A stretch of 64,000 bases of DNA from a virus (Duplodnaviria; Heunggongvirae; Uroviricota; Caudoviricetes): positions 1 through 64,000 of the IMG/VR virus record IMGVR_UViG_3300005077_000002; one strand, written 5' to 3'. Under the pieces are notes generated by a model, which saw only the letters and a program-made list of their open reading frames with translations, had not been told where the DNA came from and did no database searches. This document shows positions 1 through 64,000 of the stretch, piece after piece. How positions within the stretch are numbered: position 1 is the first letter of the stretch; each line of letters opens with the position of its first letter. Both the position numbers and the translations under genes were made by a program.

Positions 1-22
1 AAGTTCGGAATTCCGAACTTTT
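1..22. repeat. Perfect palindrome (G)AAAAGTTCGGAATTCCGAACTTTTC, copy 1, truncated by the window edge
   Basis: AAGTTCGGAATTCCGAACTT is self-complementary; an identical copy lies 75 bp downstream. Confidence 0.8.
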
Positions 23-72
23 CCTATAAATGACGATAATGAGATTAATACTCAAAAAGTTGATAAACTACA

Positions 73-98
73 GAAAAGTTCGGAATTCCGAACTTTTC
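73..98. repeat. 26-bp perfect palindrome GAAAAGTTCGGAATTCCGAACTTTTC, copy 2; candidate operator or hairpin
   Basis: Exact reverse-complement symmetry, and the copy at 1-22 is identical. Confidence 0.8.
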
Positions 99-262
99 CA
101 CAGATTGGAAAAAGAAGTATAAATACTAAAGTACTTCGTAATATTTCCAGAGGAAATCTTGGTTTATCAAAACAAAAACAAAGCCAGGCCCATGTTTATT
201 GGAAGTATTTTGGTAAAGTTTCTACTGCAAAAGACGCCAAAGACATTAGTTTAGACTCGGAT

Positions 263-1045
263 TTGGTAGTCAGTGGACACTCTGCGCAAAAACAATTAGA
301 GTTAACATTCAGAGAATTAAAGTCGGCAGTAGGCAGATTAAACACTACCATGGAAAAAGTAATGATGATCGAAGATCTTAGTTCACTGAAAGACTATGAA
401 AGTATAAGGCTATTCGTAGGCCAGCTGGACACGGTCAGCGAGGGCATCATAAGGCTCAGGAAGGATCTATCCAAACAGCTGAATGAAGATACGGAAGGTC
501 AAGCCGCTGAACCTAGTACAAGTACTGGTACTGGTACTACAGTTGGTACACATACTACTACGACTACTACAGGTGATAAATCATCTTTACCAAAACAGAC
601 CGTTAAGCGTGGCGAGTATATCTTCAACGTCAATTCCATAAACATCGATGCAGACAGCATGGTCATGGAACATGGCCTCGGTAAAACACTCTATGTGATC
701 ATTGACCTAGTGTATTACAATGCAATCGCCGGTAAAAGAGTAAAAGAGATAAACATTCAGGATACCCTGCTGGCCAACATAAGGAACAAAGGCAAAATGA
801 TGCACTGCCCTGCCTACTTCCTTATGGAACACATGGACCCTGGATATCTGAAGTATGTGCGCGACGGCTTACCCACAATGCGGGAGCTGGTTAATATAGA
901 ATCTGCACCGTTTGGAGAAGCTTCCTATCTGAATATGGCTAAGAGACCAGAGGCTGTGGAAAAGTATGGAGAGGAAGTTATCGATAATTTGTTAAGAATG
1001 TATGCCGAGAAACGAACCAGATTTATGGCAGAGAAACGTAAATGA
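263..1045 (+). CDS. Hypothetical protein with a Thr-rich linker (TGTGTTVGTHTTTTTTG)
   Basis: 260-aa ORF; the start is uncertain (TTG at 263, or a later ATG). Confidence 0.5.
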   Translation: MVVSGHSAQKQLELTFRELKSAVGRLNTTMEKVMMIEDLSSLKDYESIRLFVGQLDTVSEGIIRLRKDLSKQLNEDTEGQAAEPSTSTGTGTTVGTHTTTTTTGDKSSLPKQTVKRGEYIFNVNSINIDADSMVMEHGLGKTLYVIIDLVYYNAIAGKRVKEINIQDTLLANIRNKGKMMHCPAYFLMEHMDPGYLKYVRDGLPTMRELVNIESAPFGEASYLNMAKRPEAVEKYGEEVIDNLLRMYAEKRTRFMAEKRK

Positions 1046-1065
1046 AAATGGCGCCATAAGCGCCA

Positions 1066-2241
1066 TTAAAAAGGTAATGCGATTTTGGGTTTAGTCGCAA
1101 CCGGGAGGTCGGCGAAGACAGGCTTTGCCTTTGTTAAAGCTTTTGTTTTGGCCGCCTCTTTCTTACTATCGTAGTCTTTAAGTGTATTATACACAAACTC
1201 ATCAGTTTGTTCTACGGCACCCCAGCACTTATCGTAGAATTCACATTTCCACTGTTTTGTGGCACAGGCATACGGACTGGACTTCTTTTTAAAATCCCCT
1301 TCGCGCTTGCTCTTGTCAATCATGGTTGCCGTGTGAATAACGGAATCAGTCAATCTTTTGATATCGTCTTTGCCCCTGGTGCTTTTAGCAACCTTGCCGG
1401 CAGGTACAATACCTGAACCACTGCGGTCTTTCTCCAGCCAATGCAGCATGAGCCCTACCCTGTTTCTATCCGTAGCCATGGCGTACAAAGTGAGCTGATT
1501 GCTATTGTCCACTTTCCACTGATCAGATGTACTGATACCCGTACGCAGCCTAAACTTAAAATCGATCACCGCATCATCGGTAAGCAGATCATAAAATCCG
1601 CGCATAACGATAACATCTTCCGGGCCTGATCCGTAATGGAATCTAACTTCAATGGAGTTCTCCAGGCCAACCACAGTTTTGACACTCGGTTCAAGCATGT
1701 CCATATGCATATTAATAAACATCTTACCGAGATTATGCAGCTGGGATGGATTAAAATGTTCCCAGTTCTCCACAACCGTATGCCTGGATATGTATTCTGC
1801 ATCTGGATCAATTTCATCCAGCAGAGTGATTTCCCACAGCTTCTTTCGGTTATCCGCATCCCTGCGGTGATCCACACTGAAATTAACGCGGCACTCGGTA
1901 CCATCATCAGGCCGCACTTTGAAGACTTTAACAGATCCTGGTACAACATCATGGTGCAATATGTATGTCTTATCCGGACCAAATACCAGCTTCTCATTGT
2001 TCAGCATTTCGAAATAGTCATCAAAATACTTGTACATGATTGATCTGTCGAGGCTCTTACCATACTTCTTGCGATGCTCGTAGTTCGCGCCGATCACGTC
2101 ATGAGCTATATTACCAAACGCCGGAGTTACCGTATTAATGCGTATACCGGCTATTGTAGACATGAAGTACTTGCGGTTACAGAACTCCATACCTTCCATC
2201 TGTGAAATGCTAAATGTAGGCTTGGGCAGCCAAAGTGACAT
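1066..2241 (-). CDS. PD-(D/E)XK nuclease of the RecB/Cas4 family with a Fe-S cysteine cluster
   Basis: N-terminal Cys (FCNRKYF) plus C-terminal CATKQWKCEFYDKCWG triad; IDFK (D/ExK) and QLTLY (QhxxY) motifs; RBS AGGAG 6 nt upstream of the ATG. Confidence 0.7.
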   Translation of the reverse strand: MSLWLPKPTFSISQMEGMEFCNRKYFMSTIAGIRINTVTPAFGNIAHDVIGANYEHRKKYGKSLDRSIMYKYFDDYFEMLNNEKLVFGPDKTYILHHDVVPGSVKVFKVRPDDGTECRVNFSVDHRRDADNRKKLWEITLLDEIDPDAEYISRHTVVENWEHFNPSQLHNLGKMFINMHMDMLEPSVKTVVGLENSIEVRFHYGSGPEDVIVMRGFYDLLTDDAVIDFKFRLRTGISTSDQWKVDNSNQLTLYAMATDRNRVGLMLHWLEKDRSGSGIVPAGKVAKSTRGKDDIKRLTDSVIHTATMIDKSKREGDFKKKSSPYACATKQWKCEFYDKCWGAVEQTDEFVYNTLKDYDSKKEAAKTKALTKAKPVFADLPVATKPKIALPF

Positions 2242-2249
2242 AATTGCTC

Positions 2250-2540
2250 CTAGTTTAAATCTTCGTTAGTATGCGTCATGTATCGTTCGAAGTCCGTGGC
2301 ATCGAAAGGATCGCGGCCACCAAGACAGTAGGCCAGACCAGCCCTGAAACCTTCCAGGGCACTACGATTAACGATATCCATTATTTTAGGTGGCTTTTTA
2401 CGATTGAGTGTCTTGTTCACCAAGCTGATGATACTATTGGTTGTGTGATACTTTTCAAGAATCTCAGACTTACTACGTAATTTTGCACTCACTGGCCACC
2501 TCATTAATTGGTCTATAATATCGAAAGTTGCAATAAGCAT
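2250..2540 (-). CDS. Hypothetical protein
   Basis: 96-aa ORF placed tightly downstream of the nuclease gene on the same strand. Confidence 0.5.
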   Translation of the reverse strand: MLIATFDIIDQLMRWPVSAKLRSKSEILEKYHTTNSIISLVNKTLNRKKPPKIMDIVNRSALEGFRAGLAYCLGGRDPFDATDFERYMTHTNEDLN

Positions 2541-2569
2541 GCCACGTAAATGTAAGTATTTCGAGCTAA

Positions 2570-3340
2570 TTATGCCATAGCAGGTAGGGGAATACGACCA
2601 GTTGCCTGAAGTTTTTTACGAATACGACCAACCGTTGCATGGTGGCAGTCAAGCTGCCTGGCGATACGCCGGTTAGAGAAACGGGGATTATTGATGATCA
2701 TATCCGATATACGCTGTTGCAGGGACTTCGATGCTTCCGTAGTCACGGCAGCTGGCTGTACAGATTCTCCGGTAGCTGTGATCTGCGCGGGCGGTGGTTC
2801 AAAGCTGATTTGCTTTTTACTAACCGATCGTTTTTGACGCTTAGGCGTCGGTTTATTATAATTAATCGGTTCCACCGGGGATTGCTGCGAGCCTGGCTTA
2901 TCTTCAGCGCCTGCAGGCTTGCTTTGCTCAATACGTTGATCGCCGGATATCCAACCAAGCAGGGCAACCATGGTTACAGCTAACACACCCACAATAACAC
3001 CGATCGTCTGCGCGCCTTCCCAGTCGGGAGCAAATTTATACATATAATAGCCATTCATGAATGTACTCACCATGGACCCGAGCACGAGCATGATCTTCGC
3101 CGGTACCAGGTTACGCTTATATTCAACATTCCTGCTGGAGGTGATATACGACATGGTAAAGAATATAGCCATGTCGATAGCGGCCACGAGCATGATCTTC
3201 GATAGCATTGATATATCCAGGCCGCGGTATTCCAAATGACTGGTATACTGACGCAGTATGGAAAAACTAGCTTCAAACGTAGCCACAATAAAGAAGGTGG
3301 ACAGTATAAATGTCCAGATCTTTATGGTTCGTTGCTTCAT
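2570..3340 (-). CDS. Membrane protein (about 4 TM helices) with a C-terminal helix-turn-helix
   Basis: Hydrophobic N-terminal half; C-terminal RIARQLDCHHATVGRIRKKL resembles an IS630/sigma-like HTH; GAGGT RBS before the ATG at 3340 (track start 3376 also possible). Confidence 0.55.
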   Translation of the reverse strand: MKQRTIKIWTFILSTFFIVATFEASFSILRQYTSHLEYRGLDISMLSKIMLVAAIDMAIFFTMSYITSSRNVEYKRNLVPAKIMLVLGSMVSTFMNGYYMYKFAPDWEGAQTIGVIVGVLAVTMVALLGWISGDQRIEQSKPAGAEDKPGSQQSPVEPINYNKPTPKRQKRSVSKKQISFEPPPAQITATGESVQPAAVTTEASKSLQQRISDMIINNPRFSNRRIARQLDCHHATVGRIRKKLQATGRIPLPAMA

Positions 3341-3405
3341 ATAAATTACCTCAAATTTGTTAATTGATACTTGCATAGGTATGTCACACTGTATTAAATT
3401 GGTGC

Positions 3406-3885
3406 ATGGATAGTAATACTAGCAGGATAAAGGACGGCCGTAGCAGGGAATTGAAGATGGGGCAGCGGCAATACGCGCTAATGCGTACCCTGGCCGCGAC
3501 CAGCGACTGGATATACCTGAATGATATACAAACCAAACTGGATACCCGTATTAGCCACAATCATAAGTACCAGATCGTCAAAGACTACTGCGAAAGGGGA
3601 TTCCTGGACCGCCGCTACGAAATATACAACAACAGACCACTGGCGCTTATCCGGATAACACATCTTGGCGCAGCCTGGCTAAGGTATCATGAGTTGGGCA
3701 TCGTGTATGACATGCACGGCCAGTTCGATCCTGAAGAGCGCAGGGAATATACCAGTGTATGTTTGCAGCTCCAGGAATACGGTTTTACGTTCATGCGTGA
3801 TGCAGAGGTGGACGAGCGTACAATAGTAAAGAACTGTCCGGTTGTAGGGAAGGGCAGGGCAGGGGCGCAGTTAGCCCTGTTTTGA
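3406..3885 (+). CDS. Hypothetical protein
   Basis: 159-aa ORF. Confidence 0.5.
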   Translation: MDSNTSRIKDGRSRELKMGQRQYALMRTLAATSDWIYLNDIQTKLDTRISHNHKYQIVKDYCERGFLDRRYEIYNNRPLALIRITHLGAAWLRYHELGIVYDMHGQFDPEERREYTSVCLQLQEYGFTFMRDAEVDERTIVKNCPVVGKGRAGAQLALF

Positions 3886-3886
3886 T

Positions 3887-3915
3887 TTGACATCGATATT
3901 TTACAGTGGTATATT
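3887..3915 (+). promoter_or_regulatory. Consensus sigma-70-type promoter: TTGACA, 17-bp spacer, TATATT
   Basis: -35 at 3887-3892 and -10 at 3910-3915 with exactly 17 bp between them. Confidence 0.55.
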
Positions 3916-3921
3916 GCCCGC

Positions 3922-4110
3922 ATCGGCATGGCCGTGTTGTTAGTGAAACCTATAGTCGTGTTGGCCCCGTTGGCGTGCGCAAGCGAATGATACGCACGAC
4001 CTGTCAAAGGGGATTAAGTTTTAAGCCACCAAGATATCCCACAAATCACTAACAAGTATGGATATCACTCAATAAAACCCTGGTTAGCAATGACCGGGGT
4101 TTTCTATTTT
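3922..4110 (+). ncRNA. Candidate small non-coding RNA (about 190 nt) running from the consensus promoter to an intrinsic terminator
   Basis: No credible ORF on either strand; internal 7-bp hairpin GCGTGCG...CGCACGC; terminator at 4077-4110. Confidence 0.35.
4077..4110 (+). terminator. Rho-independent terminator
   Basis: ACCCTGGT / ACCGGGGT stem with an 8-nt loop, followed by TTTCTATTTT. Confidence 0.6.
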
Positions 4111-4343
4111 ATGGCTATTTCGATACTACGTAATCCTTATACCGAAACAGCCCACCAAACCTTTGTCACTTTGTAAAGCGATCCAGGCCTTGCCATGTAC
4201 GTCCATCGAAATGCTACCTGCAGGAAATTACATATAATAGAAGACCCGCCTTTGGTAGTGCGGGCCTTACTGTGTGGGAGGTGGGTTGGTATAAGGTTTA
4301 CGTAGTATAGTAAGTTATATGTGGGATTATAGATTACAACCCC

Positions 4344-4424
4344 TTATTTTGATGGTCTGGGCTTAGGCTTCGGGGTCGGCTTGGGAGTAGGCCTAAGAGG
4401 TAAGTCCTTGGAAAACATAGTCAT
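4344..4424 (-). CDS. Possible 26-aa Pro/Lys-rich peptide (MTMFSKDLPLRPTPKPTPKPKPRPSK) immediately downstream of the tRNA
   Basis: AAGGAG RBS 8 nt upstream of the ATG on the minus strand. Confidence 0.25.
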   Translation of the reverse strand: MTMFSKDLPLRPTPKPTPKPKPRPSK

Positions 4425-4447
4425 ATGGTAAACTCCTTAATACTTAG

Positions 4448-4520
4448 AGCTAACGGTCAGACTCGAACTGACGACCTGCCGCTTACAAGGCGGCTGCTCT
4501 ACCAACTGAGCTACGCTAGC
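4448..4520 (-). tRNA. tRNA-Thr (anticodon UGU), 73 nt, CCA not encoded
   Basis: Hand-folded cloverleaf GCTAGCG-TA-GCTC-AGTTGGTA-GAGC-A-GCCGC-CTTGTAA-GCGGC-AGGTC-GTCAG-TTCGAGT-CTGAC-CGTTAGC-T; all four stems pair. Confidence 0.85.
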
Positions 4521-4567
4521 GAATGGACGCACGGCAACCTTAGCCGGCCGCTTTATCAGTGCGGTGC

Positions 4568-4813
4568 TTAGCCTGCTGCTTGCGCCCTTATATCTTCAAT
4601 CGCCGATATGGGCATCTCTGTATAAATGGCCACATACCGTTTTTGATCCATTCTATGCATAATGGCCTTGGCCACATGCGCTTCACTTACACCCTGAATC
4701 TTGAGTAATTGTGTCATGGTCAACAGGAACTTGCGGTTCTCATTGCGCAACAGAAACTCCACATCCAGATTATCATTGATCCCGGAATACGACAGGGTGT
4801 ATTTCGCCATCAT
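4568..4813 (-). CDS. Hypothetical protein
   Basis: 81-aa ORF on the minus strand downstream of the tRNA. Confidence 0.4.
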   Translation of the reverse strand: MMAKYTLSYSGINDNLDVEFLLRNENRKFLLTMTQLLKIQGVSEAHVAKAIMHRMDQKRYVAIYTEMPISAIEDIRAQAAG

Positions 4814-5175
4814 ACAAGCACCCCGGCCGTCTTCAATCTGCTCAGCATAACGAAATACTCTTTGCTGGATATATCAAACGCGATGGAACCACCGGTAACC
4901 CTATATTCATTATTGGCCGCGGGTTCCACATGGAAGTCATCACTAAGCGGCAGGATGAACTGCTCACCGCTTATACTGGTTACGTGAATAAACAATGTTT
5001 TACATGCCATTTTAAATACCACGGCCCTTATGCAAAGAAAATACTGTATATAACGTACAACACGATGAATGCTATAAATGCGATGGTCGAGAGTACTACG
5101 AACGCAAAGGCATTGAATATCAGCAGCGGCACATATATGAGCAGCATGAATAATACCGTAAAATCCGTGCCGCAT
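4810..5175 (-). CDS. Hypothetical protein (start uncertain)
   Basis: 121-aa ORF that overlaps the ORF at 5028-5291. Confidence 0.3.
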   Translation of the reverse strand: MRHGFYGIIHAAHICAAADIQCLCVRSTLDHRIYSIHRVVRYIQYFLCIRAVVFKMACKTLFIHVTSISGEQFILPLSDDFHVEPAANNEYRVTGGSIAFDISSKEYFVMLSRLKTAGVLV

Positions 5176-5291
5176 TTCAAGTAAATCTCAAGAAAGGGCA
5201 GCGCGAAGAAGCTAATAATGACCAGCAGTTTAAACAACGGGAATACGAACTTAAATCGCTTGGGTTCATCTGATTTTGTAAGATCTTGCAT
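5028..5291 (-). CDS. Small hydrophobic (membrane) protein
   Basis: 87 aa with two predicted TM helices; overlaps the previous ORF, so only one of the two may be real. Confidence 0.3.
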   Translation of the reverse strand: MQDLTKSDEPKRFKFVFPLFKLLVIISFFALPFLEIYLKCGTDFTVLFMLLIYVPLLIFNAFAFVVLSTIAFIAFIVLYVIYSIFFA

Positions 5292-5398
5292 AAAACTCCA
5301 TAACTCAAAATATCATGTTCAATACGGCGACGGTGATAGCGATCAATCCGCCGCAAAGGAATCCGAGCGCGAATCCAAGTACAAAGGACCGCCAGGCA

Positions 5399-5596
5399 TT
5401 ACTGTACAAAACCGCGCACCCAGTCAATAAATCTAATATACCATGGACACTTATGCCCGGCCCAATCCGGATAAGCATCATCACCACCAATAAACCATTC
5501 CATGTCGGCTGTACTCTGGGGCTGTATTATTTTAATCCTACGCCCACACCTGGGACAGACAGGCAAATCACCAATCGGAACATCTGAAAACTGCAT
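5399..5596 (-). CDS. Small zinc-binding protein (CPRCG...HKCP)
   Basis: 65-aa ORF with a Cys/His motif. Confidence 0.4.
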   Translation of the reverse strand: MQFSDVPIGDLPVCPRCGRRIKIIQPQSTADMEWFIGGDDAYPDWAGHKCPWYIRFIDWVRGFVQ

Positions 5597-5633
5597 ACGA
5601 ACACCACCATTCTAAATGTTTCTTTAGATATGT

Positions 5634-5738
5634 CATTGGTCGTCAAAAATATTGACAACCAATGCGGCTGCGCCGTCATCAAAAGGACACAAAATTGATG
5701 CAGCTACGCTGTAATTATGGTGACAACCAATGCGGCTG
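5634..5738. repeat. Iteron-like repeats: TGACAACCAATGCGGCTG as two direct copies (5653-5670 and 5721-5738) plus an inverted near-copy (5634-5645)
   Basis: 18/18 identical direct repeats 68 bp apart that extend to about 27 bp with 4 mismatches; CATTGGTCGTCA-N7-TGACAACCAATG is an imperfect palindrome. Confidence 0.7.
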
Positions 5739-5939
5739 TACTGTCATTGTGGGGCACCTATACCAGAAAACCAGTAAGGGTGGTTTGGCGCCTTTGCGCC
5801 AGCGGCCTACTGGAACAATGGGGCGGCCGGCCAGTTGTTTATGTAATAAACTGGACAAATCGCTTAATAGGGGCCGAAAATGCTTTGTGTATATTTTGGG
5901 CCAGTACTTTGGCCAGGCTTTGCCTAATATCCAGATTGA

Positions 5940-6180
5940 GCCCACCCCCCCTTCTATACATGGTACATACTAATTACTTTTTAATTACATTCTATATACA
6001 AATTACCTTCATAGGGTTAATATCTATTTATTTAATCTTAATTACGTGTTATAACTAATTACAGTTAATCATCTTTCTATATACTACCCATTAACATATG
6101 TGGGTTAATAATAATCTATGTGTGCACTAGAATATATAATATATAATATATAATACTCCCGGGCCGGCCAAAACGTACCC
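5940..6180. other. AT-rich non-coding tract with TAATTAC repeats and (TATATAA)x3; origin-of-replication candidate together with the iterons
   Basis: Very low GC, repeated TAATTAC four times, tandem TATATAA at about 6133-6158, no ORF. Confidence 0.4.
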
Positions 6181-6304
6181 GAACGGGTATAGCGCTAAAT
6201 TCGGGTTGAAGACTGCTCAGTGCTTTATTACCAACGGTTTGCGGGCTTTTTACGGGCTATTTTTGAACCACCAGGTATACCCGATCGGGTGTAATATGGG
6301 CGCG

Positions 6305-6321
6305 AGTGCATAAATATACAG
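6305..6321 (+). promoter_or_regulatory. Palindromic motif AGTGCATAAATATACAG, copy 1 of a promoter/operator family
   Basis: 19-mer GCGAGTGCATAAATATACA is identical to the copy at 13221-13239. Confidence 0.5.
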
Positions 6322-6330
6322 TGACGAAGT

Positions 6331-6347
6331 AGTGCATAAATATGCAT
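6331..6347 (+). promoter_or_regulatory. Palindromic motif AGTGCATAAATATGCAT, copy 2, 26 bp after copy 1
   Basis: TGCATAAATATGCA is near-palindromic; it lies upstream of the + gene at 6605. Confidence 0.5.
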
Positions 6348-6604
6348 TTCGGTAGGGCAGGGTGGGTTGTAGCTGGGCAGGCGAGCCCTTAATAGGGGTT
6401 GAAATGTGGTGTCGGGAGAGAGGGGCCAGGTATGTATTATATGGTACCTACTCGAATTTACGTTTCGAGCCCACCCGGTACTGTATAACACACTTAACCT
6501 GAGCCCTGTTGCTATGAGGGCCTCATCCAAAGTCGGGTGAGTGGGCGTGCATCGTGCGTCAGGTATTGGGTCATATAGCAGACTATCATAAACAGGAGGT
6601 TCGT

Positions 6605-7063
6605 ATGATAGTTCGATGGCTAGGAGCCTTCCGAAATGACGGCACCGTCAGTACGCTAGAACAGGAACTAGCGAACATGACGGCATTCCATGATGGGTTG
6701 CAATTTGAGGAACGTAGTGCGGAAAGCATACGTTGCGCAGAGGCATCATGCCTGTCCATCAGTGGGTATTCCTGGAAATATAGGCCTTTACTTGGTCTTT
6801 TAGTTTCCAGAAAGTCCGTCATACGTAGGTTTAAAACCGACGTATGGGCGGAGCCCGTTAATGATGGGTCAGGCAGATTAATGCCTACCTCAAAGGGCAA
6901 CGATTCATGGAATGAGTTCTTTGTCAAACCTGACTACGTTGCGGTGATAATCCGCAAAGCAGCCATTAAAGACAAAGAGTTGCTCCGTCAAGTCTCCGAA
7001 GTTGCCCATGCACATGGGTTGACACTGCTTCATGCGGAGACTCTTCGGGAGGTTAAACTATGA
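6605..7063 (+). CDS. Hypothetical protein
   Basis: ACAGGAGG RBS 5 nt before the ATG at 6605 (the track ORF begins at 6554). Confidence 0.55.
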   Translation: MIVRWLGAFRNDGTVSTLEQELANMTAFHDGLQFEERSAESIRCAEASCLSISGYSWKYRPLLGLLVSRKSVIRRFKTDVWAEPVNDGSGRLMPTSKGNDSWNEFFVKPDYVAVIIRKAAIKDKELLRQVSEVAHAHGLTLLHAETLREVKL

Positions 7064-7564
7064 AGCAGAGTCCGGCATGTGGAGTAACATACGCCGCACC
7101 GCATGTCGTTAGAAAGGATAGGAAGTAACCTGTCGCCACACCTCGCTTGGACGTGCTATTGCAAGTCCAAGAAGTGTTGAAGTGGAAGGCGTCATACCTA
7201 GATGGCGGTATGTAAATATTATGCGATTCCCACTTGTCTGTTAGTGGGTGAAAAATAATCAGAAACGCTTTGTGACAGAATGTGCGGTGAAACAATGTCA
7301 CGTTACCAGTGCCACGAGAAGTGGGTAACAGAGGTCGTGCTCTGACTGGTAGCTGTGTGGCATCATTATCCTAAGTCTGAATGGTGCCGCACTGGTCAGC
7401 ACAACACACTTGATCCCCAGGTAGGAAGCTGACTTAAAGGGAATCTGGACCGCTAAAAAACCAGAAGGGGAAAACACAAACCCAAGTAGGTGACTAAACG
7501 TCCCAGCCTGCTTGGGTTTTTAATTATAAGTGGGGCACGTACGCCATATACCAAGGAGGTTGTT

Positions 7565-8242
7565 ATGGCACGATTTAATTCAAATATGTCTATCGGTGAG
7601 ATACTGGCAGCTAAGACTGCGGTGTCATTCGCCGCACTGTCTACAATTGCTGGGACTTACCGTGCCACGCTAGCACGGGAACACAAATTCGCTAATGAGG
7701 AGGCGCGCAGGTCTGACGTTTCCTCATGGGGATCGGATGCCAATTGGGTGAATACCCAACAGGCTTCGGCGGTGAAATATCACCAAGAGGCAGCGTTGAC
7801 TGGTCTTTCCGGTAAGAACCCGAATGCTTTGGAAAAGGCGGCACGTAAAGTGGCTGCAAAGGCCAAGGCTGAGTTCATGGCAGTTGATGCCGTGGCTCAG
7901 GAGTCATCGGACAAGGCATTCGCACGCCTTGAGAATCCGACTCCGCGTCGCCATGATGCGAAGCCAACCCAGAGATTCAAGGCTCTGGTGGGTCAGGCCA
8001 TGGTCGACAAGGCTAAGGCTGACAAGGCAAAGGCGGCCTGGATGCAGGCGTTGCAGGCCTTAAAAGAGGCCAGAAAGGCCGTCAAGGTCGTTGAGGCCGG
8101 GACTGAAAAGGCCATCATACGCTACGAACGTCTTATGATGAGCCCAGACAAGGCCTATGAAGTCCTTGGTGGGAATATGCTCGATGCATCATGGTATGCG
8201 ATAGCTTTGGACAGCTTCGCATACGAGCTCGAGCAGTATTAA
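7565..8242 (+). CDS. Hypothetical Ala/Lys-rich protein
   Basis: AAGGAGG RBS before the ATG at 7565 (track start 7490); lies immediately upstream of the RNAP-like gene. Confidence 0.55.
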   Translation: MARFNSNMSIGEILAAKTAVSFAALSTIAGTYRATLAREHKFANEEARRSDVSSWGSDANWVNTQQASAVKYHQEAALTGLSGKNPNALEKAARKVAAKAKAEFMAVDAVAQESSDKAFARLENPTPRRHDAKPTQRFKALVGQAMVDKAKADKAKAAWMQALQALKEARKAVKVVEAGTEKAIIRYERLMMSPDKAYEVLGGNMLDASWYAIALDSFAYELEQY

Positions 8243-8257
8243 ATAAAGAGGGACGCC

Positions 8258-10891
8258 ATGAGCGCCCCTTCTAACAAGCGAGATACAATGAGTTACCGCT
8301 CAATGTTATCTCATACCCTAAACGCAACAAACACCATGGAGGTAAATATGTTGCACAAAAGTAATGTAGCTATGAATGCTACAAAAGTCAACTCGGTTGA
8401 CGAGTTGTTCGGAAAGGTGTTCGGTAACCTTATGTTGCCGGATGTACAGGCGGAAACGGCAGAGCTTCTGTCCATTGAGCCTAAATACGCCACTATACGT
8501 CACATGATACTCACCATTAAAGTGACTGTAGTGAAGTCGGATGATCCGGCAATGGCAGGCGTTGTTAAGACCGAGATTGTTGGGTTAACACCCAACGAAG
8601 ATATGAAAGATCCAGTTGAAAAACGGATCTGTTTGTATCCTAAAGTCGGTGATGCTGAAGTCTTGTCCGTTACTGTCTTATTCGTCGGATCGGACGACGC
8701 ATCAAAACTGGCATTCGATGATAAATCGTTGGATGTCAAGTTCGGTGAATGGCTAAAGTCAATGGGATACGACCTGATGGGCGGTACATCATTGAATAAG
8801 GGAACGTTCTATCTCGTGAACTGGAAAAGTCACGGGATAAAATTGGCCCATGAGTCCATTGGTTATCTGTCTTTGTTGCTAACTGGCGCTGGATCATTCC
8901 GTGATGGTCAGCCGATGATGTTCGGCGACGGCAAAGAACAAGTGCGTGTTCTTGTCGTGACCAGGGATGAGTTGCGTAAGACAGGTTTGGCGGGCGATGG
9001 TGCTGGATTGGCATTCAGAACATTCGGCCAGCACAGGACACTGTTGAATGGCAAATCCGTAGCCAAGGGCATCTACATTGGCTATAATGATGCCATTAAC
9101 TTCGGTCTGCAGGTTCCGAAAGACTGGATGGATTATCATTTCGTCATTTGTGAAGATGACGTTAAGATAAATCCGGTGAAAGCCGGAATCTATACCGGAC
9201 ATGTTGTCATAACCCATGATAACGTATGGACCATACGTGGTCAAGAGGTTAAAGTGGGCTTTGAAGTGTTTCAGAACATTAAAGAGTCACAAGGTGTTTA
9301 TAGCCTTCTGACTTCAAGAGTTCTGAACGCATCACTGCCATCCTACGAGGAAATCGTGGCCCGCGGTGAAGCTGAAAGGATGCTGGAAGCAATAGCAGAC
9401 GGCACCATTGACGAGTATGAACCGTTGGTAGTGCGCTCGACTCTGATGGAAGCAGTGCTTTCACCGACGTTCGGTCCGCGCAATCCCTGGGTTGCTAATA
9501 AGCTTGAGAACTCCGTGGTTAATTACGTGTTCTCAAAGCCTATGGCAGGCACTGAGTTCAGGATAGTTGTTGTTGTGGATGATACTACCGCAAAGCGTAT
9601 TAATGCCATACGACTGGCAGATGATACACAACGCACCAGCGGTAAATTGTTCTTCAAATATCCGGTAGTAGCTGGGGTTGCGGTCGTCACCGGCAGAAAC
9701 CACTTTGGTCCATTCGTTGTCGTATCAGAGAGTTTGGCAGCAATGCTGAACACAGACTCTGATGGTGATGGCGCAGTGGTTTGGGCTGGTAATACAGTCG
9801 ATTACATTATCAACAATGATCTGGTAAAAGATCTCGTTGATCTGAAGATCGACAAAGCAAACCTGCAACGTCGTGACGACGCCATGGAGCCGGTTAATTT
9901 GGCCAAACAAGCCCTACACATCATGAACTCATCACGGATGATCGGATTCCTTACAAATCTGTATTACCGTGGTGCTGTTTCCAATGCAGTTGGACTGACT
10001 CAGTTGGATTTGAGTCCTATTTACGAGTCTATTGAACTCGTGATCAAGGGCGCCAAATACAAGACTGAAGAAGTGCTGAAGGCTACCATGGCCAGATTGT
10101 GGACAGATATTCCAGTAAAAGCTCTAAACGACATGATAAAGATGCCGTGGGGCAGAAGTGCCGTTGAGAAAATGCTGGCAGCATTTAATGAAGACGGAAA
10201 CATCGATATTCTATCCAGCAGAATAGACGATCCGATTCATTACATGGATGCTGTGTGGAACGCCACACTAGACAGATGTTCCATGGAAATCGGTAAGCTG
10301 CGCAGTAATGTGCTGCCACTGTCCGAGTTTGCCAACAGGATATCAAATCCAAGCAATCCGGAAGATGTGTCTACTGCTTATAAGGAATTGCATGGTATTC
10401 TGCTGGCCTGGAAAGAACTGCGGCCTGGTGGTATCATGGAAGGCAGAGCAGACGTGATGGCAAAGATTGCAGCAGCAGCTGGTCAGCATTTCTCATTGGA
10501 TGTCCGTCGTAAGATTACGAAGGATTATCTCGAGAAAACAGCCAGCAAGACTGGTGCATTCGCTATTCATCTTAACTTCGGTTCTATGACTGAATTAAGT
10601 GGTGGGCCGTCAGTGATGAAAGCTGCAGATTCCAGGTATAAACTCGTACGCGTATTCTGCTCAGGTGATGGTGCATTCGAAGTAACACCTGAAGTGTGCG
10701 ACGATATTAAACTGGATTCAGGTATGTTCTATCGTGGTAACACGATATTCAACTATGGATCAGGTTACTCTGAAGCCGATGTTGATGGCTACGAAGTCGA
10801 AGAGGTAGTGCCATATCTGACGTGGAACAAAGAGGCAAGAAAGATCACGTCCACACGTTCTGCCTGGATACTTCTGTCCAAGAGTAACTAA
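8258..10891 (+). CDS. Large protein (877 aa), candidate single-subunit two-barrel DNA-dependent RNA polymerase (YonO / crAss-like type)
   Basis: LNTDSDGDGAVVW resembles the universal beta-prime catalytic loop NADFDGD(Q)MAV (DxDGD); the size matches YonO-like enzymes; RBS AAGAGGGA; otherwise no recognisable motifs. Confidence 0.45.
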   Translation: MSAPSNKRDTMSYRSMLSHTLNATNTMEVNMLHKSNVAMNATKVNSVDELFGKVFGNLMLPDVQAETAELLSIEPKYATIRHMILTIKVTVVKSDDPAMAGVVKTEIVGLTPNEDMKDPVEKRICLYPKVGDAEVLSVTVLFVGSDDASKLAFDDKSLDVKFGEWLKSMGYDLMGGTSLNKGTFYLVNWKSHGIKLAHESIGYLSLLLTGAGSFRDGQPMMFGDGKEQVRVLVVTRDELRKTGLAGDGAGLAFRTFGQHRTLLNGKSVAKGIYIGYNDAINFGLQVPKDWMDYHFVICEDDVKINPVKAGIYTGHVVITHDNVWTIRGQEVKVGFEVFQNIKESQGVYSLLTSRVLNASLPSYEEIVARGEAERMLEAIADGTIDEYEPLVVRSTLMEAVLSPTFGPRNPWVANKLENSVVNYVFSKPMAGTEFRIVVVVDDTTAKRINAIRLADDTQRTSGKLFFKYPVVAGVAVVTGRNHFGPFVVVSESLAAMLNTDSDGDGAVVWAGNTVDYIINNDLVKDLVDLKIDKANLQRRDDAMEPVNLAKQALHIMNSSRMIGFLTNLYYRGAVSNAVGLTQLDLSPIYESIELVIKGAKYKTEEVLKATMARLWTDIPVKALNDMIKMPWGRSAVEKMLAAFNEDGNIDILSSRIDDPIHYMDAVWNATLDRCSMEIGKLRSNVLPLSEFANRISNPSNPEDVSTAYKELHGILLAWKELRPGGIMEGRADVMAKIAAAAGQHFSLDVRRKITKDYLEKTASKTGAFAIHLNFGSMTELSGGPSVMKAADSRYKLVRVFCSGDGAFEVTPEVCDDIKLDSGMFYRGNTIFNYGSGYSEADVDGYEVEEVVPYLTWNKEARKITSTRSAWILLSKSN

Positions 10892-10897
10892 TAAGAT

Positions 10898-10930
10898 AGC
10901 CCTGGCTTAAGCTGGGGCTCTTATTTATTC
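10898..10930 (+). terminator. Rho-independent terminator
   Basis: AGCCCTGG / CTGGGGCT stem with a 6-nt loop, then CTTATTTATT. Confidence 0.55.
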
Positions 10931-11290
10931 ATGGGGATCCATATGAACATCATCACTTGGTGCGAATTGCGTACTGAAGTTAATACGCGTGATATTCAGA
11001 CTATCAGACAGTCTGAGTGGAAAGCGTATGTCAATGCCGCAACAAACGCCATCCATGATTTTAACAGGGCATACACAGAAGGGAAGAGTGATTTCATCTA
11101 TATCACCGATCTGGGTATGCCTGTTATGCAGTTGAAATGCATTATAAGTGATGCATTCCGTTTACTGGATCAGGCAGAGGTAGACTGGAGTATGGACTTC
11201 AGGGCGTCGGCTTTGCAGAAAGTAGAGCTGGCCATAACTACTGTGCATGAAGCCTGGAAGCACGGTAATCGTGGATTAATAATCCACTAG
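10931..11290 (+). CDS. Hypothetical protein
   Basis: 119-aa ORF. Confidence 0.5.
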   Translation: MGIHMNIITWCELRTEVNTRDIQTIRQSEWKAYVNAATNAIHDFNRAYTEGKSDFIYITDLGMPVMQLKCIISDAFRLLDQAEVDWSMDFRASALQKVELAITTVHEAWKHGNRGLIIH

Positions 11291-11304
11291 AAAGGTACAC
11301 AACC

Positions 11305-11901
11305 ATGAAAAAGAACTTTTATGCAGTTAAGGTCGGAAGAAAGTCCAATGTTGTGGTCAGTACATGGACTGAATGTGAATCTCTAGTGACTGGATTTAAT
11401 GGAGCACAGTTCAAGGGATTTGCAACCTACGATGAAGCCATAGCTTATCTAAATGATTCAGTTCCATGTGCTATGGTCGGTGAATATGATGTCACTATAT
11501 ATGTGGATGGCTCATGCGGCGGTGGAAAGGTCTCATGGGCCTTTGTCGTCTACAGGGATAATACTAGGATATATGAAGACAGTGGACTGGTGTCTACTGA
11601 CAGATATCCTGATGTATTATCCATGAACAACGTAGCCGGCGAACTTGCCGCTGCTATGCGTGCTGTAAAGTGGGCGAGTGACAATAATATAAAGATAAGG
11701 TTAGTGTTCGATTATACTGGAATCCGCGAGTGGGCTATAGGATCATGGAAAGCCAAGAATGAGTACACTAAGGCTTATGTAGATTGGATGAGTAGTAGTA
11801 GCATGGATGTAGTTTCTGAATGGCTACACGTAAATGGGCACACAGGGGTGGAAGGTAACGAGTATGCTGATAAGTTATGCAAGGCAGCATTGAAAATGTA
11901 A
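11305..11901 (+). CDS. rnhA: RNase HI with an N-terminal RNA/DNA hybrid-binding domain (caulimovirus viroplasmin-like)
   Basis: N-terminus FYAVKVGRKSNVVVSTWTECESLVTGFNGAQFKGFATYDEAIAY matches the hybrid-binding domain; catalytic motifs DGSC, AELAA (Glu), FDYTG (Asp) and HVNGHTGVEGNEYADKL (His/Asp). Confidence 0.8.
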   Translation: MKKNFYAVKVGRKSNVVVSTWTECESLVTGFNGAQFKGFATYDEAIAYLNDSVPCAMVGEYDVTIYVDGSCGGGKVSWAFVVYRDNTRIYEDSGLVSTDRYPDVLSMNNVAGELAAAMRAVKWASDNNIKIRLVFDYTGIREWAIGSWKAKNEYTKAYVDWMSSSSMDVVSEWLHVNGHTGVEGNEYADKLCKAALKM

Positions 11902-11904
11902 TAA

Positions 11905-12000
11905 TCCTCCCTTCGGTCGGCTGCCTCCTCCGTCGGCAGCGCTCCTCGTCCCTCGTCGCTGCCGGTCGCTCCGCTCGCCTTCGGCGCCGGCACTATGGCG
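11905..12000. other. GC-rich hairpin cluster immediately after rnhA
   Basis: GCTGCC-N9-GGCAGC and CCTTCGG-type stem-loops; unlikely to be coding (the Arg-rich ORF 11877-12344 looks spurious). Confidence 0.4.
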
Positions 12001-12059
12001 CGACATGTATAAAAATAAACAAAAACAAAAAGCCGGTAGCCCCGGCAAGGAGAAAAAAG

Positions 12060-12344
12060 ATGGAAAGACGCCATCGCATAAGAAAGAACGAACAGATTAC
12101 TATAACCTCATTACTTAACGACAGTCTATTAAGAACTGTCGTAACGACGGTCTATAATAAGCTGATAAATCGGGATGGTCACAGCGACCAGCCCGAGTTT
12201 AGTCAATTTTTAAGGGGAATATGCCCCGTGCCGGTAATATTTGCCGGTAACGGGGGGTACAAGGTAACGGGCGTGGTGCTCGTGCACCCGTCCCCAAGTA
12301 AAAAAGCACATATAACATGTGGGAATCAAGAGTTTTATTTTTGA
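12060..12344 (+). CDS. Possible small protein (95 aa)
   Basis: AAGGAG RBS 8 nt before the ATG at 12060. Confidence 0.35.
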   Translation: MERRHRIRKNEQITITSLLNDSLLRTVVTTVYNKLINRDGHSDQPEFSQFLRGICPVPVIFAGNGGYKVTGVVLVHPSPSKKAHITCGNQEFYF

Positions 12345-12379
12345 TTCTCATACACGCCCTGTGCCCGGGGCGTTAAACA

Positions 12380-12560
12380 ATGGGCTTTCAAGCTACAAGG
12401 TAAGCCGGTGCGAAAACCTAGGTCGGCACCTACGAAAGTAGGTCAAAGTAGAGGTATCGGGATATGAGCCCGGCAAGGTGCCCGGACGCGTATGGTTACA
12501 TACGAGTTGTGGATAGGCACGTAAATACGGGCTTCCTGTCTGGCTCATATCGATCATGGT
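12380..12560 (+). ncRNA. Structured non-coding candidate with a 10-bp long-range helix, a GAAA tetraloop hairpin and a CCGG hairpin
   Basis: GATATGAGCC (12460-12469) pairs with GGCTCATATC (12541-12550); hairpin CCTAC-GAAA-GTAGG; no convincing ORF. Confidence 0.3.
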
Positions 12561-12688
12561 AGCCATTTGTGTTAGTACCCCGCTATTCAAGGGGATTGTG
12601 GCTATTGTTGCCATGATCGGCGGCGCATTATGTGGTAGAGCGCCGGGCATAATGCTAAAGGTTCTACCCAGGACAGAAAGGGATCAGA

Positions 12689-12994
12689 TTGAACTATATC
12701 AATCTGACTCCTCATACTATCGTGCTCAACGATGGGCGCGAATTCCAGCCGTCTGGAATTATTGCACGTGTAAGCGTGCAGTTCGGGCCTATCGTGAACG
12801 ATGTTAGTGTGCAGTCCTATGGGAACGTGGTAGATCTACCAGAACCCAAGGACGACACGTGCTACATCGTTAGTGGCATAGTACTCGCTGCTTGCGGCGG
12901 TCGAGTAGACGTTGTAGCTCCGGCTACAGGTCACAAAGACTGCGTGCGCAACGAGAAAGGACACATTGTGTCCGTACCGTGTTTCACACGATAG
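12689..12994 (+). CDS. Hypothetical protein
   Basis: 101-aa ORF with a TTG start preceded by AAAGGGA. Confidence 0.4.
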   Translation: MNYINLTPHTIVLNDGREFQPSGIIARVSVQFGPIVNDVSVQSYGNVVDLPEPKDDTCYIVSGIVLAACGGRVDVVAPATGHKDCVRNEKGHIVSVPCFTR

Positions 12995-13220
12995 TGTGCA
13001 CAGAGTCCAAAGCCATGGATCACAGGGGCTGCAACGATCCATGGGCTGACGGCCCCATTAGCGGTGCAGGATTCAAAGTTTACCTTTAAAGGGTATATTT
13101 TGAAATCATAATCTGCTGCAACCCTGACGGCTATGAATTATCTAGCCGAGTATGCTCGTCAGGGCAACTTAATATTTGTGCGGCCGGCATACCCGCACAC
13201 CCTGAGATATGGATCTCTGG

Positions 13221-13239
13221 GCGAGTGCATAAATATACA
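13221..13239 (+). promoter_or_regulatory. Promoter/operator motif GCGAGTGCATAAATATACA embedded in the long palindrome CCCTGAG...GAGTGCA-N13-TGCACTC...CTCAGGG
   Basis: Identical 19-mer to the copy at 6303-6321; flanking inverted repeats GAGTGCA/TGCACTC and CCCTGAG/CTCAGGG (13200-13262). Confidence 0.55.
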
Positions 13240-13540
13240 TTGTGCACTCACTCAGGGATCTTTGTTGGTGTATCCCGTGGGGGACTGCGCGTGTGTCCAT
13301 GCCTGACTACCATGGATGTGCGGCGCATAGTGGATCTAGTCCATCCGCAAGTGTCAGGTCCGAGTCCTGCTATGCACCAATATTCCTGCTGGCCAGTTGG
13401 GCAGTAAAAGCCTGGCTGGCCTTTATATTTCCTAAAAGAGGGACAGAGGGGAAAGATTTACCTCCTTGGCTCCTTTGCCTCTCTTTTAGGGTGCTCATGC
13501 GTGAGCACTAATCAGTATTAACCAAAGATAGGAGTGACCG

Positions 13541-13930
13541 TTGAAAAAGAAAACCTTCAAGGTTACCGGAACTGACGAATCCGGTAATCCTGTGAATACG
13601 ATTGTACCGGCGAAAGACCGCGCCGGTGTCATACGTCCAATGGCGAAATGCGGAGATCTCGTTGATGATGTGCTGGTCAGCACCATTGAGCAGTTATTGT
13701 TGGATTACTGTGAAGACGATAAAGCCGTCAGAATCAGAATCAAAAAGGATAAATATGATTATTATCATGTGGCCGCTGACATGGCAAAACCAATGAAAAT
13801 GAACCCTATGACAGTGGCAAAATACATAGTAGGGTCATTGGAACGCGCCGGGTTCAGCGTGGCCATGGACAGACCAAGTCATCCATGGGCCTTCAGATTA
13901 AGACTCGGTGACTGGGAACAACAACAATAG
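13541..13930 (+). CDS. Hypothetical protein
   Basis: 129 aa; AGGAG RBS before a TTG start. Confidence 0.55.
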   Translation: MKKKTFKVTGTDESGNPVNTIVPAKDRAGVIRPMAKCGDLVDDVLVSTIEQLLLDYCEDDKAVRIRIKKDKYDYYHVAADMAKPMKMNPMTVAKYIVGSLERAGFSVAMDRPSHPWAFRLRLGDWEQQQ

Positions 13931-14145
13931 AAGGGACCAAATGGAAACATTTCCTGTTATCTATTTGCTTGCGTTGATAGCCATCGTCGGTGATGGTTAT
14001 CGTCGTTCAACCGCAAAAACAGAATAGGGCCGCGTGGCCCTTTCCAACCAGGTCTCCGGACTACCGTGGTTACACGGCAGTTGCGAATAGCCGCGTAACT
14101 CGGGGACTTCGTTGGGAACCCATAACACATAGAAAAGGAGGGCAT

Positions 14146-14298
14146 ATGCCTGAAGATACCGAGGATATCATCACCACAGATATCCGGAATGCCGTAACAT
14201 GGCAATACCCACAAATGTTCGTGAACGTAATGCCGAAGGGGGGTGATTTGGTACAAATCGGCCCGTGGACACGTGATCGGTTCGAGAAGGAGGACTAA
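14146..14298 (+). CDS. Small protein (50 aa)
   Basis: AAGGAGG RBS 4 nt before the ATG at 14146 (the track ORF is longer, starting at 13990). Confidence 0.5.
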   Translation: MPEDTEDIITTDIRNAVTWQYPQMFVNVMPKGGDLVQIGPWTRDRFEKED

Positions 14299-14299
14299 C

Positions 14300-14449
14300 A
14301 TGGACATTGGTTCTGGTCGCGGATGGCCCGAAAGCGCACTGTCAAACTTCGCGATACATCCGTTTGCATTGGATGGAATACTGGTGTTAACACAGTCGGA
14401 ATTTGTGTCCAGATTGCATAAGCTGAGAAATGAGGCTGACAATGTATGA
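14300..14449 (+). CDS. Small protein (49 aa)
   Basis: AAGGAGG RBS before the ATG at 14300; overlaps the previous stop (coupled translation). Confidence 0.5.
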   Translation: MDIGSGRGWPESALSNFAIHPFALDGILVLTQSEFVSRLHKLRNEADNV

Positions 14450-14632
14450 GGCCCTATTCATGGGTCTCTTACTGCTGGGATACTGGATCTCAGCTAAGTC
14501 AGACGACCTCCCAGAATAGTTAAATATTCTGGCCGCCGCTCCGCTATCCAGGCCATCAGGCGAAATGTGTGAGCCGCGGTTTGAATATTTAAAATCCCCA
14601 ATAAGCCTACTTAAAGCTTGCCGGCACTGGCG

Positions 14633-14654
14633 GGTGTGTATAAATATGCACTCG
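14633..14654 (+). promoter_or_regulatory. Promoter/operator motif GGTGTGTATAAATATGCACTCG
   Basis: Shares the TGYATAAATATGCA core and the TGCACTC arm with the other copies; about 60 bp upstream of the gene at 14715. Confidence 0.5.
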
Positions 14655-14714
14655 TCCTACCCTGCCACTGGGGAATAACTAATAAATATACATAACAGAG
14701 GAGAAGAAAATTAC

Positions 14715-14909
14715 ATGGGAATATCCCATAGAGAACAAGAAATCCTTGACCGCTATTCGGTTGAGGCGGAAGGACTCAGTCCATCCGTATTGAACAGAAT
14801 CATGCACCAGGGAGCGGCGTACCCAGTGTGCAAACATGGCAGCAAAAAGAAGTCCCGCCGCGAAAAGACACGCAAACCCCAGCGTGGGGGAAAACGTGGA
14901 TGCTATTAA
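14715..14909 (+). CDS. Small basic protein
   Basis: GAGGAG RBS; 64 aa with a Lys/Arg-rich C-terminus. Confidence 0.5.
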   Translation: MGISHREQEILDRYSVEAEGLSPSVLNRIMHQGAAYPVCKHGSKKKSRREKTRKPQRGGKRGCY

Positions 14910-15090
14910 AAATCAAAATAAAGCTCAAGGCAAAGTACGTGATAAAAGTACCCGGAATGACAGATTCATCCGCGTCATCCGGTACACCACAAACAATTGC
15001 CCGTTAGAGCTGGGCGATATGGACAACGCAGGATTAGCACGCGCCTGCGAGCATTGTCCTAAGTTAAATGCGTGTGAAAAACTCAATTGA
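14836..15090 (+). CDS. Possible small protein that overlaps the previous ORF in another frame
   Basis: 84-aa ORF containing CxxC/HC motifs; uncertain. Confidence 0.3.
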   Translation: MAAKRSPAAKRHANPSVGENVDAIKNQNKAQGKVRDKSTRNDRFIRVIRYTTNNCPLELGDMDNAGLARACEHCPKLNACEKLN

Positions 15091-15101
15091 AGGAGGTGCT
15101 C

Positions 15102-15332
15102 ATGCACAAAGTCGAAATAGGCAACTTTGTGATATGGCATTCTGGCAGGTTTGTATCCGTGGCTAATACGATAGATGGCCTGCACAGAAAGGCCGTAGCG
15201 GACATTTCCGATAGTCTTATATCAAACTACGGTATAAGACTAAGGAATGGTAAGGCCAGACTCACCGCATTCTCAGAAGTAGCAAAAAACAGGATACAGA
15301 GCTTAATCAACCACGCTCTGACAACCAAATGA
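15102..15332 (+). CDS. Small protein (76 aa)
   Basis: GAAGGAGG RBS before the ATG at 15102. Confidence 0.55.
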   Translation: MHKVEIGNFVIWHSGRFVSVANTIDGLHRKAVADISDSLISNYGIRLRNGKARLTAFSEVAKNRIQSLINHALTTK

Positions 15333-15538
15333 AGAAAGCCGCAATAATAGCAGCACGCCTATCCAGCAAGATTAAAGATGCCCCCTGCACGGTATTCATG
15401 TGCGGTGGCGGATCCAGCAAAACACCGGCAAAAGTGCTGCGCTCGTCAACACCACAGGCGAGCAGAGAAACCCTGGCCATCATGGCTGAAGAAGCCAGAC
15501 GAGGTCGGTGGAGGCCCCCGGAAGGAAGAAAGAGATAA
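15329..15538 (+). CDS. Small basic protein
   Basis: ATGA start/stop overlap with the previous gene. Confidence 0.35.
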   Translation: MKKAAIIAARLSSKIKDAPCTVFMCGGGSSKTPAKVLRSSTPQASRETLAIMAEEARRGRWRPPEGRKR

Positions 15539-15684
15539 GTCCAATGTGGCATAAACGCCACAAAGAACATCATCAATCTACAGAAGGGAGTAAAATTAAT
15601 GATTACATTGTCCACAGTAGGTATAATAATTGGCACGGCATTAATGTTGTGCCTCACCACATCACCACGAAGAAGGAGGATCAA

Positions 15685-16041
15685 ATGAAAACAAAATCCA
15701 CCACCACCGCACACAAAGTACGCAAGGCCCACAAGGCCAGCATACTGCTCAGCAACAACAGAGTGTTAAAGGACCTAGCCAGGGAGAACTGGCTGCGTAA
15801 GCAACAGGACTACTTGAACATGCACCTGACCGGTATGGCTCAGGGCGCTGATACCGTAGCAAAATGGTTCTCAAAGGACCAGCGCGGATTGAAGCAAGTC
15901 GTCAAGGCTCTGTGGCCAATCCTGAAGCACGATGCGCGCCTGCTGGGCAAAGTAACCCAGGAACAGTTATATAAAATCAACACCTTTGTTGCATACCGGC
16001 ATAGCATCGCCGATGCAGCGAAGGAATATATTAACAATTAA
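15685..16041 (+). CDS. Basic protein (118 aa)
   Basis: GAAGGAGG RBS 5 nt before the ATG at 15685 (track ORF from 15508). Confidence 0.55.
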   Translation: MKTKSTTTAHKVRKAHKASILLSNNRVLKDLARENWLRKQQDYLNMHLTGMAQGADTVAKWFSKDQRGLKQVVKALWPILKHDARLLGKVTQEQLYKINTFVAYRHSIADAAKEYINN

Positions 16042-16053
16042 ATCGGAGGAATC

Positions 16054-16479
16054 ATGTCAGAGAACATCACCACCACACCCACACCTGCACCGCAGAGGAA
16101 AAAGCGTCAGACCACACGTGACGCAGTCAGTCGTAAGAACGTAGAACCCCGTGACAATGTAAATAATATTCTAAAAGCGATGAACTCCATCGGATCAGAA
16201 TTCAAACAAATGGTAAAACCTTCGCCGCAAAGCGACGAAGCCCTAAAGCGTAAACTGGATAAGATCAGGGCCTCCGTGGCCCGTGGAGTTACTGTGCAGG
16301 ATAAACAGAGAGAGGAAATCAGTCTCCTGTCAAAGTTCGAACGTGGTAAAACCGTAGCATCAGTTGGCCGGTCCATTCATGGATTATTTACATCAGGCGC
16401 TGACCTGATGAAAGACTTCGCTGAAGGACTTAAGGGAAAACCATCCCGAGCGGAACAAAAACTGATGCAGAATAAATAG
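16054..16479 (+). CDS. Hypothetical protein
   Basis: GGAGG RBS; 141 aa. Confidence 0.6.
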   Translation: MSENITTTPTPAPQRKKRQTTRDAVSRKNVEPRDNVNNILKAMNSIGSEFKQMVKPSPQSDEALKRKLDKIRASVARGVTVQDKQREEISLLSKFERGKTVASVGRSIHGLFTSGADLMKDFAEGLKGKPSRAEQKLMQNK

Positions 16480-16504
16480 CGAGCCTATCCCTCGCTGATA
16501 TAGG

Positions 16505-16535
16505 GTCGGGGTTAACGCCCCGACTCTTTATGTCT
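16505..16535 (+). terminator. Rho-independent terminator
   Basis: GTCGGGG-TTAACG-CCCCGAC hairpin followed by TCTTTATGTCT. Confidence 0.6.
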
Positions 16536-16645
16536 AAACAGCTCTTTAAAGGGATATGAGAGCAAACAACTTATCCGCTAATGGTGGATGTGCGGATTAA
16601 GAATAACTAGTAACCACCAACAATAAAACAGGAGGAAGACACCCT

Positions 16646-17128
16646 ATGATGTCAATGATGAGACTGACCGTGATGGGTCGACTTGGCGGGGATGCTGAAG
16701 TAACGACACTCAGCTCCGGCAAGGAAAAAGCCACAATGAGTGTAGCGATTGACAAAAGCTACAAGAAAGGTGATGAAAAGATCGAGCGTACGGAATGGGT
16801 ACGCATTACGATCTGGGATCCGTCGGACTACTTAAAGGAAAACCTGGCAAAGGGAGCCATGGTTTATGTAGAAGCCGAGCAGCGTACTTCCAAGAAGGAA
16901 GAGGACGGCAAGAATCGGTATTTCTACAATTGGGAGTCCTATCCCAATAACGTCATGGTACTCAAAAACGGTAATGGCGTCGCCAAAGCAGCCGCTGCAA
17001 CAACCGATGAGTATGACGAAGACCTGGCCGAGGATAATCCGGACGAAGAACCGCCGCCGTCGTCATCCACGAAGAAACCCACGTCAAAACCGCCTGCAGG
17101 GGGTAAGGACAAGAAATTACCCTTTTAG
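16646..17128 (+). CDS. ssb: Single-stranded DNA-binding protein
   Basis: OB-fold pattern (RLTVMGRLGGDAEV...TEWVRITIW...LAKGAMVYVEA...YFYNWE), Gly/Pro-rich linker, and a C-terminal acidic/aromatic tail ending LPF. Confidence 0.8.
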   Translation: MMSMMRLTVMGRLGGDAEVTTLSSGKEKATMSVAIDKSYKKGDEKIERTEWVRITIWDPSDYLKENLAKGAMVYVEAEQRTSKKEEDGKNRYFYNWESYPNNVMVLKNGNGVAKAAAATTDEYDEDLAEDNPDEEPPPSSSTKKPTSKPPAGGKDKKLPF

Positions 17129-17494
17129 GCCCTAACTGCCCGCCCCGCGAGGGGCTTGATGCCCCGAGCGGGTGCAGTGGCAATTATTGAAAAGCTCAAA
17201 AGCTTGCCCATTAAGTAAGTGAAGTCGTGTTTTTAATACCGACTGTACAATGGGGCGCCGCTTGCAGAGCATGTCAATAATAAGCCACTCGTCGTGCCAG
17301 TACAAACTGACACGAGGCGTAACGATAGTGAAGCCACGTTGACGAACGACGAGGACTCGTCATAGTGCACGACGTAAAAGCGCGAACTCCGCGCACCGTA
17401 ATTAACCTCGTTACTACAACCTAAAAACCTTGGTACTTGCTCCCGCCGGAGGCGGGGCTACTGACTACACAGTTACTCATAACAAGGAAGGGCA
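17129..17494. other. 365-bp hairpin-dense intergenic region
   Basis: GCCCC-GCGA-GGGGC (GNRA loop), GACGAG-GA-CTCGTC, CCCGCC-GGAG-GCGGG, and long-range CGTCGTGC...GCACGACG. Confidence 0.4.
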
Positions 17495-18196
17495 ATGCAC
17501 GTAGTACTTAGATTCGGAAAGCCTTACCATAAGCTTTCCACGTCCGTCAAGGACTATATAGACAAGCACATTAAAGAAAGAGTACACCCGGGCCACTTGG
17601 TAAATGCACCAGAAATTCCGCCGCAGTCTACCGCGGCAGCTTGCCTAGGTCCGATTCCCGATGACGTTGCAACTTCACTGCAACAACAGATCAATAATCC
17701 AAATACACCATATGCGGGCGCTGCTCTCAGAGAAGCAACCCGCGGCATTCCAATTTCCTGGTACGAAGGATCGTACTGGGCACCCATGGATCCCGATGTC
17801 GACGTCCTATTATACCTGGGGAAGAACCGGCTGTACTACGCCGACCCGCGCCCTGAGTATAAACGGGACGGAGAATCAATCAGTAAGTTGGAATTGGTAA
17901 AAACCATTGCCACATCCAAACCAGTCTGGTCAGTAAAACTGGACGGACAGTTAGGAAATGGCAATAATGAAGCGTTTAAACATGCGCTTGTAATTCGGTA
18001 CGAATTGCTGCGAGGCGCTGATGTTGTAACGCTGTCCCGGAAAGTGAAGATCGACGAGCCTTATGCGGTTGTGAAGGTCCGAGACTCCTGGATTTGGCCT
18101 CTCATCACATTGCACACTGCTACTCTCTTCGAACGCAGTCGAGCCAATCCAGTTAAAGTCTCCACACCTGCAGTTAAACCCGTTAGCTCCGTCTAA
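17495..18196 (+). CDS. Hypothetical protein; last gene of the GC-rich module
   Basis: AAGGAAGGG RBS; 233 aa. Confidence 0.6.
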   Translation: MHVVLRFGKPYHKLSTSVKDYIDKHIKERVHPGHLVNAPEIPPQSTAAACLGPIPDDVATSLQQQINNPNTPYAGAALREATRGIPISWYEGSYWAPMDPDVDVLLYLGKNRLYYADPRPEYKRDGESISKLELVKTIATSKPVWSVKLDGQLGNGNNEAFKHALVIRYELLRGADVVTLSRKVKIDEPYAVVKVRDSWIWPLITLHTATLFERSRANPVKVSTPAVKPVSSV

Positions 18197-18347
18197 CCAT
18201 TGACAACTATAACGACTTCAATCCCACCCTAGTTGTAGCCGTTATATATAACAGTAATCTCTACAGTATAGGGTACCCCTGGTAGTGTCATGCCCCGCGT
18301 ACTTGGCGGGGTATGCACGCTACTGGTTTTATTGTTCAATTAAACAT

Positions 18348-18507
18348 GCCAGCACAGCGCATGGTAGCGCAAGTTCATGGCTTGATGGTGTTGATACTCA
18401 AAAAAAGTCTCAGTAAGGTCGGCAAGTATGACGATACTGAAAGACTGAATACTGGAAAGCGTAAGCTAAACCCTACACCTATACTGGTTCGAATCCAGTA
18501 GCTGGCG
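18348..18507 (+). other. tRNA-like element with canonical 5' acceptor + D-arm and 3' T-arm + acceptor, separated by about 110 nt; an interrupted or intron-bearing tRNA, or an att-like tRNA fragment
   Basis: 5' GCCAGCA-CA-GCGC-ATGGTA-GCGC; 3' ACTGG-TTCGAAT-CCAGT-AGCTGGC-G; the acceptor pairs at 6 of 7 positions; the insert contains GATACT-type internal repeats and an A7 run. Confidence 0.4.
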
Positions 18508-18509
18508 CT

Positions 18510-18761
18510 TTGTATCTTAATCAAAAAATCATTGCTTTGGCTATGGTTTGTACCTGGCTTATGTATATAAATATATACTTTAGGTTACAGGCGTATGGTA
18601 AGAGGTTTGTTATTGGAAGAGGCGGCGACTTGTCCCGGCCCGGGAATAAAACAGAATGTGTCATACATGATTTTCCTAATGGTATGACTGTTCATGAACT
18701 CAAGTATATAATTAAAGACTGGCCGACTGTAAATCAATTTGGTGCGGTTAAAGTTATATAA
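18510..18761 (+). CDS. Hypothetical small protein (uncertain)
   Basis: 83-aa ORF; it contains a TGTATATAAATATATAC motif and copy 1 of the 18-bp GC-rich repeat. Confidence 0.3.
   Translation: MYLNQKIIALAMVCTWLMYINIYFRLQAYGKRFVIGRGGDLSRPGNKTECVIHDFPNGMTVHELKYIIKDWPTVNQFGAVKVI
18615..18632 (+). repeat. GGAAGAGGCGGCGACTTG element, copy 1
   Basis: 18/18 identity with the copies at 19136 and 19476; a GC-rich island in AT-rich DNA. Confidence 0.8.
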
Positions 18762-18851
18762 AATAGCTTTTGTAATGGATTCTATTGCTTGCCTATGTTG
18801 CATTATTGCTCCATTCATAAATCATTAATGAAGAAAGGTAGTGTGTAAACT

Positions 18852-19184
18852 ATGTTTTATTTTCATAACGGAGTACCACGTATACAACTTGGTACTGGCG
18901 ATGTTGCTGTCGGTGTATTGAAATTTTATGATAATCCTAACAAGATAGCCGGTATTGCTTTCACCCAGTGTGAACCTACAGAAATAGGATCTGACATGCC
19001 GGATCTTGATGGTAAGCGAGAAAATGAAGTTAATGCGGTATTTGAGCTGCTGTTTACGGATGTGCGGTCGATCGACGTTGTTTTAAGTCGACTCGAGAAA
19101 GCGAAAGAGATATTTCTGCAACATCAGAATGTCAAGGAAGAGGCGGCGACTTGCTCTAGCCCGGGAAACAACAATGAAGTTTAA
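18852..19184 (+). CDS. Hypothetical protein ending KEEAATCSSPGNNNEV
   Basis: 110-aa ORF; its 3' end carries repeat copy 2. Confidence 0.55.
   Translation: MFYFHNGVPRIQLGTGDVAVGVLKFYDNPNKIAGIAFTQCEPTEIGSDMPDLDGKRENEVNAVFELLFTDVRSIDVVLSRLEKAKEIFLQHQNVKEEAATCSSPGNNNEV
19136..19153 (+). repeat. GGAAGAGGCGGCGACTTG element, copy 2
   Basis: Identical 18-mer, 22 nt upstream of the ATG at 19175. Confidence 0.8.
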
Positions 19185-19545
19185 AGTAAGTACAGAATTG
19201 TTAGTAATAATCTATTATGTGTTTCTGGCAGCGGCAGCTTTCACGGCCGGCTACCTACTATGTGACCATAATTCCCTCAAGATGAAAAGTAAAAATCCAG
19301 TAATGGCTGTTGCTCAGGACATCAGCGGTACAGTATACATTGGTGTACTCCATAAATCTAATGAGCAGGACAATGTGTATTACGGTAGATTTACTAAGCT
19401 GAGTACGGTAGTAAATAAGGACAGTAGCAACAGTACTGTTAAAAAAGGATTCAATGTGGTAAGAGCTGCCAATGTGGAAGAGGCGGCGACTTGTTCCACA
19501 AAAAATACTATAAGGATGAACCATGACAAAGCTTCAGGAACTTGA
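19175..19545 (+). CDS. Membrane-anchored protein (MKFKVSTELLVIIYYVFLAAAAF...)
   Basis: ATG at 19175 (the track ORF starts at 19129 inside the previous gene); N-terminal TM helix; its 3' end encodes EEAATCS via repeat copy 3. Confidence 0.5.
19476..19493 (+). repeat. GGAAGAGGCGGCGACTTG element, copy 3
   Basis: Identical 18-mer, 30 nt upstream of the ATG at 19523. Confidence 0.8.
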
Positions 19546-19954
19546 AAAAGAATTCAATAATCTGCAGAAAAGATTATTCGGTAACTGCAAATTCGCCATA
19601 CCAGACAATTCACAAGATTGGCAAAGGTACGACCAACTGAAAGCTTTCTTTCATCCTGAGTTCAGAACAGAAAGCTGGGTTAACCCTATCTTTGCTGACA
19701 ATATAAAAGGAAGAATTATTATTCATGTTGTGAATGGCGAAGTAGATTCGGTAGCATCGGATATTCCATCTGATGTGTTAATTCTTACGAACAATACGAA
19801 TGAAGCTCCAAAACGTACGTCTCGTAACACAGAATCAAAAGATAACTACAATTACACTGCGAATAGTATGCGCAATCTCATGAAAGAATATCGTGACAAA
19901 TATAATGATGAGTGCAGGATAGCTGATTTCAATTTATTCTTTGAAAAGAGGTAA
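19523..19954 (+). CDS. Hypothetical protein
   Basis: 143-aa ORF. Confidence 0.6.
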   Translation: MTKLQELEKEFNNLQKRLFGNCKFAIPDNSQDWQRYDQLKAFFHPEFRTESWVNPIFADNIKGRIIIHVVNGEVDSVASDIPSDVLILTNNTNEAPKRTSRNTESKDNYNYTANSMRNLMKEYRDKYNDECRIADFNLFFEKR

Positions 19955-19957
19955 GCT

Positions 19958-20191
19958 GTGAAGTACACAAATTATAGAGAAGTATTAGCTATATTAGCCA
20001 TTATCGGTGCGTTAATTAATATTATATTAATGTTGGGTATTACTGTTGTTATGATAAAGACAAACGTAATCCCTGAACCTTTCACATTATTAACGCCAAC
20101 CTTGTCCATGGTCGCGTGCATCATACTGTATTCAATATTTGAAGGTTATACAGATGATGTTGACGACGACGAAGATCAAACCAACCCATAG
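19958..20191 (+). CDS. Small membrane protein with an acidic tail
   Basis: Two predicted TM helices and a C-terminal DDVDDDEDQ. Confidence 0.55.
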   Translation: MKYTNYREVLAILAIIGALINIILMLGITVVMIKTNVIPEPFTLLTPTLSMVACIILYSIFEGYTDDVDDDEDQTNP

Positions 20192-20295
20192 TAACCCTAC
20201 ATATTCGAGGGAGGAGGTGAGTACAATGAAAAATTAATTATAATAATTCATATTATTGTATAAGTATTCATTTTAACAACCAAACTTGGAGGACT

Positions 20296-21117
20296 ATGCG
20301 TTTATTTGCAACATTGTTAGCATTATTGATGTTAGTAACATCATGTAAGTTTGCGTCTATCGAAGGCGATGAAGTCGGCGTGATACAAAGAAAACCAACC
20401 ATCTTTAGTATGTTTTACAAAGGTGGTGTGGATAAAAATGCCGCACAACCAGGAACTGTTACCGTCGCCTGGACTACGCAAGTACTACGATTCAAGACTT
20501 CCCCACAGGTATATAAGGAAGTTTTTGATAACATCATTACTGACGACAACAATCCGGTTGATTTTGATTGTTATATAAGTATCAAGATCCAATCGCAGTT
20601 TGCACCAAATCTTTATTCTAACTTTGGTGAGAACTGGTATATAAATAATATTTCTCCTTTAGCCCGAGCAATTATTCGGGACAAATGCTCGCAATATATT
20701 ATGTTTGACTTGGCGGGCAACCGAGAAGTTCTTGAGAATATAGAAAATTTTATGCAGGACTCTCTCAGGAATTACTGTATCGTATCCAACCTACCTGTGT
20801 CAATTATCGATGTAACCATGGGTCAGGTAACTCCACCGGCCGACGTGCTTAAAGAAACCGAAAGAACCGCCGCTGAAAAACAATCCAGCCTTACACAAAA
20901 GGCCCGTTCCAATTCGGAAATCGCTAGAGCCGAAGCAGAGAAGAATAAGGCAATAGCTGATAAAGCATATCGCACAGAAATGGGAATGACAATTACTGAG
21001 TATTTGGAACTTCGAGCAATCGAAGTTGAAAAGGAAAAGGTCGAGATAATTAAGGATAAAAAAGATGTTACTATCGTCTTCACTGGGAATTTGCCCGTGA
21101 GTTATCCGGCAAAATAA
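20296..21117 (+). CDS. Putative lipoprotein (possibly SPFH/band-7-like)
   Basis: Signal peptide with lipobox LVTSC; GGAGG RBS; C-terminal AEAEKNKAIADKAYRTE resembles SPFH proteins (weak). Confidence 0.55.
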   Translation: MRLFATLLALLMLVTSCKFASIEGDEVGVIQRKPTIFSMFYKGGVDKNAAQPGTVTVAWTTQVLRFKTSPQVYKEVFDNIITDDNNPVDFDCYISIKIQSQFAPNLYSNFGENWYINNISPLARAIIRDKCSQYIMFDLAGNREVLENIENFMQDSLRNYCIVSNLPVSIIDVTMGQVTPPADVLKETERTAAEKQSSLTQKARSNSEIARAEAEKNKAIADKAYRTEMGMTITEYLELRAIEVEKEKVEIIKDKKDVTIVFTGNLPVSYPAK

Positions 21118-21128
21118 TTATCTCCGGC

Positions 21129-21222
21129 TCCGGTATAGTATAATGGCAATACAGCCTGAAAGTAATGTGTTACCGTACACAGTATTTCAGGTAATAAGTG
21201 GGTTCGAATCCCACTACCGGAT
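21129..21222 (+). tRNA. tRNA-like gene (94 nt) with about 20-22 extra nt in the anticodon arm; if spliced, the anticodon would be GUA (Tyr); function uncertain
   Basis: Acceptor TCCGGTA/TACCGGA (7/7), D-arm GTAT-AATGGCA-ATAC, T-arm GTGGG-TTCGAAT-CCCAC; extended helix CCTGAAA/TTTCAGG enclosing an inner hairpin TGTGT-TACCGT-ACACA. Confidence 0.45.
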
Positions 21223-21255
21223 CAATTAATAAACGGAAATTATAAACAAATTGGA

Positions 21256-21501
21256 GTGGAATTCAAGACAGGTTGCATAATGAGTTTTGAAAGCAATTAC
21301 TTAACTGCCATGATTGCAGCTATGTTTGGAGATTTTGACTATCTCTATAGACAGAATAATCGGTTCTTTATGCAGGAACGCGTAAAGAAGCATCGCTGCA
21401 AAGTATGTGGTAAGTCCACAGACTTTGATTCTAAATTATGCAGTAAGAATTGTTATTTATTGTATAAAAATAATTCAAGATTATATGAGGAGAACAAATA
21501 G
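21256..21501 (+). CDS. Small zinc-ribbon protein (CKVCGK...CSKNC)
   Basis: 81-aa ORF. Confidence 0.5.
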   Translation: MEFKTGCIMSFESNYLTAMIAAMFGDFDYLYRQNNRFFMQERVKKHRCKVCGKSTDFDSKLCSKNCYLLYKNNSRLYEENK

Positions 21502-21794
21502 TGGGAATATTAGTAGGCGGCCTAGTTGCAGGTATTGGTTCATTTCTGACATTTTACCTTTTATTAATGAAATCACCATTCCTGAAAAAGCTGGTAATTA
21601 AGCATCATTTAATGAGCGATATTCTGTTTACGGTATTAGCTTTCTGGCTATTACCTACGAATGGTGTAACAGCCATAGTTGGTGCCGGGATATTCAATGG
21701 CATTTGGTCATTGTATCTTGTATACATGCACAATCAGATGTATCCAAAACCTAACGCCAAAAAGCAATTCAGCTGGTTGGTTAATACTAAATAA
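21501..21794 (+). CDS. Membrane protein (3 TM helices)
   Basis: 97 aa, hydrophobic; start overlaps the previous stop. Confidence 0.55.
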   Translation: MGILVGGLVAGIGSFLTFYLLLMKSPFLKKLVIKHHLMSDILFTVLAFWLLPTNGVTAIVGAGIFNGIWSLYLVYMHNQMYPKPNAKKQFSWLVNTK

Positions 21795-21806
21795 GGAAAT
21801 CCATTT

Positions 21807-21980
21807 ATGGGTATACTCATGCTTGCAATATTAACCATAGTAGCTGTTTTGATACTACTAGCATTTATAGCTTTTGTTGTATTCACAGTAATTAAAATTG
21901 TCGCTATCTTAATATTGGTGGCGACTTTACTTGGCCTTGGTACAGCATCTTACTGGATTATAAAAGTATCCAATAAATAA
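21807..21980 (+). CDS. Small membrane peptide (57 aa; not in the ORF track)
   Basis: MGILMLAILTIVAVLILLAFIAFVVFTVIKIVAILILVATLLGLGTASYWIIKVSNK; RBS AAGGAAA. Confidence 0.45.
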   Translation: MGILMLAILTIVAVLILLAFIAFVVFTVIKIVAILILVATLLGLGTASYWIIKVSNK

Positions 21981-22177
21981 AAAGGAAACAAATATTAGTG
22001 TGTAGATTTAAATCTGGAATTGTGGTACCAACAGGTGATTTGCTATACAACTGGTTCACTGACAGTCATGAGGATTTGATTGATATGTACAATCTGAAAG
22101 GTACTAATTTCGTATGGGTTGAATATACATCAGATACCATAGAATTATTAGATACATCATCTTTAGAATAGGTTTTT

Positions 22178-22417
22178 ATGATTTCAAATCAAGTACGTTT
22201 TCAGTTTTATGAACGACCAAATGCATTTCGCAAATCAGGCAAAGAATGGGCTTTATCCGTACAGTTTGTCAATAATGATCCGTGGGTAATTAAGGATTGG
22301 GAGAAGGAACCCACCCCTGAAATAGTAGAAGATGTGAAAAAGGTGGCTATGCGCTGTTTTGAGTTTTATCATAACCATCTGCAAATACCACGTTTTGATA
22401 TAACCCAAGTTGATTGA
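22178..22417 (+). CDS. Hypothetical protein
   Basis: 79-aa ORF. Confidence 0.5.
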   Translation: MISNQVRFQFYERPNAFRKSGKEWALSVQFVNNDPWVIKDWEKEPTPEIVEDVKKVAMRCFEFYHNHLQIPRFDITQVD

Positions 22418-22748
22418 GTCCAATTATTGGCACATTTTGCCAAATTGCGCAGACGATTTGCTGATTAGCTGTTCGAGAATATGAATTAGTTCGTGTAACG
22501 CGAACATACTCGAATACCGGGATACTTGACCATATTGTTGGTATTACCAAAATGATTTATAGAATAGGTGGTACATTGAAATTACTGGAAACATCCATGG
22601 AAAACATAAATGTTGGGGATAATTATCTTGTTCTAACAGATTCAGGTGAAATATATCACTGCAGAAGGATTAGTTTATTACAATCCGAATTCTGTGCTTC
22701 ACGTTTTAACAATGTAACACAATTCTGGTGTCCATTTTATAATAAAGT

Positions 22749-23051
22749 GTGAAAGGTATTAGATTGAAGATACTTAATGTAATTCTCCATAGAACCAAAG
22801 TAAAACTTACTAAAAGTGAGTGGCGCAGACTTATGCGTCATAACTTCTCAAAGGTCGTAAAACCCTTGCTTATCGATGCGGGTGTTGTGGATAATACCAT
22901 ATCTTATGGAGACTATCCATACCCGCATATTATGTTCGAAGCAGATGGGGTGTACATGGACAAATTAACTCGGGTTATAAAAAATATTATTAAACCAAGA
23001 AAGTACAAGAAACACAAATGTCAATTAAAGCAGCTGAACTTGGACCTATAA
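22749..23051 (+). CDS. Hypothetical basic protein
   Basis: 100-aa ORF. Confidence 0.5.
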   Translation: MKGIRLKILNVILHRTKVKLTKSEWRRLMRHNFSKVVKPLLIDAGVVDNTISYGDYPYPHIMFEADGVYMDKLTRVIKNIIKPRKYKKHKCQLKQLNLDL

Positions 23052-23102
23052 TATTTCTGGATGCCATTAAGAATAGCCAAATTTCTATAAAGGAACAAAC
23101 AC

Positions 23103-25325
23103 ATGCGGTATTTAATTTTAATGACCGGTTCGCCAGGTTCCGGAAAATCTACCTGGATTAAAGATCATGGGTTGAAACCATATACCATTTGTCCAGATGA
23201 TATCAGACTGATGTTTCAGACACCGGTTATAACTCCTGAGGGTAGTACGTCTATTTCACAGAAAAATGATAAAGACGTCTGGGAAATACTGTTCAGGATG
23301 CTGGAAAAGAGAATGGAACGTGGTGAGTTTACAGTTATTGACGCAACTCACTCTACAACGGACAGTATGAATGCATATAAGAAATATGCTGAAAAACACA
23401 GATATCGTGTATTCGCTGTTTCATTCCGTGATATACCGTTTCATGAATGTGTGCAGCGTAATTTAAATCGTGAACCATTGAAAATAGTACCTTTTGAAGT
23501 TATCCAGAGAAGTTACGCCAGATATGAAACCGAAGCCGGCCGCATTCCATCTTACATAAAAGTTCTTATGCCAGGCAGTGAGAAAACAATCAATTACAAT
23601 GTTCATGATATGAACAATTATAAAAGGATTCACCATATTGGTGATATTCATGGTTGTTTTGATGTATTGATGAAGTACTTCAGTGAAGTTGGTGTTGATC
23701 CTAATAATCTGCCAGCCGATGAATTGTTCATATTCACTGGCGATTATATTGATCGTGGCATTCAGAATTACGAAGTAGTACAGTATTTATTATCCATCTA
23801 TGCAAAATCTAATGTTATTATGCTGGAAGGCAATCATGAGAAATGGTTAAGACAATATGCTCATGATACCATTGAGCCAAATTGCAGTAAAGAATTCATT
23901 AAAACCATGAAGCAATTCTATACGCATCCAATAGATAAGAAGAAACTTCGTGAGTTTACCCGGCATTTGGCACAACTTACTATTTATGATTACGGATTAT
24001 ACAAGGTTATGGTAACTCATGGTGGTTTACCTTTTATTCCGAAAAATCCATTACTGGTTTCTACCCAGCAGATAATCAACGGTGTTGGCGGATATAATGA
24101 TATTACAATAGTAGATGAATCATTCAGTAAAACGTCAAATGAATCTAATCTATATTATTGTATTTCTATACATGGTCATCGCAATAAAATGGATGAACCC
24201 ATACAATCTTCCAAATACACTTATAATCTTGAAGGTAAAGTTGAATTTGGTGGAATGTTGCGGTGTGTAACACTGGATAAATCAGGCATCAAAACATTCG
24301 AAATCAAGAATGATGTATTTGCAGCCCCGGAATTAATATCAAAATCCGAAAATGATTTATCCGGCACTGCGTTGACTATTAATGAACTTTTTAATGCGCT
24401 TAATACAAGCAAATTCATAAACTCCGTTAATGTTTATGGTGATATTTATTCATTCAATTTCACCAAACAAGCATTCAAACTTAATGAGTGGAATGATCTA
24501 ACAAAGCTTGCCAGAGGTTTATTCATTGACAAGGCCAATATGAAGATAGTGGCCCGCGGATGGCCAAAATTCTTCAATGAAAACGAACCCGAAGTAAATA
24601 ATATTCAGGAATTATCACTCAGGATTGCTTATCCGTTGTCAGTATATCTTAAATACAATGGATTTCTTGGTCTTCTTGGATATGATGGTTCAGATTTCAT
24701 TATGGCATCTAAAAGTTCCACGAATGCATTCCATGCTATGCTGTTTACTACAATGATGCGTAATAGACATGGCGCCAAATTCAATGAATTGCGCGAATAT
24801 ATGTCAGCATCGAATACAACATTGCTATTTGAAGTAATTGATTGTGTCGAAGATCCGCATATTATCTATTATCCTGAGCCAAGAATTGTTTTGTTGGCTG
24901 AAGTAAAGAATGATATCGATTTCGTGCAAACTCCTTATAATGAATTACTCGAACTTGGCAGAAGGTTCGGATTTGAAGTTAAGCAATTAGTACAGGTAAT
25001 TAACAACAAAAACGAATTATTCTCTTTGATTGATTCAACAAAGGGAATAAACACTTCAAATCCTATTGAAGGATATGTGATTGAGGACTCTGGGGGCTAT
25101 ATGCTCAAGGTTAAAACAGAGTATTACAGATATTGGAAAATGATGCGTGCAATCCAGCACAACATTATTAATTCATCGAATCAATCCTTCAGAGGATTAT
25201 TCACTCCTGAAGCCATAAGATTTGTTCAATTCATGAAAAACAAACAACGATTTGAATTAATGGAAAAATCAATCATTCAATTAAGGATGGAGTTCAATGA
25301 AGAATATTTTAAAGCAACTGCGTAG
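23103..25325 (+). CDS. pnkp: Trifunctional Pnkp-like RNA repair enzyme: T4-Pnk-type 5'-kinase, calcineurin-type phosphoesterase, and C-terminal ligase-like nucleotidyltransferase
   Basis: N-terminus GSPGSGKSTW + PDDIRL matches T4 Pnk (GCPGSGKSTW, Asp-x-x-Arg); GDIHG / GDYIDRG / GNHE metallophosphoesterase motifs; C-terminal KYNGF (KxNG variant of the ligase motif I). Confidence 0.75.
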   Translation: MRYLILMTGSPGSGKSTWIKDHGLKPYTICPDDIRLMFQTPVITPEGSTSISQKNDKDVWEILFRMLEKRMERGEFTVIDATHSTTDSMNAYKKYAEKHRYRVFAVSFRDIPFHECVQRNLNREPLKIVPFEVIQRSYARYETEAGRIPSYIKVLMPGSEKTINYNVHDMNNYKRIHHIGDIHGCFDVLMKYFSEVGVDPNNLPADELFIFTGDYIDRGIQNYEVVQYLLSIYAKSNVIMLEGNHEKWLRQYAHDTIEPNCSKEFIKTMKQFYTHPIDKKKLREFTRHLAQLTIYDYGLYKVMVTHGGLPFIPKNPLLVSTQQIINGVGGYNDITIVDESFSKTSNESNLYYCISIHGHRNKMDEPIQSSKYTYNLEGKVEFGGMLRCVTLDKSGIKTFEIKNDVFAAPELISKSENDLSGTALTINELFNALNTSKFINSVNVYGDIYSFNFTKQAFKLNEWNDLTKLARGLFIDKANMKIVARGWPKFFNENEPEVNNIQELSLRIAYPLSVYLKYNGFLGLLGYDGSDFIMASKSSTNAFHAMLFTTMMRNRHGAKFNELREYMSASNTTLLFEVIDCVEDPHIIYYPEPRIVLLAEVKNDIDFVQTPYNELLELGRRFGFEVKQLVQVINNKNELFSLIDSTKGINTSNPIEGYVIEDSGGYMLKVKTEYYRYWKMMRAIQHNIINSSNQSFRGLFTPEAIRFVQFMKNKQRFELMEKSIIQLRMEFNEEYFKATA

Positions 25326-25734
25326 TCAAACTGAACTATTGAGTAAAACATCGCATCCGGAGGATGCAATTAATATCCAGGCTAGAATACTAAATCTGTT
25401 TTCAAAACTGGAATATGGCAGCTCAGATTCAACTCATGCAGGTGCTAATACCATGCTGAACAAATTCGAGGAATTGTTTCCAAATATAAATATTGAATTT
25501 AACCTGGTAATGCTGGTACATAATATCAAATTCAGAATATTTACTTCCTCACTGAATGGAATGTATATCGTTTTAATTGAAGATATGTTAACCGGTGTTA
25601 TGGATGCAGTAAGAGTATTACCTGCATCAAGTGTTATATCATATATCCAGGATTTATGTGACAACATTAATAAACAAGCATCAGATCATGAATTTGAGAT
25701 GCCAAGAGAGGAATATTATGGAACCGAAGATTAA
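25297..25734 (+). CDS. Hypothetical protein
   Basis: 145-aa ORF. Confidence 0.5.
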   Translation: MKNILKQLRSQTELLSKTSHPEDAINIQARILNLFSKLEYGSSDSTHAGANTMLNKFEELFPNINIEFNLVMLVHNIKFRIFTSSLNGMYIVLIEDMLTGVMDAVRVLPASSVISYIQDLCDNINKQASDHEFEMPREEYYGTED

Positions 25735-26329
25735 AGATTTCTACTTCGATGTGGAAACAACGGGGTTTGATCCCGAAAAATGTGGTATTCACCAAATAGC
25801 TTTTGTTATTGCCATTGATGGTAAAGTCGTTGAACGACATTCCATCAACATGCGTCCATTCAAAGATGCTATTATTATGGATGAAGCACTGGAAGTAACC
25901 GGTATTACATTAGAACAAATAAATGCATATCAAACCGAGAAAGATGCTTACAATAAGCTGATAAAGATTTTGTCCAGACATGTGGATAAGTTTAACAAGA
26001 TTGATAAACTCTTTCAAATCGGCTATAACATTGGATTCGATGTGCAGTTTCTGCGAGCCTGGTTTAACAGGGTAGGTGATAAATATTATGGATCATGGTT
26101 CTGGCCAAATCCGTTGGATACAATGTCATTAGCTCTGCAGTATCTTAAATCACGCCGGCATTTAATGATTAATTTCAAACTGGCAACAGTAGCAATGGAA
26201 TTGGAATTGCTGGATGATGTTGAAGAAGAAGAGGAAAAATCATCATCACACAACTTCCATGATGCACTGTTTGACATTGATATTACCAGACAAATATACT
26301 TAAAAGTTACGGGAGCACATTTTGACTAA
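25718..26329 (+). CDS. DEDDh 3'-5' exonuclease (DnaQ / RNase T-like)
   Basis: Exo I FDVETTG, Exo II YNIGFDVQFL, Exo III HDALFDIDIT; GAGAGGAA RBS before the ATG at 25718. Confidence 0.75.
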   Translation: MEPKIKDFYFDVETTGFDPEKCGIHQIAFVIAIDGKVVERHSINMRPFKDAIIMDEALEVTGITLEQINAYQTEKDAYNKLIKILSRHVDKFNKIDKLFQIGYNIGFDVQFLRAWFNRVGDKYYGSWFWPNPLDTMSLALQYLKSRRHLMINFKLATVAMELELLDDVEEEEEKSSSHNFHDALFDIDITRQIYLKVTGAHFD

Positions 26330-27596
26330 AATTGATTCATTAACTCAACAGCTGGTTAAGCTTTATCGAGAAGTAACCGGCAGTGATTCTGGGGTAGATG
26401 TAGCTAAACCTAGTTTTACATATGCTACTGTCTACGCTAATAATGCATCACACAGATCATCGAATAATCCTTTGGATATCGTTCGTATTATTAAACATAA
26501 CAAACCTATACCACAAGTTATGCAACTAGACACAGGTGCACAGAATGAAGAAACAGGTGTAAAGGAATTGTATCTTCGTGGTGGCGAAGTTCTAATATTT
26601 GTTCAGTACTTCAGTTATCGGCGTGGAGTCGAAGCTGAATGTTTATTGGTTGGTCCACATGGATTTCCAAAGAAACTGGATAGATATTTCAAATCCTGGA
26701 AAAATAAATACTTAGAAAAGAAATATGAAATAACTCCAGGATATTATGCGATTATGCAGACTCCTATGGGATTAACCATATCTCCCAAATTAACCAAAAA
26801 TGCGTTTAATCAAATCCCGGTAGTGCATGATTCAGTTTCTGAATTGAATACAGACATGCAACATTATTTCTCTAACTTAAAAGACTTTAAGCGTTACGGT
26901 CAATCAGGAATACGCAAAGTTTTATTAGTAGGTCCTCCGGGATCAGGTAAAACTACGATGATAAATAATATTATTCGTAATATGAGGGAAACACATGTTG
27001 TTAGCTATGGCACAGGTATAGGACAAGCAGCCCATTTCAGCTATAGGATGTCAAGATCTAAATTCCCATCCATCTTTATATTTGAAGATGCAGAATCTTC
27101 ATTAAACATGGATAATTCCGATGTATTGAATTTTCTAGATGGTCAAAATCAGCCCAAAACAAAAAGCGGCCATTACGTTATAATGACCACAAATTATCCT
27201 GAGAAGATATCCGATCGTATATTAAAACGTCCTGGTAGAATTGATAAATTCATCTTCGTAGGGGCACTGCGTGGTAAACAAGCCATTGAATGCTTTAACC
27301 TGTACAAACCCAAATTCAATAAGTTTAATCTTGCTGATCTCGAGAAACATCTCGATAATTGTACAGGTGCCGAAATAAAAGAAATTGCAATGGCATCGCG
27401 CAGCTATGCAGCCAGTCATGGCGTACCATTGGACAATAATGCTGTCATAAAAACAATCGATATCATGCGAAACGGCTTTGACATAATAACCCGATACAAT
27501 GAGACTATAGGAAGCAAACTACTGGAACATAACAATACGTCCAGTAGGTTCGGATTCAACAGACCGAAATACTACGAAGAGGAAGTAGAACTGTGA
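26322..27596 (+). CDS. AAA+ ATPase (classic Cdc48/FtsH-type module) with an unknown N-terminal domain
   Basis: Walker A GPPGSGKTT, Walker B IFIFEDAE, sensor 2 RPGRIDKFI. Confidence 0.75.
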   Translation: MTKIDSLTQQLVKLYREVTGSDSGVDVAKPSFTYATVYANNASHRSSNNPLDIVRIIKHNKPIPQVMQLDTGAQNEETGVKELYLRGGEVLIFVQYFSYRRGVEAECLLVGPHGFPKKLDRYFKSWKNKYLEKKYEITPGYYAIMQTPMGLTISPKLTKNAFNQIPVVHDSVSELNTDMQHYFSNLKDFKRYGQSGIRKVLLVGPPGSGKTTMINNIIRNMRETHVVSYGTGIGQAAHFSYRMSRSKFPSIFIFEDAESSLNMDNSDVLNFLDGQNQPKTKSGHYVIMTTNYPEKISDRILKRPGRIDKFIFVGALRGKQAIECFNLYKPKFNKFNLADLEKHLDNCTGAEIKEIAMASRSYAASHGVPLDNNAVIKTIDIMRNGFDIITRYNETIGSKLLEHNNTSSRFGFNRPKYYEEEVEL

Positions 27597-28009
27597 TAAA
27601 CAGAATAACAAAACCATTAATAACTAAAATCGGATTAAATGAAGTGTTTGTGTTCGGTAGTAATGAATCTGGTATACATGGCGCTGGCGCAGCTAGAACA
27701 GCTATGTCTTTCGGTGCTATCCGAGGCAAAGGTGTGGGTCATTATGGTAATACCTATGCTATTCCGACAGTTGCCAAGAATATTAGCGGTAAGTTACCGC
27801 TTGCAACTATTCAGACGTATGTCAATGATTTCATTGAATACGCCAAAGCTCATCCGGAATTTAAATTCCTGGTAACTATGATAGGTTGTGGTCTTGCCGG
27901 ATACAATATCAGCTCAATTGCGCCTTTGTTTAAAGGTGCAGTATCCGTGAATAACATTCATTTACCCAAAGAATTCTGGAATGTACTTAACAAGCAGGAG
28001 AAGTCATGA
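27593..28009 (+). CDS. Hypothetical protein with a FGSNESGIHGAGAA glycine-rich motif (possibly a SLOG/DprA-like or macro-like nucleotide-binding fold)
   Basis: 138 aa; the motif assignment is weak. Confidence 0.4.
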   Translation: MINRITKPLITKIGLNEVFVFGSNESGIHGAGAARTAMSFGAIRGKGVGHYGNTYAIPTVAKNISGKLPLATIQTYVNDFIEYAKAHPEFKFLVTMIGCGLAGYNISSIAPLFKGAVSVNNIHLPKEFWNVLNKQEKS

Positions 28010-28186
28010 TAGTAAAACGATATCTTGAAAAAGGCGACACAGCTTACACTACCGGTGCATATATTGTGTATGCTGGAGATGGTAAATGGACCCTTGGTTC
28101 TATGGAAGAAGATACTTATTTCGATGGCGCTATAGTTAACAATGAGGAAACTAAGCCATATATTGAAGTTAAAGTGAAGCAGACTC

Positions 28187-28492
28187 ATGACAAAACATTT
28201 TAAACCTGGAGACAGCATAACTGTTGATGGTATAACTCTGAATTTAGTGAATGATGGTAAATGGATTGCCAAAATATCTAAACAACAACATAAGCAATGG
28301 ATGAATATTGGTGTTGATAAATGTCCGTTGTGTTTATCGTCAGATATAACTGCCACTTCCAATGATTTTGATGTAAACTATGCTGTATCTCATTGTGAAT
28401 GTAATAACTGTAATGCTACTTGGGATGAAGTGTACTATCTTAAGTATGTTGAAAACATAGTACCTGGGGTGACTATTGTTAATGATCACTGA
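28187..28492 (+). CDS. Zinc-ribbon protein (CPLC...CECNNC)
   Basis: 101-aa ORF. Confidence 0.5.
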   Translation: MTKHFKPGDSITVDGITLNLVNDGKWIAKISKQQHKQWMNIGVDKCPLCLSSDITATSNDFDVNYAVSHCECNNCNATWDEVYYLKYVENIVPGVTIVNDH

Positions 28493-28718
28493 AATATGGG
28501 CCGAGAAAGTTTCAGATAAAAACATACTACACGGAGACTATGAATTGGTGTCTTCCAACAGAATGTCAAAACATGGATGGACATCAATTGCAGAATTCCG
28601 TTCTAGTATCGAAAACCATGCTTTGTACATCGGCGAAGTAACTCCTGGTCGATTTAAAATGGACATGGGCCACTTCTTCAACAGGCATGCTTTTACACTA
28701 GTATATTTTTACACATAA
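28476..28718 (+). CDS. Hypothetical protein
   Basis: 80-aa ORF. Confidence 0.4.
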   Translation: MLMITEIWAEKVSDKNILHGDYELVSSNRMSKHGWTSIAEFRSSIENHALYIGEVTPGRFKMDMGHFFNRHAFTLVYFYT

Positions 28719-28741
28719 TTAATAATCTCAAGGAGTACAAA

Positions 28742-29500
28742 TTGAATATTAATATCCCAGATTCTGATTTAAGATTTATTGTAACTAGGATTCCAAAAGA
28801 TGTCCGTGATCTAATGATGAAGTATCCGGATCTTATTCTGGCTGGTGGATTTATTCGTGCCACAATCGCCGGTGAAAAAGTTTCTGACATTGATATTATG
28901 GCCAGATCCGAAGAATATGGCAAACGGGCGGCAATGGAACTTGCTGTTTCCAGAAAAGCACGAATACATACTACTGAAAATGCCATTACTGTATTGGCGC
29001 CCCCACGAATACCCGTGCAGTTCATCACAAGATGGACCTATTTAGCTATTGATCATGTTGTACTTTCATTTGATTTCACGATAGCCCAGGCAGCCATACA
29101 GTTTGATGCTGCAAAGAATAAATGGATCGGACTTTGTTCCGACATGTTCTACGTTGACCTGGCTGCTAAACGACTTAATTACGTTTGCCCAAAGAGAGTA
29201 GAAGATGCCGGCGGATCTATGATACGTGTACTAAAGTTTCTGAACCGCGGCTATAAAATACAGGCTTTGTCTTTATCTAAAGTAATAGCGCGGTTAGCCT
29301 TTGGTGTAAATGGTATCGATTCGATCTATACTGAAGACAAGCTGGCTCATATACTAGCGGGTTTACTGCGTGAAGTTGATCCATTAACAGTTGTTGATGG
29401 GTTTGATATTGTGGATGAACATGAAGTGTTGGAAAAACCAACTGTTCAGCCTGAACCCATTGTAGCTGTTACACCTGTTGGTTCTATCCATGAAGTATAA
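28742..29500 (+). CDS. Pol-beta-superfamily nucleotidyltransferase (CCA-adding-enzyme-like head motif)
   Basis: LAGGFIRATIAGEKVSDIDIMA resembles GGAVRD...DxD of class II tRNA nucleotidyltransferases; RBS AAGGAG; start codon TTG or ATG. Confidence 0.45.
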   Translation: MNINIPDSDLRFIVTRIPKDVRDLMMKYPDLILAGGFIRATIAGEKVSDIDIMARSEEYGKRAAMELAVSRKARIHTTENAITVLAPPRIPVQFITRWTYLAIDHVVLSFDFTIAQAAIQFDAAKNKWIGLCSDMFYVDLAAKRLNYVCPKRVEDAGGSMIRVLKFLNRGYKIQALSLSKVIARLAFGVNGIDSIYTEDKLAHILAGLLREVDPLTVVDGFDIVDEHEVLEKPTVQPEPIVAVTPVGSIHEV

Positions 29501-29894
29501 GATTCTTCTGCTGGTATTTTTACCAGTATTAGTATTGTCTCAGAACTGGTCCATCAAGGATCTTCAGAAAAAGATTAATATCGATTCTAACGCAGGATAT
29601 GAAATTACATTTCCCGGGTTAGATACCGAAGTATCTTTGGAAGTTGAGGCAACTGATAAACCAACTGTTGACAATCCAAAACATAAGATATGGATTGGTT
29701 TTATGTCATCTAATAACAGGAAAGACTTCATACAACTAAAAGACATACGTATAGATTCAGAATTTCTTTATATGAGTTTGCTGGTTATAATTGATTATAA
29801 AGAATATCCTTTGGAATACTATGTTCCGACATCATCCATTCGATGTATATTTATTCATCATAATGAAAATAAAGTATTAATTGTAGCTAAGTAA
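29478..29894 (+). CDS. Secreted protein with an N-terminal signal peptide
   Basis: MKYKILLLVFLPVLVLSQNW. Confidence 0.5.
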   Translation: MVLSMKYKILLLVFLPVLVLSQNWSIKDLQKKINIDSNAGYEITFPGLDTEVSLEVEATDKPTVDNPKHKIWIGFMSSNNRKDFIQLKDIRIDSEFLYMSLLVIIDYKEYPLEYYVPTSSIRCIFIHHNENKVLIVAK

Positions 29895-29902
29895 TCAATG
29901 TA

Positions 29903-30112
29903 ATGAGTAATAACAAATTATTATTATTGAAAATATCTGAAACTCAGTACAAATCTGAAAATGGTTTTGTCATGCAACGTGAATATGGTCTTACTCCTCA
30001 TGGCAATAACATTAATGGTTTTTGGGTACTGCGTGGCCCGAATAGTGAATGGATTGATTGTAACCAATTCAGACGTGATTTAGCAGAAAGGTATGGGTTC
30101 AAAATTGAGTAG
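29903..30112 (+). CDS. Hypothetical protein
   Basis: 69-aa ORF. Confidence 0.45.
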   Translation: MSNNKLLLLKISETQYKSENGFVMQREYGLTPHGNNINGFWVLRGPNSEWIDCNQFRRDLAERYGFKIE

Positions 30113-30311
30113 CACAAATAAATTCAGATTGTTTAAACTCAATGATTATTGGGGCATCATTACCAATAATCGTATCTTATATGATGCTGACTTTAAAGCA
30201 AAAGAACATGCTAATGCTATACTAGATGCACATTCAAAAGGTGCGGAAACATTTGAGGAAGCACTGCTTAAAATAGATCCCGATGTAGCTGGTGAAATAT
30301 TGAGATCTTAA
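30093..30311 (+). CDS. Hypothetical protein
   Basis: 72-aa ORF. Confidence 0.45.
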   Translation: MGSKLSSTNKFRLFKLNDYWGIITNNRILYDADFKAKEHANAILDAHSKGAETFEEALLKIDPDVAGEILRS

Positions 30312-30414
30312 TATTAACTACTAACGCATACTATTTCCGCAAGCTGTAGACTCCTGTCTACAATCTATCAAGCCAATCTACATATTTCTCATAAAATAAC
30401 AGGTAAATTCCACA

Positions 30415-30615
30415 ATGAATATACGAATGGTGCAGGTCGAATGCCCAGCTTGCGGTTATAGTATGGCTGTTAAACGTTGTAAAACGAAATTCAATAAACC
30501 AGCAAGTTCGTGGGTACGCATAACCGATGTTGGTATATGTCCAAATTGCTTTCAACAAGTATTTGTGTCAGCACTTATAAAAGAAAATGTATTAGAGGAA
30601 AATGATGAATACTGA
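30415..30615 (+). CDS. Zinc-ribbon protein (CPACGY...CPNCF)
   Basis: 66 aa; palindrome GTAGAC-TCCT-GTCTAC lies upstream. Confidence 0.5.
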   Translation: MNIRMVQVECPACGYSMAVKRCKTKFNKPASSWVRITDVGICPNCFQQVFVSALIKENVLEENDEY

Positions 30616-30985
30616 TTTCACAAAATTATTTCCAACTGAAACCGATCCAACAGCAACCGAACATCCCTGCGATTACTGCTCCCAGACTCAAAATTGTCCT
30701 TTGGTAAATTTATTAATGCAGAATGCAGATTTCATACAATTACATAATTCACTAAAAAACGGTAATACAATTGGTGGAATCCATGTCAATACCGACCAGG
30801 ATCTGCTGATGTTTGCTCAAAGTGAAGTTACCGTCTCAATGGCAAATAATTATCCGCAGTCAGATGGGCATGAACCTTCATATCTTAAATGCCCGCACAG
30901 AATTGAGGTTGATTCAGCCACAAGGACCCAAAGAGATTTATTAATACAACAATTTCAAGAAGCTGCTCCAGCAGTTGAATGGTAG
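30602..30985 (+). CDS. Hypothetical protein
   Basis: 127-aa ORF. Confidence 0.5.
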   Translation: MMNTDFTKLFPTETDPTATEHPCDYCSQTQNCPLVNLLMQNADFIQLHNSLKNGNTIGGIHVNTDQDLLMFAQSEVTVSMANNYPQSDGHEPSYLKCPHRIEVDSATRTQRDLLIQQFQEAAPAVEW

Positions 30986-31409
30986 AAAGGACTACCTTAT
31001 TAGACACGTAACCGCTCCGTACTGCGTAGTTCAAGATCATGTTATAACATTGATCGAGAACCTTAGCCATTATCCGTTAAAATCGGATGATATCGTATTT
31101 GAAAAACCAAGAATAACCATTTATGGATCTACACTTACATTGCAGGGTAACCGGGTATATCCTAAACATGAATGGGTAGAAGTACCTGCATCCGGTAATG
31201 AGATTCATAGAAATACTAAAGGTATTTATTATAAAAGAAAAACACTTTTGGGCCTGTTGCCTTATGGCAAACTGCGTCCATTTATTCTCAAGAGTAACGT
31301 CAGCTTTATGCTGAAGGATTTCCAGAGAATGGTGTTTTCTTTCTGGATTCTTCATGAAACCCAGGATGACATTCAACCCATAAGAACCGAACCGAGGGAA
31401 CACGCATGA
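30975..31409 (+). CDS. Hypothetical protein (non-ATG start)
   Basis: 144-aa ORF with no in-frame ATG near its start. Confidence 0.4.
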   Translation: MNGRKDYLIRHVTAPYCVVQDHVITLIENLSHYPLKSDDIVFEKPRITIYGSTLTLQGNRVYPKHEWVEVPASGNEIHRNTKGIYYKRKTLLGLLPYGKLRPFILKSNVSFMLKDFQRMVFSFWILHETQDDIQPIRTEPREHA

Positions 31410-32137
31410 GAAATATAGTGGTAGTAGGTGTAAACGGTAAAATTCAATCCGGCAAAGATACTTTTGTTGGAATGGTTATGAGTATACTGCAGGAATATGA
31501 TATTCGCTGCAGGACAATCAATTTTGCTGATAAACTTAAAGTGGTTGTAATGGACTTGTTTTCATTAAACCACGATGATGTATTTACTCAGGAAGGCAAA
31601 GCTCGCCGCCATCCAGAACTCAATAATATGACAACGAGATACATATTGCAGAAATTCGGTACTGAAGTTGCCCGCAATATATTTTCAAAAGTATGGGTCA
31701 ATTATTTGATCAAAACAGTAAGACTGATTTCTGACATTGATCATAATGTTCATGTAATTTTTGTATCGGATATGCGATTCATCGATGAGTTTAATGCTAT
31801 TAAATCTATGAATGGCATAACTGTTCGTGTAAAACGACTTGGCTTTGAACACACCAATCAAAATCATGAATCGGAATGGGGATTGGATAAGTACCCCTAT
31901 TTTGGTAAATGGTACAGTATCAGTGATATATTCACATTTTTGTACAATTTTATTGTTGTGCGCAAGGCAAAACCATTACTCATATCATTTGATACTGAAG
32001 TAGCTGCTTTGGATCTGCATGAATTGCAGGCCGCTGCTCATGAATTTTCCTATAAGATATTGGGAATACTTAAAACACGTAATGAAAGAAAATACCAGCA
32101 TGAAAGTAGTAAAGAGTACCGGTACACGGCGGTTTGA
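31406..32137 (+). CDS. Deoxynucleoside monophosphate kinase (T4 gp1-like)
   Basis: N-terminal GVNGKIQSGKDTF matches T4 gp1 GVKRSGKDT. Confidence 0.6.
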   Translation: MRNIVVVGVNGKIQSGKDTFVGMVMSILQEYDIRCRTINFADKLKVVVMDLFSLNHDDVFTQEGKARRHPELNNMTTRYILQKFGTEVARNIFSKVWVNYLIKTVRLISDIDHNVHVIFVSDMRFIDEFNAIKSMNGITVRVKRLGFEHTNQNHESEWGLDKYPYFGKWYSISDIFTFLYNFIVVRKAKPLLISFDTEVAALDLHELQAAAHEFSYKILGILKTRNERKYQHESSKEYRYTAV

Positions 32138-32495
32138 GTGCGCCTGCGGCGACACAAGCCATTTATTATCTGTTACACATCATAGCTTTTCCAGGATATA
32201 TGAATATTCCAAAGCTCAGCCTGTACCAGACGAGGATGTGTATATTGAAGTTCAGGTTGAATCAAAATCTGGTACTAAATCATGGTTTGGATCTTTCATA
32301 TGGCGTATTAAAACAGCTCTGGTACTGCTTATAACTGGCAGTGTGAGTATGTCGTATGAGATGTATCTATCTCCGAACACCAAAGATTCCGAGGACTTAT
32401 CAACTATTAAGTCATTGGCAAACTGGCTAACAAAGATCTATGATAATGTTACCTACAATCTAAGTTTAATTGAAGATGCAAATAACCAGCAATGA
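32100..32495 (+). CDS. Hypothetical protein with an N-terminal Cys/His motif and one TM helix
   Basis: ATG at 32100 (the track ORF from 32019 would overlap the kinase gene by 118 nt). Confidence 0.35.
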   Translation: MKVVKSTGTRRFECACGDTSHLLSVTHHSFSRIYEYSKAQPVPDEDVYIEVQVESKSGTKSWFGSFIWRIKTALVLLITGSVSMSYEMYLSPNTKDSEDLSTIKSLANWLTKIYDNVTYNLSLIEDANNQQ

Positions 32496-32528
32496 TCTTA
32501 TTAAAGTGGAAATCATCCAGGAGGATAA

Positions 32529-33518
32529 ATGAATTCATTTACGGATATACTTAGTAGACAAGTAACTGTTACTAAATCCGCAAAAGATCAAAATACCTTT
32601 AATTTTGTAGATTACTATCTCAATAATATTGCTATACTTAAAAAGATTGAACTTTGTTCTAAATACTGTTCAGAAAACATAAGGCCAATTGATATTACTT
32701 CCTATGATAAACATGAGGAATTTGTTCGTGCTATCCAGTTAATCAGGAAAACCATAGACAGCAGTTTTAAGAACTTGGTATCAAAGAGATTTGTATGTGA
32801 GAATATAGGTATACACCGTAAGGATGATTATGATGAAACTGGTATTCCTATTGGATATGTTGGAATACATCCTAAAGGATTAATTTCCATACGTATTTCA
32901 CATTATGCAACACAAGCTCGTTATTTGTTTGGACTTTATGTTGATGAGGAAAAGCTTATTTATAAGATGTTCCATCACAAAAAAGATGAATTCTTAGAAT
33001 GGGCTGAATCTATTCCTAATCGTTCTAAAATCTTTTACAAAGTATATAAAAAGTTCTGTGATACTCTAGTGCCATTTTTTGAAATGTATCCAGAACCATT
33101 CGTACGATCAGATGGATCTCATATAGAAATAGATTTATTATCAGGTACGCGTAAAATTAATACGATGTATGCTTTTAATGAAAAATGGGAAAAAGCAGTA
33201 ATTGTTGTTCACAGAGTATATGTGAGTAATTATAGTTCTGGAAATGATTCAGAAATTATATATAGTGTTGATGGTCTTGATCAAAAGATTAAAGCAAAGT
33301 TTAATGTACGTAGTTTTACTGATGATATCGAAATAAATCCTGTACTTTCCGTTTTGTCTAATGAAATATTAGCAAGTCTCAGACAGGAAATAAAGATGTT
33401 TAAAATCAGAAACAAAGAAAAAACCATTGAAGTTGCTAATACTAAAAATAGTATGGATCTGATACTTACCCATATTAGGGAAGAAATGAGAGCTATAACT
33501 ACAGCAGTTGGGGTGTAA
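32529..33518 (+). CDS. Hypothetical protein, paralog of the ORF at 45217-46257
   Basis: Shared blocks IQLIRKTIDSSFKNLVSKRF vs LNTIQKTINNAFRNLVSKTH and FLEWAESIP...FCDTLVPFFEMYP vs FSDWAYTIK...LSDILMPIFDIIP; RBS AGGAGG. Confidence 0.6.
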   Translation: MNSFTDILSRQVTVTKSAKDQNTFNFVDYYLNNIAILKKIELCSKYCSENIRPIDITSYDKHEEFVRAIQLIRKTIDSSFKNLVSKRFVCENIGIHRKDDYDETGIPIGYVGIHPKGLISIRISHYATQARYLFGLYVDEEKLIYKMFHHKKDEFLEWAESIPNRSKIFYKVYKKFCDTLVPFFEMYPEPFVRSDGSHIEIDLLSGTRKINTMYAFNEKWEKAVIVVHRVYVSNYSSGNDSEIIYSVDGLDQKIKAKFNVRSFTDDIEINPVLSVLSNEILASLRQEIKMFKIRNKEKTIEVANTKNSMDLILTHIREEMRAITTAVGV

Positions 33519-34393
33519 TGAGTCATACTCTAGCAAAATCCATAGTAAATCTTCTTAGTTATGTAAGTGAAATAAATAAGATTAATGAAGATTATTATAG
33601 AGAAACTGATCATGCTTTTAAAATACCATCTGGAATGCCAATAAACATGCCTCGCATTACGAAATTATTTAATATTGGATTTAGAAACGTAGTTAGTAGT
33701 AAACATGAGTGTTCTAATCCAAGGCATTACATACTTTATATAAATAAAAGAGGAATTGTTTTTAATATACCTTACGACGTAAAAGATGGAATTATGAGTG
33801 GACCCCTGTGTAGTGGTTCAAACAATATTGCTACAGAATTCATTCTGCTTAAGCACTTTTTTGTTTATAACTCTGATTATATAGGAGAGTGGTTTAATAC
33901 TCTTACTCCAAGAACCAAATTAGCTGCAGAAATATATTTCAAATATAAGGACGCATTTACCCCATATTTAATGCATTTTGACGAAAGTAAGTGGACTATA
34001 AGTAATGGTTTCCAAGAAATTGGTTTCTATGCTACTCAATTAAAATATAGTTTATTAGATATTCAAATAAATGTTATTGATCCATATTTAGCTATACTAG
34101 TTGGGCAATCAAACAGTAACGCAGTACAAATTCGTTTTGAAAGTTCAGGGTATCAGACCGGTATATCTTGTAATAATGTTTACTTTCCAATAAGTGATGT
34201 TAGTACATTTGTTGTTTTATTGGAGCCATATTTACCAAAAATAGTCTCATTAATGCGCAAAGAATTTGATAAAGCTAAGAAGGAATCTGCTGAAATACAG
34301 CATCATAATATGACTTTAATCGAAGAGGAAAAGTCTATGATCAATGAAATACAATCTAAATTACAAAGCATATTAACTATTAAAACACTATGA
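33518..34393 (+). CDS. Hypothetical protein
   Basis: 291-aa ORF, start coupled to the previous stop. Confidence 0.55.
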   Translation: MSHTLAKSIVNLLSYVSEINKINEDYYRETDHAFKIPSGMPINMPRITKLFNIGFRNVVSSKHECSNPRHYILYINKRGIVFNIPYDVKDGIMSGPLCSGSNNIATEFILLKHFFVYNSDYIGEWFNTLTPRTKLAAEIYFKYKDAFTPYLMHFDESKWTISNGFQEIGFYATQLKYSLLDIQINVIDPYLAILVGQSNSNAVQIRFESSGYQTGISCNNVYFPISDVSTFVVLLEPYLPKIVSLMRKEFDKAKKESAEIQHHNMTLIEEEKSMINEIQSKLQSILTIKTL

Positions 34394-34451
34394 CAGTATT
34401 TACACATAATGACGCACTAACGGTAATTAAAAAACTATAGGAGAAATAGGA

Positions 34452-35612
34452 TTGAGAAAAGTTAATCATGCCGCTTTGGCAAAGAATTTTGTTAGATGTT
34501 ATACGGCCCAGGTATCTCCATTTGTACATGGTACATTTGGGATAGGTAAAAGCGAGACAGCAGCTGTTGTTGCTAAATTTCTGGCAAAGAAAGAAGGTCG
34601 TAACTTTATTCATTGGAACGAATCTGATCGTGAACTTAAGCAAGAAGTAATGAATGATCCATCCAAGTGGTTTGTGTATGCGGATGCTAGACTTACCCAG
34701 ATGGATCCTACAGACTTGCGTGGGTTACCTGGTTTATTTGATAAATCAGAAGTAGTAGACTGGAAACGGTCCATGCTGTTCAATACTATGGGTAAACCTA
34801 CTGCCCGCGGATTCTTGTTCTTTGATGAAATGAATCTTGCTGTACCATCTATGCAGGCTGCTGCTTATCAGTTGGTTAATGATCATCAGGTTGGTGAGTA
34901 TCCGATCTGCAAGGATGTATTTATTGCCGCTGCTGGTAATCGTGCTGAAGATATGGCCGCTACATTTGCCATGGCTGCTCCATTACGCAACCGTTTTGTG
35001 CATTATGAATTGATGCCCCCTTCAGTAGAAGAATGGTCCCGTAATTATGCAATTCCCAAAGAAATCGATAATCGTATTATTGGGTTTTTGCACTTCAAAC
35101 CGGCTGCACTCATGGCAGATAAAGATTCTATGAAACATATGGCCATGCCATCTCCCAGAACATGGGTAAAAGCCAGCCGGCTTATTAAGAGTCTTAAGGG
35201 TGATAAGGAAAGTCATTATCCTGAAATTGAAGATCAGGTTGCTGCAGCCGTCGGTGATGGTATTGCTGTTGAATTTGTAGCCTGGATTCGAATCAGAGAT
35301 GAATTGGATATTAAAGGTATTCTGGAACATCCTGAACGAGCAGCAGATATCACGCGTGTTGATATTAAATGGGCGCTTACGACTGGTATTAACGAAATTT
35401 ACCGCACCAGTACTGCTAAGGAATTTAATATCGATAATGCTTTCAGGGTTGTGAAATACTTTGGAGCTGAATTTGGTATTCTGCTTCTTCGCATGCTTAA
35501 GTATAGCAAAGGTCAGCAGTCCTTTATTACCAAGGCAATTCAGTCCCCAGCATACAATGATTTCATTAAGAATCATGCTCATATTCTTAATGAATCAGAA
35601 ATAACTAGTTAG
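34452..35612 (+). CDS. MoxR/CbbQ/CobS-like AAA+ ATPase
   Basis: Walker A GTFGIGKSE, Walker B FLFFDEMNLA, AAGNRAED...LRNRF; TTG start with an AGGAGA RBS. Confidence 0.7.
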   Translation: MRKVNHAALAKNFVRCYTAQVSPFVHGTFGIGKSETAAVVAKFLAKKEGRNFIHWNESDRELKQEVMNDPSKWFVYADARLTQMDPTDLRGLPGLFDKSEVVDWKRSMLFNTMGKPTARGFLFFDEMNLAVPSMQAAAYQLVNDHQVGEYPICKDVFIAAAGNRAEDMAATFAMAAPLRNRFVHYELMPPSVEEWSRNYAIPKEIDNRIIGFLHFKPAALMADKDSMKHMAMPSPRTWVKASRLIKSLKGDKESHYPEIEDQVAAAVGDGIAVEFVAWIRIRDELDIKGILEHPERAADITRVDIKWALTTGINEIYRTSTAKEFNIDNAFRVVKYFGAEFGILLLRMLKYSKGQQSFITKAIQSPAYNDFIKNHAHILNESEITS

Positions 35613-35633
35613 CCCGCTTATGCGGGCTTTTCC
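35611..35633 (+). terminator. Rho-independent terminator
   Basis: AGCCCGC-TTAT-GCGGGCT followed by TTTTCC. Confidence 0.6.
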
Positions 35634-35647
35634 ACAAAAGGAAAATT

Positions 35648-36955
35648 ATGTCATTATCCGCTGAAGACAAATTCGTAGCTGCAAAGCTAACGCTTCAAAC
35701 AAAAGCTACTTTCTTCTTTGCTTTATCAACAAATCTCAAATTTATCGAAACAGAATATGTTCAAAGTATAGCTGTAGACATCCGCAGTAATCTATACTGG
35801 AACAGAAGTTTTGTGGATTCCTTATGTACATTAGAAGTAGCTGGTGTGCTAGCGCACGAATCTTTGCATACCGCTTTTATGCATTGTCATCGTACAAATG
35901 GCAGGCATGCTGATTTATGGAATATAGCCGTCGACATAAAAACAAATGCAATGTGCTTATTGATGCAGTTGCAATTGCCAAAGGGTGGTATTATTCCTGA
36001 TGTAAATTCAGATAGTATTAAGATCACAATAAACGGTGTGAATATCTTTATTGAAAAGTTAACTGATCTTACTGCTGAAGACATTTATGACAAATTGTAT
36101 CATGAATTGGTTAAGAATAATGCATTACCACCTGAATCCAAGGACTGCAATACTTTAGGTGAACCGCAATCTGGTAATGGAAAATCTGACAACGATGACG
36201 GTGATAGCAATGATAGCGGTGGGAATAAAGATAGCAAAATGCCTCATAACTGGGATAAGCACATACTGAGTTCTGAAGGAGATATCCGCCAGGATGAAGT
36301 AGATGCAATTCGCAGAAAAAGTAAACAAAACATCGCAATGGCCGCTCAAATGGCAAAAGCTCGTGGAACTATGCACGGTGCGTTCCAAGGAATGATTGAT
36401 GCATTTCTGAAGGATATAATTAACTGGAGAACATTATTAAGTAATTTTATTACAAATATGCTTCCCGTAGATTATACATTTAGACGCCCGCATAGAAACA
36501 GTCTTTCCACTGGATCATACATGCCATCAATTGTTCGTGAAAGCATTGATGTCGTTATTGCCATAGATACATCAGGATCCATTGGTGATAATGAATTATC
36601 TGAATTTCTGGGCCAAGCAATTAGGATTTCCAGATCCTATGCTAATGTAATAATGACTTTATTATTTGCTGATATGGACATTCATGACATTATTGAACTC
36701 ACAAGCTCTGATTCACCTGAAGAAATTCTATCGCATGTACGCATAAATGGCGGAAGAGGGGGCACTAGCCATTTATGCATAGCTGAATGGGTAGCCGAAC
36801 ACAAAAGTAATGCTACCGCAGTCGTGTGTCTTACAGATGCTTTCACTGAATTTCCAGAACCATCTTCAGTTGTTGGATCATGGATGTGGGTATTGCCAAT
36901 TGGATCAGGAAACGTAAATATCCCATTTGGTATTGTAATTAAAATGGAGGAATAA
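35648..36955 (+). CDS. Putative metallopeptidase-like (HESLH) + von Willebrand factor A domain protein; DUF2201-type partner of MoxR ATPases
   Basis: N-terminal HExxH (HESLHTAFMH) and a C-terminal MIDAS motif DTSGS. Confidence 0.65.
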   Translation: MSLSAEDKFVAAKLTLQTKATFFFALSTNLKFIETEYVQSIAVDIRSNLYWNRSFVDSLCTLEVAGVLAHESLHTAFMHCHRTNGRHADLWNIAVDIKTNAMCLLMQLQLPKGGIIPDVNSDSIKITINGVNIFIEKLTDLTAEDIYDKLYHELVKNNALPPESKDCNTLGEPQSGNGKSDNDDGDSNDSGGNKDSKMPHNWDKHILSSEGDIRQDEVDAIRRKSKQNIAMAAQMAKARGTMHGAFQGMIDAFLKDIINWRTLLSNFITNMLPVDYTFRRPHRNSLSTGSYMPSIVRESIDVVIAIDTSGSIGDNELSEFLGQAIRISRSYANVIMTLLFADMDIHDIIELTSSDSPEEILSHVRINGGRGGTSHLCIAEWVAEHKSNATAVVCLTDAFTEFPEPSSVVGSWMWVLPIGSGNVNIPFGIVIKMEE

Positions 36956-37516
36956 GTGAGTAAAAAACCATTTGATCCTAATGATGTAAGAAGCATTAGG
37001 GATCTTGATCCATTATTTCAGGTATCAAAACCTGATGACTATGGTCTTGAAGATATGGATCTTCCGGAATTCAGAGATGATAAAACACCGGCAGACGACT
37101 TTGATTTCAATGATTTGGATAGTGTGTTTACCACCATGCGTACAACCAGTGAGTTTGTAGATGGTATTGATACTTCTGCAATTTTAATTGCTGAGGACAA
37201 TATCGAGAATGAAAATCTAGATCCAGATCCAGAAGACTTTGATGAAAATGTATCGGAAAATACCGAATCCTACATAGAAGAGAACCAGGTTAGTTCTGAT
37301 AGTACAGTAACTGATGATATTTTGGGTACAGTATCTGAAGATCTTATTTCATCCGTTGAAACTATTTCGGATGAAGATACTGATAAACCGGTGATTGAAA
37401 AACAACCTATTACCAAAATCAATCAACAGTTTCTGAGTAGTTTATTCAAATTTAAGAAGGAAATTGCGCATGTTGAATCTACAGAATCTGACATTGAATC
37501 AAATGATGCCGAGTGA
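36956..37516 (+). CDS. Extremely acidic protein (186 aa, about one-third Asp/Glu); DNA-mimic or anti-restriction candidate
   Basis: GTG start with a GGAGG RBS; pervasive D/E-rich composition. Confidence 0.5.
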   Translation: MSKKPFDPNDVRSIRDLDPLFQVSKPDDYGLEDMDLPEFRDDKTPADDFDFNDLDSVFTTMRTTSEFVDGIDTSAILIAEDNIENENLDPDPEDFDENVSENTESYIEENQVSSDSTVTDDILGTVSEDLISSVETISDEDTDKPVIEKQPITKINQQFLSSLFKFKKEIAHVESTESDIESNDAE

Positions 37517-37952
37517 TTTCAGTGATTTGCTGGTCAAACTCGATGTAAATAATCCCCTGGCCGAGCTGGAAATAAAGCATAAACTGAATGGATATGACAT
37601 TGGTAGTTATATCGATGGTTACTTTCATCTGCGTAAAATATTGTCAGCAGGATTTAAGAGTGCCCATGAATTGACTGCCAGGTTAACATCAGAATTGCTT
37701 GATCGTGGAATTGATCCAACTGCTATTGATTTCAAAGCTGTTGTAAACGGAAAGAAAATAACTATTCCACCTGATGTTGATGACGCAACTAAAGAACGTT
37801 TAATGGAAGAACAGCGACTTGCTATTCCGGCACCTGGTACTGAAGCAATGATCATTTACAATGAAAACCCTGTTGTATGGGTAATCGTTAAAAATGGAAT
37901 AATGAGTATTGGAGGTGACAAGAATTGTCTGATGATTCCGAAAAGAAATTAA
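37470..37952 (+). CDS. Hypothetical protein
   Basis: AAGGA RBS 8 nt before the ATG at 37470. Confidence 0.5.
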   Translation: MLNLQNLTLNQMMPSDFSDLLVKLDVNNPLAELEIKHKLNGYDIGSYIDGYFHLRKILSAGFKSAHELTARLTSELLDRGIDPTAIDFKAVVNGKKITIPPDVDDATKERLMEEQRLAIPAPGTEAMIIYNENPVVWVIVKNGIMSIGGDKNCLMIPKRN

Positions 37953-38161
37953 AGGGTATACCTGTACACAGGGCTATATCTGTAGATATGAATGAGTCTG
38001 TGGTACGTGTAGCTGATATTGTTGATTTTCTAGCTAAACTTAAATCTGTTTATAGCCATACTATTGATATAAATGAAATGTTAGTCCAGGAAATTAACAG
38101 TGTTTGCACTGTAGCTATTAAAAACAACCGTCCTGGTAATAGTAGATACTCTAGTGGATAA
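37925..38161 (+). CDS. Hypothetical protein
   Basis: 78-aa ORF. Confidence 0.4.
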   Translation: MSDDSEKKLKGIPVHRAISVDMNESVVRVADIVDFLAKLKSVYSHTIDINEMLVQEINSVCTVAIKNNRPGNSRYSSG

Positions 38162-38234
38162 TGTAGCTATTTTGCTACATAAAGAGTCACCTTACACGTA
38201 ATTATAGAATATTTTACTATTATATTGGAGTACA

Positions 38235-38675
38235 ATGGAAGAATCATTAGACAAAAGTATAGTTACCATAGTAACTGACGACACCATAAAAATAGCATTG
38301 AACATTGAGTATGATCTAGCAGATGATGTCGAAGACAAATCTCCATTCGAGGTTAGTTTTAAATTTCCTGGAATATTTAAACCATTGGTAAACAATACTG
38401 ATTTGCAGAGAGATTTATCTGATATTGTTGTTCATACATTTACAACATTGTTTATGTACGAACAGGACGTTCCGGATCTATTTCAAAAAACTATTAGTAA
38501 TCTGCATTCAGATTTGTTTATTAAAACCAATGAAATCATAGAAGTTGCTATGTCCGTGCTAAATGCAGAAAAATCAGACCAGGATAGTCCTGCAGAGCAA
38601 GAGGAACAACCTGAAGATTATCCGACGCTTCCATCTCCTGGCAACCATTTATTTAATCATGGGTTATCATCATGA
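38235..38675 (+). CDS. Acidic protein (146 aa)
   Basis: GGAG RBS; Asp/Glu-rich; hairpin TGTAGC-TATTTT-GCTACA upstream. Confidence 0.5.
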   Translation: MEESLDKSIVTIVTDDTIKIALNIEYDLADDVEDKSPFEVSFKFPGIFKPLVNNTDLQRDLSDIVVHTFTTLFMYEQDVPDLFQKTISNLHSDLFIKTNEIIEVAMSVLNAEKSDQDSPAEQEEQPEDYPTLPSPGNHLFNHGLSS

Positions 38676-38950
38676 CAGAAGTTCACAAAGTTGCTTTGAA
38701 TGGAATTATTGCACAGTTAGCTGTTGTGATATCTTCTATAGCTTCAGATAAAATGATAACACCACAAGCAGCAGCTGAAGAAATAGCTCCACGCATCGTT
38801 AACGAACTTAAGCAACTCTATGTAGTTACTTTGAGTAAACGAGAGCTTGATAGATTTAAAGAGAATGTGAAGAATGTTTATGGTGATGCACCAGAAACTG
38901 AACACTATTTATATATACTTAAGGTATTGGAGGATTACATTGAAACTTAA
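38672..38950 (+). CDS. Hypothetical protein
   Basis: 92-aa ORF. Confidence 0.5.
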   Translation: MTEVHKVALNGIIAQLAVVISSIASDKMITPQAAAEEIAPRIVNELKQLYVVTLSKRELDRFKENVKNVYGDAPETEHYLYILKVLEDYIET

Positions 38951-40085
38951 ATCAAATGTTTTACTTGATGCTCTTAACTTCCTGATGCCAGGCTTTGAAA
39001 AGACCGGTACAATTATTGAAACCGGTAAAGTACAATTATCCTCGCATTTATTTGTTCAGGAAGAAGGTCCATCGAAACACTATTTATTACTATCCACCAG
39101 AAGCAGGTATGTTGCCGGCCGCGTTGGTATAGAAATCGAAGAATCGGAATTCATTCCTGATTTTAATACGCTGGTGGATTATGATAAACTTCGTAATTAC
39201 ATCGGAATGTTACCCGCTAATACGGATATTGATTTGTCTTACAATTCCAGTAAAGGCGCCTTGGCTATCAATGATTCAAAAGGTATCTACCGGTTTTCAG
39301 TAGATAATCTTGAATTTGATGTTGAAATGCCTGAGATGGACAGCGTTGGTTCATTACCTTTTGATCAGTTTAATACGCTTATGGACCATGCCCGAGCGTT
39401 CACGACTACTGAACGCAATACACAAACCGGTAACAGCATTCGTCTGACATATGATGGTGATAACAATGATATGCTGTGGGCCACAGTGTATCATCGTTCG
39501 CTTATCGCAGCGTTTTCTATAAAACCTGGTACCAAAATGGAAAAGCTGGATGTGTATGTCCGCGCCAGTATCTTTAAGAAGATCGGCCGGCAGGACGGTC
39601 TTATGTACATTTTATCCAGTAAAGATTCGAGTGTACTTGGTCTTGCACCGGAAAATGTACTTGGTAGAATGGCTGTAACAACTCTTAATGATATCGAAGA
39701 TTCTAGCGAAATTATTCGTTCAGTTCTTCAAATAGAACGGCCTTATCTGGTTACGTTTAATCGTAGTACACTCAGTAACGTTGTCGAGAAGATGTCTTTG
39801 TTTTCGCAGGAATCTGTCTTGATCGATGTTCATGATGGTAAAGCCCACGTTTCTTCGAAATCATCCGCTGGTTCAGATGGTAATGAAGTACTGGCTGTTG
39901 AGCACATTGGTGCATTCCACATTGAATTGCCCATTAAAGTTATTAATAACGTGCTACGTATTGACTCCGACAGTGAGACAGTTACATTTGATATTTCCGA
40001 GGATGCTTCCACCGCTATGGTGACTGGTAAATCTTCCGATATCAACTATGTGATAGTTACTTCGTCCGCATCTGATACTGAGTAA
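38940..40085 (+). CDS. Candidate DNA polymerase sliding clamp (beta-clamp-like)
   Basis: TTG start 5 nt after a GGAGGA RBS; N-terminus MKLKSNVLLDALNFL... and ATVYHRSLIA (compare ATDGHRLA) are clamp-like; about 380 aa; weak. Confidence 0.4.
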   Translation: MKLKSNVLLDALNFLMPGFEKTGTIIETGKVQLSSHLFVQEEGPSKHYLLLSTRSRYVAGRVGIEIEESEFIPDFNTLVDYDKLRNYIGMLPANTDIDLSYNSSKGALAINDSKGIYRFSVDNLEFDVEMPEMDSVGSLPFDQFNTLMDHARAFTTTERNTQTGNSIRLTYDGDNNDMLWATVYHRSLIAAFSIKPGTKMEKLDVYVRASIFKKIGRQDGLMYILSSKDSSVLGLAPENVLGRMAVTTLNDIEDSSEIIRSVLQIERPYLVTFNRSTLSNVVEKMSLFSQESVLIDVHDGKAHVSSKSSAGSDGNEVLAVEHIGAFHIELPIKVINNVLRIDSDSETVTFDISEDASTAMVTGKSSDINYVIVTSSASDTE

Positions 40086-40090
40086 TTATA

Positions 40091-40450
40091 ATGCCTCGGG
40101 ATGAACTTGAACTGTTTATTGAATCCGAACTTGGTGAGCTGCAGCAATTGCGGCTCACTTCCGGATCTGGTAATCAGTTTGGTGACGGTGATATCAAACC
40201 CATAGTAAGACAGTTACTTGCTTATGCTAGTTTTGGGTACGAGGCTAAACGTACATCAACTTCCCGTAATCATCTGGTTAAATGGAATGATTGGGAAAAA
40301 GCTAGAAAGCAAATTCACAGACAAGATAATATTCCTATTTTGGTCACTCAAAACTCCATGAAACATCGCATGGTTCATCTTGAATTTGATGACTGGAAAC
40401 AATTGATGCAGCTGCTTAAGGAGATGAGCCAATGGACACCAGCAAAGTAG
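40091..40450 (+). CDS. Hypothetical protein
   Basis: 119-aa ORF. Confidence 0.5.
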   Translation: MPRDELELFIESELGELQQLRLTSGSGNQFGDGDIKPIVRQLLAYASFGYEAKRTSTSRNHLVKWNDWEKARKQIHRQDNIPILVTQNSMKHRMVHLEFDDWKQLMQLLKEMSQWTPAK

Positions 40451-40983
40451 AAAAGCTTCTGGATAGTAAGTTACTGTATAGTATAAAAGAATGGTTCATG
40501 CATTATTTCTCTGAGTTTTGTAATATAACAAATCCAGACCTTATATATTTTAACAGTATACCTTTAGGTTCTACAGGATTCCAAATACATGTAATTTCGA
40601 ATTTTGGTAGTCCGCCTGTTAATTTCGCTAAAATAACTACGAGCCACGATGGTAGGGGCATGCTCATTGATTCAGTTACAATTGATGTTAAACTGCTGCG
40701 AATCATGCAAGATAAATTACCGAAACTGCCTAAATTCGTGCAGGAACCAGATGTCATTGCTTTAGGCATAGAAAAACATTCCAGAAGCAATGCGCAGGTA
40801 TGGTATTCTGCAGTTTCAGCATTGGTAGATTCTTATAATAGTATAACCAGTGGAACTGAAACTTCAATGCAAAAAGTGCATGATGCAATTAAGCTGGACG
40901 ACGTCTACTCTCTGCTTTCATTTCTTCATCATTTGAAGGACTCATCAAATGTTCAGCAAAACAAAGTATCCCAGATGCAGTGA
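40432..40983 (+). CDS. Hypothetical protein
   Basis: 183-aa ORF. Confidence 0.5.
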   Translation: MDTSKVEKLLDSKLLYSIKEWFMHYFSEFCNITNPDLIYFNSIPLGSTGFQIHVISNFGSPPVNFAKITTSHDGRGMLIDSVTIDVKLLRIMQDKLPKLPKFVQEPDVIALGIEKHSRSNAQVWYSAVSALVDSYNSITSGTETSMQKVHDAIKLDDVYSLLSFLHHLKDSSNVQQNKVSQMQ

Positions 40984-42295
40984 GTGTGCTTTTTTAGGAT
41001 CTAAAGACAATCAGGATGTTTGCTATCGTAACTATCCACCAATACCTAACTTTATGCCTGATTGCAAAATGCGATTATATAACAATGGACCATGGATATC
41101 GGCGTTTATTAAGCGTCATTCATGGTTAATGGAATTGGATGAATTGTTTGGAAAGGAAATAATAGACATGAGTACAGCAACTCTTGATGAAAAGAAAGCC
41201 CGGGCAAAGCAATTTCTTAGTAAATATGCCAAGTCGACCCTTGAAAAGGGTTCGTCTGTTGTTGCAGATTTTGCAGAGAAGTTGCCGGAGCAATTTCAGT
41301 CGTTTCAAAGAATGAATCTCGGGATACCGAGTATCGATTCTTTCTTTGGCGGCGGATTACCACTGGGTGGATTAATTACTTTATTTGGGGATACCAGTGT
41401 CGGCAAAACATCGTTATGTCTAGCTATTACATCCGCAGCTCAGAAAGCTGGTAAACTGGTATTGTACTGCGATGCAGAAGGTACACTTGATATGAGTTGG
41501 GCCAGAACTCTTGGTGTTGACACCGCTAATATGGTGTACATAGGTAGTGATGTACCACCGGATGAAAACTTTACTCCGGCCACTCTTGAAGATTATCTCA
41601 ATGCAATTGTATCCAGCATGAATGATAATATATTCGACTTAGCTGTTATTGATTCACTGGATGCTATGATGGCTCGCGGAAGGGTACAGAGCAAAAAAGG
41701 TAAGAAACGTGATCTGGACGATGATGATATCGCACTTAAGGCACGCAAATTATCTGATTTCTATCCCAGAATAATTGGCTCGTTACGAGCCGGTTCACAT
41801 GGTCTTATTCAAATAGGTCAGATGCGGGCAACCGGAATCGGTTCTGCATTCGTAACTCAAACTATGAGTGGTGGTAATGCCAGAAAGTTTTATGATCTGC
41901 TTACTTTGAGATTAAGCCGTGGTGATAAGGCATCAGCCCCGATGGATGGAGATACACCAGTCGGATACGGATTAAATATCCGTGCCACTAAATCTAAGAT
42001 TAGTGGTATCAAAGAAGGCCAAACAACCAGTACAGCATTTTTCTTTGGTACAGGATTCGATCCTGTTTACGAAATGGTTTTGGCTGCCATGGCTAATGGA
42101 GCTATTGCAAAGAAATCTGCAGCATCGGTTGAACTTACAACAGTTGACGGCCGTGTTATACCGATTCGTTATGGTAAAGAATATCGGATCGCTAACTACA
42201 TCAAAGAGAATAATCTTGTTGATGACTTACGCGCCGTTGCCACAGGTGAATTAACTCCGGATGTTGAAGCAGCATTGGGTGAAGGTGAAGAATGA
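40949..42295 (+). CDS. RecA-family recombinase (RecA/UvsX-like) with an N-terminal Cys-rich extension
   Basis: GDTSVGKTSLCLAITSAAQKAGKLVLYCDAEGTLD (Walker A + AEHALD-like), VIDSLDAM (Walker B), MSGGNARKFYDLLTLRL (compare RecA GGNALKFYASVRL); N-terminal C-x2-C...C...C. Confidence 0.7.
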   Translation: MFSKTKYPRCSECAFLGSKDNQDVCYRNYPPIPNFMPDCKMRLYNNGPWISAFIKRHSWLMELDELFGKEIIDMSTATLDEKKARAKQFLSKYAKSTLEKGSSVVADFAEKLPEQFQSFQRMNLGIPSIDSFFGGGLPLGGLITLFGDTSVGKTSLCLAITSAAQKAGKLVLYCDAEGTLDMSWARTLGVDTANMVYIGSDVPPDENFTPATLEDYLNAIVSSMNDNIFDLAVIDSLDAMMARGRVQSKKGKKRDLDDDDIALKARKLSDFYPRIIGSLRAGSHGLIQIGQMRATGIGSAFVTQTMSGGNARKFYDLLTLRLSRGDKASAPMDGDTPVGYGLNIRATKSKISGIKEGQTTSTAFFFGTGFDPVYEMVLAAMANGAIAKKSAASVELTTVDGRVIPIRYGKEYRIANYIKENNLVDDLRAVATGELTPDVEAALGEGEE

Positions 42296-42534
42296 TCTGT
42301 TATAAAGATAAAACATTTTGTCCGTTTCACGAAGAATGCAGATATGGTATTATATGCGCAGATGCTCTTACCGAAGCTGTTCTTAGAGCAGCTAAAGAAT
42401 GGTGGGGAAACGCTTCAGGTGACCCGCCCATATCCAAATACATAGTACGACCTGCTTGTTTCATGAAAAAGGATAAAGAAACAATTAAACATTTCACAGG
42501 AAAGGAAGAACAAATTGGCGCAATTACCGACTAA
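42292..42534 (+). CDS. Hypothetical protein
   Basis: 80-aa ORF. Confidence 0.45.
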   Translation: MICYKDKTFCPFHEECRYGIICADALTEAVLRAAKEWWGNASGDPPISKYIVRPACFMKKDKETIKHFTGKEEQIGAITD

Positions 42535-42970
42535 TTTGATATTTTATCGTACTAAGTCAGCGCTGTCCGCGGACTTTATGTTGCCGAAACGTAATGAAAA
42601 AGGGTATGTAGATTCCATCGGCGGCATATTATTGAAGTTCGCGTCAGCTGTTGCTGATCGCAAGTTCAACTGGGAAGCCGCATTGAGTTTCGCTTTAACG
42701 CCTATCGAGATTTCGAAGATAGAAGTTAATCGTCTCTCAGGCAATCAGACTGAATTACTGCATGATCCAAATGCCGGTACTGGAAAAAAGGGTACGGTCA
42801 TAAAAAAGCTGTATGTCTCAATCACTGACGATGGAAATGGCATAAAGTTTTTTATAACCGTAAAGGAAAAGGAAGGAAATAACACTGCTACATTTATTAT
42901 GTCGCATGAAGAATTCTTTCTGTTCCGTACTCTGGCTCTCAGTTTTATACCGACTTGTTACGGCCTATAG
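42515..42970 (+). CDS. Hypothetical protein
   Basis: TTG start after a GGAAGGAAG RBS. Confidence 0.5.
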   Translation: MAQLPTNLIFYRTKSALSADFMLPKRNEKGYVDSIGGILLKFASAVADRKFNWEAALSFALTPIEISKIEVNRLSGNQTELLHDPNAGTGKKGTVIKKLYVSITDDGNGIKFFITVKEKEGNNTATFIMSHEEFFLFRTLALSFIPTCYGL

Positions 42971-42977
42971 TTAAAAC

Positions 42978-42998
42978 GGGGCCTTGTGCCCCTCTTTT
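42978..42998 (+). terminator. Rho-independent terminator
   Basis: GGGGC-CTTGT-GCCCC followed by TCTTTTAT. Confidence 0.6.
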
Positions 42999-43004
42999 AT
43001 ATCT

Positions 43005-43868
43005 ATGGAAATACAATCATTATCTATTCATGTACCTGGCGGATGTCCTAATGAATGTAAGTTTTGTGTGGCAAGACTACATCCAAGCCACTATGATAAT
43101 CTTATTGGAATCAAAGATAATAGGATTTTTCATTATACTAATGAGTATATAGCTAGACTAAACTTCGCAAGGGACAACGGCTGCAACACAGTTATTCTAA
43201 CCGGTGATTGTGAGCCGCATTTAAATGAACATTTCTTATCGTTATTTGCCGGCTGGAACAGATCCCTGCAATCTCCTTTCAGGTGGATTGAACTGCAAAC
43301 CAGTGGAATAAGACTTCCAGATAAGTTACACTTTCTTAGGAATGTTGTTAATATCAGTACAATATCTCTGAGTCTGTCATCTTTAAAGTCTGATGAAAAT
43401 ATTGAGTATAATGGCATCCACGAACGTGATCACTTTGATATTGATAAATTGTGTACACATATAAAGGAAGCCGGATTCAATCTGCGCATCAGTTTAAATA
43501 TGACCGATGTAGTGTGCCGATGGTATCCTGTTGATGTATTTGAGAAGTTGTATAATTTGGGAGCTGATCAGGTTACATTACGCAAGCTTTACCATTCGAA
43601 ATCCAATGAGACCATCAATGAGTGGATAAACCAACATGGCGCCACGGATATTGATATTGCACCTTTTAAGAAATATATCAGGGATGAAGGTGTTCCGTTG
43701 GAAGTGCTTTCATTTGGTGCTACACGATATGCTGTAAATGGCATGTCTGTCGTCCTGGATGATGACTGTATGTCTACCGAAGCAAAACGATCATTGAAGT
43801 ATCTTATTTTAAGGCCCAATTGCAGATTATATTCGCATTGGGATACACCAGGTTCACTAATATTTTAA
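43005..43868 (+). CDS. Radical SAM enzyme (function unknown)
   Basis: CPNECKFC (CxxxCxxC) near the N-terminus and ILTGDCEP (GGEP-like); ATG at 43005 after the terminator. Confidence 0.7.
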   Translation: MEIQSLSIHVPGGCPNECKFCVARLHPSHYDNLIGIKDNRIFHYTNEYIARLNFARDNGCNTVILTGDCEPHLNEHFLSLFAGWNRSLQSPFRWIELQTSGIRLPDKLHFLRNVVNISTISLSLSSLKSDENIEYNGIHERDHFDIDKLCTHIKEAGFNLRISLNMTDVVCRWYPVDVFEKLYNLGADQVTLRKLYHSKSNETINEWINQHGATDIDIAPFKKYIRDEGVPLEVLSFGATRYAVNGMSVVLDDDCMSTEAKRSLKYLILRPNCRLYSHWDTPGSLIF

Positions 43869-43878
43869 CCGGAGGTAT

Positions 43879-45204
43879 ATGCAAGTATCTTGGAATCTTA
43901 TTCAACAGTCCAGATTAGGTGGTAACAAACTACTTAAGATCTGGGTTGATGATAATTCAAATGCAATTAATCGGGAATGGGGTCTCGAGGGTGGTAAAAT
44001 GCAATCATCCACCTCGATTGTTGCCGGTAAAAACATAGGCAAGGCCAACGAGACCACACCACATCAGCAAGCTGTTCTGGAAGCCACGTCCATTGCGGAA
44101 CGTAAAATGCGTGAAGGTTACCGGGTAAATGATGGAAATAAACCCGCAGTCACTGAAATCGAATTCGTGTTTTATCCGTTACCATCAAATTTCACACCAA
44201 GTAAACCCATCGAGGATCCGCCGAAGGGGGTAACCTTTGAGGGTGGTTACGAAAGTTACTTTGCTGAACGCAAGAACAATGGTGTTAATCTGTTACAGGT
44301 AACGGATGAGAGTGGAAATAGGCATACATACACCCGTGGCATCAAGGATATAACAGCCATTACAGCTGACATAGATATTATTCAGGATCTCGGTAAGATG
44401 GATATTCCGAACAAATCAATTGTCAGCTATGAGTTTGTTTTCTATAACAACAAAGGCAAGGAAGTTCCTAAAGAACTCCGCGGCATTGTTAATGAACGGA
44501 CTACACCTGAAAAGGCCACAGCAAGGTATAACAAATTGCTGCAATCCGGGGGTTCATTTGCCATTAAGGTATTTGACATCCTGTTTTATGATGGCAAAGA
44601 TGTGACTAAATTGGATTATATCGATCGTCGGCGCTTACTGCATAAGCGTTATTTTAGTTTAAATAAAGCTTATGAGTCATCGTACGCCAATCCGCTGACA
44701 CCCGAATTGATACAACGATCCAAGGATCTTAACTGGGAAGGCTGGGTACTACGCAAATTAACTACCCCTGAAAGTCACGTGGAATTTACCATGAATGGAA
44801 AACCATACAGGCGTGGCGCCTGGAAGTTTGTGTTTCACAGAATGGAAGATTTCTTCATTTATGAAGCACAGACCGGCGATTCGGGTAGATTGCAGAACAG
44901 ACTGGCTCAGTTTCATCTGGGTAAATATGATGAAGCCGGCAACATTGTTGATATCTGCTGGGCTGGCCCGGGTACCCTAAAAGATGACGACATAGACGCT
45001 CTACCGGAATTACTTGGCATCGATTTGTCCGGAACTACGCCGCGTACTCCATTCACAACTAAATTGTTAACGGTAGCAGTTAAATACAGAGCGAAACAGG
45101 AAGACTCCGAAGCACTGGAGCATCCGGTTATAATGGAAATCCGGCAGGATAAACCTGCTACGGAATGCCTTATCACCGATAGTGCTGTTATCTGCGATAA
45201 ATAG
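43879..45204 (+). CDS. ATP-dependent polynucleotide ligase (DNA-ligase-like nucleotidyltransferase)
   Basis: Motif I variant ERKNNG (KxNG), motif IIIa VFDILFYDGKDV...RRRLL, motif IV EGWVLRK, motif V WKFVFH; GGAGG RBS. Confidence 0.6.
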   Translation: MQVSWNLIQQSRLGGNKLLKIWVDDNSNAINREWGLEGGKMQSSTSIVAGKNIGKANETTPHQQAVLEATSIAERKMREGYRVNDGNKPAVTEIEFVFYPLPSNFTPSKPIEDPPKGVTFEGGYESYFAERKNNGVNLLQVTDESGNRHTYTRGIKDITAITADIDIIQDLGKMDIPNKSIVSYEFVFYNNKGKEVPKELRGIVNERTTPEKATARYNKLLQSGGSFAIKVFDILFYDGKDVTKLDYIDRRRLLHKRYFSLNKAYESSYANPLTPELIQRSKDLNWEGWVLRKLTTPESHVEFTMNGKPYRRGAWKFVFHRMEDFFIYEAQTGDSGRLQNRLAQFHLGKYDEAGNIVDICWAGPGTLKDDDIDALPELLGIDLSGTTPRTPFTTKLLTVAVKYRAKQEDSEALEHPVIMEIRQDKPATECLITDSAVICDK

Positions 45205-45216
45205 TTTATGTAACGG

Positions 45217-46257
45217 TTGGGAGTAAAATCCCAGCCATTTTTAATTAAATCACGAAGGGCATTGATGATAATTCCAAGCGTAGATCCCGCAACTACTTAT
45301 AAATATGAATTGATTTCGGAAGAGTTCAAACAAAATGATAGTATACTTACTGACATCAAAAATGTAAGACAGAATATTTATGATATACAATCACGTATTA
45401 TGTTATCATACAGTGGTGCGAATAATAAATTTCAATATAATAATGAATACAAACTTATTAAGGAACTTAATACTATTCAAAAAACTATTAATAATGCGTT
45501 TCGTAATTTAGTTAGTAAGACACATATCATGGATGATTTCGATTTTATAGACAACGCTAATATATTAGGTATTTCAAATTCTTCATTATTCTTGCGGAGA
45601 CCATCTAAAACTACTTATATGTTCAAGAAATCGCTTGGATATTATCTAAGAGCATTTTATACTATTTTTTATACTAAACGTAAACAGTTCTCAGACTGGG
45701 CTTATACTATAAAAGATAAAAAGCAGGCATTGTATACTATGCATAATACTTTATCGGACATTTTAATGCCTATATTCGATATAATTCCTAATTACCTTTA
45801 CATTACACCATATTTGCATGGGGTTAATGCGTTTAATTATTCTACAACTACTGATTTTGTTGATTACGATGGTGTATTAGTTATCAATTGTACTATTGAA
45901 AATAAAACATATAATGCAGCACCAAGGTCTTTAAATAGTAGATACATAACTATTACATCCTGGGGAAACATTTATGTAGAATTTACTAATATGACTGTTA
46001 AATTCATGGATCATTTTAATAAGTTTATATCTACTGATGTTCATAGATATGTTAACATTGCACCCTATTTTTTAACTATCCTACATGAACTACAGAATTT
46101 GCATGAAAAGATTGTTTTAGAAAAACAAACCAAAATAGAACTATTAAGCAATAGGCTAGACGTGTTATATCGTAGTAAAAAGCATTTAGATTTCAAAGAT
46201 GCCATGGAATTGGTAAGAAATAAACTTTTACCACTTTCCATTGCTCAAGGTCTTTAG
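45217..46257 (+). CDS. Hypothetical protein, paralog of the ORF at 32529-33518
   Basis: The start may be the TTG at 45217 or the ATG at 45264 (AAGGG RBS). Confidence 0.55.
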   Translation: MGVKSQPFLIKSRRALMIIPSVDPATTYKYELISEEFKQNDSILTDIKNVRQNIYDIQSRIMLSYSGANNKFQYNNEYKLIKELNTIQKTINNAFRNLVSKTHIMDDFDFIDNANILGISNSSLFLRRPSKTTYMFKKSLGYYLRAFYTIFYTKRKQFSDWAYTIKDKKQALYTMHNTLSDILMPIFDIIPNYLYITPYLHGVNAFNYSTTTDFVDYDGVLVINCTIENKTYNAAPRSLNSRYITITSWGNIYVEFTNMTVKFMDHFNKFISTDVHRYVNIAPYFLTILHELQNLHEKIVLEKQTKIELLSNRLDVLYRSKKHLDFKDAMELVRNKLLPLSIAQGL

Positions 46258-46435
46258 CCGTCGCAGCAATAATATCAATTTTACTTGCTATGATTCATCC
46301 ATTGCTATTTATGGTATTTGTTACTATAGCAGTATCTCTTTTATTTGGAATAAAATGGTAAATCAAGATATTGAGAAATTGCTAATTGGATAATTGGAAA
46401 AACATACAGGTGTTATTACTGGTTAGGAGTCAATA

Positions 46436-46834
46436 ATGAATTTAAAAATAGTAGATCCGAATAATGTACAATTAATGGGACCATATGAATGTCCACATTG
46501 TGGTTATCATATGTGTATCGATTTTACTTTCGATGATCAAATATCCGATACAATTTCGTGTCCAGGGTGCGGTGGGTTCGTTGAAGTGCCCCAGAATGAA
46601 GAACCACAGTTTATAGTAAAATTTGAACCAGCTAAAGCAACCACAACATCAAAGCCTAAAGTAGTTATCTGTGTTGATGGTGGTTCTGTGACATCAGTCA
46701 GATCAACTATCCCTGATATTGAAGTCGTATTGTTCGATCGGGACAACGAAATAGAATTTAAAACTTCAACAGAACTGGATCTGTTGTGGGAATTAGAATA
46801 CGAACGTGAATACCCACATGAAATAGAGTTTTAA
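46436..46834 (+). CDS. Zinc-ribbon protein (CPHCGY...CPGCGG)
   Basis: AGGAG RBS; 132 aa. Confidence 0.55.
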   Translation: MNLKIVDPNNVQLMGPYECPHCGYHMCIDFTFDDQISDTISCPGCGGFVEVPQNEEPQFIVKFEPAKATTTSKPKVVICVDGGSVTSVRSTIPDIEVVLFDRDNEIEFKTSTELDLLWELEYEREYPHEIEF

Positions 46835-46846
46835 GAAAGATATTAC

Positions 46847-47176
46847 ATGGCAAAACAAGATATTAAAAAACGCAATGTAGAATGTAATAATTGCGACTGG
46901 ATAGGAATAATAGATGAATGCGAACACATATTTCCAGATATACCTAATATTTTGTCCCGTATTGCGCCTGGTGAAGAAGTTCCAGCATGTGAATGCCCAT
47001 ATTGCAATGCGTTGGCACATTACAGAAAATCCGCATCTCAAGTAGAATGTCCAAATTGTAATGCTTTAGTAGACGTATCCGGTATGGCAGATTATGAACT
47101 TACTAATTGCCATAATTGTGGTCATGCACTCGAATATGATGGATCAATATTAATAGATGGGGATATAGATGAATAA
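46847..47176 (+). CDS. Protein with multiple zinc ribbons (four CxxC pairs)
   Basis: CNNC, CECPYC, CPNC, CHNC. Confidence 0.55.
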   Translation: MAKQDIKKRNVECNNCDWIGIIDECEHIFPDIPNILSRIAPGEEVPACECPYCNALAHYRKSASQVECPNCNALVDVSGMADYELTNCHNCGHALEYDGSILIDGDIDE

Positions 47177-47783
47177 AGAATTACAGGTTTTTGCACGAAA
47201 GAGATTGAAAACTGAATTAGCGAGATTGCCGAAATCAGATCAGGATTTCTTTATATATGCGTATGACAAGAGGAATAATTATTTATCTATTAATGATGTT
47301 GTAGACTCCTTGCCTGAGCATTATCTTGATTCAGCCATGGCTGGAGTGCAACAACTTTTGGCAAATAGATTTATTTTGGATAACACACAGCAAACCGATT
47401 CTGATAGTGTTGATGAATATCAATTACATGCTTGTCCGTTTTGTGGTTCAAATGATGCGCATCTCCAATTAATACTACGTGATATAGAGTATTGGGTTGT
47501 AATATGTAATACCTGCCAGGCACGTGGTGGATACAACACAGCAAAAGATGAAGCCGCTAGAATGTGGAATTCACGTAAAAGATTAATACCTGAAAATAAA
47601 GTTTACTCATTCAAATCAGAATTGAAAGACCTACTTAAACAGTACAATGCTGACATCTATATCGAACTGGACGGTGACACTCATGGTCTATATTCAGCTA
47701 TTATAATTGATCTAGACGGCAAAGAGATTATGAGATCTGGAAACGGAACGTTGGATTATAGTGAAATTAGATTAGATAAGTAA
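47169..47783 (+). CDS. Protein containing a Lar-family restriction-alleviation-like zinc-ribbon domain
   Basis: CPFCGSNDAHL...CNTCQARGG...DEAARMWNSR follows the Lar-family pattern CPFCGG...C..CGA.G...EA...WN.R. Confidence 0.5.
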   Translation: MNKELQVFARKRLKTELARLPKSDQDFFIYAYDKRNNYLSINDVVDSLPEHYLDSAMAGVQQLLANRFILDNTQQTDSDSVDEYQLHACPFCGSNDAHLQLILRDIEYWVVICNTCQARGGYNTAKDEAARMWNSRKRLIPENKVYSFKSELKDLLKQYNADIYIELDGDTHGLYSAIIIDLDGKEIMRSGNGTLDYSEIRLDK

Positions 47784-48049
47784 TGGGATTCTGGTGTGGC
47801 GGAAAAGCCCTTGCGTATATTGGATATACTTGCGGATCAGTGGCTTGATGAAGAAGCTAAGTATTTAAAAAGTAAAGAACAACAGGGGAGTACAAATGGG
47901 TAAACTCATTCAAATATTAATAGAATCCGGGTCCTTGACAGGCGCTGAAGCTGAGAAATTGGAAGATTCTATTGCTAATGTTTGCGCCGAGTATGGTCTT
48001 GGCGGCAGTGTTGAATCATCATTAACTGGAAACAGCACAGCGTTTCCGA

Positions 48050-48313
48050 TTGAGACAGACCATGAGTAGCAATAAAGTTTCACTATTATATAGTGATCTT
48101 ATTGAATTACTTAAGAACCGCATTAGTCTTTGTGAAGATACAGACGAAACGATGCGTCACACGGAGAGTATTCTCAGTGTTTCCTATGCCAAGTATGATG
48201 CAATCACTGATCGTGTTATTATTGAGCTTGGTCCAGAAAATGTTAAAAGTAATACGGAAGACTTTTTCACACAGGAAGAGATCCAGCAATTCTCTATTGC
48301 TGAATGTGAGTAG
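48050..48313 (+). CDS. Hypothetical protein
   Basis: 87-aa ORF. Confidence 0.45.
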   Translation: MRQTMSSNKVSLLYSDLIELLKNRISLCEDTDETMRHTESILSVSYAKYDAITDRVIIELGPENVKSNTEDFFTQEEIQQFSIAECE

Positions 48314-48319
48314 AGTAAT

Positions 48320-48862
48320 ATGAACACTGGTCTGGTTAAATGTTGCGGTGTTGTACCGCTCATAAAAACATCATATATAGAATGTCCAAACTGCCATGCA
48401 AAGGCTAGTACTTTACCAAGTAGCATTGAATATCTGTCTTTGACGTGGAATACAAATTTCCAAAAGATTGACTTTTTAAAATCACGCCAGGAAATGTTCA
48501 CAATAATGCCGATCGACGCACCTGATGGATATCATTGGGCAGAGTTGGATATAACCTATTTATATCTCGGTGGACAAGCAGGTAAGAGATTACCTTTTAT
48601 ACTCTTCAAACATGAAATTCCACTTAAAGATATGTGGTTTGGTCGACAAAATGTTTTCAATTCACTTTCATTGATGCGTATAAATCATGAAACTCCATTC
48701 GAACTAAGTTTAGGTAGAAAGCAAGGACTTGCAGCATATATATCATCCACGACCTGTTCAGATAATACCGGACATTTCACATTAAGATTACAAATATTTA
48801 AAGAAAAAGCTCTTAAAGAATTCCAAGAAGTAACTGGGATTAATATTGAGGTTAAAGATTAA
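48320..48862 (+). CDS. Hypothetical protein with an N-terminal zinc ribbon (CCG...CPNCH)
   Basis: 180-aa ORF. Confidence 0.5.
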   Translation: MNTGLVKCCGVVPLIKTSYIECPNCHAKASTLPSSIEYLSLTWNTNFQKIDFLKSRQEMFTIMPIDAPDGYHWAELDITYLYLGGQAGKRLPFILFKHEIPLKDMWFGRQNVFNSLSLMRINHETPFELSLGRKQGLAAYISSTTCSDNTGHFTLRLQIFKEKALKEFQEVTGINIEVKD

Positions 48863-49245
48863 TGTCTAAGCTAAAAGAGATAGTCGAACAGATTTATGCC
48901 GCGGATGATAATGTATTCCTGTTAATGGAAGAAGTATTCAATGGTGATTCACCAAAGATTGATCTTAATTTGGACTATGTATCTGTGCCTAGAGAGCAAA
49001 GACAATATATTAAATATAAATACTGTAGTCGTCCAAAGTTTAACGGGCCAAGAGATACTAAGCATTACGTCATTCAATCTACCAGAATTAACATACGTGT
49101 ATTATATGCTTTTCTATTATCTGAACTTGTAAGATCCATACATATTAGCAACTTTGGTGATAATCCAAAAGGATACATATCCAAATCTGATATAATAAAA
49201 ATTCCTTTTAAGCAGGTTATACTTAATCATAAAGTAGCAAGTTAA
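48862..49245 (+). CDS. Hypothetical protein
   Basis: 127-aa ORF. Confidence 0.5.
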   Translation: MSKLKEIVEQIYAADDNVFLLMEEVFNGDSPKIDLNLDYVSVPREQRQYIKYKYCSRPKFNGPRDTKHYVIQSTRINIRVLYAFLLSELVRSIHISNFGDNPKGYISKSDIIKIPFKQVILNHKVAS

Positions 49246-49763
49246 TGCGTACAAAATCAATTGAATTTTATAACAATATGCTAGCAGATACACAAGAAGA
49301 AGTTGCTGCCTTAGTAATCAAAGATATATGGCATAATTTTGTGCGGGCAAGCAAAAGGTATAAGTACCTTGATTATGTCTATTATGGCATGGGATTATTT
49401 GGAATAGAAGGGAAAGTACGGGTTAAATTTGATGATCGTGATAGTGAAGGATATACTTGGGCTGATTCATTCCTGCTGCATGACATCATGACTGATGAAC
49501 GGTATAGTCTGTCGAAACCCATATCACAGAGTCTTAGAAATGTGTTTAATTTATCATTTTTTTTAGTTAATGGTCTTAATGGTTCAACACTTATCCGAAC
49601 TATTGATGCTGAAGGCGTCCACTTTGAAGTAGCATCAGGATTCAGCCCGTTCGGACCAATAGAAATTACCACATTGAAAAAGTCAAAACTGTATAAACTG
49701 CTAAAGAAGTCTATACCCGTGTTTATAGACATGGAGAAGAATTATGAAGCATCAAGTTCCTAA
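49245..49763 (+). CDS. Hypothetical protein
   Basis: 172-aa ORF. Confidence 0.5.
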   Translation: MRTKSIEFYNNMLADTQEEVAALVIKDIWHNFVRASKRYKYLDYVYYGMGLFGIEGKVRVKFDDRDSEGYTWADSFLLHDIMTDERYSLSKPISQSLRNVFNLSFFLVNGLNGSTLIRTIDAEGVHFEVASGFSPFGPIEITTLKKSKLYKLLKKSIPVFIDMEKNYEASSS

Positions 49764-50055
49764 AGGCTGGGAAGTTAAGAATGGTAAATCAGAAAGATTC
49801 CGGCCCAATAAACAATCGGCCGGCATTACTGAGTCATTATTTAGACATTTCACAGAACGTCGTGAAGTAATTAAGTTATCTTTATTTGGCACCCTGGACT
49901 CTTTTGCAAAAGTACTTACAATATCAATACACAGTAAGTGTCCATGTTGTGGAGCTATGACCGGGAAATTTGTATTAAGCCGGCATGGTAAATATCTACT
50001 AAAAAAGTACAGAGAAAAATACAATTCAAATGGTCAAAATAAAGAACTTTTATAA
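49744..50055 (+). CDS. Hypothetical protein (CPCCG motif)
   Basis: 103-aa ORF. Confidence 0.45.
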   Translation: MKHQVPKGWEVKNGKSERFRPNKQSAGITESLFRHFTERREVIKLSLFGTLDSFAKVLTISIHSKCPCCGAMTGKFVLSRHGKYLLKKYREKYNSNGQNKELL

Positions 50056-50749
50056 TATTGTAATTGAAGTCACACGTAGATGCAATATGAAGTGCGACCA
50101 CTGCTTGCGTGGTGCGGCGCAACCAAAAGACATCAACCCTGCCGTCATTGACAAGTTAACCAAACAGGCTGATTATATATCAATCATAACGCCAACCGGA
50201 GGCGAGCCTTCAATTAACGCAGCGGCAATAGACATCTTTTTAAAGAAGTGCAAAGAAAATAACTGCTCGTATGGTGGATTCTATATAGCCACCAACGGCA
50301 AGAAGTACAAGGACGACTTTATTGTGACGATTGCAAATTTCTACGCCAATGCGCAAGATCAAGATGTGTGTAGAGTTGAATTTTCACAGTCACAATGGCA
50401 TCGTGAAAATGGACAAAGCAAACATGAAATGGATAAACTTCGGGCTTTACGTTTTGTTGACGACCGGCATCCATTATCATATGAAAACCTAATCGACAGG
50501 GGTCGTGCCAAAAAGAACGGATTAAGCACAAGAAGACATCATCACAGGGATATCATCAAGCCGGATGAAATAAACCTGGATGATGATTTTTTTGAACCAC
50601 TTGTTTACATCACGGTTGACGGTGATGTCATATTGGGAGACTGCGATTTATCATATGTACAAATGAAAAGGAAATCCATCGGTAATATTCTTCAGGATGA
50701 TCTTTCATATATTATAGAAAGGTATGCGTTAAAACGTCATGCAGCTTAA
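50030..50749 (+). CDS. Radical SAM enzyme (small, activase/QueE-like size; function unknown)
   Basis: EVTRRCNMKCDHCLRG (CxxxCxxC) and ITPTGGEPS (GGEP). Confidence 0.7.
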   Translation: MVKIKNFYNIVIEVTRRCNMKCDHCLRGAAQPKDINPAVIDKLTKQADYISIITPTGGEPSINAAAIDIFLKKCKENNCSYGGFYIATNGKKYKDDFIVTIANFYANAQDQDVCRVEFSQSQWHRENGQSKHEMDKLRALRFVDDRHPLSYENLIDRGRAKKNGLSTRRHHHRDIIKPDEINLDDDFFEPLVYITVDGDVILGDCDLSYVQMKRKSIGNILQDDLSYIIERYALKRHAA

Positions 50750-51053
50750 AGCATTAGAGATATCAACCGCACACATAACAGAAAATGATAATAGAATCTT
50801 ATCAGACAGAAGCTATTTAGCTAAAGATTATGAAATTGATTTTCCGCTAAGTGTTTCCAGTCATACGTATGGTTATTACATAGCTGTGCCTGACAGTATT
50901 GATTCGGATAGAAACAAAACTATCATGGAAACTTATGGGCTAAGTCAGGCTTTTGTAGATCTTATTGATGCTGTTATTAAATCACGCTACTCATTACTGA
51001 GCCTGGACAGAGACGGTGAAGTTTTACCTAAAATGCAAAAGTTCGATTGGTAA
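50739..51053 (+). CDS. Hypothetical protein
   Basis: 104-aa ORF. Confidence 0.45.
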   Translation: MQLKALEISTAHITENDNRILSDRSYLAKDYEIDFPLSVSSHTYGYYIAVPDSIDSDRNKTIMETYGLSQAFVDLIDAVIKSRYSLLSLDRDGEVLPKMQKFDW

Positions 51054-51179
51054 TTGAAACGATATGATATATTATGTGCCATGGTAAAGAAGACAAAGGA
51101 CGGATGTGTACAGACAAACCTGGTTAATACCTAATGGAGACACTACCATGTCACATAATTTTACTTATAAAGGAAAAAT

Positions 51180-51974
51180 ATGATAGATCATAGACTACTA
51201 AGAGGAACTTATGTTTCATTGTTGAGAACTGACATAGCTGGTCTTGACCAGAATGCAGAACAATTCGGGACAATAATTGAAAGGGATGGCAGTTATTTAT
51301 TAGTTCACCCTGAAGATATACTGTTTCCGATTGAACTTTATCCCAACGAGGTTAAGGTAATCAGAGAGGCGTGGACAGTAACTAATTCAGTTAGACGTGA
51401 ACACAGACGGAAATTAGAATCTAAAATGAATTTGCCGGATATGCCAACTAACGAGCAGGGTCGAAATTACAGATTCATTGTTACTGATAAGGATGGCAAT
51501 AATAAATTGTTCGCCCGAGGTTATGTAAGGGTTGTTTATGGAAATAATGGTCCTTTAATAGAATTTGATTCGACTCATATCAAAGTTAATTTACAGCATC
51601 CTTCCTGGCGTAAGCAGTTTTTATTGGGTCAAAAGTCTACAAGAAATTCAATTCGGATGGTGGTGCCAGATGTACCTCATTTGAAAATTGATTTTCAGCT
51701 TAAGACTTCGTCGAATTCAATAGATTTAAGACGTGGTATGTACTATGTTAATCCATATGATTTGCAATTAATAGACAAACCGTTATTACTCAGATTTGGA
51801 ACATACAGGACAAAGGATGGTATGAGCCATTTCGGTTTATTTATGTCGGATACCAAAGAAAACTATGCCGACACAGTTGATGCTGTTAATATAATTAATC
51901 CATCCAACAAAGATTTGTGTGAGCACATCGCGAAAGTGTATAATATGGCCGTAGAAAAAGGAATCTATGGCTAA
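51180..51974 (+). CDS. Hypothetical protein
   Basis: AAAGGA RBS; 264 aa. Confidence 0.55.
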   Translation: MIDHRLLRGTYVSLLRTDIAGLDQNAEQFGTIIERDGSYLLVHPEDILFPIELYPNEVKVIREAWTVTNSVRREHRRKLESKMNLPDMPTNEQGRNYRFIVTDKDGNNKLFARGYVRVVYGNNGPLIEFDSTHIKVNLQHPSWRKQFLLGQKSTRNSIRMVVPDVPHLKIDFQLKTSSNSIDLRRGMYYVNPYDLQLIDKPLLLRFGTYRTKDGMSHFGLFMSDTKENYADTVDAVNIINPSNKDLCEHIAKVYNMAVEKGIYG

Positions 51975-52075
51975 TGGATGCTTTATTTGATTTTATTGTT
52001 TTAATCGCAGCCATCGTTGTTGCAACTTTTATCAGGGCAATATTCCCGGCCTTATTTCGAAGGAAGTGGAAATAG
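51974..52075 (+). CDS. Small hydrophobic peptide (33 aa; not in the ORF track)
   Basis: MDALFDFIVLIAAIVVATFIRAIFPALFRRKWK; TAATG overlap with the upstream stop; followed by a terminator. Confidence 0.35.
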   Translation: MDALFDFIVLIAAIVVATFIRAIFPALFRRKWK

Positions 52076-52114
52076 TTGCTCTTTGGCGAATTCATTTCGT
52101 CATGCTTTCTATAA

Positions 52115-52150
52115 AGGGACAAGCTTAGGCTGAGTCCCTTTTTTGTTTTC
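52115..52150 (+). terminator. Rho-independent terminator
   Basis: GGGAC-N13-GTCCC followed by TTTTTTGTTTTC. Confidence 0.55.
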
Positions 52151-52159
52151 GGAGGTAGA

Positions 52160-52816
52160 GTGAATAAGGATTTTACTCAAAGAATAGATGGCAAATCTAA
52201 ACAAAAGTTTATCGCAGGTACTATGTTTTCCAATTTTGCTAAATCAATTGCTGCAAATGCTAAAGTTCACCGCGGACTGGAATTAACTGCTGATAATGTG
52301 GAAACCTGTCTTTTGGAAGCAGGCTTAATATTTGGTGGCCGGGCTTTTGACAAATATCATATCTATGAGCATGATGAGTCAGTTGTAAAAAGAATTCATG
52401 CTATAAAAAACAGTATGGATCCAAAAGTGAAAAATACATTGGCCAAGAAAATATACATCAATCTGGGAAATAACGATATTCTTGCACATGGTATGAAAAG
52501 TGCGAATACCAAGGATGTTACATACTTTGGTCTTGATTTCTGCAGTTATCTAAGTTTTCCGCATTTAGCAGATGTATATAATCTGATATGTAAAAATGCC
52601 GCTCAGCAAAGTATTGTTATGCTGACTTCCTCGGTCAGACCATTTGGGGAAGAAACAGTTATTGCACATATGGATATGCTTAAAGAGGAACTTAAACGTT
52701 CCGGATTTGAAATAACCCAATATTATGGCCCGAAAAGTTACTTTGTTACTTCAGCCATGTACTTTTTGGCGTTGGCTCTCACCAGGGTACCAAAAAATAA
52801 GAATGAACAAGTGTAG
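52160..52816 (+). CDS. Hypothetical protein (weak resemblance to a SAM-methyltransferase motif I)
   Basis: GTG start after a GGAGG RBS; YFGLDFCSY resembles hLDlGCG (weak). Confidence 0.5.
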   Translation: MNKDFTQRIDGKSKQKFIAGTMFSNFAKSIAANAKVHRGLELTADNVETCLLEAGLIFGGRAFDKYHIYEHDESVVKRIHAIKNSMDPKVKNTLAKKIYINLGNNDILAHGMKSANTKDVTYFGLDFCSYLSFPHLADVYNLICKNAAQQSIVMLTSSVRPFGEETVIAHMDMLKEELKRSGFEITQYYGPKSYFVTSAMYFLALALTRVPKNKNEQV

Positions 52817-52903
52817 CATATACGCTACAATTTCATCATACATCCTACATTCTATTTCTTTTTATAGTGCTATATTACAGTAATAGTGCTAGGAGATTAT
52901 TCT

Positions 52904-53086
52904 ATGAAACTTATTGATATTAAATGTAATAGTTGCGGTACTGTATCAGAGATTAATGAAGTCGCGGGCGTGGACAATTCATGTCCAGCCTGCGGCAGTA
53001 CTGATGTAGAACGCAAATATTCAGGAGTTGCTTTTATTCTAAAAGGCCCGGGATTTTACAAAAACGATTATGTGAGGAAATCATAA
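52904..53086 (+). CDS. FmdB-family zinc-ribbon protein
   Basis: CNSCG...CPACGS...FILKGPGFYKNDY resembles FmdB C..CG...CP.CG...F.LKGSGWYETDF; AGGAG RBS before the ATG at 52904. Confidence 0.55.
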   Translation: MKLIDIKCNSCGTVSEINEVAGVDNSCPACGSTDVERKYSGVAFILKGPGFYKNDYVRKS

Positions 53087-53430
53087 TGGCATTTATTGAT
53101 CTTCGAACAATTTACACAGGCAATCTGGATTCCACCAGGAAACATCATAAAGAGATGAATGCCATATCGGCATCTGTAACAGCTGCAATTCATGATGCTT
53201 TAATAAGCATAGAAAGTGAAGCAGATCAATCTATTGTGCGATCAAAATTGATTGAACTTTCAGATATGGAAGCTCAGCTGGCAGATATCCATGTTCGTAT
53301 GCACGGATCTGATGTAGATTCTACTGTTCAAGTTAAATTGAATTCCATACTTGATTCTTTGAGGAAATCAATTACCAGGGTAGAACGGGTACTGGCTTCA
53401 TATATGAACCAGGCCAATAACGATAGATAG
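53086..53430 (+). CDS. Hypothetical protein
   Basis: 114-aa ORF. Confidence 0.5.
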   Translation: MAFIDLRTIYTGNLDSTRKHHKEMNAISASVTAAIHDALISIESEADQSIVRSKLIELSDMEAQLADIHVRMHGSDVDSTVQVKLNSILDSLRKSITRVERVLASYMNQANNDR

Positions 53431-53440
53431 ATAGGAAAAT

Positions 53441-56287
53441 ATGGACCTTTCCGTACAAGAAATAACGAAACTAAATAAGTTTCGTGAAAGAGTAGGCGGT
53501 TCCCGGTGTAGTCGTTGCGAACTAAATGCCATGATGCCCGAGGGCAGAATGCCTGTTACCGGCAAAGGCATGGGTCGAATTATGTTCGTAAGTATGTCTC
53601 CATCCGTGGAAGAGCATACATCTCAGGCCAGTAAGCATAATGGCGTATTTAATGCCATGGTCCGCTCGGAAGTGTCTAAACTTTCTGGCATCAATGTGGA
53701 TATGGATGCTTATGTAACTACGTTAGTTAAATGCCACCCGGATCAGCTTACCGGGTATAAAAGCACACATCGCAAAGCCTGTTCAAAACATTTAATTGAA
53801 GAAATACAAATTGTAAATCCTGTGATTATTGTGTTTCTTGGCAAAGAAGTTTTCACATCCGTGTGTTATGCGGAAGACTTTAAGGGTCATGGCATTCCTT
53901 TCAAAGCCACAGTATTTGGCAAAGAATACTGGGTTATGGTAACCAACAATCCGGCACTAATCGTCAAGGATGTTACCCAGTATAAAATGTTTTCCATGCA
54001 GATCAGGGTCTTGGCCGGCTGGTTAAACGACGAATTAGATTTCTATACGAAACGCGGCATACCACAGCCAAAATTGATTTCGAATTATAGATTCAAACGT
54101 GACTATGTAGTCATAGACAGTAAAGAAGCTGCTAATGAAGCATATAAGCGCATGGAATCTGAAGCCACACTGATAGATGGCAAGAAGTATCTAACACTGG
54201 ATACTGAGACTACTGGCTTGGATTTGTTTGTTCCGTCATTTGATATCGTCGGTTTATCATTGGCAGTTAATGAAACAACCGGATATTACATTCCTATTGG
54301 ACATGCGAATCATCCAAAATCTCTGGTAAAACTGCCTATTAAGCAGATGAGTTTGAATGATGCTTTTCAATTCGTTCAGTTTTTGATCAGAAGTTATGTT
54401 TTGATCTTTCATAATTTCCAGTACGATTATCGTGTTCTAAATAAATTCAAATTCAAAGTACCGTTCATTGATGTAGCTAACGATGTATGGTATCACGATA
54501 CCATGTTAATGGCTTATCTGTGTAATGAGAATGATAAGCTTGGTCTGAAAGATCAGTCTTTCATGCGGTTTGGGTACGCAGCTAAGAAGTTTACGGATGT
54601 AGTAGAAGATTCCAATTTCAAGTACACCAAGATCGAGACTGCAGCCAAGTATGCTGGCGACGATGCTGTGAGTACCTGGAAATTATTCGAGACATTGCGG
54701 CCTATTCTGGTTTCCAAATCTGAGAAGCAAACAGACGGTAAATTATTATCGCGCATTTACCCGGAAGAACTTAAGGTAATGCGTGTTATGTCTGATGCAC
54801 AAGATTATGGTATGGCTGTAGACATTGAATATCTTAATGACCTGCATGACAGACTTAGCAAAGAAGCTAAAAGTCTGTTCAATGAATTAGATTCTATTTG
54901 TAATACCATTACTCATTCCAGCTCCAGTCAACTGGTGCACATGCTGGATGACATTATAAAATCAGCTAAGGATGCAGCTGAGGGTACAGCGGATGCCAGC
55001 TTAGATGATATCGAATTCGATATCACAGCCAGTGAAGATAGTTTACACCAGATAGAAGGTCTTGTTACCAGCAGTTCAAAGACTTTCCGCTGGACAGAAG
55101 AAAAGTTGCATAAATACATATCTGTCCTGTTAACTTACAGGAAAGTTATGAAATTGTTATCGACTTATGTTTCGATGCGTGATCGCGCTAAGTTTGATGA
55201 TAATGGCAACTATATTATTCATGGTGAATTCAAAACCATTGGTACCACCAGTGGTAGAATGTCCAGCAGACATCCAAATCTTCAGAATATTCCAAGAGAT
55301 ACCGTTAAGCCACCAAAGAAGTGTTCACATTGTGGACTCACGGATAGTGATGTAATAACATCAACTTTAACCGGATCTGTGGTTGCTGATATTAAGAAAA
55401 CATTACCCTGGTATTCATCTACGGATAAAACCGGCGGCATATTCACATGCAGAAAGTGTGGGCTCACCACATCGAATTATCAGGCTGATATCCGCAGAGC
55501 ATTTGTGGCCAGAAAGAATAAAGTCTTTGTAACATCCGATTGGAGCTCCATGGAAATGAATGTCTGTGGAGCCGTATCTGCAGATAAAAAACTACTGGAA
55601 ATTCTGAATGGTCAGCGTGTGGATCCAAAGAATCCAAATTTCGATATGCACCGTGTTACAGCATCAGCAATGTATCATGTACCCGTGCTGGAAGTAACTG
55701 CAGATCAGCGTCAGAACGCTAAGCCTGTAAACTTTGGCGCTATTTATCTTATTTCAGAGATAGGACTTGCCAATAATTTACGTATACAAGCCGGCTTACA
55801 TGTTACTAAAGATGAAGCGTTAAGCTTTCTGGATGGATTTTTTAGTACCTATCCAGGTATTAAACTTAACTGGATTGTTCCTGGCAAAAGACTGTTAGCC
55901 ACTCAACATTATATTACACATCCTTACGGCCGTATACGGCATATATCCAAATCAGCTACCGGAGAGGAAGTTCGCAGTGCACTAAATTTTACTATTCAGG
56001 GCTGGTGTGCCTCTATCATGAAGGAAGCTGTTAATAAGATATTTTATGAAGGTGTGCAACATATTAAAGAAGCTAACCTGATATCAGTTATCCATGATGA
56101 AATTATCGTGGAATGCTATCCAGAAGATGTAGCACAAGTTGTTAAAATCATGTATGACGCCATGAACATTTATATTGAGGATAAAGCCCGCGTTCTATTG
56201 ATGGCCGAGGAAGCCATCAAGTATAATCTGTCCAAAGCAGCCAAATCTTACACGTTAAAAGAATTCAAAGAATTACTTAAGGAGTAA
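53441..56287 (+). CDS. polA: Family A DNA polymerase with an N-terminal UDG-like domain, a 3'-5' exonuclease, and a Zn-ribbon insertion in the fingers region
   Basis: UDG-like GKGMGRIMFVSMSP...KCHPD; Exo I LTLDTETTG; NLQNIP ... RRAF; motif A VTSDWSSMEMN, motif B KPVNFGAIY, motif C VIHDEIIVE; insert CSHCG...CRKCG between NLQNIP and RRAF. Confidence 0.9.
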   Translation: MDLSVQEITKLNKFRERVGGSRCSRCELNAMMPEGRMPVTGKGMGRIMFVSMSPSVEEHTSQASKHNGVFNAMVRSEVSKLSGINVDMDAYVTTLVKCHPDQLTGYKSTHRKACSKHLIEEIQIVNPVIIVFLGKEVFTSVCYAEDFKGHGIPFKATVFGKEYWVMVTNNPALIVKDVTQYKMFSMQIRVLAGWLNDELDFYTKRGIPQPKLISNYRFKRDYVVIDSKEAANEAYKRMESEATLIDGKKYLTLDTETTGLDLFVPSFDIVGLSLAVNETTGYYIPIGHANHPKSLVKLPIKQMSLNDAFQFVQFLIRSYVLIFHNFQYDYRVLNKFKFKVPFIDVANDVWYHDTMLMAYLCNENDKLGLKDQSFMRFGYAAKKFTDVVEDSNFKYTKIETAAKYAGDDAVSTWKLFETLRPILVSKSEKQTDGKLLSRIYPEELKVMRVMSDAQDYGMAVDIEYLNDLHDRLSKEAKSLFNELDSICNTITHSSSSQLVHMLDDIIKSAKDAAEGTADASLDDIEFDITASEDSLHQIEGLVTSSSKTFRWTEEKLHKYISVLLTYRKVMKLLSTYVSMRDRAKFDDNGNYIIHGEFKTIGTTSGRMSSRHPNLQNIPRDTVKPPKKCSHCGLTDSDVITSTLTGSVVADIKKTLPWYSSTDKTGGIFTCRKCGLTTSNYQADIRRAFVARKNKVFVTSDWSSMEMNVCGAVSADKKLLEILNGQRVDPKNPNFDMHRVTASAMYHVPVLEVTADQRQNAKPVNFGAIYLISEIGLANNLRIQAGLHVTKDEALSFLDGFFSTYPGIKLNWIVPGKRLLATQHYITHPYGRIRHISKSATGEEVRSALNFTIQGWCASIMKEAVNKIFYEGVQHIKEANLISVIHDEIIVECYPEDVAQVVKIMYDAMNIYIEDKARVLLMAEEAIKYNLSKAAKSYTLKEFKELLKE

Positions 56288-56290
56288 CAC

Positions 56291-56512
56291 ATGGATGAGA
56301 TATTAGCAAAGATAGAAGAAACATTGGATTATCTGTCTGATGATGTTTCGAAGGATATATTTTATGATTCACAAACTTTCGAACCAGATTACCCGGATGA
56401 TGGATTTACAAAATCCATTAATAGGGTGAGGACCACTCCAAAGGAACTCGTGGAATTATTTAATGCATTGAAAACTGAAATGGAGAAAGCAAATAATGCC
56501 AGACAAACTTGA
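56291..56512 (+). CDS. Hypothetical protein
   Basis: AGGAG RBS; 73 aa. Confidence 0.5.
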   Translation: MDEILAKIEETLDYLSDDVSKDIFYDSQTFEPDYPDDGFTKSINRVRTTPKELVELFNALKTEMEKANNARQT

Positions 56513-57215
56513 TTCATGGATTGCTGAAGTAGGCAGGGGCAATTCCAGGATAAGTAAAAATCTCGAAGACGAATTGTTTGATAAATATATGAATGGCACA
56601 CCTGCCGAGAAAACAATGGCTTTGGATAAACTGTTGTCATATAATGCACTACCTATAGCTGATATAGCTTTGGATGTTTATCATCGTTACCCGAACGGCC
56701 GTAAAGCAGATATACTGGATCTTGTACATGTTGGTGTTGCTGTGTTTATTAGAAACCTGGTAAACTTTAATCCAGATACAGCCAGGTTGATCACATTCTA
56801 CACTAGGGATGTTAAAACACATATGCAAAGATTTGTTATGCACTATGCCGTTAGTGTCCAACAGGGTAGTGTGTATCTGCAGTTTATAGCTGGTAAACGT
56901 GTTAAAGCACGTAAGTTGCTTGAACAGCAATTGGGCCGGGTACCAACTAATACTGAAATAAGCAATTTTATGGAAATACCGGTTCATACCCTGCAAACTG
57001 TGGACACCTATACCATGCCAAATGTTGCGGCTGTACCTGGAATAGAACTGATGAATACTCCTGATGGCAAACCCACACATATTGAAAGTATGGTAACAAT
57101 ATTACGTACTAAGCTTACAAGTTTAACCGATAAAGAGTTTGATGAACTCTATACAGCTCTTTACTTCAAAGAAGATGTCAATGAAAATCTAATTACCAAA
57201 GTATTGGATAGTTGA
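56496..57215 (+). CDS. Sigma-70-family factor-like protein
   Basis: ADILDLVHVGVAVFIRNLVNFNPDTARLITFYTRDVKTHMQRFV matches the sigma region 2 pattern (DLVQEGNIGLMKAVEKFDP..FSTYA.WWIR); the C-terminal LTDKEFDELYTALYF is region-4-like. Confidence 0.55.
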   Translation: MPDKLDSWIAEVGRGNSRISKNLEDELFDKYMNGTPAEKTMALDKLLSYNALPIADIALDVYHRYPNGRKADILDLVHVGVAVFIRNLVNFNPDTARLITFYTRDVKTHMQRFVMHYAVSVQQGSVYLQFIAGKRVKARKLLEQQLGRVPTNTEISNFMEIPVHTLQTVDTYTMPNVAAVPGIELMNTPDGKPTHIESMVTILRTKLTSLTDKEFDELYTALYFKEDVNENLITKVLDS

Positions 57216-58495
57216 TGGATGAAAGAGACTTGCTGCGATTAAAACTCGCTGACTACATGAAATACATGGGTATAGAATTGAATCGTTCGGGATTCGCTTT
57301 ATGCCCCCTGCACCCGGATAAAGAAACCAAGTCTTTTGGAATAGTAAAGGGTAGACCAACTCAATATCATTGTTTCGGGTGCGGAGCACATGGTGATATA
57401 TTCCAGTTAGCACATGAATTAGAAGGATTGCCATTAAACGGTTTAGAGTTTTATGACGTAACCATTACTACCTTAGCCAAAAGATTTGGCATTCCATTAC
57501 AGCCAAAAACGTATAGCGATACTGCTGTAAAGAATAACAAAATGCGTGCTGTGTTTGTCTTTATTAAAAACAAACTGATGATCGATGATATGGTTTTGAA
57601 GTATATGGAAGATCGTGGATTTAATAAGGACATTCTGAAAAGATTCGGCATAGGCCGCATTAATTTCGATAAGCTGAAGAGTTCTTTGCGTAAGGAATTT
57701 ACTGAAGAAGTTCTTGGTGATACGAATGTTATGCATGAGGAATTATTTAAAGATCGGATTATATTCACATTATTTGATGAATATGGCTCTCCAATAGGAT
57801 TCACAGGCCGATTACCAGAATATACACCAGAATCTCCCAGGGCCAAATACGTTAATAGTATTACTAATCCATTCTTTGATAAATCCAAATATTTGTACAA
57901 TCTTCATTTTGCAAAAGAACATGAGTGGACTTATGTGGTAGAAGGCCAAACTGATGTTCTACGTTTATTTGTTAATGGCATACATAATGTTGTGGCAACT
58001 AGCGGCACATCAGCTACAGAGCATCATATTAATATATTACGTAGTAAATTCAAACGTGTGGTATGGGCCTATGATGGTGATTCAGCCGGGCTGCGCAAAG
58101 TAGATGATTTACGAAAAATCCTACCAAGATCAGCATCCATAATTATTCCTGATAATCATGATCCGGATTCTTTTGTAAGAAACTATGGTATAAATGCTTT
58201 CAAAAAACTGGAAGAATTGGATAATCTTGCATGGACCATTCTTAGAACAGAATATAATCAGCCTGAGAAGCAGGCGATACCATTTATAAAACGTATTGCA
58301 GAAGGAGATGTAATAAAACATGATGGATACTTAGCCAAGTTAGCAGTAAGCAGTGGTATTGAATATATCACTCTGAGAGAAAGTCTTCGAAATCATCTTA
58401 ATACCAAATCATGGGATATGTTGGATACTATAATGAAATCCAAGGATAAATTCGAAGGTCATATTTCTATAAACATACATGTAGAACACAAATAA
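57215..58495 (+). CDS. dnaG: DnaG-type DNA primase (CHC2 zinc finger + TOPRIM)
   Basis: CPLHPDKETKSFGI...YHCFGCGAHGD zinc-binding domain; TOPRIM VVEGQTDVLRL ... YDGDSAG. Confidence 0.85.
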   Translation: MDERDLLRLKLADYMKYMGIELNRSGFALCPLHPDKETKSFGIVKGRPTQYHCFGCGAHGDIFQLAHELEGLPLNGLEFYDVTITTLAKRFGIPLQPKTYSDTAVKNNKMRAVFVFIKNKLMIDDMVLKYMEDRGFNKDILKRFGIGRINFDKLKSSLRKEFTEEVLGDTNVMHEELFKDRIIFTLFDEYGSPIGFTGRLPEYTPESPRAKYVNSITNPFFDKSKYLYNLHFAKEHEWTYVVEGQTDVLRLFVNGIHNVVATSGTSATEHHINILRSKFKRVVWAYDGDSAGLRKVDDLRKILPRSASIIIPDNHDPDSFVRNYGINAFKKLEELDNLAWTILRTEYNQPEKQAIPFIKRIAEGDVIKHDGYLAKLAVSSGIEYITLRESLRNHLNTKSWDMLDTIMKSKDKFEGHISINIHVEHK

Positions 58496-58535
58496 CTGTT
58501 CTTACAAATTCACCACATTCAATTAGGAGTAAATT

Positions 58536-58994
58536 ATGGCTGGAGCAAAAAAGAAAGATCCAGATAAAATTGTTGAAACTGATATCAGTGAGATTTCTAA
58601 TGTAACTCTTGAAGATTCAGAGTATGTGGATAACATAATCAATAATTCAGGTACATTGAAACGTTATCTCAATCTGAAATATGAAGCTGAGGAACTGGCC
58701 GCTGAAGCTGATGCACTGTACCCGGAAGCCATCAAGGAATACCAGGAATTATTCTCCAATGCCCAGCTTGCTAAGGGAACCCTGGTCAAGCTGAATCTTA
58801 AGTATAAAGCCTCTAAATGGGAGTTTTCACAGGCTGTTGAGAGTCTTGAAAAGACTTTGGCTATGGTAAAAGATACTGAGAAAACTCATGGTATTGCCAA
58901 GAAAACAGAAACTATGGAGAAGTCATTGGCCGTTTCCTTTAATAAGGAAGCCATTAAGGCAACACAGAACAAAAGTGAAGCGGAGGCCGCTTGA
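58536..58994 (+). CDS. Hypothetical coiled-coil protein
   Basis: AGGAG RBS; 152 aa. Confidence 0.55.
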   Translation: MAGAKKKDPDKIVETDISEISNVTLEDSEYVDNIINNSGTLKRYLNLKYEAEELAAEADALYPEAIKEYQELFSNAQLAKGTLVKLNLKYKASKWEFSQAVESLEKTLAMVKDTEKTHGIAKKTETMEKSLAVSFNKEAIKATQNKSEAEAA

Positions 58995-59740
58995 AGAAGA
59001 TAGACTTATGGCTTAAACAACTAAAAAGACCATTACCTCCAGAACTTATTATGCATCGCAAAGAAGGCGGTACAGAACTCGATTACATTGAATGGACCAC
59101 AGCCAGTGAAATTCTGGATGATATTTTGGGTCCAAATTACGATGTAGAGATAATGGATTCTATTATTGTTGGCCCGCATTATGTCGTCCGGGTACGTATT
59201 AGTATTACTGATCCGGATACAGGTATTATGATCTGGCGTGAAAACACCGGCTGGGAAAAGACTGGTGTTATTGAATATGGCGATACAGCGTCCAATGCTT
59301 TCGCTATGGCATTCAAACGAACTTGTGCTATGTTCGGTCTTGGCCGTGAACTTTATAAAGGCCCGAATATTGATTCATTCCGGGTAGCAACTGAAGAACA
59401 GATTGAAAAGTTAAAGCAGCTGCTGGACAATGGTAAGATGCCGGCGGATCTTCGTGAACCGCTTATGCTCGAGATTGAAGCTGGCACTTTAACAAGGGAA
59501 CGTGCAGAAAGTGGTATAACTGCGTACGATATTGAACCTGAACCGAAACCTAAACCGGAACCGGAACCGGAACCCAAGTCAGAATCAGTTCCTGCACCTG
59601 AGCCGGAACCCGTTACACTTACTGAATCCATACCTAAAGATGAGTATGACACAACGGAAACTGTTTTGTACACAGATACGCCAGTTGCTACTGTGTTACC
59701 TCCAAGAACACGCCGTCGTAAGGTAGAATCCCCAGTTTAA
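58991..59740 (+). CDS. Rad52/Sak-family single-strand annealing protein with a C-terminal PEPKPKPEPEPEPK repeat
   Basis: YIEWTTASEILDDILGP...RVRISITD...ENTGWEK...AFAMAFKRTCAMFGLGRELY (Rad52 FGIGRYLY signature); the start (TTG 58991 or ATG 59050) is uncertain. Confidence 0.7.
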   Translation: MKKIDLWLKQLKRPLPPELIMHRKEGGTELDYIEWTTASEILDDILGPNYDVEIMDSIIVGPHYVVRVRISITDPDTGIMIWRENTGWEKTGVIEYGDTASNAFAMAFKRTCAMFGLGRELYKGPNIDSFRVATEEQIEKLKQLLDNGKMPADLREPLMLEIEAGTLTRERAESGITAYDIEPEPKPKPEPEPEPKSESVPAPEPEPVTLTESIPKDEYDTTETVLYTDTPVATVLPPRTRRRKVESPV

Positions 59741-59745
59741 TAATA

Positions 59746-59766
59746 GGGGCATATTGCCCCTTTTCT
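59746..59766 (+). terminator. Rho-independent terminator
   Basis: GGGGC-ATATT-GCCCC followed by TTTTCT. Confidence 0.6.
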
Positions 59767-59807
59767 GACAAATCTATACTCCTTTAACTTATCTAGGAGA
59801 TGTAATT

Positions 59808-62276
59808 ATGAATGTAGGTACTCTACAGTACGACATATGGAATTCGTCGTATCGTTATGATAACGAACCCACTGTTCAGGATACTTGGAGACGCGTAGCA
59901 AAATATTTAGCCAGTGTTGAGAGAGATTCTGTTTATTGGGAAGAGAAATTTTACAATAATCTTGCTGATTATAAAACAACACTTGGCGGTCGTATCTTAT
60001 CCAATGCCGGCACCAGGTTCTCAGGCACCAGCTTGATGAATTGTTTTGTGCTTGGGCCCAGGTTGGAAGATGTGGACAGCCTGGAGTGTATTTACACCGA
60101 TCTGAAAGAACAGGCTTTAACATTAAAGTCTGAGGGTGGCTGGGGTTACAACTTTAGTCATATTAGGCCACGCACAGCTTTCATAAATGGGGTAGGAGCT
60201 GAATCACCAGGATCAGTTAGTTTTATGGAGCTGTACGATATGTCCAGCCGAATAATTACTTCCGGATCCGGCAAAAAGAAGAAGCATGCCACTACCAAAG
60301 AAAAGATCCGCAAAGGCGCCATGATGGGTATCATCGAAATATGGCATCCGGATGCTATTGAATTCATTACAGCCAAACAGACACCAAACCGATTGACTAA
60401 ATTCAATCTGTCTGTTGGATTAAATGATGATTTCATGAATGCTGTTATCGAGGGCAAGGATTGGAATTTTATATTCCCGGATATCAATCATGAAGCTTAT
60501 AAGGTTAATAAATGGAATGGGGATATTCGTAAATGGATTGAAAGTGGTTATCCAGTTGTAATATACGATACTAGACCAGCGAAAGATATCTGGGAACTTA
60601 TTATGACTTCCACTTACAATCGTAATGAACCAGGCATCGTATTTCTTGATGCAGCTAATCGTATGAATAATCTATGGAAGACCGAGCGAATTATAGCTAC
60701 CAATCCGTGCGGAGAAATAACTCTGCCAGATGGTGGAGTATGTTTACTTGGGTCCATAAATCTTGTTCATTTTATTAATGGCCGTGATTGGGACTACGAA
60801 AAACTAAAAGAGATCATTCCAGTGCAGGTTCGTATGATGGATAATGTCAATGATCTATCACATGTTCCTCTCCAGATACAGAAAAAGAATATGATTCAGA
60901 AACGCCGTATAGGAATGGGTTTACTTGGTTACGGCAGTGCTCTGATGATTATGGGTATTAGGTATGGTTCAGATGAAGCCATTGCTATAACCGAGAACCT
61001 AATGAGTTTCATTGCAAATCAGGCATATCAGGCTAGTGCTATCCTTGCAAAGGAAAAGGGCCCGTTTAAATTATATAATTCTGATGAAATATATTATTCA
61101 AAATTTATAAATAGGCTTGATCCAGAAACACGAGTAATGGTTGAGAAATATGGTTTACGCAACAGTCATTTATTGGCTATTGCGCCGACAGGCCAAACTT
61201 CCATTTATGCTGGTATGGTATCTGGTGGATGTGAACCTGTTATGTACTTGGAGTATGATCGATGGGTTATTCAGGACAGACCACCTGAAGGTATGATAAG
61301 TCCGGCTTTCTGGGAAGGTAAATTCCACGAAACCGAACATTTCAAATTTGACAAAGTAGCTGACGTTGATGTGTTACGTGGTATCGGTGAATGGTCAGAT
61401 TATATGATTGACAAAGACCGCGGACTGGTGAAACGTAATACTGTTATGGACTATGCCTGGCAAGTGATAAAAGATAGTGTAAAAGGCGATGAACCATTTC
61501 TGGATACTATTAACCAGTTGGGTCCGGATGACCATCTTAAAACACTACATGTCATGGCAAAATACATTGACCAGGCTATTTCGAAGACCATTAATCTTCC
61601 GAATGATTATCCGTACGAATATTTCAAAAACATATATCTTGAAGCGTGGAAAGCCAATATTAAGGGGCTAACTACGTATCGAGCCGGAACCATGACAGCT
61701 GTTATATCCGCCAAGGAAGAAAAGGAAAAGGATTGGATTAACGGCGAAGAAATTGTCACGGATCATATCAAATTACCAGATAATTTTGATAGCCGCGGCA
61801 CAACATTACGTTCCTACGACCATGGCTCCAAGAAGAAATGGTATGTGTTTGCGAATTTCTTTTCTGGTACCAACAGACCGTTTGCTCTCTTTGTGGTAAC
61901 AAATCACTCAGAACCAAAAGTTATCGTGTCCGATACACTGGACAAACTGTTTAAGTTGGCGCTGGATAAGGGTATTCCAGAAAAGTATATCGAGGACACC
62001 AGGGATAAATGCAAAATCCAAAATGGTGCCACGCAGATCTGCAGGGCCATATCGCTAAATCTTAGGCATGGGGTGCTTATTAAGAACATCGTAGCATGCC
62101 TGGAACAGGTAGAAGTACCACTTGGATCTTTTGTGCAACAGATACGCAAATATCTGTCCAGTTACATAAGAGATGGTGAGAGCACTTCAGGCGTTTGTCC
62201 GCAATGTGGCAATACCAAGCTGGTGTTTATCGAAGGATGCAAAGCCTGCAAATGTGGATGGCGGGCTTGCGGTTGA
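59808..62276 (+). CDS. nrdJ: Ribonucleotide reductase catalytic subunit, class II-type (NrdJ-like)
   Basis: Active-site ATNPCGEI, LAIAPTGQTS; C-terminal CPQCGN...CKACKCG zinc ribbon; AGGAGA RBS. Confidence 0.8.
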   Translation: MNVGTLQYDIWNSSYRYDNEPTVQDTWRRVAKYLASVERDSVYWEEKFYNNLADYKTTLGGRILSNAGTRFSGTSLMNCFVLGPRLEDVDSLECIYTDLKEQALTLKSEGGWGYNFSHIRPRTAFINGVGAESPGSVSFMELYDMSSRIITSGSGKKKKHATTKEKIRKGAMMGIIEIWHPDAIEFITAKQTPNRLTKFNLSVGLNDDFMNAVIEGKDWNFIFPDINHEAYKVNKWNGDIRKWIESGYPVVIYDTRPAKDIWELIMTSTYNRNEPGIVFLDAANRMNNLWKTERIIATNPCGEITLPDGGVCLLGSINLVHFINGRDWDYEKLKEIIPVQVRMMDNVNDLSHVPLQIQKKNMIQKRRIGMGLLGYGSALMIMGIRYGSDEAIAITENLMSFIANQAYQASAILAKEKGPFKLYNSDEIYYSKFINRLDPETRVMVEKYGLRNSHLLAIAPTGQTSIYAGMVSGGCEPVMYLEYDRWVIQDRPPEGMISPAFWEGKFHETEHFKFDKVADVDVLRGIGEWSDYMIDKDRGLVKRNTVMDYAWQVIKDSVKGDEPFLDTINQLGPDDHLKTLHVMAKYIDQAISKTINLPNDYPYEYFKNIYLEAWKANIKGLTTYRAGTMTAVISAKEEKEKDWINGEEIVTDHIKLPDNFDSRGTTLRSYDHGSKKKWYVFANFFSGTNRPFALFVVTNHSEPKVIVSDTLDKLFKLALDKGIPEKYIEDTRDKCKIQNGATQICRAISLNLRHGVLIKNIVACLEQVEVPLGSFVQQIRKYLSSYIRDGESTSGVCPQCGNTKLVFIEGCKACKCGWRACG

Positions 62277-62282
62277 TTGATC

Positions 62283-62307
62283 GGGCCGCAATATGCGGCC
62301 CTTTTAT
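62283..62307 (+). terminator. Rho-independent terminator
   Basis: GGGCCGC-AATAT-GCGGCCC followed by TTTTAT. Confidence 0.6.
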
Positions 62308-62673
62308 GGAGTACATATGCAACTGAACACATTAATAGATTATATATCAGAACACCACAGGTTAGTACTTAGTGATGGTGAACTTTCACAAATATATGAT
62401 ACGCTAAAATCATGGATTATTGAAAATGATAATGTTCGAATCTCATATATTCAAATACATGTACTGTCTGAAGACAGATTGGCAATATTTGTAAATAGTA
62501 CCAACATGGAAGTCAGTAGTGGTTGTTTCATAAAGTATTTATATTCTACAGTACCAGCTGCTGCTTACATTGCTGTTAATTCAGAATGGAAGCGTATAAG
62601 CGCTGTTCAACTTGATCTGTTTGGTCATTTTGACCATACACCAGTACCAAAGTTTCATTTATTTTTAGTATAA
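62293..62673 (+). CDS. Hypothetical protein
   Basis: 126-aa ORF. Confidence 0.45.
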   Translation: MRPFYGVHMQLNTLIDYISEHHRLVLSDGELSQIYDTLKSWIIENDNVRISYIQIHVLSEDRLAIFVNSTNMEVSSGCFIKYLYSTVPAAAYIAVNSEWKRISAVQLDLFGHFDHTPVPKFHLFLV

Positions 62674-62686
62674 ACATTTAATACCT

Positions 62687-64000
62687 ATGAGTTCAGTAAA
62701 AAGTAATACCATATTAGATCCAGCTGTATTAAAAGTTCTTAGTAGTGGAAAAGACGTTACTGTAAAGGTAAATGATTCAGAAACGATGAGTACAGATTCC
62801 AGGGTAATTTATTTGCCAGCAGAAGTAACTAAAAATGATAATCTTAATATTCTGCGCGGCAGTATAGACCATGAAACCGCTCACGTGTCATATACCGATA
62901 TGGCAGTAAGCAAAGGTATGTCCAAAAGATTATTCGGATGTCTTAATCTGCTCGAGGATCTTCGTATAGATGAAATACGCAGGTTATCAGGCCGCGGATA
63001 TTCATTGAATAATAAAGCTTTGATGGATTACCTTGTTTCTAAAACAAAAGACAAGGGTGCTATAAGAGATGATTTGTTGGCGGCATTCGAAATGCATTAC
63101 CAAGTCATCAGAGAAAAAAATCCATTAGGAAGCAAACATACTGACAGAAGTCGTAAAATGGCTGCTGCAGCTAGATCACTTGTGGATAAAGCAGTAGAAT
63201 CAACAACTACAGAGGAAGTTGCTATAATTGCCAGGGAACTTGAAATCCTTTGGTACGGTGATACTGACGAAAATAAAGAGAGGGACGGTGGTGGTATATC
63301 GGATAAATCTGAATCCAAACCAGATGATTCCGTGGATAAAGGCAAATCTTCCAAAAGTTCATCAGGTTCAAAAGATGAATCTGAGGAAACAGGACCAAAA
63401 GCTGATTATGATAAAGCCGGAGATAAAGATGAAACTGAAGATAAAGAAACCGAAAATGAAGCTAAAGATAAAGATAAAGATGTAGATGACGGTGAAAGTG
63501 AATCAGAATCAGATTCTAAACCGGATGGCACGGAAGATAATTCCAGTGAATCAGAAGCAAATGTAACATCTAGACCAGGAGAATCTACATCAACCAAAGT
63601 TCCGGATAAGCCTATTACATCAAAAGCTGCATTTACCAAGCTGGGTGTTGATGAAAATGATGATACATTATTTAAGGCTACTGAGCCTGAATTTGTAACA
63701 GAACATGAAACTGAAAAATCATATATAGTTGATACATCCAGGGATATGGTTTACAAAGCTCGGTTTTATTCATCTTCGTATATAACATCCGAATTAAAAT
63801 CACTTACATTTATAGCTGGATTAATGCAATATTTTGCAAATTCAATGCTCTCCGAAAACAGATCCAGATTTACAAGAAAACTATCTAGGGGCCGTGTAGA
63901 TAGTAGATCATTAGCTGGTGTACTTGTGGATCCGCGTGTATTTATGAATAAAACTAAACAAATAGACTTTAATACGGCCATTACTTATCTCATAGATTTA
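62687..64000 (+). CDS. Partial CDS (runs off the window): HExxH (DHETAH) metallopeptidase-like N-terminus and a long D/E/K-rich low-complexity linker (CobT-like or DUF2201_N-like)
   Basis: ATG at 62687; open through 64000 in frame; tandem GATAAAGAT-type repeats encoding KDKDKD. Confidence 0.55.
   Translation, partial: MSSVKSNTILDPAVLKVLSSGKDVTVKVNDSETMSTDSRVIYLPAEVTKNDNLNILRGSIDHETAHVSYTDMAVSKGMSKRLFGCLNLLEDLRIDEIRRLSGRGYSLNNKALMDYLVSKTKDKGAIRDDLLAAFEMHYQVIREKNPLGSKHTDRSRKMAAAARSLVDKAVESTTTEEVAIIARELEILWYGDTDENKERDGGGISDKSESKPDDSVDKGKSSKSSSGSKDESEETGPKADYDKAGDKDETEDKETENEAKDKDKDVDDGESESESDSKPDGTEDNSSESEANVTSRPGESTSTKVPDKPITSKAAFTKLGVDENDDTLFKATEPEFVTEHETEKSYIVDTSRDMVYKARFYSSSYITSELKSLTFIAGLMQYFANSMLSENRSRFTRKLSRGRVDSRSLAGVLVDPRVFMNKTKQIDFNTAITYLIDL

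Follow-up and report, generated by a model that had tools for sequence, protein, structure and literature searches.

The DNA analysed here, called the window below, is a stretch of 64,000 nucleotides from a large, uncultured virus of the Caudoviricetes (positions 1 to 64,000 of IMG/VR record IMGVR_UViG_3300005077_000002). The gene for a predicted trifunctional RNA heal-and-seal enzyme of 740 aa (23103..25325, plus strand) and the genes downstream of it belong to one tightly packed block of early and replication genes, 44 kb long and co-directional. All ORFs of ≥150 aa between 20 kb and 64 kb lie on the plus strand; the one exception is an overlapping ORF (35022-35582) on the minus strand. Stops and starts overlap or abut. 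Promoter-like sites showed no excess over chance (52 seen, 58.8 expected). No plus-strand terminator-like site was found between genes within 23103-29500, the sole such site of this interval (25852-25869, a weak 5-bp stem) being located inside the exonuclease ORF. The five ORFs named in an earlier note on this DNA were all present on the plus strand where it had placed them.

A ribosome-binding site (AAGGA) lies 9 nt upstream of the 740-aa ORF. The first domain of the protein (about residues 1-165) is a 5'-OH polynucleotide kinase (Pfam AAA_33, residues 4-142, E 6.5e-18), followed by a binuclear metallophosphoesterase (about residues 170-400; Pfam Metallophos, residues 175-308, E 3.9e-17) and an Rnl1/Trl1-type ATP-dependent RNA ligase (about residues 440-740; Pfam RNA_lig_T4_1, PF09511, residues 470-675, E 2.3e-35, 122.9 bits with a cut-off of 28.3). 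Catalytic residues were invariant in a family alignment of 21 sequences, namely G14, K15, D32, R35 and R123 in the kinase, D181, H183, D214, N244, H245, H306, H357, G358 and H359 in the phosphatase, and K517, N519, G520, E577, E656, G657, K669 and K671 in the ligase. Judged from its sequence, the protein is a kinase, metallophosphatase and RNA-ligase fusion with intact active sites and adenylyltransferase motifs in its C-terminal domain, as the earlier note had proposed.

The same length and domain order are found in the phage 'RNA ligase' family phrog_8238, which matches residues 1-737, end to end (E 7e-207). Family members, such as those of Staphylococcus Twortvirinae phages (vB_Sau_Clo6 gp121), SPbeta-like Bacillus phages and Alicyclobacillus phage KKP_3916, are 38-45% identical to the protein across 96-100% of its length. 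At least 4,842 homologs of about 730-750 aa carry the same three domains, and full-length copies are present in 113 deposited phages, where they are annotated as RNA ligase, tRNA ligase, polynucleotide kinase, phosphatase or hypothetical protein. The claim that this was not a described system is contradicted by these matches and by published phage sets of kinase, calcineurin-like phosphatase, RNA ligase and Pol-beta nucleotidyltransferase (PMC7824862, PMC9703825). Within this known phage heal-and-seal family, the predicted enzyme is a new member and a divergent one (top non-self identity 45%), with gene surroundings unlike those of every other member examined.

In the classical phage tRNA repair by T4 Pnkp and T4 Rnl1 against PrrC, the same three chemical steps would be expected, but they are divided between two polypeptides instead of one. 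The two kinases are related (T4 Pnk, PDB 1ly1/1ltq, E 1e-6), whereas the phosphatases differ, with a calcineurin-type binuclear metalloenzyme here and a DxDxT HAD domain in T4 Pnkp. The ligase and T4 Rnl1 have their Pfam family (PF09511) in common; pairwise sequence search with the ligase did not find T4 Rnl1 and did find fungal Trl1.

Bacterial Pnkp of the Pnkp-Hen1 system (e.g. Clostridium thermocellum Pnkp) has the same domain order, and its kinase and metallophosphatase are homologous to those of the phage protein (TIGR04075 positions 10-323 of 851, E 1.6e-24; CthPnkp kinase-domain structures 4gp6/4jst, E 7e-7). Its ligase belongs to a different family: the phage ligase matched neither the Pnkp ligase part of TIGR04075 nor Pnkp ligase structures, and the TIGR04075 match scored 86 bits against a cut-off of 750. 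The label 'bacterial-Pnkp-type' given earlier is accordingly right for the kinase and phosphatase and wrong for the ligase. Pfam and PHROG profile searches found no Hen1 methyltransferase near the gene. Rnl1-type ligases work without Hen1, and its absence is expected and no anomaly, since the ligase is Rnl1/Trl1-type and not a bacterial Pnkp ligase.

The fungal and plant tRNA ligase Trl1 is likewise a trifunctional heal-and-seal enzyme. Fungal Trl1 LIG domains were the nearest and only solved sequence relatives of the phage ligase (9qw7, 6n0v, 6n67; E 1e-7 to 6e-6), and motifs I, IV and V could be aligned. The order kinase, metallophosphatase, ligase differs from that of Trl1, given in PMC6379707 as ligase, kinase and cyclic phosphodiesterase, with a healing domain that is a 2H phosphodiesterase leaving a 2'-phosphate. 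No Tpt1/KptA was seen with the phage enzyme.

The end of the trifunctional gene overlaps by 29 nt a 145-aa ORF (25297..25734, plus strand) to which matches assigned no function (no Pfam, PHROG or PADLOC match and no relative in 193 fetched loci). It is followed on the same strand by a stand-alone DEDDh (DnaQ/RNase T-like) 3'-5' exonuclease (25718..26329; Pfam RNase_T E 7.2e-15, phrog_192 E 4e-28, PADLOC DEDDh E 5e-20), with PolC/DnaQ exonuclease domains first and RNase T after among its best NCBIfam matches; translation probably begins with the ATG at 25718 (MEPKIK...), the mechanical ORF running from 25631. The phage's family-A DNA polymerase carries an exonuclease domain of its own. The next plus-strand gene (26322..27596) encodes a classical-clade AAA+ ATPase (Pfam AAA E 2.8e-11), with the ATPase at about residues 190-360 behind an uncharacterised 190-aa N-terminal region and best, partial NCBIfam matches to proteasome-activating nucleotidase (PAN), CDC48 and FtsH. 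Both genes had been recognised as such in the earlier note. The ATPase has only distant partial relatives among deposited phages, and no close ones were found in viral or metagenome contigs.

The protein previously described as 'glycine-rich nucleotide-binding-like' (27593..28009, plus strand) is indeed encoded, and was identified as a macrodomain-fold protein of the A1S_2505 phage family (NCBIfam NF049995 E 1.4e-40; phrog_2072 E 2e-37). With its AlphaFold model (pLDDT 92, pTM 0.88), Foldseek retrieved TARG1, DarG, Poa1p and viral macrodomains (TM 0.6-0.65), and the protein could reverse ADP-ribosylation or process ADP-ribose derivatives. For three small overlapping plus-strand ORFs (28006..28718; 65, 101 and 80 aa), the fetched loci contained no relatives; the second of them is rich in Cys and weakly matches a Lar-like zinc ribbon, under the cut-off (PF14354 Lar_restr_allev, E 0.0025).

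The last gene of the interval (28742..29500, plus strand, 252 aa) encodes a Pol-beta nucleotidyltransferase (NTase) of the Gad2 family, with the head and neck of class-II CCA-adding enzymes, a fold of tRNA 3'-end enzymes; the CCA-enzyme likeness noted earlier was thus confirmed. The motif GG...DxD plus a third Asp is invariant (G35, G36, D49, D51, D111). The body and tail domains of class-II tRNA nucleotidyltransferases (CCA-, CC- and A-adding) and bacterial poly(A) polymerase are missing, and Pfam PolyA_pol scored 13.4 bits, under its cut-off of 23. In class-II enzymes the nucleotide-selection motif is EDxxR, and the spacing of the ED...R motif here is unlike it. Homology of its catalytic head and neck to Gad2 (Gabija anti-defence 2, phage SPbetaL7; PF26128) extends over Gad2 residues 17-185 (profile E 1e-17), with GG...DxD and FDFT motifs in common. 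In Gad2 (400 aa) there is a 215-aa C-terminal extension, which the phage protein lacks; the short family is marked by a motif of its own, R-x-E-D-x-G-G-S...R, and ends in a conserved acidic tail. The anti-Gabija role of Gad2 has been validated by experiment, and an NTase fold is predicted for it (10.1101/2023.05.01.538930). As a short Gad2 homolog, the gene has the look of a counter-defence gene, as does that of the macrodomain protein. RlaP and Thg1-like NTases, which occupy the same gene-order position near an RNA ligase, are different protein families, and neither was found within the cluster by Pfam, PHROG and locus comparison.

Three tRNA or tRNA-like genes had been counted in the window, which has one canonical tRNA gene (tRNA-Thr, 4447-4520, minus strand) and one insert-bearing tRNA-like RNA gene. 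The third candidate lies within the ribonucleotide reductase gene (60216-60406, minus strand); ARAGORN called it only when its threshold was lowered, and it is probably spurious. The tRNA-like RNA (21129..21222, plus strand; ARAGORN intron mode; Rfam tRNA 44.2 bits, gathering score 29, E 3.6e-8) has normal acceptor, D and T arms, no encoded CCA and an extended, rod-like anticodon arm (31 nt against 9 in the Rfam model), and folds stably (MFE -34.7 kcal/mol, z -5.3). It begins 12 nt past the stop codon of an SPFH/Band-7 lipoprotein gene (20296..21117, plus strand; Pfam Band_7 E 8e-21; phrog_200), outside the interval of the earlier note, and 1.9 kb upstream of the trifunctional gene. Homologs of the SPFH protein (28-31% identity) occur in Xanthomonas, Stenotrophomonas, PaBG and Tunturiibacter phages. 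Close relatives for a conservation check were found neither for this gene nor for the RNA.

We consider, with a probability of about 0.7, that the 740-aa protein heals and seals RNA as a stand-alone enzyme, and that the downstream genes are independent accessories rather than obligate or regular partners, with no new self-contained system. Relatives of the exonuclease, ATPase and macrodomain protein were found in none of the 89 other enzyme loci (9 + 80; tblastn, phmmer and profile searches), the exonuclease and AAA queries being single sequences, which very divergent analogues may escape. A divergent Gad2-like gene was present in one of the 89 (L157, 1.1 kb upstream of the enzyme), leaving 79 of 80 loci without it, and the enzyme was found in 0 of 80 Gad2-like loci. 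Gad2-like genes normally belong to DNA replication and recombination modules, their usual neighbours being family-A DNA polymerase, clamp-loader-like AAA, RecT/Erf annealases, SNF2 helicase and YqaJ nuclease. The macrodomain loci (n=14) held no such partners, except for one Rnl1-like ORF 5.4 kb off. The 'self-contained module' of the earlier note is at odds with these counts.

It is unlikely, on balance, that the cluster is a working tRNA end-repair module, in which the exonuclease would trim damaged 3' ends, the Gad2/CCA-like NTase would restore the CCA end or break-lost bases (as RlaP), the trifunctional enzyme would then heal and seal, and the macrodomain would remove ADP-ribose-phosphate by-products. 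The CCA-enzyme head and neck and the nearby tRNA-like RNA without encoded CCA would fit, but the NTase lacks the tRNA-binding body and tail (252 aa against 340-520 aa in matched structures), scores under the PolyA_pol cut-off and lies six unrelated genes from the enzyme. Its validated homolog acts against Gabija, a DNA-nicking system. Pairing of RNA ligase and some NTase does recur: in 8 of 28 lineages, RlaP or Thg1-like genes lie <10 kb from that of the enzyme, on its strand. RlaP extends damaged RNA 3' ends by 1-2 nt (PMC12776372). L157 is a second independent co-location of Gad2-like gene and enzyme, and in L004 and L020 a close Gad2-like homolog abuts RlaP near a 'Swiss-army-knife' (SAK) HAD phosphatase (which it also abuts in L004), an Rnl2-type ligase and a metallophosphatase. 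In Xanthomonas phage X1, PNK, SPFH gene and A1S_2505 macrodomain all lie within 4.6 kb. This NTase recurrence and the X1 cluster count against neighbour independence.

Less probable still is a functional unit beginning upstream, with the SPFH protein and the tRNA-like RNA as a ribonucleoprotein scaffold or decoy working with the enzyme. Burroughs and Aravind reportedly predicted repair systems of SPFH proteins and tRNA-like RNA (Nucleic Acids Res, 2016), which this reading fits. Also in its favour are the Band_7 match, the position of the stable cloverleaf on the same strand, and phage X1, where PNK lies 1.8 kb upstream of the SPFH gene and the macrodomain 0.7 kb downstream. SPFH relatives were, however, found in 0 of 89 enzyme loci, four deposited phages have terminator-like hairpins and no tRNA-like RNA after the SPFH gene, and insert-bearing tRNA calls near the enzyme were not enriched (1 of 217). 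The SPFH protein is a possible accessory of RNA repair.

That the enzyme serves mainly in nucleic-acid metabolism of the phage itself (for example, to heal and seal DNA or RNA ends in replication, or to process transcripts or tRNA precursors) and does not counter host nucleases is very improbable. Its block has dNMP kinase, sliding clamp, recombinase, DNA ligase, DNA polymerase, primase and ribonucleotide reductase, in other phages it also lies amid replication and nucleotide-metabolism genes, and DNA ends are further substrates of bacterial and T4 Pnkp in vitro, but the window already has a separate ATP-dependent DNA ligase (43879-45204), characterised Rnl1/Trl1 family members act on tRNA-type breaks, and the enzyme tends to occur near phage tRNA arrays. 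In its other loci, tRNA genes are dense (217 in 1.58 Mb, 31 of 80 loci having any), compared with 29 in 1.29 Mb for the surroundings of the Gad2-like gene.

For the stand-alone enzyme, we infer activities and a tRNA substrate by analogy with T4 Pnkp and Rnl1 acting against the PrrC anticodon nuclease. The metallophosphatase would take off the cyclic or 3'-phosphate, the P-loop kinase would then phosphorylate the 5'-OH, and the ligase, adenylylated at K517, would reseal the break in the last step. Enzymes of this type are already common among phage genomes, and the find is real but fairly ordinary: a single phage protein that probably re-phosphorylates, cleans and re-joins cut tRNAs.

The ORF at 23103-25325 (+), which has a ribosome-binding site (AAGGA) 9 nt upstream of its ATG, encodes a trifunctional heal-and-seal protein of 740 aa. 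Three domains were identified with Pfam: an AAA_33 kinase (residues 4-142, E 6.5e-18), a Metallophos phosphatase (residues 175-308, E 3.9e-17) and an RNA_lig_T4_1 ligase (PF09511; residues 470-675, E 2.3e-35), the last aligned over model positions 2-227 of 227 and scoring 122.9 bits, above the gathering score of 28.3. Catalytic residues were checked on an alignment of 21 family members with 32-45% identity, and the following were invariant in 21/21: G14-K15 (P-loop), D32, R35 and R123 in the kinase; D181/H183, D214, N244-H245, H306 and H357-G358-H359 in the phosphatase; and K517-x-N519-G520 (motif I), E577 (motif III), E656-G657 (motif IV) and K669-x-K671 (motif V) in the ligase. Given the Pfam matches and the invariance of all expected catalytic residues, the trifunctional enzyme is a real observation, far beyond chance. 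All five ORFs that the earlier note had named between 23103 and 29500 were present as described.

The enzyme had been assigned to the bacterial Pnkp architecture, which is correct for the domain order, the kinase and the phosphatase, but not for the ligase, which belongs to another family (PF09511, which includes T4 Rnl1 and fungal Trl1). The kinase and the binuclear metallophosphoesterase are common to the two enzymes (TIGR04075 positions 10-323 of 851, E 1.6e-24), and CthPnkp kinase structures were matched. Membership in bacterial Pnkp (TIGR04075) was rejected, with 86 bits against a cut-off of 750 and the model unaligned beyond position 323 of 851. When the C-terminal 325 aa were searched against all PDB chains, the matches were fungal Trl1 ligase domains only (E 1e-7 to 6e-6), no Pnkp ligase structure being found at E <= 1, and the nucleotidyltransferase motifs of the ligase align with those of Trl1. 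T4-type Pnkp differs in carrying a DxDxT HAD-type 3'-phosphatase on the kinase, where this enzyme has Metallophos; the PNK of Xanthomonas phage X1, for contrast, has an HAD_PNKP domain. The ligase of bacterial Pnkp needs Hen1, while ligases of the Rnl1/Trl1 type are autonomous. No methyltransferase match, and so no Hen1 2'-O-methyltransferase, was found among the ORFs scanned in 20296-32137. Since the ligase is of the autonomous Rnl1/Trl1 type, this is expected and not an anomaly.

The family is large. The profile phrog_8238 ("RNA ligase") spans the whole enzyme (residues 1-737 against profile positions 1-735 of 737, E 6.6e-207), and full-length homologs were detected by tblastn in 113 deposited phage genomes, e.g. 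Staphylococcus Twortvirinae, SPbeta-like Bacillus phages and an Alicyclobacillus phage, annotated variously as RNA ligase, tRNA ligase, polynucleotide kinase, putative phosphatase or hypothetical protein. A metagenome protein search at E <= 1e-10 returned at least 4,842 homologs; among the matches listed, 120/120 were 722-790 aa long with the same PF13671, PF00149 and PF09511 domains, and the top non-self identity was 45%. Near-identical DNA was not found in deposited phages, where the phage of the window has no close sequenced relative, and look-ups gave no exact-protein record for the window's own proteins. A comparative review of jumbo phages (PMC7824862) reports gene sets that combine a kinase, a phosphatase (calcineurin-like ones included), an ATP-grasp RNA ligase and a Pol-beta nucleotidyltransferase, and such RNA-repair sets are routinely annotated, e.g. 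in Thrax phages (PMC9703825); no biochemical study of the kinase-metallophosphatase-Rnl1 fusion family was found in the literature. Judged by sequence, the central gene belongs, as a divergent member, to a large family of phage heal-and-seal enzymes already present in the sequence databases.

Downstream of the enzyme, a DEDDh exonuclease (25718-26329, +; RNase_T E 7e-15), for which the best NCBIfam matches were PolC/DnaQ exonuclease domains, then RNase T, is followed by a classical-clade AAA ATPase (26322-27596, +; Pfam, NCBIfam) with an uncharacterised N-terminal region of 190 aa. Relatives of the ATPase in deposited phages were distant and partial only, and close relatives were absent from viral and metagenome contigs. 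The protein at 27593-28009 (+) is a member of the A1S_2505 family (E 1.4e-40). Its model (pLDDT 92) matched the structures of TARG1, DarG, Poa1p, MacroD and viral macrodomains (TM 0.5-0.65, probability 0.9-1.0), the Pfam Macro model did not match it, and the residues G22-S-N24, G27, H29, G32-A-A34 and G98...G103 are invariant. The structural matches identify it as a macrodomain whose glycine-rich loops are predicted ADP-ribose-binding loops, which accounts for the glycine-rich nucleotide-binding-like motif noticed earlier; the A1S_2505 "phage non-structural protein" family can be relabelled accordingly. Three small ORFs (28006-28718, +), one with a weak Lar-like zinc-ribbon signal in Pfam, precede a Gad2-family nucleotidyltransferase of 252 aa (28742-29500, +). 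PADLOC assigned no defence-system membership and gave generic DEDDh and P-loop matches only.

The nucleotidyltransferase has at least 1,676 homologs; all listed ones and the protein itself carry the precomputed Pfam tag PF26128 "Gad2", the name of an experimentally validated anti-Gabija protein of phage SPbetaL7. PF26128 was absent from the Pfam scan run on the protein, the sole match being PolyA_pol (PF01743) with 13.4 bits, under the cut-off of 23 (E 0.098). The family profile matched SPbetaL7 Gad2 across the whole head and neck (50.3 bits, E 1.2e-17), and BLASTP also detected the homology (E 9e-9); Gad2 (~400 aa) has a further 215 residues without counterpart here, and the homology stops at its residue 185. 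Across the family, G35, G36, D49, D51 and D111 are invariant, and the AlphaFold model (pLDDT 86.5) predicts the head (Pol-beta nucleotidyltransferase) and neck fold of class-II CCA-adding enzymes, so that the earlier description of a CCA-enzyme-like head was right at fold level. Class-II CCA enzymes, however, continue into a body and tail that bind the tRNA acceptor/T-arm, whereas this protein stops after the neck; about 190 residues of the matched CCA-enzyme structures (340-520 residues) align with it. A reading as CCA enzyme is limited by the sub-threshold PolyA_pol score, the missing body and tail, and a family named for anti-defence. The short PF26128/Gad2-like family can nevertheless be relabelled as having the head and neck fold of class-II tRNA nucleotidyltransferases, a lead on the mechanism of Gad2, on which nothing was found in the literature. 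Anti-Gabija activity is reported only for SPbetaL7 Gad2 and a Brevibacillus homolog (10.1101/2023.05.01.538930). A strongly conserved acidic C-terminal motif (LLREVDPLTVVDG-D-VDEHE) lies at about residues 205-230, in a stretch predicted to be disordered (AlphaFold pLDDT below 50), and might serve as a peptide that docks a partner protein.

These genes had been proposed to form a self-contained tRNA end-repair module, and the co-occurrence check was negative for such a five-gene cluster across the sets of loci, with one exception. At nine trifunctional-gene loci from deposited phages and long metagenome contigs, tblastn detected no relative of the exonuclease, AAA ATPase, macrodomain or nucleotidyltransferase within 7-10 kb. 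At 80 viral-contig loci of the trifunctional gene, no exonuclease, AAA ATPase, macrodomain or SPFH gene was found with phmmer, and profile searches of 80 such loci gave the exception, a single divergent Gad2-like nucleotidyltransferase 1.1 kb upstream of the enzyme in viral locus L157. Starting from 80 viral-contig Gad2-like loci, phmmer found the trifunctional gene in 0/80, and RlaP was present in just 2/80; the commonest neighbours were family-A polymerase, clamp-loader-like AAA proteins, RecT/Erf annealases, SNF2 helicase and YqaJ-type nuclease, which together are a replication and recombination module. The 14 macrodomain loci, also searched with phmmer, had none of the cluster's other genes as partners, save one Rnl1-like ORF 5.4 kb off.

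From about 19.9 kb onwards, the window's ORFs of at least 150 aa are all on the + strand apart from a single one, which overlaps a longer ORF of that strand, and stops and starts overlap or abut at many junctions. This block also encodes dNMP kinase, sliding clamp, recombinase, DNA ligase, polymerase, primase and ribonucleotide reductase. No + strand terminator-like site was found in the scan between the genes of 23103-29500, and promoter-like sites occurred at chance level, uninformative on operon boundaries. Adjacency is the default state in a long co-directional block. On the gene neighbourhoods compared, the cluster as drawn is not a conserved system; the neighbours are best read as independent accessory genes, of which at least two may be counter-defence genes, and the trifunctional enzyme most likely repairs nuclease-cut tRNAs by itself.

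Nucleotidyltransferases of other kinds do recur beside the enzyme: on the same strand and within 10 kb, RlaP was found in 14 loci and a Thg1-like gene in 15 loci, corresponding to 8/28 lineages (defined at 70% identity) and often at a distance of 1-3 kb. RlaP extends damaged RNA 3' ends by one or two nucleotides (PMC12776372), and the density of tRNA genes near the trifunctional enzyme is ~6x that near the Gad2-like gene. In comparison loci L004/L020, RlaP directly adjoins a close Gad2-like homolog, with a SAK-type HAD phosphatase, an Rnl2-type ligase and a metallophosphatase in the vicinity. These observations leave room for a minority hypothesis in which the nucleotidyltransferase slot beside the ligase is filled here by a Gad2/CCA-like enzyme. 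We consider it improbable that the short Gad2-family protein adds nucleotides to RNA (tRNA) 3' ends in cooperation with the heal-and-seal enzyme, in the place of RlaP or Thg1; such a protein may also act on the CCA-less tRNA-like RNA beside the SPFH gene. If true, Gad2-type anti-defence proteins would be RNA-end nucleotidyltransferases, and this would provide the first mechanistic handle on Gad2 against Gabija and a new class of nucleotidyltransferase partner in phage RNA repair. A recurrent but interchangeable nucleotidyltransferase beside the enzyme (RlaP, Thg1-like, rarely Gad2-like) is in line with the modular make-up of RNA-repair gene sets described in the literature.

In one lineage of comparison loci (L013, 10869-13330; L014; L101), genes for a Thg1-like 3'-5' polymerase, an ADP-ribosylglycohydrolase and a YAcAr (SLOG) protein come after that of the trifunctional enzyme, an arrangement that looks like a tighter candidate RNA-repair/NAD-linked module than that of the window. 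Phage SPbetaL3 (L009) carries the trifunctional gene some 9 kb upstream of an anti-Gabija locus holding Gad1, and Gad2 occupies the equivalent locus in SPbetaL7 (L015), where no homolog of the trifunctional gene was detected in the fetched stretch of 17 kb.

Three tRNA or tRNA-like genes had also been counted towards the module. The sole canonical tRNA gene in the window is a tRNA-Thr at 4447-4520 (-), called by ARAGORN and by Rfam at the gathering threshold. With introns allowed, ARAGORN reported a "tRNA-Tyr" with a 20-nt insert at 21129-21223 (+), which was missed by default ARAGORN and by the whole-window Rfam gathering scan; a local Rfam scan scored the RNA (21129-21222) at 44.2 bits, above the gathering score of 29, with 31 nt in place of the model's 9. 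Its predicted fold (-34.7 kcal/mol, z -5.3) is a cloverleaf in which the acceptor, D and T arms are normal and the anticodon arm is extended into a rod; the RNA has neither a plausible 7-nt anticodon loop nor an encoded CCA. A further "tRNA-Tyr" with a 94-nt insert, called by ARAGORN at lowered threshold on the opposite strand inside the ribonucleotide reductase gene (60216-60406, -), is almost certainly spurious and was probably counted as the third gene.

An SPFH/Band-7 lipoprotein gene (20296-21117, +; Band_7 E 8e-21) ends with its stop codon 12 nt before the tRNA-like RNA, and this gene, the RNA and the RNA ligase/end-healing gene all fall within 5 kb in the window. Burroughs and Aravind are said to have predicted, in 2016, SPFH scaffolds and a tRNA-like RNA in RNA-repair systems. 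A minority reading is that here, too, an SPFH and tRNA-like RNA platform works with the trifunctional enzyme. The adjacency of SPFH gene and tRNA-like RNA was not seen in 89 enzyme loci, the RNA was absent downstream of SPFH in four SPFH-bearing deposited phages, insert-bearing tRNA genes were not enriched near the enzyme (1/217), and close relatives of the gene and the RNA were found in none of the viral and metagenome contigs. Xanthomonas phage X1 (L016, 3228-7840) carries a T4-type PNK (kinase and HAD phosphatase), an SPFH gene and an A1S_2505-family macrodomain (annotated hypothetical) within 4.6 kb, compared with 7.7 kb for these functions in the window, a weak echo of its arrangement.

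An obligatory Pol III-type proofreading role was rejected for the exonuclease at 25718-26329, because the phage polymerase is of family A with an exonuclease domain of its own and so does not require a stand-alone proofreader. In that polymerase (53441-56287, +), an N-terminal domain of the uracil-DNA-glycosylase superfamily (E 3.8e-7) precedes the 3'-5' exonuclease and polymerase domains. Elsewhere in the block are a gene pair at 34452-36955 (+), in which an ATPase gene (phrog_1297, E 1e-75) precedes one for a putative metallopeptidase (DUF2201) with a VWA-like domain, and two radical-SAM-like ORFs among the replication genes (42984-43868 and 50030-50749, +). The first 18 kb, where the tRNA-Thr gene is located, have about 45-49% GC and mixed strands, and at ~18200 the composition changes sharply to about 32-41% GC on one strand; this could reflect an acquired island, a different genome module or an assembly join. 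The 12.3-15.5 kb region has short, odd-looking ORFs only, and an 877-aa ORF at 8258-10891 had no Pfam, PHROG or phage tblastn match.

The main use of the finding is in annotation, as a divergent member of a very large phage RNA-repair fusion family. The fusion family is a good candidate for countering defences that cleave tRNA, among them PrrC, RloC, PARIS and collateral cleavage by Cas13.
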